Source: Podarcis gaigeae
Lineage: Eukaryota
Strand: one strand, 5' to 3'
NCBI GenBank assembly: GCA_964106915.2
Contig: OZ066916.1
Length of the DNA stretch: 64,000 nucleotides
The translations under genes were made by a program, and so were the position numbers. Every line of letters starts with the position of its first letter. Within the stretch, counting starts at the first letter, position 1. Shown here in pieces: positions 1 through 64,000 of this stretch. A model generated the notes under the pieces. It saw only the letters and a program-made list of their open reading frames with translations. It was not told where the DNA came from and made no database searches.

Positions 1-1800
1 GTGAACGGGGCTCTGGAACGGATCCCGTTCATATCCAGAGGTACCACTGTATAGGGAAGGCTTTTTTAAAAAGAAAATGTTTAATGTTTTATTATGTTTT
101 TACATATGTTGGAATCTGCCCATAGTAGCTGGAGCAACCCAGCAAGATATGTAGGGTATAAATAGTAAAATTATCTTTATGGAATGGGACATCCCTATTT
201 TCACCAGATTTGGTTTCTTTTGGGAGGCGTTTCGCTCCATTCTCCTCCCTTCTGTTTTTCTTTAATACAGATATGTAAGGGGGAAGAGACCTCCAGAAAC
301 TATGCCATGAGAGGACTGAGCAGGGGCCCAAAGAAGACCGAATGGGGTTTGTTGGAATCGGGTGAGGCAGAAAACCAGGGCGATGGAGGTGGTGAAGGAG
401 GACGAATGAGAATGAAATAGAATATCCTGGAAAAGGGCATGGCTGGCTGGCACCTTTCCCCCCAGAAGGGTAGCCTGTGTGCTAGTCTGTTGCAGCCTAA
501 AAGCAGGGACCGCTTTTCATATTCTTAGTGGGGAAATGAGTTTTTCGAAAGGCCTTTAAGAAGCCACTCCAACGTGGAAAAAACACAGCCAACCTCCTTC
601 CCCAACAAAGTTACAGGTTTTCAAAAAATATGATTCTTCAACCCGGTTCCTTACGTCTCCCTTTCCCCACTGTATATAAACTAACGAGACAACTTGCTTA
701 TTATCTCTTCATCTACGTGTCTCCTTTACAGCTAATATATCATGTCATCACCCTGAGGGTTACGGTGAGGCGGCCAAAGCTAACTGCAGGCCTCAGAAAC
801 AAAAGTTGCTCCTGACTTTTTTTGCTGTCACGTTTCTAGCTTCTGCCAAGTTAAGTCCACTTTGGACAGGAGTTGGGAGCAGAGGAGGGGAGAGGGCAGG
901 GCCCAAGATCACTTTCCTATCATGGATGCTCTTACGCTCCTTTATTCAGAATTTCTAGCCTTGCCGCAAGTAGGACTGTAGCTAGGGGGTAGTGAGGTGG
1001 GCATCTGCCAGGGGTGCAAGCGATTGGGGGGGTGCAAAATCTGCTAAAAAATGCGTCCATAAATATAAATATCAATTATTGCCTCATAAGAAATGGTTTT
1101 AAATAGAGGGTGAGTTGAATGGGTGGAGGGTGGGTGGGTTGGAGGAGAGGCAGAAAGAAAAATGTATTTTAGTGTTCTGTTGGAAGCTGCCCAGAGTGGC
1201 TGGGGAAACCCAGCCAGATGGGCGGGGTATAAATAATAAATTATTACTTTTATTATTATTAAGAGCTAATTTGTCCATGGCTAGGGGGTGCAGTCTGGAC
1301 GGTTCTGCCAGGGGCGCAAGATCACCTAGCTACGGCTCTGGCTGCAAGCTAAGATAGCTCAAATAAAAAATTGGATAAAGAATTCTGGAAGAAGGTTTGT
1401 AGATCTCATCAAGGAAGCTTGGAGCCATCAACAGCTGTGGCAGCTAAATGTAACCTCAATCTTCAGAGGAAGTGGACCTCTGACTATCCTGAGGTTGGAG
1501 AGCCAGGAACATCTTGTTGGCTCCTCGGAAATGTTTGGTTTGATCCAGCAGAGCTTTTCATATATTTTTAAGCTACTCATTGATGGTGATCAGCTTGTGG
1601 AAGGGCCGTAGTTCTGCAGCAGAGCATCTACTTTGCATGCAGAAGGTCTCCAAGTTCAAATTCTGACATCTTCAGGCGGGGTTGACTGTCCTTGTAGACT
1701 GTACTGAGCTAGGTGGAACAACGGTGGTGACTCACGATGAGTGGTCTTCTTCTGCCATGCCTTCCAAGATTTCTCCAATGAAAATAGGGATGCATGATTC

Positions 1801-1836
<36 letters not shown>

Positions 1837-2112
1837 TTTATTACTTATACACCACCCATCTGACTGGGTTGTCCCAGCCACCCTGGACGCTTTCCAACAT
1901 ATAAAAAAACATTAAACATTAAAAAAGGTTGTTTTGTTACTTATCTCCTTGGCTCAGGGGTTGCATAACTCCACACCCTCCAACATTTCTCCGATGAAAA
2001 TAGAGATGCCCTAAGGCAAAGCAGGGCAATCCAGGATCAAATCAGAATTTGGGATGGCGTCTGTAAATTCAGGACTGTCCCTGGCAAATAGGATCACTTA
2101 TAGGGGCTTTAA

Positions 2113-2560
2113 AAGCTCTGGTTTTCCCAGTGGTGATGTATGGAAGTGAGAGCTGCACCATAAAGAAGGCTGATTGCCAAAGAATTGATGCTTTTGAATT
2201 CTGGTGCTGGAGGAGACTCTTGAGAGTCCCATGGACTACAAGAAGATCAAACGTATACATTCTTAAGGAAATCAGCCCTGAGAGCTCACTGAAAGGACAG
2301 ATCCTGAAGCTGAGGCTCCAAGACTTTGGCCACCTCTGGAGAAGAGAAGACTCCCTGGAAAAGACCCTGATGTTGGGAAAGATGGAGGGCACAAGGAGAA
2401 GGGGACAACAGAGGACGAGATGGCTGGACAGTGTTCTCGAAGCTACCAGCATGAGTCTGACCAAACTGCGGGAGGCAGTGGAAGACAGGAGTGCCTGGCG
2501 TGCTCTGGTCCATGGGGTCACGAAGAGTCGGACACCACTAAACGACTAAACAACAACAAA
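2113..2560 (+). mobile_element. RTE-BovB LINE, 5'-truncated 3' end
   Basis: YGSESCTIKKADCQRIDAFEFWCWRRLLRVPWT...SLEKTLMLGK...WRALVHGVTKSRT, then a (caa)n tail. Confidence 0.93.
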
Positions 2561-3557
2561 TATGTAACCTGCTTCTGCTCCTCCCTCTTCACCCCTCTTC
2601 TGATCCTGGGAGACACTGGAGCAGGAGAGGTAGAGCAGGAGAAGGAGGCATGGAACCCTTGATTCTCTACCTGCCTGACCTTTCTACTTCCCCCTCCTTC
2701 ACCTGTCCTTCACTATCCGGCCCTTCAGCTTCTCCTGCCTCTGACTCTCATCTCCTGGCCGTTGCAGATTTCCCCCAGATCACAGATTTCTTCTTCCAAG
2801 TCCATCTCCATAAACCCAGACACCACTCCTCAGTGTCTCAGCCAGTCCCTGGCATCCGCAAATGCCCCACCGGAGTCTTATCTGCCAAACCAGTCCCTAA
2901 AACAGCCCCAGATTTGGCTCGTCCTTGGGCCTTGCGAAAGACTCCACTGTGTAGACGCCGTCGCTCTGGAAACTCCAAGGGCAGCAGACGAGAAGGAGGG
3001 AAGAATCTGCAGCATGGATCTCATCCCTCTGCCCTGGGGTTGGGGTGTCGGGCTTCAACTGGATTACGTACTTAATTATAGTCTGTGGGTACAGATTTAT
3101 TATGCTGGATTGAGAGATAGCTGCTGGAGATTTGCCACATGAGAAAAGGAGAGTAAATGAACTGTGAAACCCTGGGCTGCTGAGTAGGGAGAGGCGAATC
3201 TGTCTTATTTCGGTTATCTCTGCTTCTCGTTTTTTCCAATCTTAAACCTGGTTCTCTGCATTTTCACAGCAGTTTGCTATTTAATAATAATAATAATTCA
3301 TTGGTGAATTTCTCCTGGGTTTCTGTGCAATCTTGCCTAATATACACCTTTTTTTTGTATAGCAATTTACCCTAATATAAAGAATTTCAACTTTAATCAG
3401 TGCTATTTTTCTAGAAAAAGTGGTGCCAGAATTCACCATGATCTCTTAGAATGGCAATGACGCCCACCTGAGAGGTACCAGAACTGAGTTCTGGCTGAAA
3501 AAAAGCCATGATTTCCAGTTCTTTTTTCTGAAACAAAGGTAGGAGAACTCACCATGA

Positions 3558-3605
<48 letters not shown>
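3558..3605. repeat. (TTAG)n microsatellite
   Basis: Direct reading. Confidence 0.95.
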
Positions 3606-4347
3606 GTGGGCCCAGTTACAGTGCCACACCCTGCTCCCTGGAGCGGTGGCTAATTGTAAAATGTGATTAATAAACTCAAACTGACAGTGAGAAACGGCCA
3701 CAACTTTATTGATCACAGGAAAAGGTGATCCAGCACCCCTAGACAAAAAAAAAGTAATTATTTAATTTTTAAAAGATTAGGAAACTTTGTTCCCCCAAGT
3801 TCCTACTAAAAAAAACTCCCGCTGTTTTAATTTTCACTAATATATGCGTTAGTACATTCCTCTTCAACCAGGCCTGTGACTGCCAATGATTCTGTAGCCC
3901 TTTAAAGTGGGCAAGGGAGAGCGTTGTCCTATTTCACTATTATTATATTACATATTTTACATTTTTATGTTGTAAACCGCCTTGCAGGCTCTTGGTGAAA
4001 GGTGGCATATAAATTCAATAGCTAAATAAATAATTTAATATCTGTATTTTATTTTTTTTTTGTACACACTGCTCTGCTGGAGAACTGCCCTGGAAAATTT
4101 AGAGCACTGAAAATTTCCAAATGATGCCTGTCTTTTGGTCCACGTATTGTCTCAGGAGACACAAATGAGATACGAATGCCTTTGAAGGCACATTTCTTTT
4201 CCATCCCTACTAATACGTATAACCTCCCAAGTAATGGAGGAGATGCAGCCTTTCAAATGCAGAGCAGTTCCCCATCCCTCCTATATGAGCCTACTCGGAA
4301 GTAAGCCCCACTGATGTCAGAACAAGAACAGAATGAGCAGAAGGGTC

Positions 4348-4386
<39 letters not shown>

Positions 4387-4730
4387 TCCACCAATCTGGC
4401 TGGGTTTTCCCAGCCACTCTAGGCTGCTTCCAGCACATAGAAAAACATAATAAAACATCAAACTTAAAACTTTCTGATACAGTTGTGTAGCCCTTTATCT
4501 CCTCAACATCTGATGGGAGGGCGTTCCAAAGGGGTCATTCTAAAATGACCACTGACTAGGAACTTCAGTTTAGGCCACTGGCCAATCTGGCTTAGTTCTG
4601 TCAACACTGGCTGGCAGCACCTCTCCAGAGTTTCAGGTGGAGGCTATTCCCATCCCTGCTGGGGATGTCAGGGACTGAACCAGGGGCCTTCTACATGCCA
4701 AGCAGATGCTTCGGCCCTGAGCTATGGCTA

Positions 4731-5052
4731 CCTGAAGGAGTGTCTCCACCCCCATCGTTCTGCCCAGACGCTGAGGTCCAGCACCGAGGGCCTTTTGGCA
4801 GTTCCCTCATTGCGAGAAGCAAAGCTACAGGGAACCAGGCAGAGGGCCTTCTCGGTAGTGGCGCCCGGCCTGTGGAACGCCCTCCCATCAGATGTCAAAG
4901 CGATAAACAACTACCTGACATTCAGAAGACATCTGAAGGCAGCCCTGTTCAGGGAAGTTTTTAATGTGTGACATTTTAGTGTATTTTTGGTCTCTGTGGA
5001 AGCCACCCAGAGTGGCTGGGGAAACCCAGCCAGATGGACGGGGTACAAATAA

Positions 5053-5108
<56 letters not shown>
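4731..5108 (+). mobile_element. L2 LINE 3' end with (ATT)n tail
   Basis: RAFSVVAPGLWNALP-type C-terminus and the gaagccacccagagtggctgggg 3' stem-loop. Confidence 0.88.
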
Positions 5109-5109
<1 letters not shown>

Positions 5110-6197
5110 TCTCCATCAAGGACCCTGAAAGAGACCCTTCCATACTGCTTTCGTGGCATAGCCCACGGGCTACTGGTACGTCGAGGCCGGCTGAGAGGTC
5201 GTCTTACTTACTTCCCTGGGGCAGCTAGAAATCAAGAGGAGCCATCGCCAAACATATTGCGGATTTCTCTTTGCTCCTTTCAAATTCTTCAATCCAGCCT
5301 GGTTCAGGCCTGACAGATCCTTCGGCAACCTCTGCATGCGAGCCGACTTCAAGGTTCCGTGTGATGTGGCACCCAGTAGGCTGTGCTCAGCCAAAGAGAT
5401 CTTAATTATTATGATTATACACGAGTCCATTTCCAAACTTCCAGGAAATCTGGAGCAGTGCAGTATGTACATCTTTAATTTAATTACTATTTATTATTTA
5501 TCATCTCTTCCCCTAAGCCTCGGAGCTCACAGTCTTTAAAGAATTAGCCCAGTGCTACTAAAATATGCAATGCAGAAGCCGGCCAGCTTAATCATTCTCT
5601 TTCTGATGTTTTTTTAATTATTGCAGCCTCCACTCCTCGCCATCACCCCGTTAGTATTGCCTTCCCTGGGTTGGACGCAGCTCTTCTGATGGGAGGAAGT
5701 CGGGAGAGCAGGTGGGGAGAAGGTGGCCAAAGAGCACCTTATTTGGGATGCGGAAGGTCCCCCTTTCCATCCCTCGGATCCCCAGCTAAAAGCACCAGGC
5801 AGGATCAGGCCAAGTAGCAATGGGGAGCATTCTTGGGAAAGGGACCCAGCACTGCTGTTCTAACTATGGAAACACCAACCACCTCTGGCTTTTAAAGAGG
5901 ATTAGGCAAATTGATGGAGGATAAGCCTATAGGCGTCTACTCACCGTGATGGCTATGTTCTGTCTCCATCAGAGACAGCATGCCGGAGAAGATGTCATGT
6001 TCGGTTCCTGATTGAGGGTTCCCAATAGGCATCTAGCTGGCCACTCTGAGCACAGCGTATGCAAGCAACCCTCCATCTCTCAAATTGCTCTCAGCCCCCT
6101 GGGGAAAAATATATAGCCCCCTGGGCCTGAGGTTCCCCATTCTTAGTTTATGTTTGAGCGCTGTGCCAGTCTTCCTATATATAAGAGCAATGTTGTA

Positions 6198-6411
6198 CAT
6201 TGCTACCTCGGGTTAAGTACTTAATTCGTTCCGGAGGTCCGTTCTTAACCTGAAGCACCACTTTAGCTAATGGGGCCTCCTGCTGCCACCGTGTGATTTC
6301 TGTTCTCATCCTGAAGCAAAGTTCTTAAGCCGAGGTACTATTTCTGGGTTAGCGGAGTCTGTAACCTGAAGCATCTGTAACCTGAAGCGTCTGTAACCCA
6401 AGGCACCACTG
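6198..6411. mobile_element. Tc1/mariner-type MITE (same family, opposite orientation)
   Basis: Reverse complement of the 56215 element with degraded TIRs. Confidence 0.8.
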
Positions 6412-6417
6412 AACTTG

Positions 6418-6760
6418 CCATATTTTTCCATGTATAAGACGCTCCCATGTATAAGATAAGCTTGGGGGGGGGGCTAAATTTAAAGAAAATGAAGGGAGTT
6501 GGCCCAAAGCTTTTTTTTTTAGGGGGAATTGAACGCACGCCATCACCCCCAGCAGGGCCGTTGCTGGGGGTTGGCAAAGTGGACAGCCGCTCCCCCCAGG
6601 CCACTGTGGCAGGAAACTCCCTGGTGCAATAGCCGCCAACCAGCTGGCGGGCGGACAAGCAGCTCCCCTCACACACACCACTATCTGTGTATAGGACAAC
6701 CCCAGTTTTCTGACATGATTTTTGGGTCAAAAAACCTCATCTTATGCACGGGAAAATATG
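6418..6760. mobile_element. Mariner/Tigger-type MITE (second family)
   Basis: TIRs ccatatttttccatgtataaga...tcttatgcacgggaaaatatgg. Confidence 0.7.
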
Positions 6761-6868
6761 GTAAATCATTTGCCTGGTGCTGCTTCCCTTTGACTGCTTG
6801 AAAGAGAGACTGCAAACTCCTTGGAAGAAGAGCACAATTAGTTTCTGTGCTCCTTTTGCCTTCCGAGC

Positions 6869-6899
<31 letters not shown>

Positions 6900-6903
<4 letters not shown>

Positions 6904-8019
6904 ACGGCCAACCTTAAACCATGAGCAGCAATGGGTGTTGGCAAGGAGTGTCCCTCTGGAAAGGCAGAGCCATCCATCCCCCAACTTTTTTCCACTTGCA
7001 AAGAGCTGTGAACCTGATCTGCAAAGGGGTTTAGGGCTAAAGTGAGCCTGGCATTCATTGTGTAGATGAAATTTATCTGCACTTTGAGGGTGGGGTTATT
7101 TAAATAGCCTTGAGAGCTTGGAGTGCGGGGTGCAGAGTGTAACACTTTCTCTCTCTCTCTCTCTCCTGACAAAAACCTTTCCAAATCTAAGATCTGCAAG
7201 GGAAGCCTACAGCAATGCCAAATGGGAGCAAACGGCAGTTTTGGAGAGCGACGCGTTTTACCCAGATCCTGGCAAGGAGGGAAAGAATTAAAAACATCTC
7301 GCCATCTTGAGACTGCTCAGGTTTTGTGGCAGCTGCTGTTTAGATAGATGATAGATAGATGGATGCGTTTTAGTAGCCCGGATGCAATTAACATGTCTAG
7401 TTTGGCCTTAATGCTTTGCTTCTCAGCCTAGGGGACAAATCTAGAGAGGAACGGCAAGTAGCTTTTTTAATAATAATAAAAAACTCCCCTTTCAAGTAAG
7501 TGGCAATGCAAACAGTAGAGAAGTACTGTTGATGTGACCACAGTAGAGTATACTACTGCTGCTTTAAACTGTAGATGCAAATACTGAGTAGGTTTTTTTA
7601 GGGGGAGATGTTGGGGGAGCATAAGAAATAATTTCTGGTGTGTCCTGACTGTTCCCACCCTGCCCTCTATTTCAGTCGTCCTCCTGTAGATAAAATTGTG
7701 CCACTTCACTCTTTACCCTTTGGGCATTGTTAATTATCTCAACTGGTTATTATCAACTGGAAAAAATCTTTCATCTTCTTGAGAGTGTCTTACGACGAAC
7801 ATGAGCCTAAACACGGGGCAGGGGGAGTTGCGACCTCTGTGCCGCAGTTAATTCTCATATCTGGCCATTTTTCTGTACTAATCTAATCAGTGGAGCAGTA
7901 GCAAGATTAATTGTTTGGGATGAATAAAAGGGACCATCAAGCCATCTGGCTATCTGATATCAAGTTCAAAAGTTTCCAAATTGGCTTTTTAAAATCAGAG
8001 TAACCTTATGAACTGTGGG
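6900..8019. promoter_or_regulatory. Putative downstream conserved non-coding element cluster
   Basis: No recognisable TE, rich in homeodomain motifs (taatta, ctaatctaatc, gattaatt), and adjoining an N-run. Confidence 0.4.
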
Positions 8020-8162
8020 NNNNNNNNNNNNNNNNNNNNNNNNNNNNNNNNNNNNNNNNNNNNNNNNNNNNNNNNNNNNNNNNNNNNNNNNNNNNNNNNN
8101 NNNNNNNNNNNNNNNNNNNNNNNNNNNNNNNNNNNNNNNNNNNNNNNNNNNNNNNNNNNNNN
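8020..8162. other. N-run (143 nt)
   Basis: Direct reading. Confidence 0.99.
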
Positions 8163-8366
8163 GCATCCCCTTAATTCCTTAATCCAAGTCATTTATAAAG
8201 ATGGTGAACAATAATGGGCCCAAAACAAAACCTTGTCACACCCTGTTTTTCACTTTTTTTCAGGATGAAGATTTGTCTAGGGTTTAGTCCTTGGCCTATT
8301 CTTCTCCCAAAGTTGTATCACAAGGCAGGGGGTACAGATTTTCCCCCAGGGTTAACTCTCACTCTA

Positions 8367-8718
8367 GGGATGTGGGCGGTGCTGTGAGTTAAACCACAGA
8401 GCCTAGGACTTGCCGATCAGAAGGTCGGCGGTTCGAATCCCCGTGATGGGGTGAGCTCCCGTTGCTCGGTCCCTGCTCCTGCCAACCTAGCAGTTCAAAA
8501 GCACATCAAAGTGCAAGTAGATAAATAGGTACCACTCCGGCAGGAAGGTAAACGCCGTTTCCATGTGCTGCTCTGGTTCACCAGAAGCAGCTTAGTCATG
8601 CTGGCCACGTGACCCGGAAGCTGTACGCTGGCTCCCTCGGCCAATAAAGCGAGATGAGCTCCGCAACCCCAGAGTCGGTCACGACTGGACCTAATGGTCA
8701 GGGGTCCCTTTACCTTTA
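8367..8718 (+). mobile_element. Sauria SINE (full length)
   Basis: tRNA-like head with B-box ggttcgaatcc, body aaagtgcaagtagataaataggtacc, BovB-like 3' end and ACCTTT tail. Partial TSD taactctcac on both sides. Confidence 0.93.
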
Positions 8719-10301
8719 ACTCTCACAAATGAATATCACCACAAGGCAGCAGAAGCTCAGGACCAGAGTTTTCCTTCCTGGGTTGACGAACCCCCACCAG
8801 CCAAGGAGATGTGTACAAAAATGCATATACAAAACTAAACTGTGCCTTTAACTGCATATATCAGTGAAAATAAGGGACAGAAATCCATTGTATTTGCAGA
8901 ACGTTGCTTTGCAAAAAAGAAGAAGAAGTGTTTATTAGGCAAAACAGCATGCAGAAATGTGTGTATCTGGAGACGATCGAACTGAAACCCTGGTGAATTT
9001 TCACGGGGGCTTTTAAAAATAGCAATAGCAGTGAGAAAATGATTTGGAAATGTGGCTGACTGAATTTAAGACTGGGGAAATGAGAGAAACTGAAATTGAC
9101 AGATCCGCCCATCCCTGCCTGCCTGCACATATCTTAGCCCTCCTACAGAAGTAAGAGATGGGGGAAAGATGCTTCAACTGCCCCCTGCAATCTCTGAACC
9201 GTGTACCTCTTCTGTTCTTAAAAAAAAAAGTGAGCAGGTTTACATATGCATTTCGAAGGCTCAGAATTGGAACGTTTCACATGTTCCTAAGCTCAGCCCC
9301 TGTTGCAAAACGAGCAAGAGCCAGCAGGCGGGAATCTGAAAGGGTTAAATGCCAACGAGGAAGGGGGTGGGAGATGTCTGGCACTGGAGGGGCATCAGGT
9401 TCCCCAACTGCTGAAATCCAGAAGGCTTCTCCACCCCGCCTCCACCACAACCCCACTCCTTCCTTCTCTCTCTCTCTCTCTTAAACATAGCACTGTTTGT
9501 CAAAGGTGTCATGTGATATTAAACATGATCTCAAACCTGTGAACACTGACCTTTGCCCCTCTTTTTCAAATCTGAAATGTAGATTTGGCTGGGATACAAA
9601 CTCCAGTCGGCGGAGGAGCCGGCGCTGAAAGTTTGCAAAGCAGTTTCTGAATCGGGAGCGAGGCGGGGAGAAGGGGGGGAGAAGGGGAAAAAGAAAGAAA
9701 GAAAAAAGGCAGTACAATGCCAGGGTCAGCGTAACACAAAACACGCCGGCCCCCTAGACATAACACAGACTCTCTCTTTCTAAACACCATTATGAGCTGC
9801 TAGCCAGACCTAGCAGCAACAACACCCCCCCACCCTCCAAGCAGGCAGCTCAAATGTACACCAAACTCGCATTTCAGCTCCTCGGGGCAATTGTCGTTCA
9901 GCATCCCATTTTGGACTCCCATTTGTGGTTCAGCTTTCTCAATACTGTACGCTGCAATAGCTGAGGGCGTTTGCAGTGGCCAGGAGCGAGAGGGTGTGTG
10001 TGTGTTGGGGTGTTGCGTTGTGGAAGGGGGAGAGAGAAATGTCTTCAGAAGGGGAAGGTTGGCAGATGTTGTGTTAACTTCAGTTCGCTGCAATGTTGAA
10101 CTGCAAAAATAAGGCCAACTTCCTTCCCCAGCTCAGAACAAAAAAAATCGAATGAACCACAAAGCCTTCCTGTTTCTGTGAGAGGCACACCGCAGATTTT
10201 TATTTTCGAAAAAAGATAGAGAGAGGTTCTCAGGGTCTCCTTGCCCGTTTTCTTTTCTGAGTTGTGCACTTTTTGAATTTGTTTTTTTAATTCCCAGTAC
10301 A

Positions 10302-10671
10302 TTTCAAAGTGTTGATGCTGACCTTTAAAGCCCTAAACGGCCTTGATCCAGTATACCTAAAGGAGCGTCTCCACCCCCATCATTCTGCCCAGACACTGAG
10401 GTCCAGCGCCAAGGGCCTTCTGGTGTTTCCCTCACTGCGAGAAGTCAAGTTACAAGGAACCAGGCAGAGGGCGCTCTCGGTGGTGGTGCCCGCCCTGTGG
10501 AACACCCTCCCATCAGATGTCAAAGAGAAGAACAACTACCAGATGTCTTTTAGAAGACATCCGAAGGCAGCCCTTTTAATGTTTGATGCATTACAGTATT
10601 TTAATATTTTGTTGGAAGCCATCCAGAGTGGCTGGGGAAGCCCAGCCAGATGAGTGGGGTATAAATAATAA

Positions 10672-10716
<45 letters not shown>
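10302..10716 (+). mobile_element. L2 LINE 3' end with (ATT)n tail
   Basis: LTFKALNGLDPVYLKERL...ALSVVVPALWNTLP. Confidence 0.9.
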
Positions 10717-11504
10717 TGTTACCCCAGCCTTCCTCCCCAACGAACGCAGGGCGGCGGAGCAGCAAAAGCGAAAACTTTTAAAAGGTATTCCAAGTTTACA
10801 CCCAAGAACGTAACATGTGGATATGTGTCAGGCACAATCGCAGATGGTTGTCTCAACCATGGTTTACTTGTTGGTTGAGGTGGGGCTCCTCTTTGTTGCA
10901 TGTGATGCACCAGGAAACTTAGGCTTGCCACCATGTTGACAGTGGGAAACTGCTTTCACTCTTGAATTCAAGGGCACAAGATGGGAGGGGAAGCTTGCCG
11001 TGCCCCCACGTTAATGCTGCGCAGTCAACAAATATGAGTCCAAGCCATAGAAGGGGAACCAGGATCCTGCACTCTGTGGGAAGGAAGATTGTTCAAGGGG
11101 GCAGATATTTAGGTGGATCCACAGGAGAAGAGAAGAGAGACTTCGCTGATTCCTGAGTTAGAGCATCCCTGCGCTAAGAATTAACTGCCAAAGAGCCCTG
11201 TAAACCTTCCGTCATAAATACTGTCGGCCTAATTAGCCTTTGACCTCATGTAGCGGCCTAGCTGGTCCACTAACCCTGTTACAGCTGATATTTATGGTTC
11301 TTCCCAAACAAGATAAAAGGATATATTAGATTTAGCTTCTTTCTTTCCTAAAGGGGGTGGGGGAAAGAGCTCTTCGGTTCCCTCAGAGCCTGTAGATGGT
11401 GGGCAACGGCAACGCAACAACTGAATAGCATGCTCCAAGAATCAGTTGCAAATGGAGCTAAAAACAAAACGGACCCAGTGTTTTCTTGTGCGCAGCCAGT
11501 GAAC

Positions 11505-11680
11505 ACAGGAACGTAGGAAGCTGCCCTATACTGAGCTATCGAGCTCAGTATTGTCTACACTGATTGGCAGCAGTTCTCCAGGGGTTTAAGCAGGAGCACC
11601 ACCTGGAGATGGCAGGGATTGAACCTGGGACCTCCTGAATGCAAGGCAGATTCTTTACCGCTGAGCTATGACCTTTCCCC
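11505..11680 (-). mobile_element. Older tRNA-derived SINE (copies also near 1600, 4555, 25455, 30450, 34050, 38316, 48290)
   Basis: gggattgaacctggg (B-box, reverse) plus the body ataggaagctgcc.tatactgag..ctcagtattgtctacactga. Confidence 0.7.
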
Positions 11681-11971
11681 ATTCATTCATTCATTCATTC
11701 ATTCATTCATTCATTCATCCATCCATGCTATATCCTATGCTTCTTTAGGATCTGGATTACCAATGCATGGACTGCAGTGGTCAAGCTTTCCCTGTCCAGG
11801 AACGGCCAGAGCTGGCAAACCAGACAAAGCCACAGGGAACACCTGGGCCTCTAGTGACAATAGTTTGTTCCAGGGATACCCCCAAGCCTCACACTTGCTC
11901 CTCTGGTGGAAGGGAGAACTGGCTGAAGTAGCAATTGCATCTTACCTGGATATTGGCAATGGGACAAGGTA

Positions 11972-12062
11972 GCATACCTGTCAACTTTTCCCTTTTCTTG
12001 TGAGGAATCCTATTCAGAATAAGGGAATTTCCCTTAAAAAAAGGAAAACGTTGACAGCTATG
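11972..12062. mobile_element. Short hAT-type MITE
   Basis: TIRs catacctgtcaac...gttgacagctatg with an approximate 8-bp TSD caaggtag/taaggtac. Confidence 0.65.
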
Positions 12063-12249
12063 TAAGGTACCCCCAGCATAATGGTATGACCAAGGGACTG
12101 AGGAGGAACAGCTGGGGGGGCGCTGCCCCTGATGGACGCAGGCCTGGCATCCGGATGCGGCCCCCTGAGCCTCTCTGCCTGGCCCCAGGACTGCCCCTCA
12201 CCAGCCACACTCTTCCCAGGTCACCTCTCTCACCAGGCCTGCTTTGAAC

Positions 12250-12360
12250 CCTCCTTCCTTGGAGGTTTCTAAGCAGAGGTTGGCTGGCCACCTGTCATGG
12301 ATGCTTTAGCTGAGAGATGACTGTTGGGGTCCCTTCCAACGCTGCCATTCTATGGTTATA
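12250..12360 (+). mobile_element. CR1 3' terminus
   Basis: ccttggaggtttctaagcagaggttgg...ggtcccttccaac...attctatg terminal motif. Confidence 0.7.
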
Positions 12361-12458
12361 TTGTTCAGCGTCTTTGCCATGCTGGAATTTGCCCTTGAAG
12401 TTAATTTCCTGGGCAGAGGACAGAGAGGGTTGTGTGCAGGGAGGTGCCTACTGTATAA

Positions 12459-12460
<2 letters not shown>

Positions 12461-12513
<53 letters not shown>
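12461..12513. repeat. (GT)n microsatellite
   Basis: Direct reading. Confidence 0.95.
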
Positions 12514-12515
<2 letters not shown>

Positions 12516-13484
12516 GCTCTGCCCACTGGCATGTGGCCCCTGGAATAAGGGAGGGCCCTCCATTGCAAAAAGGTACCCTGCCCCTGGCTTAATGTTAGAG
12601 AAGGTCATTGCCAACAGCAACACAGGCAAGCAAGTAGATTCCTAGTTAGGAATTGAGATTCTTTGGAATAACGTCCCTTTATCTCTCAAGGTATATTTTG
12701 CCTTTCGAGCAACAAGCCAGGTCTCCCTCCCTCTTTTGTTTTTTAAAGAACTACAGGAGAAAATTCGAGTTATCCTGTCCATCCGTAAGGCAGGCAGGCA
12801 TTTCAATACCACCTTTTGTCCCAAGAATGTGAACCAAGGAGTTGCAGGGGTGGTTCCTCCCCCTCCCCATCTCTCTCTCCCCCCCCCACCCCCACTTCTC
12901 CTTTGCCATTTTAGAACAATTCTTGACCTTTCAACTCAGAAGCCGGCTGGAGAGTAGACCAAACACTTAATCTCTCTCCCCGGCCCCTCTTTTATCTCGC
13001 CACCCTACACCTTGCATTCCTTCCCCGTCAGACTTTGGCCTCCGGTGTTTGGCAAACAGCAAGGTCAAAGGCAAGGGGCGGGATTCTCACCGTCCTGAAA
13101 GAGCTCCTTTCTAGAGATAAAAACAAAAAAAAGTGTGTGAATGGTACTGCGGTCAGCTGTAAAACCTGCGTGCCGTCCTTCCTGTCTCCACTGAGCAACT
13201 GGGCAGTGGTACTCAGGTCCTGTTTGCTGGCTTCCTGTTGAGGGCAGCTGGTTGGCCACTGTGAAGACAAGGCGTTGGGCGAGGTGGACCACTGGCCTGA
13301 TCCAGCGGCCAGTCTCTTCTTGTGCAAGTCTTCTGTTCCTAACATGACTTCTTTCTCAGCTGTGGAGTGTCTCAGAGCCGTCTGGGGTCAAATCCCAGAA
13401 ACGGCTGCTGATGCTTGCACCAGCCCTATAAACCAGGGGTAGAGGGGACCCTTTTTATTGCCAAGGGGCCACATGACCTAATGG

Positions 13485-13532
<48 letters not shown>

Positions 13533-14048
13533 TTGTATCCCGCCTCCCCAGTTGAGACTGGGCTCAGAGCAGCTAACATCATAAAAACAACACAATATGC
13601 ATAAAAACAGACATCAATTAATTAAAATACATCTTAAAATTAATTCAGACAAGTTAAAATCCGGGCAAGTGGCAATTATCAGGTTGGAATTGAGAGCAGT
13701 TAATACTTGCCAGGACCAACTGTTTCCACTGATCATACAAGGACCTGTGAGTGGGTTGGGGGTCTCCTTCAGGCTTGTTTTATACAAAGGAAAGTAAGTC
13801 AAACTGCATTCTGCCCAAAGGCATGGTGGAACAGCTCCCTCTTGCAGGCCCTGTGGAAAGATGTCAAATCCCGCTGGGTCCTGGTCTCTTGTGGGAGAGT
13901 GTTCCACCAGGCCGGGGCCACGGCCGAAAAGGCCCTGGCTCTAGTCAAGGCTAGTCTAATCTCCTTGAGGCCCGGGGTCTTCAAGGTGTTGTTGTTAGCA
14001 GACCGTAAGGTCCTCTGTGGGGCATACCAGAAGAGGCGGTCCCGTAGG
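13485..14048 (-). mobile_element. L2 LINE 3' end (second subfamily)
   Basis: RARAFSAVAPAWWNTLPQETR...SFHRACKRELF with an (AAT)n-type tail. Confidence 0.85.
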
Positions 14049-14178
14049 ACAACCTTCCTAGGGCTACGTGGCAGTGGTAGGAGGGGCTAGTGGCAAAAAT
14101 GGTTGGAGCAATGAATGTGACTCTTGCCTTTGTACAGTAGAGGACATCCCAAAACCCACAGAAATCTATGGTTTACAC

Positions 14179-14887
14179 TGTAGCAGGAACCCCCCCACCC
14201 CAATCATTCTGTTTGTATAAACTTCACACTCACACACTACATACGCCACATTTCTGTTATAAATTCATAGAAAATCAACCATACATCGGATTTGCACTGT
14301 TCCATTTTTATTTTTACTCCATATGACAAGAACTAACAAAGGGGGGTGGCTTAGTCCTGGTCAGCCATAATCCCTTCACTGTCTCAGCACATCCACAGGA
14401 GCTCTGCCCATACCAACCCTGATGATCCCAGACAGAAGACAATCAAGATCACAAAGAACTTGCATATGGGAGTGGATTCAGCATGGACTGAAACAAAGGA
14501 CAATGATCAGATCTTCCCTCTGGGGGCAGGAAACTGCAAACTCCCCTTTGTCTCCTCGAAGTGACTCATGGGGAGGGGGGAAGGGAGGAACCAGCCAGGT
14601 GACAAGACACTCAGGTTACCACCAACTCCTCTCTCAACCCCTCCTTTCTGTAATGTATGCATGATGTTTCTGGGGGTGGGCTTGATCTAGAGGAGGGGAA
14701 TTTCAAAAGTTTTTATAAGACCTTGCACACTATTCTTCTGGGTCTTTCCTCTCTCCTGCACGTGAGGGGAATACCCTGTTGCAACAGTTCAATAAAGGCC
14801 AAGCCTACAGGCTGCTGTTTTGCTCCAAGTTATCCTGGTTGGTGTCTTTGTTTTGTCCAAGGGAGCCCTCGGATTTTTCCTGTAACA
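14179..14887 (+). mobile_element. Solo LTR (ERV-like)
   Basis: TGTAGCAGGAA...TTCCTGTAACA imperfect terminal inverted repeat, 4-bp TSD ACAC (14175-78 and 14888-91), internal AATAAA near 14791. Confidence 0.75.
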
Positions 14888-16040
14888 ACACACATATACA
14901 CACATTCATCTAGCCATGCAAGGAAGACACATTCTAGCCAGGCCAAGGAGCTTAGGGAGGGTGGGTGAGAGAAGCGGCCTGGGCAGAGGGAGAGGACTGG
15001 GGAATATGCTGAAGGTTGACTAGAGAGGCCTGCAAGAGCACAATCGTCACCCCTGCAATATGTGGCCTGCCTGGGCTTTCAAAGGTTCCATATTGACTTG
15101 GAAAATCATCTAGGGTGAACCAGCAATTTCACCTCGCCACTACCGCCCCCACCAAAAGTGGGTCAAGAGAGTGGCAACAATTTTACTCCCCCCCCCCAAA
15201 AAAACGAAAATGTTTTGAGCCTGCTCCCTCATGCCAATTCTGGAATGCATGAATGAATCCTGCAATGTCCCATGGGGTCCAGACATGGTGTGGGACATCA
15301 AATATTTCAGCTGGGAGGGCTTCCGGTGGAACCATCCCAGCCTGCTCTGCTGGTGCAAATCTCTCACGTAGGTAAAGAGGGGGAAAGAGGAGCGGCTGCT
15401 TGCTTGAAGTCATGCTCTCATCCACGATGGCAGATCTGCCACGGCTGCAGCAGTTATTGGTGCTCTCCTGGTTGTGTGAATATGACAATTCTACAAGAAC
15501 ATTTTTTAAATGGGAAGAAGGGACTTTTTTTTTTAGAAAGGGAAAAGCTCCAAGCATGCCAACAGGTGCAGAACTCGGCTGCCATTTAAAAAAATGATGC
15601 ACTTTTCATGTCGAAAGCAAGCTCTTGTTTCTACTTATCAGCGCTGTGGAAAGGCTATGGGCTGCTGAAATAACAGAGGTCATGGGATATGACTCTCTGC
15701 AACCAGAAGAGCAGTTCCTCATGAGTAACAGCCGCAGGATGAATTATGCAAAATGGCAGATGCATAGTAGATTGCACCGAATCTGAGATATAATGCACTT
15801 CTCTTTTAATTTGCATAATTTATACGGAACCCAGAATCCAGCTTCATCCCATCTCAGAATCCAGAGCACCTGGACGCAGAACTTCTGCTGTTTTTTGGTG
15901 TGACGTAATCTTCCCTGCTCCTCTTCTTCCTCCTCAGGCCAGAATGCTAGCTGAAGAGAGGAACAGTTCTAGCATTGTGTCGTCATCCCTTCTCGAGGTT
16001 TCGCAAGAGGAGACAAGCCGACATCTATAGACAAAATCTT

Positions 16041-16074
<34 letters not shown>

Positions 16075-16904
16075 CACAACCCTACGTGGGCCAACTTGAG
16101 TGTTATTCCCACAAGAAAAATTAAACACTCCTAATGCCTTTTTGAAGTGAATTGCGCCCGCCCACCCCCCCTTCATTTGCATCTTATAATAAGGATGTTA
16201 TCATTCTAGTTTATAGCTCAGCTCTCTAGCTGCTCTCTCTCGGGGGCTCAGATTGCCCCTCCTGAGTTCAATATACGTCTGTGAACTAAATGTAATCTTT
16301 TGAAAGCACTTTCCTTCTGTATTAACATTACAACCGTGATGAGTTAAAGGTTTTTCACTTTCCCAAAGTGTGCAGGGCGTTTTGCTATTCCGACGCAAAA
16401 ACTCCGGCGGATAATGGACTCCATCGCGGTTCCCTACAATCAGCCTCCTGGATTTGTAGAGCCTCCACTCGCCTTTTTGCGCTGAGCCACCATTTCCACT
16501 GCGCTCACCCTTTTACATTTAGATTAATTATAAAACATTGTCACTGGAATATTAAGGTGATGTTTAATACACAACTGGGAGCGCATGGTGCTGACCCTGT
16601 GACCTGCCTCACCAGTTGAATGCAATGCCAGCTGCAATTTTTACTTTATTATTTAGTTCCGTTTATCGCACCTTCCACCCCATTTCTGCTCCCGAGGCAG
16701 CATTTGCGCCTTTGCAAGGCTCCTTGTCGCTAGCCCATTTGAAAACAATGAGCTTTCCTCTTTGAAATAGCGCTCCTCAACCTGAAAGGTACTTAGAATA
16801 ACAGAACTGTAAACTTGGGAAGAGACCCCAAGGGTTGTCTAGTCCAACCCCTTGCAATGCAGGAATCTCAGCTAAAGCATCCTTGACAGGTGGCCAAACC
16901 CAAG

Positions 16905-17658
16905 GATTAAGACATTCTGGGAGATGGTTTATAATGAAATGAAAAAGGTATTCAAATATACCTTCCTGAAGAAACCAGAGGCCTTTCTCCTGGGCATGGT
17001 CGGCCAATTGGTGCCAAAGAAGGACAGAACTTTTTAAATGTATGCAACAACAGCAACAAGAATACCCATCGCGAAGTATTGGAAGACACAAGATTTACCC
17101 ACCCGGGAAGAATGGCAGATGAAGTTGATGGACTATATGGAACTGGCGGAAATGACTGGCAGAATCCGAGACCAGGGAGAAGAGTCGGTGGAAGAAGATT
17201 GGAAAAAATTTAAAGATTATTTACAGAAATACTGTAAAATTAATGAATGTTAGAAAAATGTTGGAATGAAGTTATATGGCTTTAGCAGAAATGTTATAAG
17301 GAACTAAGTACAAATAGATTTTTAATGTATTAAAGGGAAAAAATAAGGTTAGAATAAGTTAAGATAAATTACAGGACAGAAAACAGAGGGAGATGGAAAG
17401 GAATTGCTGAAACAGTTAATTGAAGTGGAATACAAAAAGGGAGGTGTGAGGAGGTCATGGATACAAGTGAATGAAAGTTAAGATATTGAAATTATTGGAT
17501 GTGTTCTAAATTGTGTTTGTTTTGTTCTGTTAATTTAATGTTTTGTGTTAGTGTTACGTAGTGTTTTTGTTTTTGTATTGTGTTGTATTGTTTTGTTGAA
17601 TTTTTTTTTCTTTTATAGTCTGTAAACTGTTAATAAATATTATTATATATATATAAAA
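16905..17658 (+). mobile_element. L1-clade LINE 3' end (ORF2 C-terminus, 3'UTR, AATAAA)
   Basis: FWEMVYNEMKKVFKY..KPEAFLLG...AKYWKTQDLPTREEWQMKLMDYMELAEMT is typical of non-mammalian L1 ORF2 ends. T-rich 3'UTR and AATAAA near 17632. Confidence 0.8.
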
Positions 17659-18046
17659 ACCTCACTGCCAAACAGCTCTTACTGTCAGAAAGTTCTTCCT
17701 GATGTTTAGTCGGAATCTCCTTTCTGGCAACTTGAAGCCATGGGTTCGAGTCCTACCCTCCAGAGCAGGAGAAAACAAGCTTGCTCCATCTTCCATGTGA
17801 TAGTCCTTGAGATGTTTGAAGATGGCTATCACATCTCCTCTCTGTCTCCTCTTTTCCAGGCTAAACATACCCAGTTCCTTCAAATGCTCCTCATGAGGCT
17901 GTTTCCAGGCCCTTGAGCATCTTGGTCGCCCTCCTCTGCACACGCTCTAGCTTGTCAACATCCTTCTTAAATTGTGGTGCCCAGAATTGGACACAGTATT
18001 CCAGGTCTGACCAAGGCAGAATACAGTGGTCCTATATATCCCTTGA

Positions 18047-18528
18047 GAAGTAGAGACATCACCTTGCCAACAAAGGTTCGTATAGTTAAAGCTATGGTTT
18101 TCCCAGTACTGATGTATGGAAGTGAGAGCTGGACCATAAAGAAGGCTGATCGCCGAAGAATTGATGCTTTTGAATTATGGTGCTGGAGGAGACTCTTGAG
18201 AGTCCCATGGACTGCAAGAAGATCAAACCTCTCCATACTGAAGGAAATCAGCCCTGAGTGCTCACTGGAAGGACAGAGGCTCCAATACTTTGGCCACCTC
18301 ATGAGAAGAGAAGACTCCCTGGAGAAGACCCTGATGTTGGGAAAGATGGAGGGCACAAGGAGAAGGGGGCGACAGAGGACGAGATGGTTGGATAGTGTTT
18401 TCGAGGTTACCAGCATGAGTTTGACCAAACTGCGGGAGGCAGTGGAGGACAGAGGTGCCTGGCGTTCTCTGGTCCATGGGGTCACGAAGAGTCGGACACG
18501 ACTAAACAACTAAACAAACAAACAAAAA
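18047..18528 (+). mobile_element. RTE-BovB LINE 3' end with 13-bp TSD, inserted in CR1
   Basis: Same BovB C-terminal peptide. TSD atatatcccttga at 18034-18046 and 18529-18541. Confidence 0.93.
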
Positions 18529-18785
18529 ATATATCCCTTGATCAGGACTCCGATGCAGCCTAGAATAGCGTCAGCTCCCCCCCCTTTTTTTTTTCTTTTT
18601 TGCCGCTGTATCACACTGTGGACTCATGTTAAGCTTGTGGTCCACTTCTACAGTGTGTGGCATCATCTCCATATTGGCAGAAGTGATGAACTCAGGAACG
18701 ATGAACCCATCAAAATAAAAGTTATTCCCTATTGACTGGAATGTGTCCTTGATCTCTGGTCAGGCTTCTTGCCTGTCTGGATGAA

Positions 18786-18953
18786 GGTAGCCGTGTTGGT
18801 CTGCCGTAGTCGAAACAAAATAAAAAAAATTCCTTCCAGTAGCACCTTAGCAACCAACTAAGTTTGTTATTGGTATGAGCTTTTGTGAAGAAGTGTGCAT
18901 GCACACGAAAGCTCATACCAGTAACAAACATAGTTGGTCTCTAAGGTGCTACT
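18786..18953. mobile_element. Penelope-like element remnant (inverted pLTR arms, hammerhead-like motif)
   Basis: ggtagccgtgttggtctg start. Arms agtagcaccttag...tatgagctttt (18838-18887) and gaaagctcata...ctaaggtgctact (18904-18953) are reverse complements. Confidence 0.75.
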
Positions 18954-18955
18954 AA

Positions 18956-19310
18956 GGGATGCGGGTGGCGTTGTGGGTTAAACCACTGAGCCTAAAGCTT
19001 GCCGATCAGAAGGTTGGCGGTTCGAATCCCCGCAACAGGGTGAGCTCCCGTTGCTCAGTCCCTGCTCCTGCCAACCTAGCAGTTCGAAAGCACATCAAAG
19101 TGCAAGTAGATAAATAGGTACCGCTCCAGCAGGAAGGTAAACGGTGTTTCCATGCACTGCTCTGGTTTGCCAGAAGTGGCTTAGTCATACTGGCCACATG
19201 ACCCGGAAGCTATACGCCGGCTCCCTCGGCCAATAAAGCGAGATGAGCGCCGCAACCCCAGAGTCGGTCACGACTGGACCTAATGGTCAGGGGTCCCTTT
19301 ACCTTTACCT
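18956..19310 (+). mobile_element. Sauria SINE (full length)
   Basis: Near-identical to the copy at 8367, with an (ACCTTT)n tail. Confidence 0.93.
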
Positions 19311-19412
19311 AGGGTTGTTATGAAGTTAAGTTTGCTATGGCTGTTTTGCATCTGCCCACCACCCACCTGTGGCCTTTGGATGTTTCCAAAGAAAGGAATG
19401 TGGCCCCCTGGC

Positions 19413-19447
<35 letters not shown>

Positions 19448-20358
19448 AGGTGCCCTGGTGACTGGTCTCAAATGCTGCAGTGGCTGCTTTAAGATCCCAT
19501 TGCAGCTAGATGCCTGAAAGCTCCAGCCATCAATCCCAGCCCTCTAGTCCGAAATATTAATGCAAATCAAGGGGTTTGCTGGCAGCAGCAGCAACAACAA
19601 CAACCACCCCATTAGAATAAGTGAATACTGAAGATCTAATAACGAGCCGAGGAGACATTTCAGTGCCTCAATAACAGGGCAAGACACACCAAATCAAAAG
19701 GAGTAAGATGAACTGTGCATTTGCCTGGAAACATGAGTGCCAAATAAATGGCATATTAAGCAGAATAATCTCTAAAAGCCCACGAAGGAGCCCATTTCAA
19801 TTCACCTTTCCCTGAAGTTAATAGTTATCCTGCCACCTTCCAGAACAGAACTAAATATTCTAGCTGACAGGCTTCAAGTATTGCTATTGGCTATTTGGAT
19901 TACCTAGCAGGATGTGCTGTGTGGAGCTGGAATGAGAATGCGCTGCTGTTTTCTGTGTGTTTGTCTTTTAAGATCCTGTTTGGAGATTCCGATAAGGATG
20001 TCAGTTCCTTGAGAGCCTCTGAAATTAGTGTGCTTTAACGAGCAGGTCCTTTCCGTTTTATTAGCACCCTGTAAAAAATTATATCGCCGAGCCGATGGCT
20101 CGTGATGTCTTAATCAATGTAATTTTTAAGGTCTGGGGTTGAGGGGAAGGCGGTGTCACAAATGGGTTAACCTTTGCTATGTTTTACTGCCAAGAGACTC
20201 TGTTAAAGATTACGGCATGCCGAGAGAAGGACGATAGGCTCCAAGCAGTGCCATCAGGCCAATGCCTTTGCGCCATCTTGTTTCTGTCATTTCGTTTCAC
20301 TTTTTTCAGATCCTCACAGGCAAAAGGCTAGATTTGGGAAGCCAAAAAGAGTTCACTA

Positions 20359-20537
20359 CAGTGGTACCTCGGGTTACAGACGCTTCAGGTTACATACGCT
20401 TCAGGATGAGAACAGAAATTGTGCTCTGGCGGCAGCAGGAGGCCCCATTAGCTAAAGTGGTGCTTCAGGTTAAGAACAGTTTCAGGTTAAGTATGGACCT
20501 CCGGAACGAATTAAGTACTTAACCCAAAGTACCACTG
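20359..20537. mobile_element. Tc1/mariner-type MITE (same family)
   Basis: ta-CAGTGGTACCTC...GTACCACTG-ta. Confidence 0.85.
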
Positions 20538-20639
20538 TATTTTGGGCCATATCAGGTACAGGGATGAAGCTGTGGTTGCCATCACGTGAGGTCTTCTCTC
20601 GTGCATGTCATGATATTGCAACTTTCTGTGCTGGTGTAG

Positions 20640-20960
20640 AACTGGGCAAATGCATCGACTCAAAGAATTTTCGGGCTGGAAGGGAAACCAAGGGTCATCT
20701 AGTTGAAGCCTCTGCAATGCAGGAACTGCAGCTGAACCATCTGGGGGAGATGACAACCCAACATCTGCTTAAGAACCTCCAAGTAAGGAGAACCTTCCAG
20801 CTCTTACCATCAGAAAGTTCTCCCTGGTGTTTAATCGGAATCTCCTTTCTTGAACTTGAATCCCTTGGTTTGCGTCTCTGGAGCAGGAGAAAACAAGCTT
20901 GTTCCTCCTCCCATGTGATAGCCCTTCAGATATTTGCCTCTCAGTCTTATCTTCTCCAGA
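20640..20960 (-). mobile_element. CR1 fragment
   Basis: QERRFRLNTRENFLMVRA. Confidence 0.75.
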
Positions 20961-22049
20961 TGGTGAGGACCACAACTCCCATCATCCCTGACCATCCACC
21001 ATGCTGGCTGGGGCTGATGGGAACTGTCCTCCAAAGAGATCTGTAAAGCATCAGGTTAAGGACGACGAATGTCGATGGGCCCATTGTTTCACTTGGCATA
21101 AGGCAGCTTCCTGTAGACAGGGAGGCCACGGTGGCTGGGAATGATGGGAGCTGTAGTCCGCAATATCTTGGGGAGGGGGCATCATGGTGGCTCCCCCAGC
21201 TTCCCATTGATGCTGCAGAGGAGGAACTGATCACATGATTGCCAGGTTGACTGGCTTCTAGGGCTTATCCACACTCACTTTTCCAGGTATGGTCCAAGTT
21301 TTAAAGCTCCATGCTTTCCGTGTGAAAACCTGCTCTTTAAAGCTCAATTGGAGCAAACGTCAATCTACAGAAAACCCAAGTAGTTGTTTGCTCCAATTGA
21401 GCTTCAAAGAGTGGGTTTTCTGTGCGGGTGGGAGGTGCTTGGACACAGAGCTTTAAAGTGCCGACCTTTGCATGGAAAGGGTAGGGCAAAGGGTAAGCGG
21501 ATAAACCCTTAGTTTGGCTCTTCCTGAACTAAACTGGTTCATTCTCATTGTGAGTGATCCAACCTTGTACCCTCTATTTCAGCCTTCGCTTACTTGGTGC
21601 CTTTCGGACAGCAATTCCCATTAGCCCCAGCCCACTCAGCTGGCAGTCCAAAGCACTTGGAGGGCACCAGGTGGGCAAAGGGTGCCCTGAATTAATGCTG
21701 CGGGCGTTGAACACTGGACACCATGTTCGCCTGTGTCTCACTATGTGGCGTTCAAATTTTCCAGACTGAGCTTGGTAGAATAATATCAGAAATCTTCCTG
21801 GGCTCCTATGCCTTTGACTCCACCCCGCGTGGTTCCAGTAATGTAAGAAACCAACCAGTTGAGTGGGACAGACAAACCATGTGTCAGAATCTGGATCAGA
21901 GGACCAGCATTGGTGCATCCCTTCCCATGTGGTTTTGCTCCAGCCTCATGGTGCTTGTATTCCTCTTACTGGAGCCAAGTGAGGAGACACCAGGGAGGTT
22001 CTCCCACACCACTCCAGGTATTGCAGAAAGCATTCCACCAGCTGCCATA

Positions 22050-22290
22050 AGCTACTTGGAGCCCAAGTACTTAGAAGTGTGTCTCCCTCAGTACCAACCA
22101 TCCCGTGCCCTCCAATTAGCAGGGGAGACCCTTTGGGTGATACAGCTTCTGTCTGCTACCTGGTTGGCAGTGACTCATGACAGGGCCTTCTTGGTGGTGG
22201 GTCTGCATTTGTGGCACGCCTTCCCTAGTGAGGTGCATCTGTCTCCCTCACTGTTAACTTTTCAGGAAAGATTTTAAAACAATTCCTGTT
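22050..22290 (+). mobile_element. Degenerate L2 fragment
   Basis: PKYL...DRAFLVVGLHLWHAFP resembles the L2 C-terminus. Confidence 0.6.
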
Positions 22291-24160
22291 TACCAAAGCA
22301 TTTGATTGCCGAAACACACCAATCCTGACACAACCTGAAAGTTATTACCTGTGGGAGTATGTGGTAGCATTGCATTCTTTTATATGTTTTTCATTGTTTC
22401 TAAATGTTCCCCATATATATATATATATATATGGTTCAGTTCTATTTCTCACCGTATGGTTCATGACTTTGCTTAGGAGATGGAAAGAAGCTTTCCTAAA
22501 AGCAGACAGGCCATTGAATCAGGGAGGCGCATGTGGGTGTTTCACCCCCTCACCCAAAGCGTGGCTTGGCTTACTTGTACAGGCATCTCCATACTACTTG
22601 TGTGTGACTGCGTATATTCATGGCACAGGGAAATGATTAAACAAATAGATTTAAACTGCAAAAAAAGGCACACTCTGCCTCTGAGTCACAGCCAGGCAGT
22701 TCAGGATACAAGTCTACCCACCCACCCCCAGCCATTGTTTCCATGTTGTTGCCACCATTCGTACCCATCTGGTAAGTTCTGCTGGTTTTTAGAGGGCTTC
22801 CAGATGTTTAGAGGGTATGTACAACCTTTTTAGATGGTTTCCCCACTCTACGCGATTTCATGTATACGCACGGTACCTGGGAACGTAACGCCTGCAGAAG
22901 TGGGGAGACTCAGATTATGAGTTTTGTAACACGTGGTGGCAAAAGGGGGTAGAGATCAGTGGACAGCAGGCCAGCACCACTCCCCACACCCTATGCCATC
23001 CCTCTCGCCAAGTCTTCTCACGTGAACATTGACTCCACCCATGCACCCACCTGTCGAGTTAGGAAGCATCGCTGCCAGGTGACCTGTTTATGGAGCAGCT
23101 ATCCTGATTCGTTTGCACCAAGTTTACACGGTGCTTAGATTACTTCATCCATCTATTGAGCATCCATTCTGATTTTTTGGTGGGGACGCTAGATGACGCT
23201 GCGTCAAGCGAATGTTATCCCGCCCTTTCCGGTGCGTTTTCTGGCCACTTTCCTTAGCACAAGAAGCCTGGTTTTAGAGGGGGATACAGATCTGTTGCAA
23301 AGGAGCTCCACCTCCACCTCCATTGCCTGATTGGAATGGGCTGGTGTGAGAGTGAGTCCCACCTGAAAACAGTCACTCTATAGAAGCAGGTTTAGATGAT
23401 CAACCGAGCTGGCAGGGTCTTTAAGGAGGAACTTAGGTTCTGTACCTTGTTGAACAGCCAGGATAAGGCAGATTTTTTTTTAACCATCTCTTAAATGTTG
23501 GGGACCATTGTTAAAAGAAATTTATTAGCAACCCCCACCCCGCTACACAGGAGAATATAGCTGCCGCCGATGTGCAATCACTGGTTAACACAAATACGTT
23601 TCAGGTTTTTGTTGTTGTTTCTTATTTTTTTTCTCCCAAAAAACAAACACAAAGTAAAGCATGTTGTGTTTCCCCTCCCCCGCACAGCTCTCCCCTTTGC
23701 CCCGCCCCCGCCCCCAAAGTACACATTTAAGCAACAGAAATGCGGTACATCACAATCAGCATCACCCAGCTGCACACAAATGATAAATTAAGACGGCTGG
23801 GAAACTCACATGGAGTGCGACAAGAATAAATACCAATATGATTGTTAGAATGCAGAGTTGCGAGAATGAATTCAGTGCTTCTTCTGGAAACTTAATGCCG
23901 CCCACGGCTCTGAATCGTCCAGTGTGGATATATATGGTTTTGCTTGTTATTTAGTTTGGAACAGGAAATGTCGTAGATGATTTTAAAGCGGGAATAGCCA
24001 ACCTTCCGGGTGTTGTAGGAATACGTCTACCATCAGCCTGCAAGGTCAATGGCCAATGTTGATGGGAATTGTAGTCTAGCGACACTTGGAGGGTGCCATG
24101 TTAGCTAGTTCTGATTCAAAGGCATATGAGCTACATAGTCCAGAGGTAGCCAACGTTGTG

Positions 24161-24240
24161 CCCTCCGTATGTTCAGTCTACCAACTCCCATCAGCCCCAG
24201 CCCTCCGTATGTTCAGTCTACCAACTCCCATCAGCCCCAG
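24161..24240. repeat. Perfect 40-bp tandem duplication
   Basis: ccctccgtatgttcagtctaccaactcccatcagccccag x2. Confidence 0.95.
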
Positions 24241-24331
24241 CCAACGTGGCCAGAGACGATGGGACTGCAGCACACCATTTTGGGTAACTTGGTCCTTGAG
24301 TAACTTGGTCCTTGGTATTTCCAGCAAAAGG

Positions 24332-24467
24332 CAGGCACCCCCAAACTCAGCCCTCCATCTGTTTTGGGACTACAACTCCCACCATCCCTAGCTAACAGGA
24401 CCAGTGGTCAGGGATGATGGGAACAGTAGTCCCAAAATATCTGGAGGGCCAAGTTTGGGGGTGCCTG
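24332..24467. mobile_element. Palindromic hAT-type MITE
   Basis: caggcacccccaaact...agtttgggggtgcctg forming a whole-length hairpin. Degenerate relatives lie near 24000, 24150, 26800 and 21000. Confidence 0.75.
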
Positions 24468-26664
24468 ATCTAAGGTAATGGGACTGGCCCAAGACCCTGG
24501 AGTCTACGCAGTGTAAACAGTACAGGGCAACAGTAACCAATGGGCTGGCTCAGTATAAATCTGCTCCCTATAAGCAAACATGACCAGCTAATCAGCTGCC
24601 TCGCTGAGCCAGTGCTCCATTTTGAAAGAGTTGCACGTGAACCCAGCAAGCTACATGAACCAACCAGGTTGCTTAACGTGAGTGTTCCCCAGTAGGCTAT
24701 ACAAAGATGTGTGGTGACTGAGGATGGGGGTTGGGACTCAGCATTTGAAACCGAGAGGTTGAAAAACCCAAGCCTGGAGGGCCACATTTTGTCCCCTGGC
24801 CCCGGGGCTCATTCACCCCTGAGCTGGGTGCCCCAGTGGCCTGGCAGCTTCCTAGGTTCTTAACTACAAATCCTTGAGGTTGCCAGTCCTGTTTTTGTAC
24901 AGCGCCGAGCTTTTTCAAGAAACGAACAAGTAAATACTACGTTCTCTAAGACTCTGGCAACCAGTTCATCGTATCGGCTTTGCAGAAATCTGCCATGGCA
25001 TTTACAGTATGGAGGCCCTGCTTCTCTTCAGCTAAAGCAATGACTCCATGGTTTCCCCCATTCACTCATGACCGGTGCTCCTGTAATGTCTGTTTGTGCC
25101 TCCTTCCTGCTTCCTCTTAAACCCTGAAGGAAGTCACAACTGGCGTGGTGGAAGGTGGCAGCGGGGGCCCCAATTCTGCCACTTACACAAGGGCAGGCCT
25201 AAGACATTTTCCTGCCTGCAGCCAATGGCGTCACCTTGCAAAGTCCCAGTGCACAGTGCCCAAGGCTTGTGAAGTTATTTTGGTGCCCAAGGTGAAAAAT
25301 AAGAATCCCGTAAGCATCTCTCCGACACAAACATCAAGTACGGATAAATCAAATAACTAAACATCTGCTGCCAGCTCATGAAATCTAAAAATCAGTCCCC
25401 TGCCTGCCTTGTTTTGCCTGAATGGTGAGTTTGACCCTAAAGGATGCTCTGGGCATGTGAAGCTTATAGCAAGTCAGACCAGTGGTACATCTGGCTCAAT
25501 ATTGTCTACACTGACTGGCAGCATCTCTCCAGGATTTTCAGACCTGGAGATGATGGGGACCGAACCGAGGACCTTTTGCATGCAAAACAGATACCCTTCC
25601 CCAGTATTTTTATGGAACATTTTATAGTACTTGATCATGATCAAATACTTTATTGCATTTCTATATATACATATATATCACCTTTCCTGCCAAGGCACCC
25701 AAGGTGGATTGCAATCTTAAAAAATATTCCAACAATCTGATATAAAATGTGAAGTTGGCCCAGCGCAGGAGGCAGACCAGCAGGAGCAGGACCTGACATT
25801 GCCTCTGCCTCTCTTAACTTACAGCTGAGTCACGATATTTGACAGGCCAAATAACCAAGACCCCCTCAGCCAGTGGTGCCTTCAAGGTACCAAGGAAGAA
25901 CTAAACTTTGGAACTCATTCCCAGGGAAGGCGGTGATAGCCTCCAACTCTGATGACTTTAAAAGAGCATCGGATAAATTCATGGAAGATGAGTCTACCAG
26001 GGACCACTAGCTATGATGGCTCTGCTCTGCTTCCATGGCCGGAGCCGGTATGTCTCAGAATACCAGTTTCTGGAAGCCACAGATGGGGGAGAAGAGGACT
26101 CTTGCGCTCAGGTCCCGCTTGGCGGGTTCCCTGCAGGCACTCCGAGAAAAGGACGTTAGTCTACAATGGGTCACTGGCCTGATCCTGCAGGTTCTTCTCA
26201 TGCACAGGGTTGATACTCACGTTTGCTCCTACCACGGCAGTTGCTGCCAGCAGTGATTGTGCGGGTGTTTAATTGTGTGTGTTTTGATTTGTTAGAAGCT
26301 GCTCAGAGTGGCTGGGGCTAATAATAATAATAATAATAGCAACCTCGCGGTAATATTGGCCTCTGAAGACTCTTGCAGATCAAAAAGACATCCCTTCTCC
26401 CTCTTGGACCTTGGTTAGTAAAGTGTTGAAGGCCATTACCTTATACTGAGCCAGACTACTGGTGAGCTCCGGTGGTGGAGGAATATAGCTCCCATCATCC
26501 CTGGCTGGGGTTGATAAGCACTGGAGCTCAACAATATCTCCAGGGCACCACCTAGGATGGCCCTGATAAAGCCCAATCATCTCTACTTTGCCTGATAGCA
26601 GTGCTCCAAGATCTTGAGCCAACATTTCACATTACAAAAAAAAACGTGGACTTTACCCACACTC

Positions 26665-26670
26665 TTTATT
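26665..26670 (-). terminator. Candidate poly(A) signal for exon 5 (L/S isoforms)
   Basis: AATAAA on the minus strand followed ~20 nt later by a U/GU-rich tract (tttttttttgtaatgtg). A second AATAAA is at 26743-26748. Confidence 0.35.
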
Positions 26671-27240
26671 TTATAGGTGGGAGGGGTCCTGTCACATTCT
26701 GGACGTTCCTCAAATTACCAGAACAGGTATGTGTTGAGAAGATTTATTTTGTGGTCGACTGCGCTAGGTCGCACTTCTCACAGGTGTGAGGAAGCTTTGG
26801 CTTTCCAGATGTGGCTGAACTGCAACTCCCATCTTCCCCATCCATTGACCACGCTTGCTATGGATGATGGGAACTGTAGTTCAAGCAACATCCGGAGGGC
26901 CAATTTTCCCCCAATCCTGCTCCATCAACCTGCTTTCAGGCGGCTTTCCAGACCGAAGACGGAAGATTGTCAAATAAAAGAGAGGGGAGGTAGCGGGGAA
27001 ACATGGAACGCCCTTGATGGAAGTTGGGCTGTTTTTTTTTAATGACACGGTTTTTATACTCTGTTAAAAATATATAAATAAAGAGTCTTCGGGCAGGCAG
27101 TAGTAGCAGGGGGCTCGGTCGGTTTCCGCCTTTTGCGTGGCAACTTCTGGAGCTGCTCAGCCAGACGGCGCTACAAAAAAACAACCCGAGAGCAAGCCCC
27201 ACATGGATGTCAGGGACGCAGAGACATTCCCTTCTGCGTT

Positions 27241-27324
27241 TCACATTCTCTCAGAATTTAAGCGTCCTTGGGCTTCCGTCTGGAATCTGCCATGCATCCA
27301 GCGTCCCCTGGGCGCTACGCCAGC
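27241..27324 (-). CDS. BCL11A: BCL11A exon 5 coding part (terminal exon of L and S isoforms, two frames)
   Basis: Long pyrimidine tract then ttgcAG at 27326-27325. L frame: (C)WRSAQGTLDAWQIPDGSPRTLKF* (TGA 27253-27251) vs human ...RRSTQRAQDVWQFSDGSSRALKF*. S frame: AGVAPRGRWMHGRFQTEAQGRLNSERM* (TGA 27243-27241) vs human ...GVVPRELKMCGSFRMEAREPLSSEKI*. Confidence 0.88.
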   Translation of the reverse strand, partial: AGVAPRGRWMHGRFQTEAQGRLNSERM

Positions 27325-27539
27325 CTGCAAAAGGAAAAGGAAAAGGAAGAAAGGACAGGGGGGCAGAGGGGGGCGGGGAGAAGAAGAAGAAGAAGAAAAA
27401 GGTGTAATATGGACCGAAAGTCAAAATGTTCATGTTCACAAATAAGAGACTGGGTGATTGGCGACTCATCCAAGATAACAGACTCTTATAATATCTAGGC
27501 ATAGCAATCCAGTGGTCCCAATCCAGCACATGCAATTAA

Positions 27540-27541
<2 letters not shown>

Positions 27542-27618
<77 letters not shown>
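27542..27618. repeat. Compound (CT)n(CA)n microsatellite
   Basis: Direct reading. Confidence 0.95.
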
Positions 27619-27621
<3 letters not shown>

Positions 27622-29497
27622 CTGTGGGTGGGAATTCGTGTTTAAGGGGCTGGACATGATTACTTGTGATTGGCCCTCCACATGTGTTTCTGGATCACAT
27701 GTTGCATCAGCTGTTGCACACACAGGTGGACCTCCCTTTGCTGGATTGGAGCCTTTGAATCGAGACCAACACACAGCATACTCATCAAAATAAAAATCAT
27801 AATTAGTCAATGCAAGGTCTTCGTTGAGATGTGAAGGTTGCCATCTGATCCCACGAGGAGGACCTCCCACGGCATGAGATTTAGGCAACTGTCCTTGCGC
27901 CCTCCCAAACTTGGCAGGCTTTGTCAGGAACTCTGGACGTGGATGTCTGATATGAAGAATTCTTTCCGTGTTTTGTGCCTCTTGTGTTCTCTGATCTGAT
28001 GTTCTCCTCTCTCTTCTTTGGACTGGTACCCAACAACACCAGGGTGACGGCTTCGTTCACAGACGCTGCCAAACTCATGACACGGAGCTCAGTGGGCAGT
28101 TGAACACCACTTAAGTATAGGATGGAGGTTCTGGGTTGAAAGGTGGTTATATTATTTGCACTGTGCTGTAATTTTTGTTTTAGGGCTTCCCAATGGCTTT
28201 CTTGAAATGTAAGCAAATAGATGCAAGACGGTGGGGTGAGGGATGGTCTCCAGAGGTCTGCCTGGAGAAAAAGATGGTGGTCGGTAGACCCATGGGGGGC
28301 TAGGAGTTCTCCCTAGGTACACCACACACCCTTTGCAAAACCCAGCAGGGACATTATATCCTTGCTTACAAACCCATTCTTCCCATGATACATCTCCATG
28401 GCCAGAAGAAAGTCATAGCAGAACTCTGGTGTCATCGATTTGCAACATAGGAAGCAGCCCTGACAAAAGCGCAGCATGAACTACTTTCTGGGTTCATGAG
28501 GCTCCTCCTGGCCATTTTTGTTTAGTACGAAGGACTAGATAACTATGGACTAGTTATCACCGAGAGGTCATGACCGGGTGTGAAACCCCCACCCCACCCC
28601 AGTTCCCACACATAGAAATCTAGCATGTTAAGGACAAGCTTGAGGTGTAGCCCTCTTTGACATCCCAGTTTTCTATGTAGATGGAATTCTTTGAGTCAGT
28701 GCAGCTCTGTAGCCCTTGAAAGGGCTAAAGCGTTGTAGCCCTTCGGTGAGAGTTAGTCATGCCTTCTTCTCACATATAATTTCAAGGTCCACCCAAAACC
28801 TGCAGAAGGCCAACAACAAAGGCTTTCCATTTGCAATGGCTTCCCCTTTCGAGGTTCTTTGGCCTCAAGATGTGCAGTGACAATGCTTCTGTTACCTGTC
28901 CCGCCGCCTTGAACCACCTCCCTCCTTTTATTGAGTTTTCTCCCTTTCCCTCACCAGAAATATATATATATATAAACAGGGAAATGTTTCACAGGACCAT
29001 CGGTCAGGCTTGTACAGAATGTTGGCACAGCTTAAGAATACATTACGGTTGCCGTCAGAATCCATTTCAGAAAACTAACAAACAGCGAATGGGCCTCAAT
29101 GGTTCATGCTTTTATAACACCATTAATTTATCACACCGCTGGAAAAATGTCACATTTGGTATTACTGCTTCTTTCAGTTTCTTTTTTGCTTTAGTGTTCT
29201 GGCCACCCTGCACTGTCATCTTAAAAAGTTGTGTTATTATTCTGTTTCCATCCCGCTCGCTTCTTGTTGACTGGCCTCCCTTCTCACCCACCTAATTATG
29301 TTCCAGTTATTCAAGCGGCGCCCTGGAACGTGGCCTGTAAAGAGGTCTGCCTTCCAACCAGGTCACACGCAGGGCTAAAGGTTTCGAACATGAGCCGCTC
29401 TTAAAAGAGATTGAACTTTCCAAACGTTGCCTTGCCATCAACCTCTGTTGCTGCCTCAGCTCCCAGACATGGGCCCTTCTTACCGCCAAAGTAAGAG

Positions 29498-29755
29498 AGA
29501 GAGCCAGTGTGGTGTAGTGGTTAAGAGCGGTAGTCTCGTAATCTGGGGAACCGGGTTCGCGTCTCCGCTCCTCCACATGCAGCTGCTGGGTGACCTTGGG
29601 CCAGTCACACTTCTTTGAAGTCTCTCAGCCCCACTCACCTCACAGAGTGTTTGTTGTGGGGGAGGAAGGGAAAGGAGAATGTTAGCCGCTTTGAGACTCC
29701 TTAAAGGGAGTGAAAGGCGGGATATCAAATCCAAACTCTTCTTCTACTCTTCTTC
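29498..29755 (+). mobile_element. Squam3-type tRNA-derived SINE
   Basis: A-box tggtgtagtgg, CORE-like gggtgaccttgggccagtcac, L2-like 3' end and (CTT)n tail. Confidence 0.85.
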
Positions 29756-31317
29756 AAAGTTCGCCTTTCCCTTTCTTCCCCAAGCCTTCCAACAATTATG
29801 TGGCTCCCACAGTGACCGTCTTTCTCGCCTACGGCATTCCTGCCATCGCACCTCCCTGTATTGTGTTTGGTATGCAAATGTCATTGCAAGCCCAGTCCAA
29901 GGTGAGTCAGAGAGTATGCCTCTCTGAACACCAGTTTCCGTGACTCGCAAATGGTGAGTCTTGCCTATGGACTTCCCAGTTGGTTGGCCAATATGGCAGG
30001 ACTAAATAGGACTGTGGTCTGATCCTGCGGGGCACTCCTGGTGTTCTTAGCTCTTGGAAATGGTCCAGTGTGTCAAGCCGTGGTTGGCATTTTAAAAAAA
30101 AAATGAAAATAAATAATTGTGGCCTGCCCTTTCAGTTTATCAATGCTGTGCAGCTCAATCCCAATGTTGGACCAATGAATAAGCATCAGATTATTTATTC
30201 CCATATGGTGAACAGGAGTGGAAATCTCTCTTGCAACTCAGTAAAGTGGGGGTACCCAACACACTGCCCTCCAAATGTTTCTGGACGCTATCTTCCACAG
30301 ACCCAACAGTATAGCCATTGTTCTGGGATGATGGAAGCTCAAGGGACAGCAACACAGGGGTCCACCCACTTATTCCCTACAGAGGTTCCACCTATGCATC
30401 CTTCTAAGAAGCACCATAGCTGCCTACACCCTTGTATAAGCTAAGGAAGAGGAGCATGGGAAGCTGCCTTATACCAAGTCAACCTCAGCATTGTTGACTC
30501 TTGCTGGAAATGGACCTCTAGGATTCAGTCTGGAGATGTTCTCAGTCCCACCAAGAGATGCTGGGGATTGAACCTGGGCCATGACTGAGCTACAGCCCTT
30601 CCCCAAACTCTTAACTGAATTGTAAGAGAAGGAGTTTGGGTGAGTGTAATGTTATTTCTAGGATTCCTGGGATCTGGCGACATGTCCAGTGATCCTAGAT
30701 GGTTTTCTCAGTATGAAAAACTGAAGATGCCCAGCTATAACGTGATTCGCAGGCATTTGTAAAGCATATTTTGTAGACTTAATTTGCTGGGGTCCCCCCC
30801 CCCGAGATGAAGACAGACGTGGATGGAGTGACATATTTATACTTCACATTCTATACATGTGCAATGTAATGGAAACTTAAATAATGGCTATGATTGTTTT
30901 GTAACCAGATGAACTTTTTTTTTTAAAAAAAAGAGGGGGCGGTGGAAATGAAATTGGAAGTCACTCCCATGGTACAAACAACTCCATAACACCAACACAA
31001 CAGAATGGCATAGAACTCTTTTAATAATGTTTAATGCCTAAAGATCAAATATAATGGCCCAGCCAATCAAAATAATGAGTCTTTGCAGCCACAGGAAGAG
31101 CAGAGACCGAGTTTGTTTGGCGCCACCATCTTGGTTGGAGTAAGCTACTTCCCACCCTCAAATTACTGTCCTCTTTATGTAGTGGAACAACAGAGGCATT
31201 CGTCCTGCCCCTCCATGTTCAGTCTGAGGCAGGTGCTCCATGCTGGGAACCATATCACGTAATTCTTCTCCTTCATACAAAGGGTGAAGGATAATGCAAA
31301 ATTGTCCGCTCCCCCAC

Positions 31318-31558
31318 AAGAAGAAGAAGAGTTTGGATTTGATATCCCGCCTTTCACTCCCTTTAAGGAGTCTCAAAGCGGCTAACATTCTCCTTTCCCT
31401 TCCTCCCCCAGAACAAACACTCTGTGAGGTGAGTGGGGCTGAGAGACTTCAAAGAAGTGTGACTGGCCCAAGGTCACCCAGCAGCTGCATGTGGAGGAGC
31501 GGAGACGCGAACCTGGTTCCCCAGATTACGAGACTACCGCTCTTAACCACTACACCAC
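31318..31558 (-). mobile_element. Squam3-type SINE
   Basis: Reverse complement of the 29498 copy with only 2 mismatches seen. Confidence 0.85.
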
Positions 31559-31819
31559 AACAAGCTTTTGCACTGAGGACTGTCAGGAACTTGGAGTCAG
31601 GGTCCTCTTCTTCAGGAGATGGAGTCGAGGACTCCTAACCAGAAGGAGAAGGGGATGAAGGGGCAGCCCCGGGAAACACTGCTACCATGTGAGCCTGTGG
31701 GGCCAGCAGATGTCCCAGTGAGACCAGAGGCTTCCACACTGTTGGGAGACTACTGGAGAAAGCTGGGTCCCTTTAACTAAAGCAGCACCTCCCAGGTCTA
31801 ACAAGCAAGATGCAATTGC

Positions 31820-31820
<1 letters not shown>

Positions 31821-31855
<35 letters not shown>

Positions 31856-32728
31856 TTATTATTTGTACCCCGCCAATCTGGCTGGGTTTCCCCAGCCACT
31901 CTGGGCGGCTTCCAACAAAGATGAAAAATACACTAAAATGTCACATATTAAAAACTTCCCTGAACAGGGCTGCCTTCAGATGTCTTCTGAATGTCAGGTA
32001 GTTGTTTATCGCTTTGACATCTGATGGGAGGGCGTTCCACAGGGCGGGCGCCACTACCGAGAAGGCCCTCTGCCTGGTTCCCTGTAACTTGGCCTATCGC
32101 AGTGAGGGAACCGCCAGAAGGCCCTCGGAGCTGTACCTCAGTGTCCGGGCAGAACGATAGGGGAGGAGACGTTCCTTCAGATATACTGGACCGAGGCCAT
32201 TTAGGGCTTTAAAGGTCAGCACCAACACTTTGAATTGTGCTCGGAAACGTACTGGGAGCCAATGTAGGTCTTTCAAGACCGGTGTTATATGGTCTCGGCA
32301 GCTGCTCCCAGTCACCAGTCTAGCTGCCGCATTCTCGATTAGTTGTAGTTTCCGGGTCACCTTCAAAGGTAGCCCCACGTAGAGCGCATTGCAGTAGTCC
32401 AAGCGGGAGATAACCAGAGCATGCACCACTCTGGCGAGACAGTCTGCAGGCAGATAGGGTCTCAGCCTGCATACCAGGTGGAGCTGGTAGACAGCTGCCC
32501 TGGACACAGAATTGACCTGCGCCTCCATGGACAGCTACGCACCTGGTCCTTCAGGGGCACAGCTACCCCATTCAGGTCCAGGGAATCCTCCACACCTGCC
32601 CGCCTCCTGTCCCCCAAAAACAGTACTTCTGTCTTGTCAGGATTCAACCTCAATCTGCTATCCGCCATCCATCCTCCAACCGCCTCCAGACACTCACACA
32701 GGACCTTCACCGCCTTCACTGGTTCTGA
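31821..32728 (-). mobile_element. L2 LINE 3' fragment (RT C-terminus, internal deletion)
   Basis: WMADSRLRLNPDKTEVL and VHALVISRLDYCNALYVGLP...ENAAARLV...HITPVLKDLHWLPV. Confidence 0.93.
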
Positions 32729-34325
32729 TTTGGTACGACAGAGGACTCAGTCTTGGCTTGCTTCTTGCTGAAGCAAAACCAGAGCCCTGTGTTTCTGGAG
32801 CAAAGCCTGTACTGCCTTTAAAAAGGGATTGGTGAAACTGTTGATTTTTCTCCATTTCTCTTCTCCCCATTCCCCCTCCAAGTTCAGTTTTCCACATCAA
32901 GTTGCAAATTTGTTTTTGTTTTTACTTTAAAGCCCTCATGGAAATTCATCAGCTTTCTAGTGAGAATTTCCACACAGTTCCCTATGATATATGCACTGCA
33001 TATAAGTCTCCTGTGGCGAGTTAAGAATAGTCTGCAGGTGACCAGACCGGCAAGCATTTTTAAATCAGAACAGGATTTTTTCTTCCCCCATCTCTCCTCC
33101 TTTCTGTGTGCCACAAAATAACTAATATACGTGGGTATGTCTAACTAAATGATTTAAAGACACCTGGAGGCTTATTTGCAAGGTGAAAGCAATAGGGTGG
33201 CAAACTGATCCGAGGATGGGGTATTTTTTAATGGCCCAGTCGTGGTCACCTAGCATCTGAAAACCCCAAAAGGATATGGATGTTCTGCAGAATATCATGT
33301 TTACTAGGCTTTATGTGAACACAAATGATATATGTGTTGCACCCCTTCCTAGTATTCTGGAGGCATCTACATTAGTGGAAGGCTTGCTTCCAAAAAAAAG
33401 CTGGGGGAAGGAAAGTGTCAGGTGGAATGACTCCCCAATTCAGGACCCTCTCAGCTTTTCCCTGGCTTCCTCCCCCTCGGCCATTTCCTGGGGTTTCCAC
33501 ACCAGATTCTGAAACTGTTCAGTGTGCAACACTAATGGCAGGTTGCATTGAAAATCCCTCTCCAAAGTCCCCCCCCCCCCCAATGAAAGGAGGTTTTGAA
33601 TTGTGGCCGGCAAGGACTATACCAGTTGCATTGGCCCGGTGATCTGTCTAGTGCACCATGTGGACTCTAATGTATCTGTGCAAGGAGCAGGCACTATTGC
33701 CACAGGACTTTTCAGGATCGCACGACTTGGCACAGCTCTGAGAAGACCTCTGTAGACGTGCCCTTGATAACAGCCATAACCCACGACCTAAGTGCCTTTT
33801 GCAGCCATGTTGATTTCAAATGGGGATGGAGCTGTAACTTCATTCCTACACTTACCTGGGAGTAAGTACCACTGAACTCAATGGGACTTAGACATGTTTT
33901 GGTCATGCAATGGGCCCAGCTCTGCATTACAGCAGCCAGGTGAAAAAGAGGACAGGACTCCTGCAACTTCTATGGTTGTGCAGAAGAGGGGGATTTAAGC
34001 AGCAGTAGCCTGTTATGCCGACATTTTCTTTTCTACACCCCAAGGGATGCAGGGAGCTGCCTTACCTTGAACCAGAACTTTGATCTATCTAGCTCATTGC
34101 TGCCTACACGGACTGGGTTCTAGGATTCTAGGCAGGGGATATTCCCAGACCTTCGTGGAGATGCTGGGGGATTGAAAATGGGACCTTCTGCACACAAAGG
34201 AGGTGCTATGACCATTCCCCCGGGGGGGAGGGTCCACCTTGCCACCTTACTCTGTTGCTAGTAGAAAAGGGAAGGGACAGGTGATGGAGACAGATATAGT
34301 AATTTAGAAATGAACAGGGGAGTCA

Positions 34326-34563
34326 GAAGAAGAAGAGTTTGGATTCAATATCCCGCTTTATCACTACCCTAAGGAGTCTCAAAGCGGCTAACAACCTCCT
34401 TTCCCTTCCTCCCCCACAACGAACACTCTGTGAGGTGAGGCTGAGAGACTTCAAAGAAGTGTGACTAGCCCAAGGTCACCCAGCAGCTGCATGTGGAGGA
34501 GCGGGGAATCGAACCCGGTTCACCAGATTACGAGTCCACCGCTCTTAACCACTACACCACACT
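34326..34563 (-). mobile_element. Squam3-type SINE (related subfamily)
   Basis: Same structure, with B-box ggttcgattcc and (CTT)n tail. Confidence 0.85.
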
Positions 34564-36199
34564 GTACACAAATACAGGGAGAGGCGTGAAGCGTTTGGAA
34601 AGGTGATAAGAATAAAAAATGGACTGCAAATAAGGGGGAGTAAAGGAAGCTACTTGAGGTAATTCAAAGATTGTGTACAATGAGAAGAACAAGACAGGTG
34701 GGAAGAATCTTCAACTTTGGCTTGAGACATTGTCATAACAGGAGGGAGAAGCATTAGTGAGACGTCCCTTAGAACTAGGATGAAGCAGAAGGTCTGTGGC
34801 AGAAAAGGCAAATTGGTGAGCTTCTCCTCACAAAGAAGATAAACTAAAGCCAGAGATGTGAAGAGAAGCATCCTTTGAGTTGTCCAGATGTGAGAAGAGC
34901 GGAAGCATCAAGAGTGGCTGCCTTTTGGATCCTGTCCAGGGAGGAGAAAAGACAAAGCAGAGCCTACTTTTTAAAAAATTAAAAATAAAATCAAAATGAT
35001 GAGAAGCTGGAGATCTAGGAAGAAGAGAGGTGGAAAGGGTCACAGAAGTTCACCGAGGAGAGAAAGTTGGGGATGGCAGAAGAATTATCTGGACCTGATT
35101 GATGGCTATCTATGAGAATCATGCAGGTAAACTTTATCTTAAAACTATGGTTTCAGCAAAGAAATTGAGAAAGCCAAACTGGAGGGGTGGGGAGTCAAGG
35201 AGAATCGGTAGACAACAAATACATCACTCAAAGCCAGTCTAAACAATGTGTTTGCCATGGGGACTGGTACCTCCTTAGTAAACACCGGCTGTGTAGTGAG
35301 GAGCACAATGCGCGAGCCTGAACTGTTTCGTTCTGGGTGCCTTCAGCCCATGTCAGTGGTGTTTACTGTTGGGGACTTTCACTCTATCAACATGCTGGCC
35401 TGGAGCTGTTCTTAATTTAAACAGTATGTCCTGAGCTCAGGGTGTAAGTGTGGTGAGTGGAACATCCAGGACAGGTCTCACTTGAGTTTAAAAGGGAATG
35501 GAAACATTCCATTATTAGGAATGAGGAGGCCCGTGATATTTCTTAATTGGTTTTAGTGCAAGGTGCCCCCAATCTGTAATCCTCCAGTCCCCACCAGCCT
35601 CCAAAACATGGCCAACGGTCAGTTACGAGGGGAGTCATGCGCAAAAGAAAGGGAGGGACCTGAACCAAAAGAAAGGGGCATCTCAAGAAACTGTTTTCCT
35701 GTATATATAGTAACTGCACAAAAAGCTACACAACCCCTAGGGTGCCTCTGGATGTTACAAACGAGCATCACCAATGAATATTCTTCTGCAGTCAGTTGAC
35801 AATGTTTGAATGTCAAATTTGCAGACTCCAAGGCAGCCCATGCCATCTCCCTCCAGGGATCTTAAGAAGTCATGGCATGCAAGCACTACCAGACGACCGC
35901 AGAAGAAACAGCACAGGCAACGAGAGTGTCTTGTTCACACCATGCAAACTCACTGTCACTCACCTTCACAAGTGCTCTGTGAAATTTATATTTTAGAGGC
36001 AAGGAGCTGGCAATCACCTGCCTAAGACAGTCCAGTGAGTCCATGGCAAATGTAGGCTTTGTTGACCTCTAGCTCAACTCTTTAGCTAGCTAACAGACTA
36101 CAACTGCTTGCGATTTTCGCATGGGCATTTGGTTAGCCACTGTGAGAACAGGATACAGGACTAAGATGGGCCTCATCTGTCTTCTTCCACAAAGAATCA

Positions 36200-36465
36200 G
36201 CAAGGAATGTGGATAATTGTTGGCATCGGTCTGCCTTGGGAGACAATGTAGGAGTGAGTCTTTGGGAGTGGTGTCAAAATGTTGGAAGGTTACAGCAACT
36301 GCTGTGGTTGTAGGGACCGATACAGGAGAGACATGTTTTATTGCATCTGGGGTAGGTGAAGGTGTCCGCTTGTGCTGATGCAGGTGAACCAGGATGTTTC
36401 TTCTCTCTGTGCTCCTCCCAGAGGTCATTCCTATGGACGCATGACCTGATAAAGTCTCCAGGCAC
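36200..36465 (-). mobile_element. RTE-clade LINE 3' end (non-BovB)
   Basis: TFTYPRCNKTCLSCIGPYNHSSCC resembles the RTE terminal CxxC..SRIGLxSH motif. Confidence 0.65.
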
Positions 36466-39400
36466 TCTGGTCATCTGCAAGGGATCCCCACACGGCGGGT
36501 TAAGAGATCGCCCCATAAAGGTCAACCAAATCTGGAGACTGCAAGAGAACAATGAAGAGGAAAGTGGAGGATTTGAAGAAGACAGCAAATTATATAGAAG
36601 CCAGGAAGAAAAGCTAGGAGAATGGGTAGCAGAAAACTGAGAATCCAAAGCCCGTTTGGATACAAGTGTTTTCTACCACAGAGGAATGCCCATCAGGTGG
36701 GCAGGGGCAAATGACATGGAGCATTGATTTTGCTAGGAAGAGACACAAACACTCCCTACTTTTGCCATAGGTTGTTCCACATGAAATTAATATTCCAGTG
36801 GATTTAATATTCAAGTGCATGTTTCATTTTTTTTGGAGGGGGGGAGTTACCATTGGAGAAAAAGAATCCAGAAGTGCAAGAAAAGCACCATAATGGGAGG
36901 GTAAAAGGGCTGGTATGAAATTAAAAGGATAGCTTGAAGAAGGAAGGGGTGGCAGAATGTGTATTACAAAATAGCCATAATAGCGGCTATGTTTTACCTC
37001 CATTGTCGGAGATGGTATGTCTCTGTAGCAATTGTTGGGAATCAGAAGTTGAGAGACTACTGTTGCACTCAGGTACTGAATGTGGGCATCCCATAGGCAC
37101 CTGATTGGCCACTGTGAGAACAGATTGCTGGACCAGGTGGGCCTTTGGTCTGATTGACAAGGGATTTTCTTATGACTTTGAACTGGTTCCACAGCCATTC
37201 CTTCTCTCCAAGACACTGGAGGTGTGCGAGTGATTTCCCCCCCCAGCAGATTCTCAGCACCCTCTTCAAATTATGATCTATTCATGACAGCTAAACTGGA
37301 ATAAAGTGATGTGAATTTTAGTGTCAATATGGCTGATGGGACATTTTGTCCCCAAAAATGATTCCTGGGTTGCTTGCCTTATGAGGGAAGTTTTGATCAG
37401 AATGGGCCAACTTCTGTACATGTCCATGGATTTCCAGAATCATGGCTTCTTGTTATGCATTTCCAGAGGCATGGCTGTGTTAGTCTTGAAATTGCCCCTA
37501 ATCTCCATGCCAGAGCATGTGTTTGCATGCGCAAGGTGCGCAACACTGGCATTGCTGTCTAAAGGATGCCCGGTATCAAGAAAGGCCTCCATCTGTAAGA
37601 CTTAGAGAGCCACTGCCAGTGAAAATAGTGAATAATGGCCTAGGCTAGATGGATTCAGGGAGTAATTCGGGCACTAGGTTCATTCATATACCACTTTTTA
37701 AGATGTGTTCATTTACCTATACATACACCTGTCATTCTCTTATGAGCTAAAATGTTGCAGACCACATGGACTAGAGAAGTAGGTACGGGGAAGAGTAAAC
37801 ATAGCAGAAGTAGCAACGTCATAAACCACAACTACACCTTTCATTGTGGTATCATAATAGAGTGGGCCAGATTCAACAAATGAGTCCCACTAGCAGAAGC
37901 CTGAACAGGGACTTCTGCTAGCACAGTGGAGCTTCCTTGTTCCTCCTGCAGCCCCCGCCCACACCTTAGGCTCTGGGAGGTGGTACTTTCACTAATCATA
38001 GGCAACCATTTCTAGTTCACATGCAATGGAAATCAATGCCCTTCACTTACTATGACATTGTATGTGAAATGTTAGGCAGGCTAGTCTTGTTTCTTTATTA
38101 TTAAATATCGTTGTTGTTGCGCACGAGCTCTACGCAAGCAGGGGCTCCCTCGTTCTATGACATGGTAGTGGCATTGTACATGAAGCTCTCCCAACATTGA
38201 AGAGCTGCATGTCTCAAAAACCTGGAGCAGTGTGAGATGGACCAGATGCTGATAATTTTGAAAGTTATGCCAACCAGCTTGGTGGCCGCACTAGGTTACC
38301 ATGTTGTTTGCCCAGGAAAGGCCATAGCTTAGTGGTAGGGCATCTGCCTCTCAAGCAGAAGGTCCCAGGTTCAATCCCAGGCATCTCCAGGTGAAGTGCA
38401 GAATGTCCCCCACCTGAAATCCCAGAAAGCTTCTGCCAGTCAGTATAGACAGCACTGACCTAGATGGACCAATGGTCCGACTTGGTATAAAACAGCTTCC
38501 CACATTCCTAGTGGAGTTCAATCCTCAGCCAATGGACAACTGAGCGGTGATGTATTAAGGGTCCTCTCCACTTGGATGCGTAACATGAGACCAACCCATG
38601 CAAAAGCATGGGGGTACGGGGGCCGGCGGGAGGGGGAAATATAGTATTTCCTCAGTTACTTAAAACAAGTGATGTATTTTGAAGAGGCGTTGGACAAAAT
38701 AAGGCAACAAAAATGCTACTGAATGAGAACAATGTGACAATTTCTTACAAATCAAAAAGGCAAATGAGAAATAAGCCATTCTGTTACACTAGGAAGAGCA
38801 AGAGACGGTATCACAGAGGTATGTGTTTTTAATAAAGCAAATAGATGCTGCAACATGCAGTATTCGTAAAACTTGACAACATATACAGACCTCTCAGGAG
38901 GAAAAATATATATATATGTAATCAGAACCAGAGTCCAGATATTTAAAGACAATGTATACACAACGTTTTGATAAAACCTATCCATTGTACAGAATATATA
39001 AAAAGAAGAGCAGCTCCCATCCCGGCTTTCGTTCCAACCGGACAAAATGTGAGAAAAGAGGTTGTTTCCCAAGTGGTTGGGCCAAGCTGGGCCTGCTTTT
39101 GGGGGTGCACAGCACAGACATCCCCTATGCGCCCCCAGAGTGCAGGCAGGCGCGCCCACAAGCAGCTTCTGCATTTGCTACGGCCCCGGGTGGCACAACA
39201 GAGATGTTTCCAGTTCACCTGTCACGTTGGGTTTTGAGTTTATTTTAAGGTGGGCGAGGGAGGGGCTCACAGGGAGGGAGTTGCATATTGTTTCCGTTTC
39301 TGAGCTTGTCTGTGATTGTACGCAATGGTGCAGGAAGTGGGGGCTGAGGGGGAGGGCTGGCTGAGAGTCCCTTTTCACAGACGGATATGAATGAATTGGA

Positions 39401-39744
39401 TGTTGTGGCCAATCAGTTCATCTTCCATTCTTAAGAGGGGAAATGGGGGGGGGGGAGGGGACATCCATATGGAAAAGAAAGGTCCCCTCCGCTGAAAAAA
39501 ATAAAATAAAGCAAGATCTTTGCTCTTAATACAAGACACTGTTCCCAGGGGCAAAGCATTTTATTGTGATATAAATAGGGAGCTTTCTGGGTCTTTAGGC
39601 TACTAATACGTACATCAAAATGCCCCCATGAAGAAAACCTCGTGGTCTTCTCTTAAAAGCTGCTTCTCTCGCTGAGGGAAATTTACAGAGTGTGTCAAAT
39701 GAGGACACGCAAAGCTTATGGAATGTACTTTAAGCAGTTTTTTT

Positions 39745-39765
39745 TTTATTTTTTTATTATTTATT
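39745..39765 (-). terminator. Clustered AATAAA poly(A) signals of BCL11A-XL
   Basis: TTTATT on + at 39745-50, 39753-58 and 39760-65, about 20-40 nt before the inferred 3' end. Confidence 0.75.
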
Positions 39766-40714
39766 TTTCAATTAAGGGACAAAATGGGTGAATGAACAGG
39801 GTAATGCAGACAACTGCCCGATTTATAAAAATAAAAAAATAAAAAATAAAACCCCAAAAACACAGACAGTGGTTTTCCCAATAGAACTTAACAAAGACTA
39901 GAACAAAAACCAAAAGAAAAAATACAATAAAGAGCCAGGTTGCCAATGACCTTTGGTCATCTAAATAATAATAATAAAAAAACAATTTTAAAAAAAACAA
40001 AGATCAAATCCAACGCCTCTGTTCTGAACAGAGCGTGTAAGCAATAATAAATAGTGACTTCCATAGTAAAAGATAAAATTTCAAGTTACGACAAACAGCT
40101 TTCATTACAGGAATAGAAAAGGCCCATAATAACAAAATATTTTGCATTGCCATATACAAAAAAGGTTTCGTATCCAGAGGGGCTCCTCTCTCTCTCTCGC
40201 TCTCTCTGTCTCTCTCGCTCTCTCTGTCTCTCTCTTTTTTTTTTATATGCTTTGCATATGAAATCCTTTCCGATCTAAATATATAAAGCACCATTTAATT
40301 TTTTTTTCTTTTTGGCAATGGAAAAAAAAAACCTGCGAAACTTTTTAATTTTTTTTCTTCCTTTCGTTCTAGTTTTTTTTAATTTTTTTTTCTCCTTTTA
40401 CTGCATATGAAGATTTTTATTTTTAAAGATGCTGGAATGTAAAGGGGTAAGAGAAGAAGAAAAAAGGGGACGAAAGAGCACACTACGGAACAAACCAACA
40501 TCATCACCTTGCATTACTGCATACAATATGGCAGCGGAAAGAAAAGTAACCCCCCTTTGATATGTACAACCATCAGCAATGCTCATTAAGTGCGACATTC
40601 AAACAGATTCTTTCTCTCTCTTTTTTTCCTCCCCACGCTCCCTCCCCCCAAAAACAGCCATTATATGGCCTCTTATCTGTACAATGTCACACTTTTTCTT
40701 CTAAAAAAAAAATG

Positions 40715-40842
40715 NNNNNNNNNNNNNNNNNNNNNNNNNNNNNNNNNNNNNNNNNNNNNNNNNNNNNNNNNNNNNNNNNNNNNNNNNNNNNNNNNNNNNN
40801 NNNNNNNNNNNNNNNNNNNNNNNNNNNNNNNNNNNNNNNNNN
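40715..40842. other. N-run (128 nt) in 3'UTR
   Basis: Direct reading. Confidence 0.99.
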
Positions 40843-43603
40843 AAAGGTACAATGATACCTTTTCTTTCTTTTCTTTTTTTTTAAAGAGAAACAAGCAACA
40901 GTTAAAAATACAAGCTTCATTATAAATACTATAGTGCCTACTCTAGGTGAACATTAAATTCAAATACCATTCTAGAAATTACAGAAAAAAGAGACCATAA
41001 ATGTGTTTTTCTTCTTGTTTGTTTGTTTGTTTTCTCTTCTTCTTAGCATAGGAACCAACAGGAGTGTGCATTTTCCTATATTTTAAGTACTATATATTCT
41101 TAACCCTTTCCCCAATGTATTTATTTTACAACCTGAAGAGTTGTGTATATAACCAAGGCATAGGATTTTCCACTACTGGTTTTCAATGAAGAGCAAGTCT
41201 TGTACACCACCAAGACAATGAACCCTAAAATACAAGTTTGTTTTTTTCTCCCCTAAACAAAATGAAGTGTTTTTGTTAAAAAAAAAATCATAACATTTAT
41301 ATTTAAAAAAGTTTTGTACAAAAAAAACCAAACCCATCCTTGCACTGTAGGAGTGAGAGAAATCATTCGATATTTTTTATATAATTGTACGACCTGTTCC
41401 CATTCACAGCGCCGTAACGTTGAGTCCCAGTCATTAAGTCAAGTAAAACGGCAAGCTGGCAGAGTTTCTTATATGCTCATCATGAGATTATGCTCATATA
41501 TATTTTTTAATTTTTTTTCCATTAATCTTGCAATTTTTCCCTTAAAAGTATAGAGACCTGTAAACTGGGAAAATTGTACAGTGCATTTAAATTGTCCTAT
41601 CTGAGCAGTCTTAAAAGGTTTTTTTTTTATACTCAACCTGTGTACCTCTGATTAAAGGGAAAAGAGACATACACAACAGGCAGAGTCAAGTGCTATGTGA
41701 ACATCCAAAGGGGCAGATCCTAGCTTAATCATAAAAACAATGAATCCTTTTCCCATGTCAACACAACGAGCACATAGCATATGGTAAAAAGAAACAAAAT
41801 GAAGTACAACTTTTAGGGAGCACAGACATACTCTCTGCTACTCTTTTTTAAATTATCTTTCTCTCTTCTTTTTCAGAATGTCACACTTCAAGGCAAATCT
41901 TAATAGTTCATAGTTAATCATCATATCAATATTAGCTTATAACCTGTTTCTTAGTTTTAAATGGCAAGCAGTACCACATTGTGCTAATAAATCACTGTAT
42001 GTGTTATTTTTGCTATGCGTTACACTCAGTAAAATATTATTGCCGGACTGTTTTATATGTCTTTCCCCTATATAGAGAGAGAGATCAATAGATTGATATG
42101 CGGTAGGTATGCAAGGTTGTACGTTTCTAATTTGATTGCCAAGTTGACAACCAACTTAATTCGGATATTTACTTATTTTCATTCTTCTTCCTTTTAGGTT
42201 TTGTGTCCTTTTGTGTGCCAGAATCACTAAAAGATATTGGTAAAATCTTTAAAACATGAATTTTCTTCCTAGTGTATTTAATCATCTTTCAAAGCCTTCT
42301 GCACTTTTCACATTCATTTTCTTCTTATTTTTTAATCATCAGAATAATGATCAGAATCTCAAAATTCTGGGCAAAGAGGCGGGGCAAAGAGAGGGAGACA
42401 GGGTACTGGTTGGGTAACAGGATGAGAGAAAAATCATCTGCAATGGTCCCGGGATGTTTTCAACACTCTGGAGGGGAATCAATTTGGGTTGTATTCAACT
42501 AAGTTATACTCAGAGTAAATCCTCTGAAATCAATGCACTTAAATTAGTCTTCTCCATTCTTTTCAACGGAGCTACTCTTAAGTAGGACTAAGACTGGCTA
42601 CAACCTTTGAATTAGGTGACTTTGGGCGGAGGTTAGTTGGAACAGGAGTGCATGGGTAGGATCGAATGATGATTAACTAGGACGTATTGGGTTTCCTTTC
42701 TTAATTATTTGATTTAGGTAGCCACTGTTGTGAGAAATACAATATAGAGTTATCGGCTAGGTCCTAAAGGACTCGTTTACATTGCCCAGTGCGAAAGTTG
42801 AGCTACAAGTTTAGAACAAGTAGGGTTGCCACCAACATGGCTTAAATAGATTCAAGGCACTCGGATTTCCATTTCTTAAACCAAATGATAGTACAAATTT
42901 ACCTTTTTTTCTTTTATGTCCTTATTTTTCAATTAAAGGCCTACTTTTTTCCCTTCCCTCCCCCACCACAAAAACAACTGATACGTTAACATCCTTTTAA
43001 AGACAGAAATTGAGATAACACCGTGGAATACCCTTTTCCCTTTTCAGTGTTATCCATCTGTCCAGAGAGGGTTAATTCAAAGAACATTGCCCCTATACAT
43101 TTCAAAACAAAACTGTACATGATATGTGTCACAGAATGCACGTAGCATGGTTGGTTCTGTTAAAAAATGTTTTCGTTATTCTGATTTTCCTTCCCCCTCT
43201 CTTTTTCCTGGAACATTACAGGAAATGGGTACATAGCTGTCTGAGTTAGTATTTGGGTGGGTGGGTGGGTATTATCATTTTGTTTGCTCAGCAACCAATC
43301 AGGGGACAATTTTTTTAAAAAAACAGCCATAACATACCATACATGCTGTCTAATTTTTTTCAAAAAAATTAACAAACATACACAACATGTAAATTATTGC
43401 ACAAGAGAAAGGCTCAATGTTTGCGTAGTATTGCCCCCAATACAGATCATGCATTCAAATGGTGAAAACAGAAACGAAAAGAGGAAAAAATGAAAAAAAT
43501 AAAAAATGAAAATGAAAACAGGTGTGCTGGTGACTAGCACTTTCTTAATATCATCCTTAGCTTCCATTATTTTACTCACAAGGGACTAGAAAATCTCTAC
43601 ACC

Positions 43604-43647
43604 GGGGTGGGGTGGGGGTGGGGGTGGGGGTGGGGGTGGGGGTGGGG
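43604..43647. repeat. (GGGGTG)n-type G-tract repeat
   Basis: About 7 units of G4-5 separated by single T. Confidence 0.9.
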
Positions 43648-43693
43648 AGTTGGTTGGGGAAAGGGAGGAGAAGGGGGACATGTTAATATACCT

Positions 43694-45736
<2,043 letters not shown>

Positions 45737-48670
45737 TTAATAACCAAATAGCTTCCTTAAGAACGTCTGACAAGACCTGCTGCTGGACCAGACCCAAGAT
45801 CTTTCTAGTCTCCCATCCTGCTTCCCACCATGGCCAATTAGATGCTTCCTGGAAACCCACAAGCTGGGCTTAGAGGCAATAGCCAACTCCAACTGTTGAT
45901 AATCCCCAGGAACTGGCACTCAGTGACAAACTACCTCTGGACATGAAGGTCCCACTTAGCCATCAAGATAGACCTCTCAACTCTGGGATTGTGTCTGATC
46001 CTTTTCTAAAGCCACCCCCAATCATCTGTCAACCAATTTCATTTGATGACCCCCCCCCCAGTTCTAATATTTCATATTTCTACATCATGAATAATTTTAT
46101 AAACCTCTGCTTTATATGCCTGGTATTTGTCGACTCTTTTTACTCTTTCTTGAAAGTCATTCCTTTCCTCAGAAATAAACTTCAGCAATAAGCGCAAACA
46201 CTTTAACACATAAGCAGATACACTCCACATATAGCTAAGGCCTTTATACCAATGCACATTGTGGCCATAATCCTAAGCATAGTTTACTTAAGAGTAAGAC
46301 CCATTGAGCTCAGTGGGGCATACTGCTATGTAGATATGCACTGCTATAATTGTAATCTAAAGCCAGAAGTATCAAGTCTCTGGATCTGGAGTAGTTCTGC
46401 TATGGTCTCATGGGATTAATCTGATCCATTATTGGAGGATCATAGGATACTGTGATCCTAACAGTATTTAACCTATGGGCATTGAATAACATCAAATTTA
46501 GGTACCTCCACTAATTTTTAATGAGATTATTTAAATATACATTTTCTGGTTTACTTCCAAGGAAGTATTTTAGTGCACATGGTTATGGTCTAGTGTTGCA
46601 ATCCTAACCGTACTTATTTCCAAGTAAGTCCTGCTTAAATAAATTATGACAATACATGCCAAAGATAAGGGTGCATATCTCATAGGATCAGAGCCTAAGC
46701 CAATTAATTATATGCCAGTCCTCATTTGGAAGCATGTGATTTTTGTTTTTTGTTTTTTTAAAAACTTATTCTGTAAAAAACCTTGTTTCAAGCTGTCAGC
46801 TGAGAAAATGAAGCCTGAAATATATGATATAGCACAGCCTTTCTTTCTCCAACTGGCTTATGGGTCACCCAAACAAATCTAGATAACCAGATGGCTGGAT
46901 AGCTAGATAAACATGGATTTGGATAACTTGGATCCAACATCTGGCTAAGAAACTAGCTGAATATCCAAATTTAGAGGGGCTAAATAGAAGAAACCTACAG
47001 GAGCCATCTTGCTTTTCTTTAAAATGCTTAACACTGTAAATGTCATTTTGAAATGCAGCTATATATCTGAAATTTGATATATCTATCTACTGTATAAGTA
47101 ACAATTTATTTTAACCAGTATCACATGGTCCTGCTTCCTGCTATACTGATAACAACCATGTGACTGGCCCGTGGTCGGCCAATAAGCAGGCGTGCCTACT
47201 ATTGGGGGCCGAGACCCTTGATCCCCTCAATATTTGTTTTAGGAGGGGTGGGCCCCCTCAATTTTCAGGCAGCCCTATGCGCATGTGATGTCGTACACCG
47301 CAGGTCCAGTGGCCATCTCCTCCAGAGCACTCGGCCTTCCACAATGCGCATGACATCGCACACGCGCAACAGCACTGCGCCCTCCCAATCTTGGGGGCAA
47401 CCTCACATCTCTGGCTGTAGGATCTCAACTTTGCCCTACCCAGTATTAAGTCTACTCTGCTAGCCCACATTGAATCCCTTGGTGTACTGTCATTTAAATA
47501 TCACCTGGCAGAGCTGGCCCAATACATTTAGCAGCCTGAGGCAAGGACGAGATGGTCCTCCCACCTTGCTTTCTGGACTTGCAGTTAACTCTTACTTCAG
47601 CACTGGTGATTGGTCAGCATCCTCCACCACACCTGAGGGCAACACGCTAACATAGGGGGTAGAGGATATCCAATGCCTCACCTCTGTTGCCTGAGGCTGC
47701 TACCTCACTCTGCCAATGGTAGGACTGGCCTGCCAACTAGCGAGTGCTACAACTGGAACTGGGAGGGTGGAAGGTGGTGGTTGTTGTTGTTTGCCATCTA
47801 CTTGTTGAGTCTAGTCCCTTAACAGAAAAGGGCAGTGATGCTTATCCTCTTTAGTTTTCCCTTGCAAATAGTCAGGTAGCCTGGACAATCACCAACAACG
47901 GTTCTTTGTACCCCCTTGGTAGTTGCCCCCTTGGGAATCCCTGGTGCTGTCATTCCCAAGAGCAACTCCACATTTTACACTGCAATTCTGCTACACCTGC
48001 AGCAGACATATATCCATAAATAGCTTGTACAAATATGTTGAGAGCCCTGATGCACGGACACAGAGATGCTTAAGGGCGCCTGCCTGAAGTTCACAGCATT
48101 TATGTGCTCACTGAAGGAAATACTGCTTCTCCCATTAGGAACAGGACTGTCACATTCAGTGCAGTTCTGCCAGGCCAGAGATGAGGAAACCACGAGCCTC
48201 CAGAAATGGTTAAGACTTTAACCCCCATCAACACCAGTCAGTCTTGCCAATGGTTGGGCATGATGGGAAATGCAGTCCAACAAAATGGCGAAGGACTGTG
48301 GTTTGATGGGAGAGGATGTCAAGGTCCCAAGTTCAATCCCCAGGATCCTTACATAAAGGTTCTTTGGAAGCAAGGAAATACCTCTCTATCTATGAGGTTT
48401 TGGGATGGGTGTTGCTGAAGCTAAATGGACCAACTGCCTGACCAGTATAAGGCAGCATCATATGAACTGGAGAGAAAAAAATAAACTGTAAAAGGGATAG
48501 ATCCTTATTGTTCTCTTTCAGTGGTCCGTTTCCACCAAAAACAATGGGGGGCATTGAGAGGACAGCAAAAATTAGCATAAATAAATATCTTGGCAGCTAA
48601 TTGTGACATTAACAAACCATTTTGAAAATGCGGAAACTGCCGAGCTCTTCCTGGGAATGCATGGGGGGGG

Positions 48671-48711
<41 letters not shown>

Positions 48712-49221
48712 GTATTTCTATATACTGTACTAGTCTTTGAACAAGCAAGGCTTACAATGGTATTTGACTGTGTGCTGATCTTCTAGGCTGACCTGTGATT
48801 TACTTTACGGCGGTGTTTATAATCTCACTCAATATAACCCACTTGTGGGCAAATCTTTTTTACAAGATTAGACAGTAGATGCCAAAATTAGGTTTCCAAA
48901 CATATGCCTAATGTACGTGCGGGTAGAGAGGAGGGAGGGAAGTATGAAGTGGATGGGTTTTGAAAGAAAAACGCTGAAGTCCCCCTATCAAGTGATCTTC
49001 ATTGTTCTTGTTTTCCTCCTCACTTCAAAGAAGGAGAAGAAAAAGCTTTATAAGGGGGATTTTCATTATACAATGTGTTGAATAAATGACTTTGGAAAAT
49101 GACAGGCAGGCAGCTTTACAGTTATGTCTACTACGACTCACACAGAGCCCCCCCCCCACCTGCTCGTAGCTTCAGGTTTCTCTATTATTATACATTTAGT
49201 CTGACAATCTGAATTGGGTGA

Positions 49222-49225
<4 letters not shown>

Positions 49226-49263
<38 letters not shown>
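49226..49263. repeat. (AG)n microsatellite
   Basis: Direct reading. Confidence 0.95.
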
Positions 49264-49266
<3 letters not shown>

Positions 49267-50221
49267 TGGAGGGAGGAAGAAAAAGAGAGATTCAGCCATC
49301 TCTGGCAGGTGTTTAACATTTTGGTTGCTTTAAAGGAACCCCTTTGGAATAATATTTAACATTTCATTCTTCTGCCAATGCCAGCTTTTTAATGAACCTT
49401 ACTGTGATGTTTAGCGCAGGGCGCTGAAGATGGCAGCAGATAAATACGTAAATCTTCTGGAAAGAGGAAAACTCAATTGGGCATGCAGATTTCGGAACGC
49501 TTGTTTGTGGGCTTTGGGTGAGGGTCCAGAGAGAACAAAGTGGGGTGGAGAAGGCAACAGGGAAGTCAAAGCAGTTGGCAATGTGGATAGTTCTCATTTC
49601 ATTTTGCTGTTATAAACTAGAAGCTTTTTATAAAAACTGCAGCAAGTGATGCTATCACCCTCTGGTCTGCTTAACAATGCAACACACCCCTGCTTTGCTA
49701 GTTTATGTATTAGGTCAGTGGAAATAGCACTGTATCTTATAATGAGGATACAACATAACAGTTTTTGTAATTGCATTTTAGCATTCCCATCAACTAGATA
49801 TTCTGGATCAGAAGGGCAGCTGGTATAATCATAATGTCAATGAGAAAGGCTGTTACGGCAGAGAGTAAAAATTACATGGAGGGGGAGCAGCTTTGAAACT
49901 GGTAATTATTACCAGTCCACTAATAGCAAATGATGCATTGCAGTTTCACCATATAATCTGTATTTCATTCAGCTTCTTGTTGGGGCAGCAGATTATATTA
50001 CAGCGCTCACAATGCCAAAATTTCTAACCTACAGTCATCAATAAAAGCCTTACGTCCCATAATTTGGTAAATGACTTTCTTCATAACATCTTCAACTGTT
50101 GTAAAGGCTAGTATCGATTTCTTACATGGGGGGGGGGGGAAGGCTTCATTTATTTACTGGAGTATAAAATGTAATATTTTTCTTCATTTGCTCAGATGAA
50201 AAACAAGTTTCCACTTTTACC

Positions 50222-50361
50222 NNNNNNNNNNNNNNNNNNNNNNNNNNNNNNNNNNNNNNNNNNNNNNNNNNNNNNNNNNNNNNNNNNNNNNNNNNNNNNN
50301 NNNNNNNNNNNNNNNNNNNNNNNNNNNNNNNNNNNNNNNNNNNNNNNNNNNNNNNNNNNNN
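50222..50361. other. N-run (140 nt) in intron
   Basis: Direct reading. Confidence 0.99.
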
Positions 50362-53300
50362 TTAAAATCCATGAGTGATTTACCTCCTGCTTTGAAGAAA
50401 CACAATTTCTAATTTGTCTATTAGTACTTGATTAATTATGAAAGCTATTGACTGACCATTTTACCTCCTGGAGATGTTTTAACAGTCGATGCAAGATTGC
50501 TGATGCTTTAAGGATTGGAAGGAGGGGTCCAACTAGGAAGGGCAAATTTAACAATAAGTGAGCGAGCTTTTGCTCAGGACAACGCAAAGCAGCAATATTT
50601 TGTTTGTAGCATGGACACCATCCAAATTCAACCCTTCATACAATAGATACCCTTTCCCAGCTGTTTTTTTCCTCCGCCTGTGGGCAATGTACAAAGTGAC
50701 TATACAACTTAGAGTCTCCCCATTTCCCTCCCCTCTCCCCATGAACTTGTGGCGTCAGCTTACTGCAATGGCATGAGGGTCCCTCCCCAACCCACAAGCC
50801 ATGCAACAGAAAAGGTTGTGTGGCTGTTTCCTAAACCCCCTAGTTTAGGAAGAGGATTGGACCTATTTACGGAAGATAAAGCTATGACCACGATGGCGAA
50901 GTTCTACCTCCACTGCGGGAGGCAGTATGCTTCTGAATATGGGCTGGGAATCACAAACAGGAAGAGGGTTGCTGCACTCAGGCAGTATCAAAATTTGCGA
51001 ATATGTGGACCCAATCTGGGACTCTCTTGCATTTAGCAGGTCCTGCCCCCATACCTTGTTACTCAGGGTAGAGATGCTCCTGAAAGCCTAGGTAGGAGAG
51101 CATGCACACTTAGGTACATCATGTGTCTGTCCCTCCCTTCCTCCCACATTCCTCCTCTCTTCAATGTCTTCATCTGCTTGCAACCATCTGGGCATAAAAC
51201 TGCAAACAAAGGCCTACACAAAGGCTGCTCCAAGAGAGGATTTGGGAGAAGAACCCTAGGGGGTTGCAAGACTAGAAACCTGCCCATGTCCTCCCTCCTT
51301 CTGCTTCTGAATCACAAACAAACTCAAATGCAACAGCCTCAGTTTAAGGGATGTTGATCCCTTAACCATGTTGACCAGAGACATGGCTCTGCATACTTCA
51401 TTGTTGCATGGAAGTGCAGGGGAAAAAAGATAGATTGTGGTAAGCGGACATACGAATCAGCAGCCCAAGCACCTCAGCTTTCAAAAAACCCAAACATTTA
51501 TTTATTTTTTGTCCCTCAAAGCTGGGAAGATGAGCCTTGAAAAGTGACACCCCAAAATTCCCTTTGGAAATGCCAATGGAATTCCCTTCTAAGAAGGAGC
51601 TCTGCAGAGTCCCTATGCAGCCATGGTACCCAGAAATGTGGAGTGCATCAAACTGCACTGTCCTGGTCACCACATGGATTTATATGGTCTCCACATAAAG
51701 TTTGCAGCATATGGCTGAATTGCATGGATAATACAAGACTGTATCAGAACAAATAAGTTTCCATAAGATATTTCCCATGCACCTGACCAGGCATTAATGT
51801 TCTCAAATCATGAGTGCAAGAAGAAACCGGTTTCAAGCTAACTCTCAAGACACCTGTGTCCAGTGCTGTCCATTGTCACTCTGCACAAGCACAGTATTGG
51901 GGACTGTGTCTTGAATTCAGCACTAGGAGGTTTCTAGTCCAGGAAACTTTGGAAGAAAAGCTTGAGATTCTGTGGGAATCTAGATGTCCCAAAGACTGGG
52001 CCTCTAATACATTTTGAAATGCTTGATATCTCCTGCAGTAGTTAGAAAGGGGAGGGGGACAATAAACTAGGGTAAAATGCAAATATATGAAAATTTACCT
52101 GCTTTGAATAATTAATGCAGAGTTCAGTTTTTCTTTGTGCAATGTTTGAATTACCCTGGCACAGATTTTTTTTATTAATTTCTAGCGCAAAGGCGTGTGC
52201 AGATCTGGCAAAATCCCATGCTACGTTCCCCTTCAGCCACAAGTGCCACGGCACAGTTTCTCTCAGCATATGAAAATTAAGCAATGGATTACTGCTAGGC
52301 AAGGGCTGGAGTGGACCCAGGCCAGGCATGGCAGAGGAGGCCTCTGTTTAGTAAATCATACTAATCCAGCCAATCTGGAGCGCTGCTTTGCCAAGACTCG
52401 AGGCAGACCCTTAACGCTGTCCAAGGATGGAACTTTCCCTAACCTGCCTCAAAACTGTCATCAGGATTGTCTGTAGCTTATGAAGGAAGCATTTTAAAGT
52501 CTGTGAAACCTTGTTTCACATTTCAACACTGAGGGATCCTTAATACTGTATGCAGTTTTAGGATGGGGGGATGTTGCATGTCAGTAGGATTTTGTCCTGT
52601 CTCCTAATGTAGCTAGTCAGGTTGTTCGGAGAAGCTCACAAACAGGGCCTGAAGGGAACAGTTCTATCCTAGTGCTCCTCCAGACATCCTTTTTATTACG
52701 CATTCAATATGATTTGTGTTTGTGATACTATCACTTGTCCTATGCAAGCCCACTTCCAATACATTTTGTGCCTACCAAAGTTTTGGGGTGGCTTCAATTC
52801 CAATTGATGCACATCTTGTAATTTCATGCTGAAATCCAGTAACTTTTCATACCACAAATATTCAGGGTGGGTGGGTTGCCCCACTTTTGTTGTGCTATAG
52901 CCCCACTGAACATCAATAATAAGATAGTATTGGAGAACAATACTGTACCTGTGTGCCTAAGATAATACTTTTAACGAAATGGGAATCTCCCCCTGCAGAT
53001 TTTTTTTATAGCATAATCACTGGGAAAACCACCTTAACATTCAGTGCCAAATAAGGACATTTACCTTCTATCCAAAATGGACCCCGTTTTTACAATCTGA
53101 AACACTGATGGGCTCTGAAAATGCTTAATTCACTAGTGAAGAAGGAAGACTGCTTTTGAGCATCTGTAGAGCATCTTCCTCTCACCAAAGATAATGATAA
53201 AAATTAAGGGACAGTCCATTTAAAGGATGTGAACATCAAGTGGAGTAAGCACATCTAATTTTTAGTAAGCAATATTTGCTTTTAACGGGTTCCATTGAGA

Positions 53301-56214
53301 CAGTTTTAATCCACACATCCCACAAATTTCTTCATCTGGACCATGCTGGTTGAAGAGTACAAAAAACAGAAAAAGACATTTTGGTCAACCACTGCTGCTG
53401 GTGGTGGTTACGGATACCCGCAAGTGACTCCCGTCACATGACCAGCCATTGCACTGTTCCGTCAAGGCTGGATCAATGGGCGAGCGCCACCTGGGCTCTC
53501 TCTTTGCCCTGCCAAAGTGGCAGAAGGAGGAGGGGGAGAAAACACACTGTGTTTGCTCCTAGGAGCCAGGAAGGGAAATGAGAACATGGAGTAGAGAGTG
53601 GGCCAGACAGAAGGGCCCCCGCTGTGCCACCTCCTTCCCTGCCCTGCTGGAGAAGCAGTCTTGCCAACTCTCTGACTTGCAACAAGAGACAACAAGAGTT
53701 TTTTACTCCTCTCTCTCTCTCTCTCTCTCTCTCTCCCTTCCCTCCCTCCCTCCCCTCCCCCCCCCCCCAAGCTGAAGACTTTGCCTTTGTGCTGATCAGC
53801 TTTGCCTTCATTGAACTTGCCTAACCAAGGTTACGGATAATCAAGGGTTATCAACTTTTCAGGAACAGAGTCAAAGCAAGTCTTTAAACAAACAAGCAAA
53901 CAAAAACCATTACTAGAACTGAGTTGCTACAGCAAATCTTCTCAGGACCTTAAATTCCTCTGGAATTTGTTGCGATAGCTAGAAAAACGCCAGAGTAAGC
54001 GCAGAGACACATACCACCTTCTGAATGATGCAGGAACACATGTACGGTACTCAAACTCTGCACAGCCTGTATGAACATATATCTGAATCAGGTGGGAATT
54101 CTACTTACAGTAATAGGAAGGAACACAGCTAAGGGAGTTACATTTTTGAATAGTCCCTTAGTACGTAAAAAAAGACCTCGGAAATGCTGGAATTAATGAG
54201 TGGGGGAAATGTTGTGATGCTGCTTGAGGGCTTCCCACAGGTATCTGGTTGCCCACTGTGAGATCAGCACCCTCAGGCCATTGGCTGATCTAGCAGGCTC
54301 GGTACTTGAGCAGGTTTAAGCAGAAGAAGGCAGCCCTTTAAGGGCCCCGATCCCAAATCGCTTAAGGCATTAACAGTGCAAATCAGCACTTTGAATTGTG
54401 TTCAGAAATGGACTGGGGGACATTTAATTATCCAATTTCCATATTTTCTTCTCTGTAGATAAATTGTCCGATTTGGACCATTTTAGAGTAGACCGAAGGA
54501 TGGATGAGAGGGAGAGAAGGGAGGTATGACTAAATAACATGTGGGTAATAAACTGAGCAGAAATACTAACCGACAGTGGGATGAATCACTCTCTCTGCTG
54601 TGCAGATACCTTGTTTGCCATTAGAGAGGCTTAGAAGGAGTATGTGTTGGTACATGGACGCAATTAAGAAGACAAATCACCCCATAACATGAGATCTTTT
54701 TCATGAATGTACAAAGCAAAGAAAATTTAATTATTAGTATGTATCATTCCATGAAATACGCTACCAGTACTAAGTGCTTTACAATCCTTAACTCATTCAT
54801 TCCCCCCTGCAATGCCATCATTAGACTCATTATTATTCCATTTTACAAACAGGCTGACTGAGAGTAGAAAGTTAAAGTCATTCCTTTCAAGGTATAGTTT
54901 GAATCAGAGTAGGCTCTTCAGCCAGATATTCTAGGTTGCATTTTAAACCATGGTTATTATAGCACACAATATGGGGGTGAGAGCCACTCTTAAAATGTGG
55001 ATGATAATTTCGAAGCAGGTTTGCAAAGTTTAAAATGTATGTACAAAGCCAGCCAGATGTCTCTTATTATTATTGTGCATTCATGATTCTTTGCGCTAAT
55101 GATGATATTGGGGCAGCCATATGCAATCATATTTTCAATATCGTTTGTGTCTGCAAAAGGAGACATACTGTTTCATTTCCAATCCGTGCATGCCCTGTAG
55201 TTTCCTACTGAATTTCTGCAACTTTTCATACCTCGGTATAGAACAAGAATGCCCCTTCAAACGGAAATAATGCAGTTAAGTTGGGGAAGCATCGCAAAAT
55301 AACTAATAAAGTGGAATGATGTGTGGATAGTCCATTATAAATCCACAATTAAAGAAATATTACTGCATCAATGATATGCTGCAGAATACACTCACCCAAA
55401 TACCCACTGGTTTGAAGGGGGCTCAAGCCAGTCACATTTAGTGGCCTAGTGGGCTTGTTAATCCTTTCAATGCCTGTCTAGGATTGCAAAAACAAAGACC
55501 AGTCAGGCCACAATAAACAGCTGAATTTACTTTGGAGGGTCCCAAGTTGAATTAGCCCTTTAAAAAGTGACCAAACAGGGAAAATGGAGGAGTGCTGGTG
55601 GTATTTTCTGTCTGTGTTCCTGCTTTTTGTATTTTGTGAACTGCTCAGAAACCTGTTTTGGCATTAAACGGTATATATACACACCTACAACCTGCATTTA
55701 TTCAAACTTTTCACAAACTAGTCCACAGTCCTAAGCTATGTTCGCTTTTAAAAGTTAGCAAAGATTTTAACATTTTTAAGAAAGTAATGCTCTACTTTTC
55801 TTATTTTTCTTTGGGGGGGTGGGGGAGAAACAGGGGAGGAAAACCTTTCAAGCTGGTTTATAGTGGCCTCCAGGCATGTCCACAGCAGCCACCACCAGAA
55901 AGCAAACCAGAAAGGCCAATTGGGAAGGAACTGCGGAAGCGAAGATGCCATTGCTGTGGGGAAGGCAAGAGGGAAAATGCTCTAGAGCTAAGCATTTAAG
56001 CACTTAATTCTGCCAAGTCAGTAATGGAAGAATATGCCAGCCAATGCGCCAACAGGCTTTGGGAAAGCTTTCCTTGTTTGTGAAAGGAAAGGCAGCGTCC
56101 AACATTTTTTAGTATCTGTACACAATTGACATTTATAGGAGAAGTAGCCATTCAGGGTTCAGTGAAACAGAGGAACATAGGAAACTGTTTATACTGAGTT
56201 CATCTAACTCAGTA

Positions 56215-56456
56215 CAGTGGTACCTTGGGTTACATACGCTTCAGGTTACATACACTTCAGGTTACACACTCCGCTAACCCAGAAATAGTGCTTCAGGTTA
56301 AGAACTTTGCTTCAGGATAAAAACAGAAATCGGGCTCTGGCGGCGTGGCCGCAGCAGGAGACCCCATTAGCTAAAGTGGTGCTTCAGGTTAAGAACAGTT
56401 TCAGGTTAAGAACAGACCTCCGGAACGTATTAAGTACTTAACCTGAGGTACCACTG
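56215..56456. mobile_element. Tc1/mariner-type MITE
   Basis: TIRs CAGTGGTACC...GGTACCACTG flanked by TA on both sides. Confidence 0.88.
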
Positions 56457-56639
56457 TATAGTGGCTCATCCACACTTCCAGTTATCCCACTGCTTTCCCC
56501 TAGGAAAACACACACTTTGCCACTCAATCGGCGCAAACATCAATCGGGTTTTACACAGGTTGATGTTCGCTCTGATTCAGCTATAAACGGTGGGTTTTCC
56601 CACGGAAAGTGGTGGGGAAACCTCTCGGAAGTGTGGATG

Positions 56640-57120
56640 AGCCCAGCAGTGGCTCTCCAGGGTTTTAAGCAGGAGTCTTTTCCCAACACTATCACAAGAT
56701 ACTAGGCATTGCAGAGGCTCTACCACTGAGCTACAACACTTGCTAGATTCGCAATGGACTAACAAGTCCATTGTGTGTAAGAACATAGGTAGCTGCCTGA
56801 TAGCAAGTTAGTTAGTTCATCTACCTCAGTACTGCCCACACTGACTGGCAGAAGCTCTCCAGGGTTTCAGGCAGGGGACATTCCCAGCCCTACCCGGAAA
56901 TGCCAGAAACTGAACCTGAGACCTTCGGCATGCAAAGAATGTGCTCTACCACCACTGGGAGCTGCTTTATGCAGAATCAGAACAACTGGTCAATATAGCT
57001 AAGTACTGCCTACAATGAATGGTAGCAGCTCTCTGGGGTTTCAGGCAGCAGGCTCTCCCAGCCATACCCGGAGACACCAGGGATCAAACCTGGTATCACC
57101 TGCATGCAAAACAGCCATGT
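56640..57120 (-). mobile_element. Head-to-tail cluster of the older tRNA-SINE family
   Basis: Three successive degenerate copies with the ctctccaggg.ttcaggcag...cccagcc motif. A further partial copy at 56170 is split by MITEs. Confidence 0.65.
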
Positions 57121-60100
57121 CAGCAATCCCTCCTCCCAGATGCAGCACTGCAGCACCTCCCTTACTGCTGAAGTCCAAGTTAAAAAAAGGTTCCCACTCC
57201 CAGTAGTGGGCAGCCCATAACAATCTTCCCCACACAACACAGGCAGCAAACACACCGTTACATTTAAAGCACATGCCCCAAAGAATCCATGGAACTGTAG
57301 TTTCTTAAGGGTGCTGGGAGTTGTAATTCTTTGTGGGGGAAGCCTTGTGCTTTAAATGTACATTGGGTGTGCTTTAATTGCATGGTGCAGATCTGCTCAA
57401 AGATTGCTGCTACATACGCCAACTATACACATTTAGCTGCTAGTTCATTGTCCAGTCCTATGACTTTGAATCAAGTTGCTAAAAAATAATAATAATCCAC
57501 ACAACCAACCTTCCACTTTGAACCAAATTTTAGGTTTGGGCTATAATAGCTCACTAGAAAATTTCCACACCAAGAAGGCAAACAGTCCTTGATCTCAGTG
57601 GCCAAAGATGATTAAGACTTGCATGGACAATACCTTGGCTACCTCAAAAAAAAACCCTGGGAGTGATAGTTTTGTGAGGATGCTGAAGATTCTCTGAAAG
57701 AGAAGGATCTCAAAAAATTACAGTTTCCAGAAGTCCATCTAGATCAGTATTGTCTATACTGATGGCCAGCAGCTCTCCAAGATTTCTGATCTGCAGATGT
57801 TGGGAACTGAAGGTGGCAAATGCTGTACCACTGAGCTTTGACCCTTCCCTGGGGCCATATAGATCAAACTAGTCGAGTCCAATAGTCCACAGAAATTTCA
57901 CAACTACAATCCAACTTTAGTCCAAAAGTATGCCAGTCTTCATTCCACTCAGCCCTATAGGCGTGCTGATAGGTGGGTGTTTTGGATCATTAAGAGCTTG
58001 TAATGATCCAAAGGTTCAGAACATGTTCCTCCTTGCCAACCTCTATCAAATATCAGACCAACAACAATATGGAGAGAGGGGGAAATGAGAACCTTCTTAC
58101 AAACAGAAGGTATAAAGACTGATTAATCTTACATGGGAAAGAGAAAGTATCCATGTTGAAATCAATATGAAGAATTAAGTGTAATGACTAGAGGTGAGAG
58201 AAATCTGAACTCGGCCATACCAAGATTACTATATCAGCAGCCAACAGATACAAGTTTTAAAAATGTGACTTGATTAATAGGGAAAGAGGCTTCAAATTTA
58301 AATTAAAAGATTTAAGAAAGAAGTCTGCCCGAACTAAGGCAAAGCACCATGACTGGTCCTTAGGAGTCAACTGCGTTCTTTAAGTCAGCTCATAGAAATG
58401 ACTGCCAGATGATAAATATGGTCATCTTTCATAGGCCAAGCCCATAAACTGAGAATATTAACTGTTAAACTAGAAAAAATGCCCAAGGGAGGACAATTTT
58501 AGTTTGGGTTCTTGGGACTGTCCCACAGCTAGGTTTTGATTTTGTAAGGCATTCAGATAACTTACATCTATCTGAAAGGTGAAAAGGTCTTGACAGTAAC
58601 TTGGTGGAGTTAATTCCCAGCTGCATCCTGGGCTTGACCAGTCTCTCAATTTGCACCTGGCACTTCTATGGGTATAGGTCAACCACAGTTACTAAAAGCA
58701 TCATCAAAGCAGATGTGCAAGCTAGGTGGGGTGATATCACGTTTCACTCTCAGCAGGAGCCATGCTTCTAATAACGAAGGTGATTCAAAGTTCAATTCCA
58801 AACATGAATCATCTTATCTCTGACTTCCATCTTACTTTCTGAGCAAAGTCAAACACAGCTTTTCGAAAGACCTCAAAATGGCTGAAACGGCTGCCATAGG
58901 CAAACCATGTTATCAATCAGACCGTCAGAGCTACTGTCCAAGATATTTTGGTGCTTGAGGCGAGAAACCCAAACAGTATTCTGTCTCTATCTCCCTCCCC
59001 CACCCCCCACCGCCTCCTCTGGGAATTTGGTGTCTTATAATGCAGGACTGAAGAACGTTTTTCAGCCCAAGGGCAGCATTCCCATCTAGGTCACCTTCTG
59101 GGAGGGGCACATGCCAGTGACGGACAGAAGAAAAAAATGTAAATGTTACCTGTAGTGTTAGCTACTTTCTACACTCACCCCTCTCTATCCTCCATATGGG
59201 CAAGTAAAGGGACATTAGTATAGGTCAAAGATAAATCCCACCCAGGCTAAAACACTGGAGGGTACAAAGCAGGACCCGTGAAGGGTATGGCTGGAGACTG
59301 GGGGTGGGGGAGCCTGGGAAGAGTCCTGGGGGCCAAATGAGAGAGCTAGAAGGCCACATTCAGCCCCAGAGCCTTAAGTTTCCCGCGCTGCTTTTAATGG
59401 TATCCCCAAATCTGGATGTCTTTATCCTACCTAACGATAGGGCTGGGCTCTACCAGCTTTATGCCACTTGACCAATTAATAACAATTCTTGTTTGTATGA
59501 TTGCATATTTTATTTGGCTACAATGCTGCAGTTCCATTTAATACTATGAGCCAATAATTTGTTTCTTTCAAAAGCACCCAAATGGGAGGTGTGTGTCCTT
59601 TGTTACTGGAGGACCCCTTGCCCAATGATTTAAACTCAGATGCCAGGGAATTATTCTCCATTTCTTTCTCCTTTTTCTCTCTTTACCAGGATTTTTTAAA
59701 TTAAAAAAAAAAAAATTGAACAGCAGTTTGAAGCTAAACCAGGAATCTCTTTTTATTCATCTTAAATGTCAAATGAATGCTTGTCTTCAGACGCGACAGT
59801 ACTGAAGGCATGGAAAATGGGAGAAACACACACCAGAGTGGGGGAATAAATAATTGTTACCACTTGCACTAGACTCTCTCTCTTCTCCATCTGGCCTGTA
59901 AAAGACACACACCGACACACTCCAGTCAAATCTAAGCACTCACAAGTCACATGTATTTCAGCAAGGAAGATTTAAACATGTGTTTAATTCTCCCAGTTCA
60001 ACTTTTAAGTGCTTAACTTGGCTGGATGGTATCCAAAGCCTTTCTGCTACCTTAAGAAATCCATACTCTTGACCTGAGTTAAAACTGATATGACGTCTGT

Positions 60101-62497
60101 CCACACTCCATCCCCAGAGTTCTAGGGTTGCTGATTCAGCGCTTCTCCCTGCAAACCATAGGGCACCTGTGGATAGTCTATGTCAACAGAATTATGGGAG
60201 GATTTGCAGAGTCAGCATGAGTGGCACCACTGGTTGTTTCCACTGATAATGTGACAAGCAGGCAGCAGCCCTCATATATACATTATATTCATATCTCCTG
60301 TTCCTTGCCAAAGCTCAGAGCAGCCAAGTGGTTTCAGAATCAGACACTGGCTTGTGTCTAGACAGCTCTGCCCCAACAAGGTAGTTCCTTCACAGGACCT
60401 CTGACCATCTTCTGGGCCTCACAAAGGATTGGTTCCACCCCTATAATTCCCTGCATGCATGTGTGGAGGGAGGGTAAGGTTGATGCAGTGCAAACACACC
60501 GGTGAGAATGCCAGATTGGCTCCTCCAGTGCATTTGCACTGCACTGCACTGCTTCTGCTGCCACCTTGCCCCTCACTCTCATTATTTGGTGGTGATGGGA
60601 GGTCAGGTAAGTACTGCCGCCCCTGCCAACTGCTACTGCAGGTGAGGGACTCTGGCCTGATTGCCATGTGCTTTGGAAGCGAAGCTGGAGCATATGTGCA
60701 GCACAGCCTTTTCAGTGGTAGAACCCACTCAGCAGTACTCACTACCCCCTAGGCTCCTTTGACATAACTCCTAGGAAAGTGGCAAACACTTTTTTGTTCC
60801 GTTTTGTGAAAAGTCCGATTTAGGTTTTGTTGTGGTTTCATTTTAGTGCATACTTTAAAATTTTGTTTTATGCATTTCTTACCTTCACTGTAAAGTTGCC
60901 TTTATTTAAAGCTAAGCTGGCAATTTCTAAAATCTATGATGACATTATCAAGCACTTACAAGAAGGTTTGTGTGTGTCTGGAATGGCTTATTTGCTACAG
61001 CCAAGGAACACAGATATAAGAAAAACTAATAAAGAAAACAAAAGCTAGGACTGGGTTTAAACTACAAGAAAATCAAATTTAGATTAAACACTAGAGAGAG
61101 CTTTCTAGTTCTCTTTCTAGAGAGAGCTTCTCTCCAAAGAAGGAAATGTGGTGCCCCACTGTTCCACAAGCACGATTTTATAAATACGTAATGATTTGGG
61201 TTATCAATCTTCTTCGTTGAGTAATCGTTTACCTCTTAACTGGTTAATCAATTGATTAAATTTAATTAATATGCATGTTATAAAAAACTCCATTTAGATA
61301 TTGAAGGATATAAACAAGGACTAATGGTTACAAGGCCATATTTAACCCTGCTGCCATTTTTTTGTCATAATTTCCCCCCTACCAACTCATCAGCAAAAGC
61401 TTCCATTGCATGATCCTCTGTTTCAAGTTTGCAACAACTCTTTCAGTTCTGCATAATGCGAACCACTCAAACAACTATCTGATGGCAATAGAGATGAATT
61501 GTCCAGCTCACTCCAAATGTCCCTCATCGTATGGAATGGCTTATTTGTTACAGCCAAGGAACACAGATATATTAGCCCTTCTGTAAGGGTTAATGCTTAA
61601 TAACAGTCTGTTTCTGTTCATATAAATTTTTGCTCAGTTACCGGTAATTCAAACAAGCAAAGCACACTAAAAAATAAAAAGTAAGCTCAGTTTCTCCTAT
61701 CAATATGTTTCCACAGAAATGGTACTCCTAAGGTGCACTCCTGCTGGTTTTAAACTGTGGAAAGGAAATCTAATCAGTCATCCAAGTGCTCAAAGCGGTG
61801 TACAACGTCATTTTGTTCATCCTTGCAACAAGCCTAGGAGACAGGCCACTACTTAAGCAAACTAAAACAGAACTAAGTAACTAACTATTATATTTCCCAA
61901 ACTGGACCTGAAGTTGACACAATGACTTATCTATAAGTGGAAACACATGTTTCAGGAGATAGGGAAGCTGTCAAAAATGGCATCTCTGTGTTAAAGATCT
62001 CCCTCTCGCCCCCATAACATGGAGCTTCGCGTACCTCATGCTGCGACATCATTGCATTGTGTGTTACCTGCCCCCTCTTCACCAGCTGCTGGTGGCAGAG
62101 AAACACAAAAATTCAAGATGTCACAGCATGGGGTTAAGATGTAGAACACTTTGGTGGGGGGGGGGGAACGTAACACAGCGATGTTATTTTCAGAAGCAGT
62201 CTGGTGCCTCCCGTGATGTGTATCTCTGCCCGAGACTGCCTTGCAAATCTATGGGCCCTTCAAGGTGTCCCCTTCACTGAACAATCATGACTACTTGTGC
62301 TCATGATGGTATCGGGGCAGTAACACACTATCCTGCTTTCAATACAATTTGTGCCTGCAAAAGCTTGGGAGAGAAAATATGGCTTCATTTCCAATCAGTG
62401 CATGCCTCATAACCTCCAGCTGTACTCCTGTAACTTTTTTTAATTGCAAATATTTGGGGCAGGGTTGTCCTGCTTTTCTTGTGCTATAGTGCAAGAG

Positions 62498-62508
62498 TAA
62501 TAGTAGTA

Positions 62509-62549
<41 letters not shown>

Positions 62550-62718
62550 TTTTTATTTATACCCCGCCCTCCCCAGCCAAGGCCGGGCTCAGAGCGGCTT
62601 ACAAGCAATAATAAAAACAAGATGAATGATTACAACTTAAAAACAAAAATAAAATACAACATTAAAATATTAAAATGTAGCCTCATCGCAGGAGAAGGAA
62701 AAGAAAGAAAGAGGAAGG

Positions 62719-62768
<50 letters not shown>

Positions 62769-63278
62769 AATCAAATTGGCTCCAAGCCAAAGGCCAGGCG
62801 GAACAACTCTGTCTTACAGGCCCTGCGGAAAGAAATCAGATCCTGCAGGGCCCTGGTCTCATGAGGCAGAGCGTTCCACCAGGTCGGAGCCAGAGTTGAA
62901 AAGGCCCTGGCTCTGGTTGAAGCCAATCTAACTTCTTTAGGGCCTGGGACCACTAGGGTGTTATTATTTATGGACCTTGAGGCTCTCCGTGGGGCATACC
63001 AGGAGAGGCGGTCCCGTAGGTACGAGGGTCCTAGGCCGTGAAGGGCTTTAAAGGTCAAAAGCAGCACCTTAAATCTGACCCTGTACTCCACCGGGAGCCA
63101 GTGCAGCTTGAAAAGCACTGGGTGAATATGCTCCCATGGCAGAGACCCCGTGAGGAGCCTCGCTGCAGCATTCTGTACCCGCTGGAGTTTCTGGGACAGC
63201 TTCAAGGGCAGCCCCGCGTAGAGCGAATGACAGTAGTCAAGCCTGGAGATGACCGTCGCATGGATCACTGTGGCCAGG
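62498..63278 (-). mobile_element. L2 LINE 3' fragment
   Basis: HATVISRLDYCHSLYAGLP...QNAAARLL...LHWLPVEYRVRFK, open to its stop. (AG)n in the 3'UTR and an (AAT)n tail. Confidence 0.93.
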
Positions 63279-63289
63279 TCGTAGTAGTA

Positions 63290-63856
63290 TACCGCCCATC
63301 ATCTGACAATTACAGGGTGGTTCACAACATAAAAATACAAAATACACAATAAAACAACAACCAAAATAAACCAATAACCCTCCACCCACAAAGACAATTA
63401 AATGGACATAGAATGTTAATCAGCCAAAGGCCTGGTTCTAGAGCATTGTTTTCACTTGGCACCTAAAGATATGTAATGAACGCACAGGTGAGCCATCCTG
63501 GGGAGAGCATTCTACAAATGAGGAGCCACAACAGAAAATGCCCATTCCCATGTGCCTTTAGTGAAGGAGGCACACAAGGAAGGGCCTCAGATGATGATCA
63601 CAGAGTCCAGGTTGGTTCATATTGGGGAAAGGCAGTCCTTGAAGTATTGTGGTCCTGAGCTGTTTAAGGCTTCATAGGTCAAAACCAGCCCTTTAAATTG
63701 GGCCCAGAAACTAGTTGGCAGCCACTGCATTTGGGCCAAGATTGGTGTAATATGCTCAAACCATCTTGCCCTGGTGAGCAACCTGGCCACCAAATTCTGC
63801 ACCAGCTGAAGTTTCCAAACCATCTTCAGAGGCAGCCTGTTCTATAACGCATTGCA
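63290..63856 (-). mobile_element. Older L2 fragment
   Basis: KLQLVQNLVARLLT...HITPILAQMQWLP, degenerate. Confidence 0.8.
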
Positions 63857-64000
63857 CAGAGGCCACCAAGTGACAGCAAAGGATCCAGAAGTACCCCTGA
63901 TCTGTGTATCCCCTCCTACAGAGGGATTGTAACCCTATCCCTCTGGCCTAACAGTGCCTCAGAGGATTCAGCTGCAGTCTGTTGGCTTTCCATTACCAAG

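Follow-up and report, generated by a model that had tools for sequence, protein, structure and literature searches.

The closest described counterpart of the locus studied here is BCL11A of human and mouse, which gives rise to a 773-residue isoform, BCL11A-L, and a 243-residue isoform, BCL11A-S (PMC1526750, PMC12006351, PMC7158892). The human L/S overlap has been catalogued as dual-coding region 608 without nonsense-mediated decay and is absent from the tissue-specific rows of Table S2 (PMC13160074). More generally, Tress et al. describe 105 dual-coding regions selected in both frames, at least 53 of which are older than the jawed vertebrates (10.64898/2026.05.28.727796), and dual-coding last exons derived from splicing are common as a class. 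The BCL11A case likewise combines a splicing-shifted terminal exon with two C-termini in a brain-expressed gene, but it looks amniote-aged and hence younger than the oldest of those regions. BCL11 has 0 occurrences in the main text of that preprint, whose supplements may list the gene. The open-access literature, to which our search was confined, yielded no paper on the evolution of BCL11A isoforms in reptiles.

Here, we analyze a 64,000-nt stretch of DNA from the lizard Podarcis gaigeae (contig OZ066916.1; this whole stretch is called the window below), in which an original prediction had placed a dual-frame last exon of BCL11A. With a probability of roughly three in four, we regard the segment at 27241..27324 as orthologous, in a squamate, to the last exon that BCL11A-L and -S have in common, served by a composite exon 4 whose switch would give the isoforms XL, L, and S. 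Orthology is argued from tail homology in both frames, an exon 4 of BCL11A type, and matching donors. The exon itself is real, old, and already known, i.e., it is the reptile copy of the known two-frame last exon of BCL11A. Its discovery value is small given that the mammalian isoforms are textbook knowledge, the human overlap is catalogued, and squamate and bird models stand in RefSeq, while its comparative value, which lies in placing the origin of the XL/L/S switch in the amniote ancestor or earlier, is modest.

The identity of the host gene was judged from searches with two regions of exon 4, which are up to 98% identical to BCL11A compared to 83-86% for BCL11B; by this measure of sequence identity, the host gene is BCL11A and not BCL11B. 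The exon 4 coding region in the XL frame spans 43694..45696 on the minus strand, from an acceptor at 45696 to the XL stop at 43696-43694, and encodes C2H2 zinc fingers (ZFs) that are found by Pfam. A run of 148 N at 43714-43861 conceals part of ZF5-6 on this strand and leaves the XL frame in register. Other N runs of 128-143 nt each lie at 8020, 40715, and 50222. Beyond the XL stop, an AT-rich stretch of ca. 4 kb inside the L/S intron (39750..43693, minus strand) is the probable XL 3' UTR, at the end of which three copies of AATAAA (39765-39750) are candidates for the XL poly(A) end.

Within the exon 4 coding sequence, the two donors that had been predicted are intact GT sites. The phase-0 S donor (45546..45556, minus strand; last exon base 45554) lies in-frame after ZF1, and the phase-1 L donor (43964..43974, minus strand; last exon base 43972) interrupts the first Cys codon of ZF4; both sit at the same exon 4 codons where annotated S and L proteins leave this exon, and their positions support the claim that the switch removes ZF4-6 in L or ZF2-6 in S. 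In a simple count of U1 pairing, the S donor ranks first and the L donor joint second among the 77 GT sites of readable exon 4. While both donors thus exist, the list of two is incomplete because owl and gundi models join a third donor, located after ZF5, to the last exon; the place of this donor in the window falls beneath the N run in exon 4. Separately, models of Pogona, Candoia, and Ahaetulla splice the S donor to an exon 4-internal acceptor (about 44139 in the window, minus strand), which in these models opens a shifted frame of about 56 codons that leads to the L donor. This shifted frame is also open in the window (ORF 43705-44193), but the AG of the inner acceptor is absent.

The last exon, labelled "exon 5", follows exon 4 and its XL stop on the same strand, where a canonical acceptor precedes it. 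ORF reading and tblastn place its coding part common to BCL11A-L and -S at 27241..27324 (minus strand), with 27324 as the first exon base and the acceptor AG at 27326-27325. The 3' splice site with its long pyrimidine tract occupies 27325..27450 (minus strand), the next AG upstream being 127 nt off, and introns ending there would be 18,229 nt long from the S donor and 16,647 nt from the L donor. The S frame (phase 0) runs for 27 codons before its stop at 27243-27241. The L frame (phase 1; 27251..27324, minus strand) uses two bases to finish the split Cys codon and continues with 23 codons from 27322 to a stop at 27253-27251, such that the S frame terminates 10 nt beyond the L stop; the third frame is closed at codon 3. 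Behind the two stops, the first part of the 3' UTR (26956..27240, minus strand) is spanned by contigs of related organisms, in which indels appear shortly past the stops, and candidate poly(A) hexamers occur at 27043, 26748, and 26670. The coordinates originally given for the exon, its frames, and the donors were correct, with only the minus strand left unstated.

Two open frames in themselves were discarded as evidence for an exon at this position, since 49 of the 380 YAG sites at 27400-40000 in the intron precede two frames just as long, and it is therefore homology that sets the segment above chance. The check proposed for it, i.e., tblastn of the S tails (including human isoform 13) and L tails (gundi and blue tit) against the 64-kb window, returned the last exon as the best match for all seven queries. 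E values for the S tails were 0.003 (human isoform 13), 0.002 (platypus), 3e-5 (a passerine), 5e-7 (Pogona), and 7e-8 (Ahaetulla), and those for the L tails 1e-4 (gundi) and 2e-8 (blue tit), while the next-best matches of these queries in the window reached 0.12 or worse. All matches were ungapped, with the last residue reached in six of seven, and fell in the expected frames with the stop in register (5/5 S queries in the S frame, 2/2 L queries in the L frame), which bears out that both overlapping frames are open with stops at human-equivalent positions. Neither tail had a match in Pfam.

Tail identities to the window are 17/27 (Pogona), 18/27 (Ahaetulla), and 12/27 (human isoform 13) for S. 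For L, where the comparison set comprised gundi, blue tit, and a mammal-type ORF (P0304), they are 12/23, 16/23, and 13/23, respectively, with 12 invariant columns in an alignment of three rows. Protein searches for further L tails were less productive. The L frame alone gave 13 candidates of which none scored, and a search with the end of exon 4 gave no squamate L among the matches listed, 120 of 381 of which were BCL11B. A profile of the L tail retrieved seven matches, namely three unrelated ones and four genuine tails of the kind found in mammals or birds, with none from squamates, amphibians, or fish; these absences say little about age because larger clusters can conceal short tails. The case for a squamate L frame draws on DNA sequences from three related taxa, and the S tails of Pogona and snakes are compatible with an open L frame.

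The exon had also been expected to escape automated annotation easily, which turned out differently: RefSeq models, which are predictions, carry it in Pogona, three snakes (Ahaetulla, Pantherophis, and Candoia), many birds, and platypus. Models with S-frame tails extend across platypus, marsupials, placentals, many birds, Pogona vitticeps (XP_072843107.1, 203 aa), and the three snakes, and annotations of the L frame exist for gundi and for blue tit (XP_023778863.1). Pogona, Ahaetulla prasina (XP_058020852.1 and XP_058020851.1), and Candoia aspera (XP_063157241.1) share the exon, S frame, stop, and short acceptor of the window. The S donor is spliced to this same short acceptor in Pogona model X5 and Ahaetulla model X7, whereas the L donor is joined to the last exon in Ahaetulla X6 and Candoia X4 after the inner exon 4 intron and hence in the S frame. 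Birds have both frames annotated as here (blue tit for L; many 209-aa models such as Anas acuta XP_068531443.1 for S), though with a long acceptor and an L tail closer to mammals than that of the lizard. The claim that the XL/L/S switch predates the split of mammals and reptiles is supported by this distribution, which includes S tails in monotremes, marsupials, placentals, birds, and squamates as well as L tails from one rodent and one bird. Short models of fish and frog end in unrelated tails.

Compared to human and mouse BCL11A, the window has the same two exon 4 donors, two-frame last exon, stop register, and removed fingers, but its tails are 44-57% identical and its last exon starts 18 nt later. 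The coding part of the exon thus measures 84 nt rather than the 102 nt of mammals and birds, being shortened at the 5' end, and the S tail has 27 instead of 33 residues, while a shift by 18 nt preserves both frames. Among squamates, the short acceptor occurs in the window, Pogona, Ahaetulla, and Candoia, and the long one (+18 nt; window 27325-27345; P0183, P0184, P0188, P0210) in Pantherophis guttatus (XP_060548596.1), which otherwise has the same exon, S frame, and stop but resembles birds and mammals in this respect. No AG is possible at the codon boundary of the short start in Pantherophis because the preceding residue is Pro, and the resulting split among squamates is not parsimonious. The L tail of the window has drifted, with 10 of its last 15 residues identical to the bird where the mammal-type tail matches it at 15 of 15, and the S tail of Pogona rules out an L-frame Asp that is otherwise invariant. 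In a model of the ibis Theristicus caerulescens (KAM6085623.1, P0191), the tail begins in the S frame and ends in the L frame, which points to either an assembly error or a frameshift close to a run of C. The drifted L tail, the Pogona tail, and this ibis model speak against the preferred reading.

Such divergence raises the question of whether the exon, though real by descent, is decaying in the lizard lineage with one or both junctions rarely used and selection on the tails relaxed, as the drifted L tail and the missing AG at the ancestral acceptor 18 nt upstream might suggest. We regard this as very improbable. Both frames survived the acceptor shift, whose length is divisible by three, the short form recurs in Pogona and two snakes, and the two donors still lead exon 4 in their match to U1, though the XL protein constrains them too. 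Data from related organisms point the same way. Of 23 sequencing runs identified, none is recorded as RNA and 17 are presumed to be RNA. Four of the 23 were compared with 26950-27530, the pyrimidine tract at the acceptor being skipped as a repeat; three gave one contig each, and contigs from two related organisms cover 26956-27321, ending with 5 and 13 letters left over, while none covers 27408-27530. Both contigs are free of indels across the coding part (27241-27321), whereas 5 and 2 indels distinguish these two relatives from the window over the neighbouring 285 nt of UTR. They differ from the window by 2 and 1 substitutions in the coding part (27281 in both; 27278 in one contig of depth <5), all three of which are silent in L and alter S.

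This last pattern bears on another explanation, according to which the L peptide alone is selected and the S frame is a passenger for which any short open frame that ends within the last exon would suffice, with its residues dictated by L. The geometry of the overlap is informative in this regard because S codon position 2 is the L wobble position, the S wobble is L position 1, and a change at S position 1 affects both frames. We counted residue changes in 36 distinct S tails (35 retrieved ones and the window) over columns 2-24, leaving out columns 1 and 25-27 outside the full overlap as well as a Rattus rattus tail that has a gap of two residues. With states counted once per column rather than on a tree, single-step residue changes in the S frame fell 22 times at position 2, 6 times at position 1, and 2 times at position 3, with 3 ambiguous cases. 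Single-frame controls differ from this ratio (125:175 for BCL11A exon 4 in 25 rows, Fisher p 2e-4; 203:240 for BCL11B in 110 rows, p 8e-4). Since residue changes in S concentrate at L wobble sites (22 vs 6), the L peptide is clearly under purifying selection, and the substitution pattern singles out the L tail as the probable selected peptide.

A passenger S frame would account for this concentration at L wobble sites and for the substitutions in the relatives that alter S but spare L. It is also supported by the low abundance of S in mouse brain (PMC4974071) and with the fact that random synonymous L codons leave the S frame open in 22-42% of draws, so that a single open frame proves little. 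We nonetheless consider it unlikely. L imposes nothing on an S stop located 10 nt past its own, yet 96 of the 98 retrieved tails that combine the S donor with this exon end there, a count over redundant rows drawn from annotated isoforms in which species without S may be under-counted; the two exceptions are one read-through and the ibis model that changes frame within the exon. Similarly, the L-frame Leu before Lys-Phe (column 22) is encoded in 36 of 36 tails by the only codon class that does not create an S stop. In four lineages for which both frames could be solved, variable sites make up 2 of 24 positions coding in both frames, 13 of 24 L wobble positions, and 10 of 24 S wobble positions. 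The fivefold excess at S-silent over doubly coding sites has a raw p of 0.017, which becomes 0.067 against the ratio of the single-frame control. The S frame is thus kept open with a fixed end, while selection on its residues is suggestive only. Of the claim that the exon is constrained in two frames, the L half therefore stands clearly (p 2e-4); for S, the preserved open frame and stop stand, and selection on residues is no more than suggested (p about 0.07). Frames and stops together are preserved in 96 of 98 tails for S and in rodent, bird, window, and the two relatives for L, with few squamates sampled and the ibis model discordant.

On the preferred reading of a squamate orthologue with an XL/L/S switch, exon 4 would act as a composite exon. 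If neither inner donor is used, transcripts would continue to the stop of exon 4 itself and be polyadenylated ca. 4 kb downstream, which would yield XL and its complete set of zinc fingers. This end would have to compete with splicing that connects an inner donor to 27324. Use of the donor at 43972 would put a 23-residue tail in place of ZF4-6 (L), and use of that at 45554 a 27-residue tail in the other frame in place of ZF2-6 (S). With the N-terminus of Pogona, the products would have lengths of 203, 727, and 795 residues, provided that the length of the N run is true. Neither the L nor the S product should trigger nonsense-mediated decay because both stops lie in the last exon. Going by mammalian papers, the switch would tune the DNA binding of an oligomeric repressor, with XL carrying both finger arrays, L only the weak array, and S none while still able to oligomerise. 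For P. gaigeae, we infer the use of the junctions and poly(A) sites, and likewise that the lizard proteins would act like their mammalian counterparts.

A further, tentative idea that we hold to be possible but rather doubtful is that the L tail functions as a short motif, rather than being filler behind a truncation, and characterizes BCL11A-L in neurons, e.g., by binding a partner or by signalling stability from the C-terminus. The lizard retains the Asp, Trp-Gln, Asp-Gly, Arg, and terminal Leu-Lys-Phe of this tail. Binding of TBR1 requires L residues 629-773, a requirement that is not mapped to the tail itself (PMC6155134). If the idea were true, the 18-nt acceptor shift with both frames kept would amount to a deletion experiment by nature, showing which part is dispensable, and the conserved L tail as a possible motif is the lead worth keeping.

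Beyond the last exon, the window also differs from human and mouse BCL11A in lacking any trace of the mammalian 34-residue exon 3 within the 18 kb upstream of exon 4 (45697-64000). The corresponding protein block is absent from all 29 named non-mammal rows that were checked, and exon 3 may be specific to mammals. Elsewhere in the window, ORFs at 2067-2549, 17971-18513, 32094-32534, and 62771-63298 resemble fragments of retrotransposons, presumably RTE/BovB-like and L2-like, in keeping with a squamate genome.
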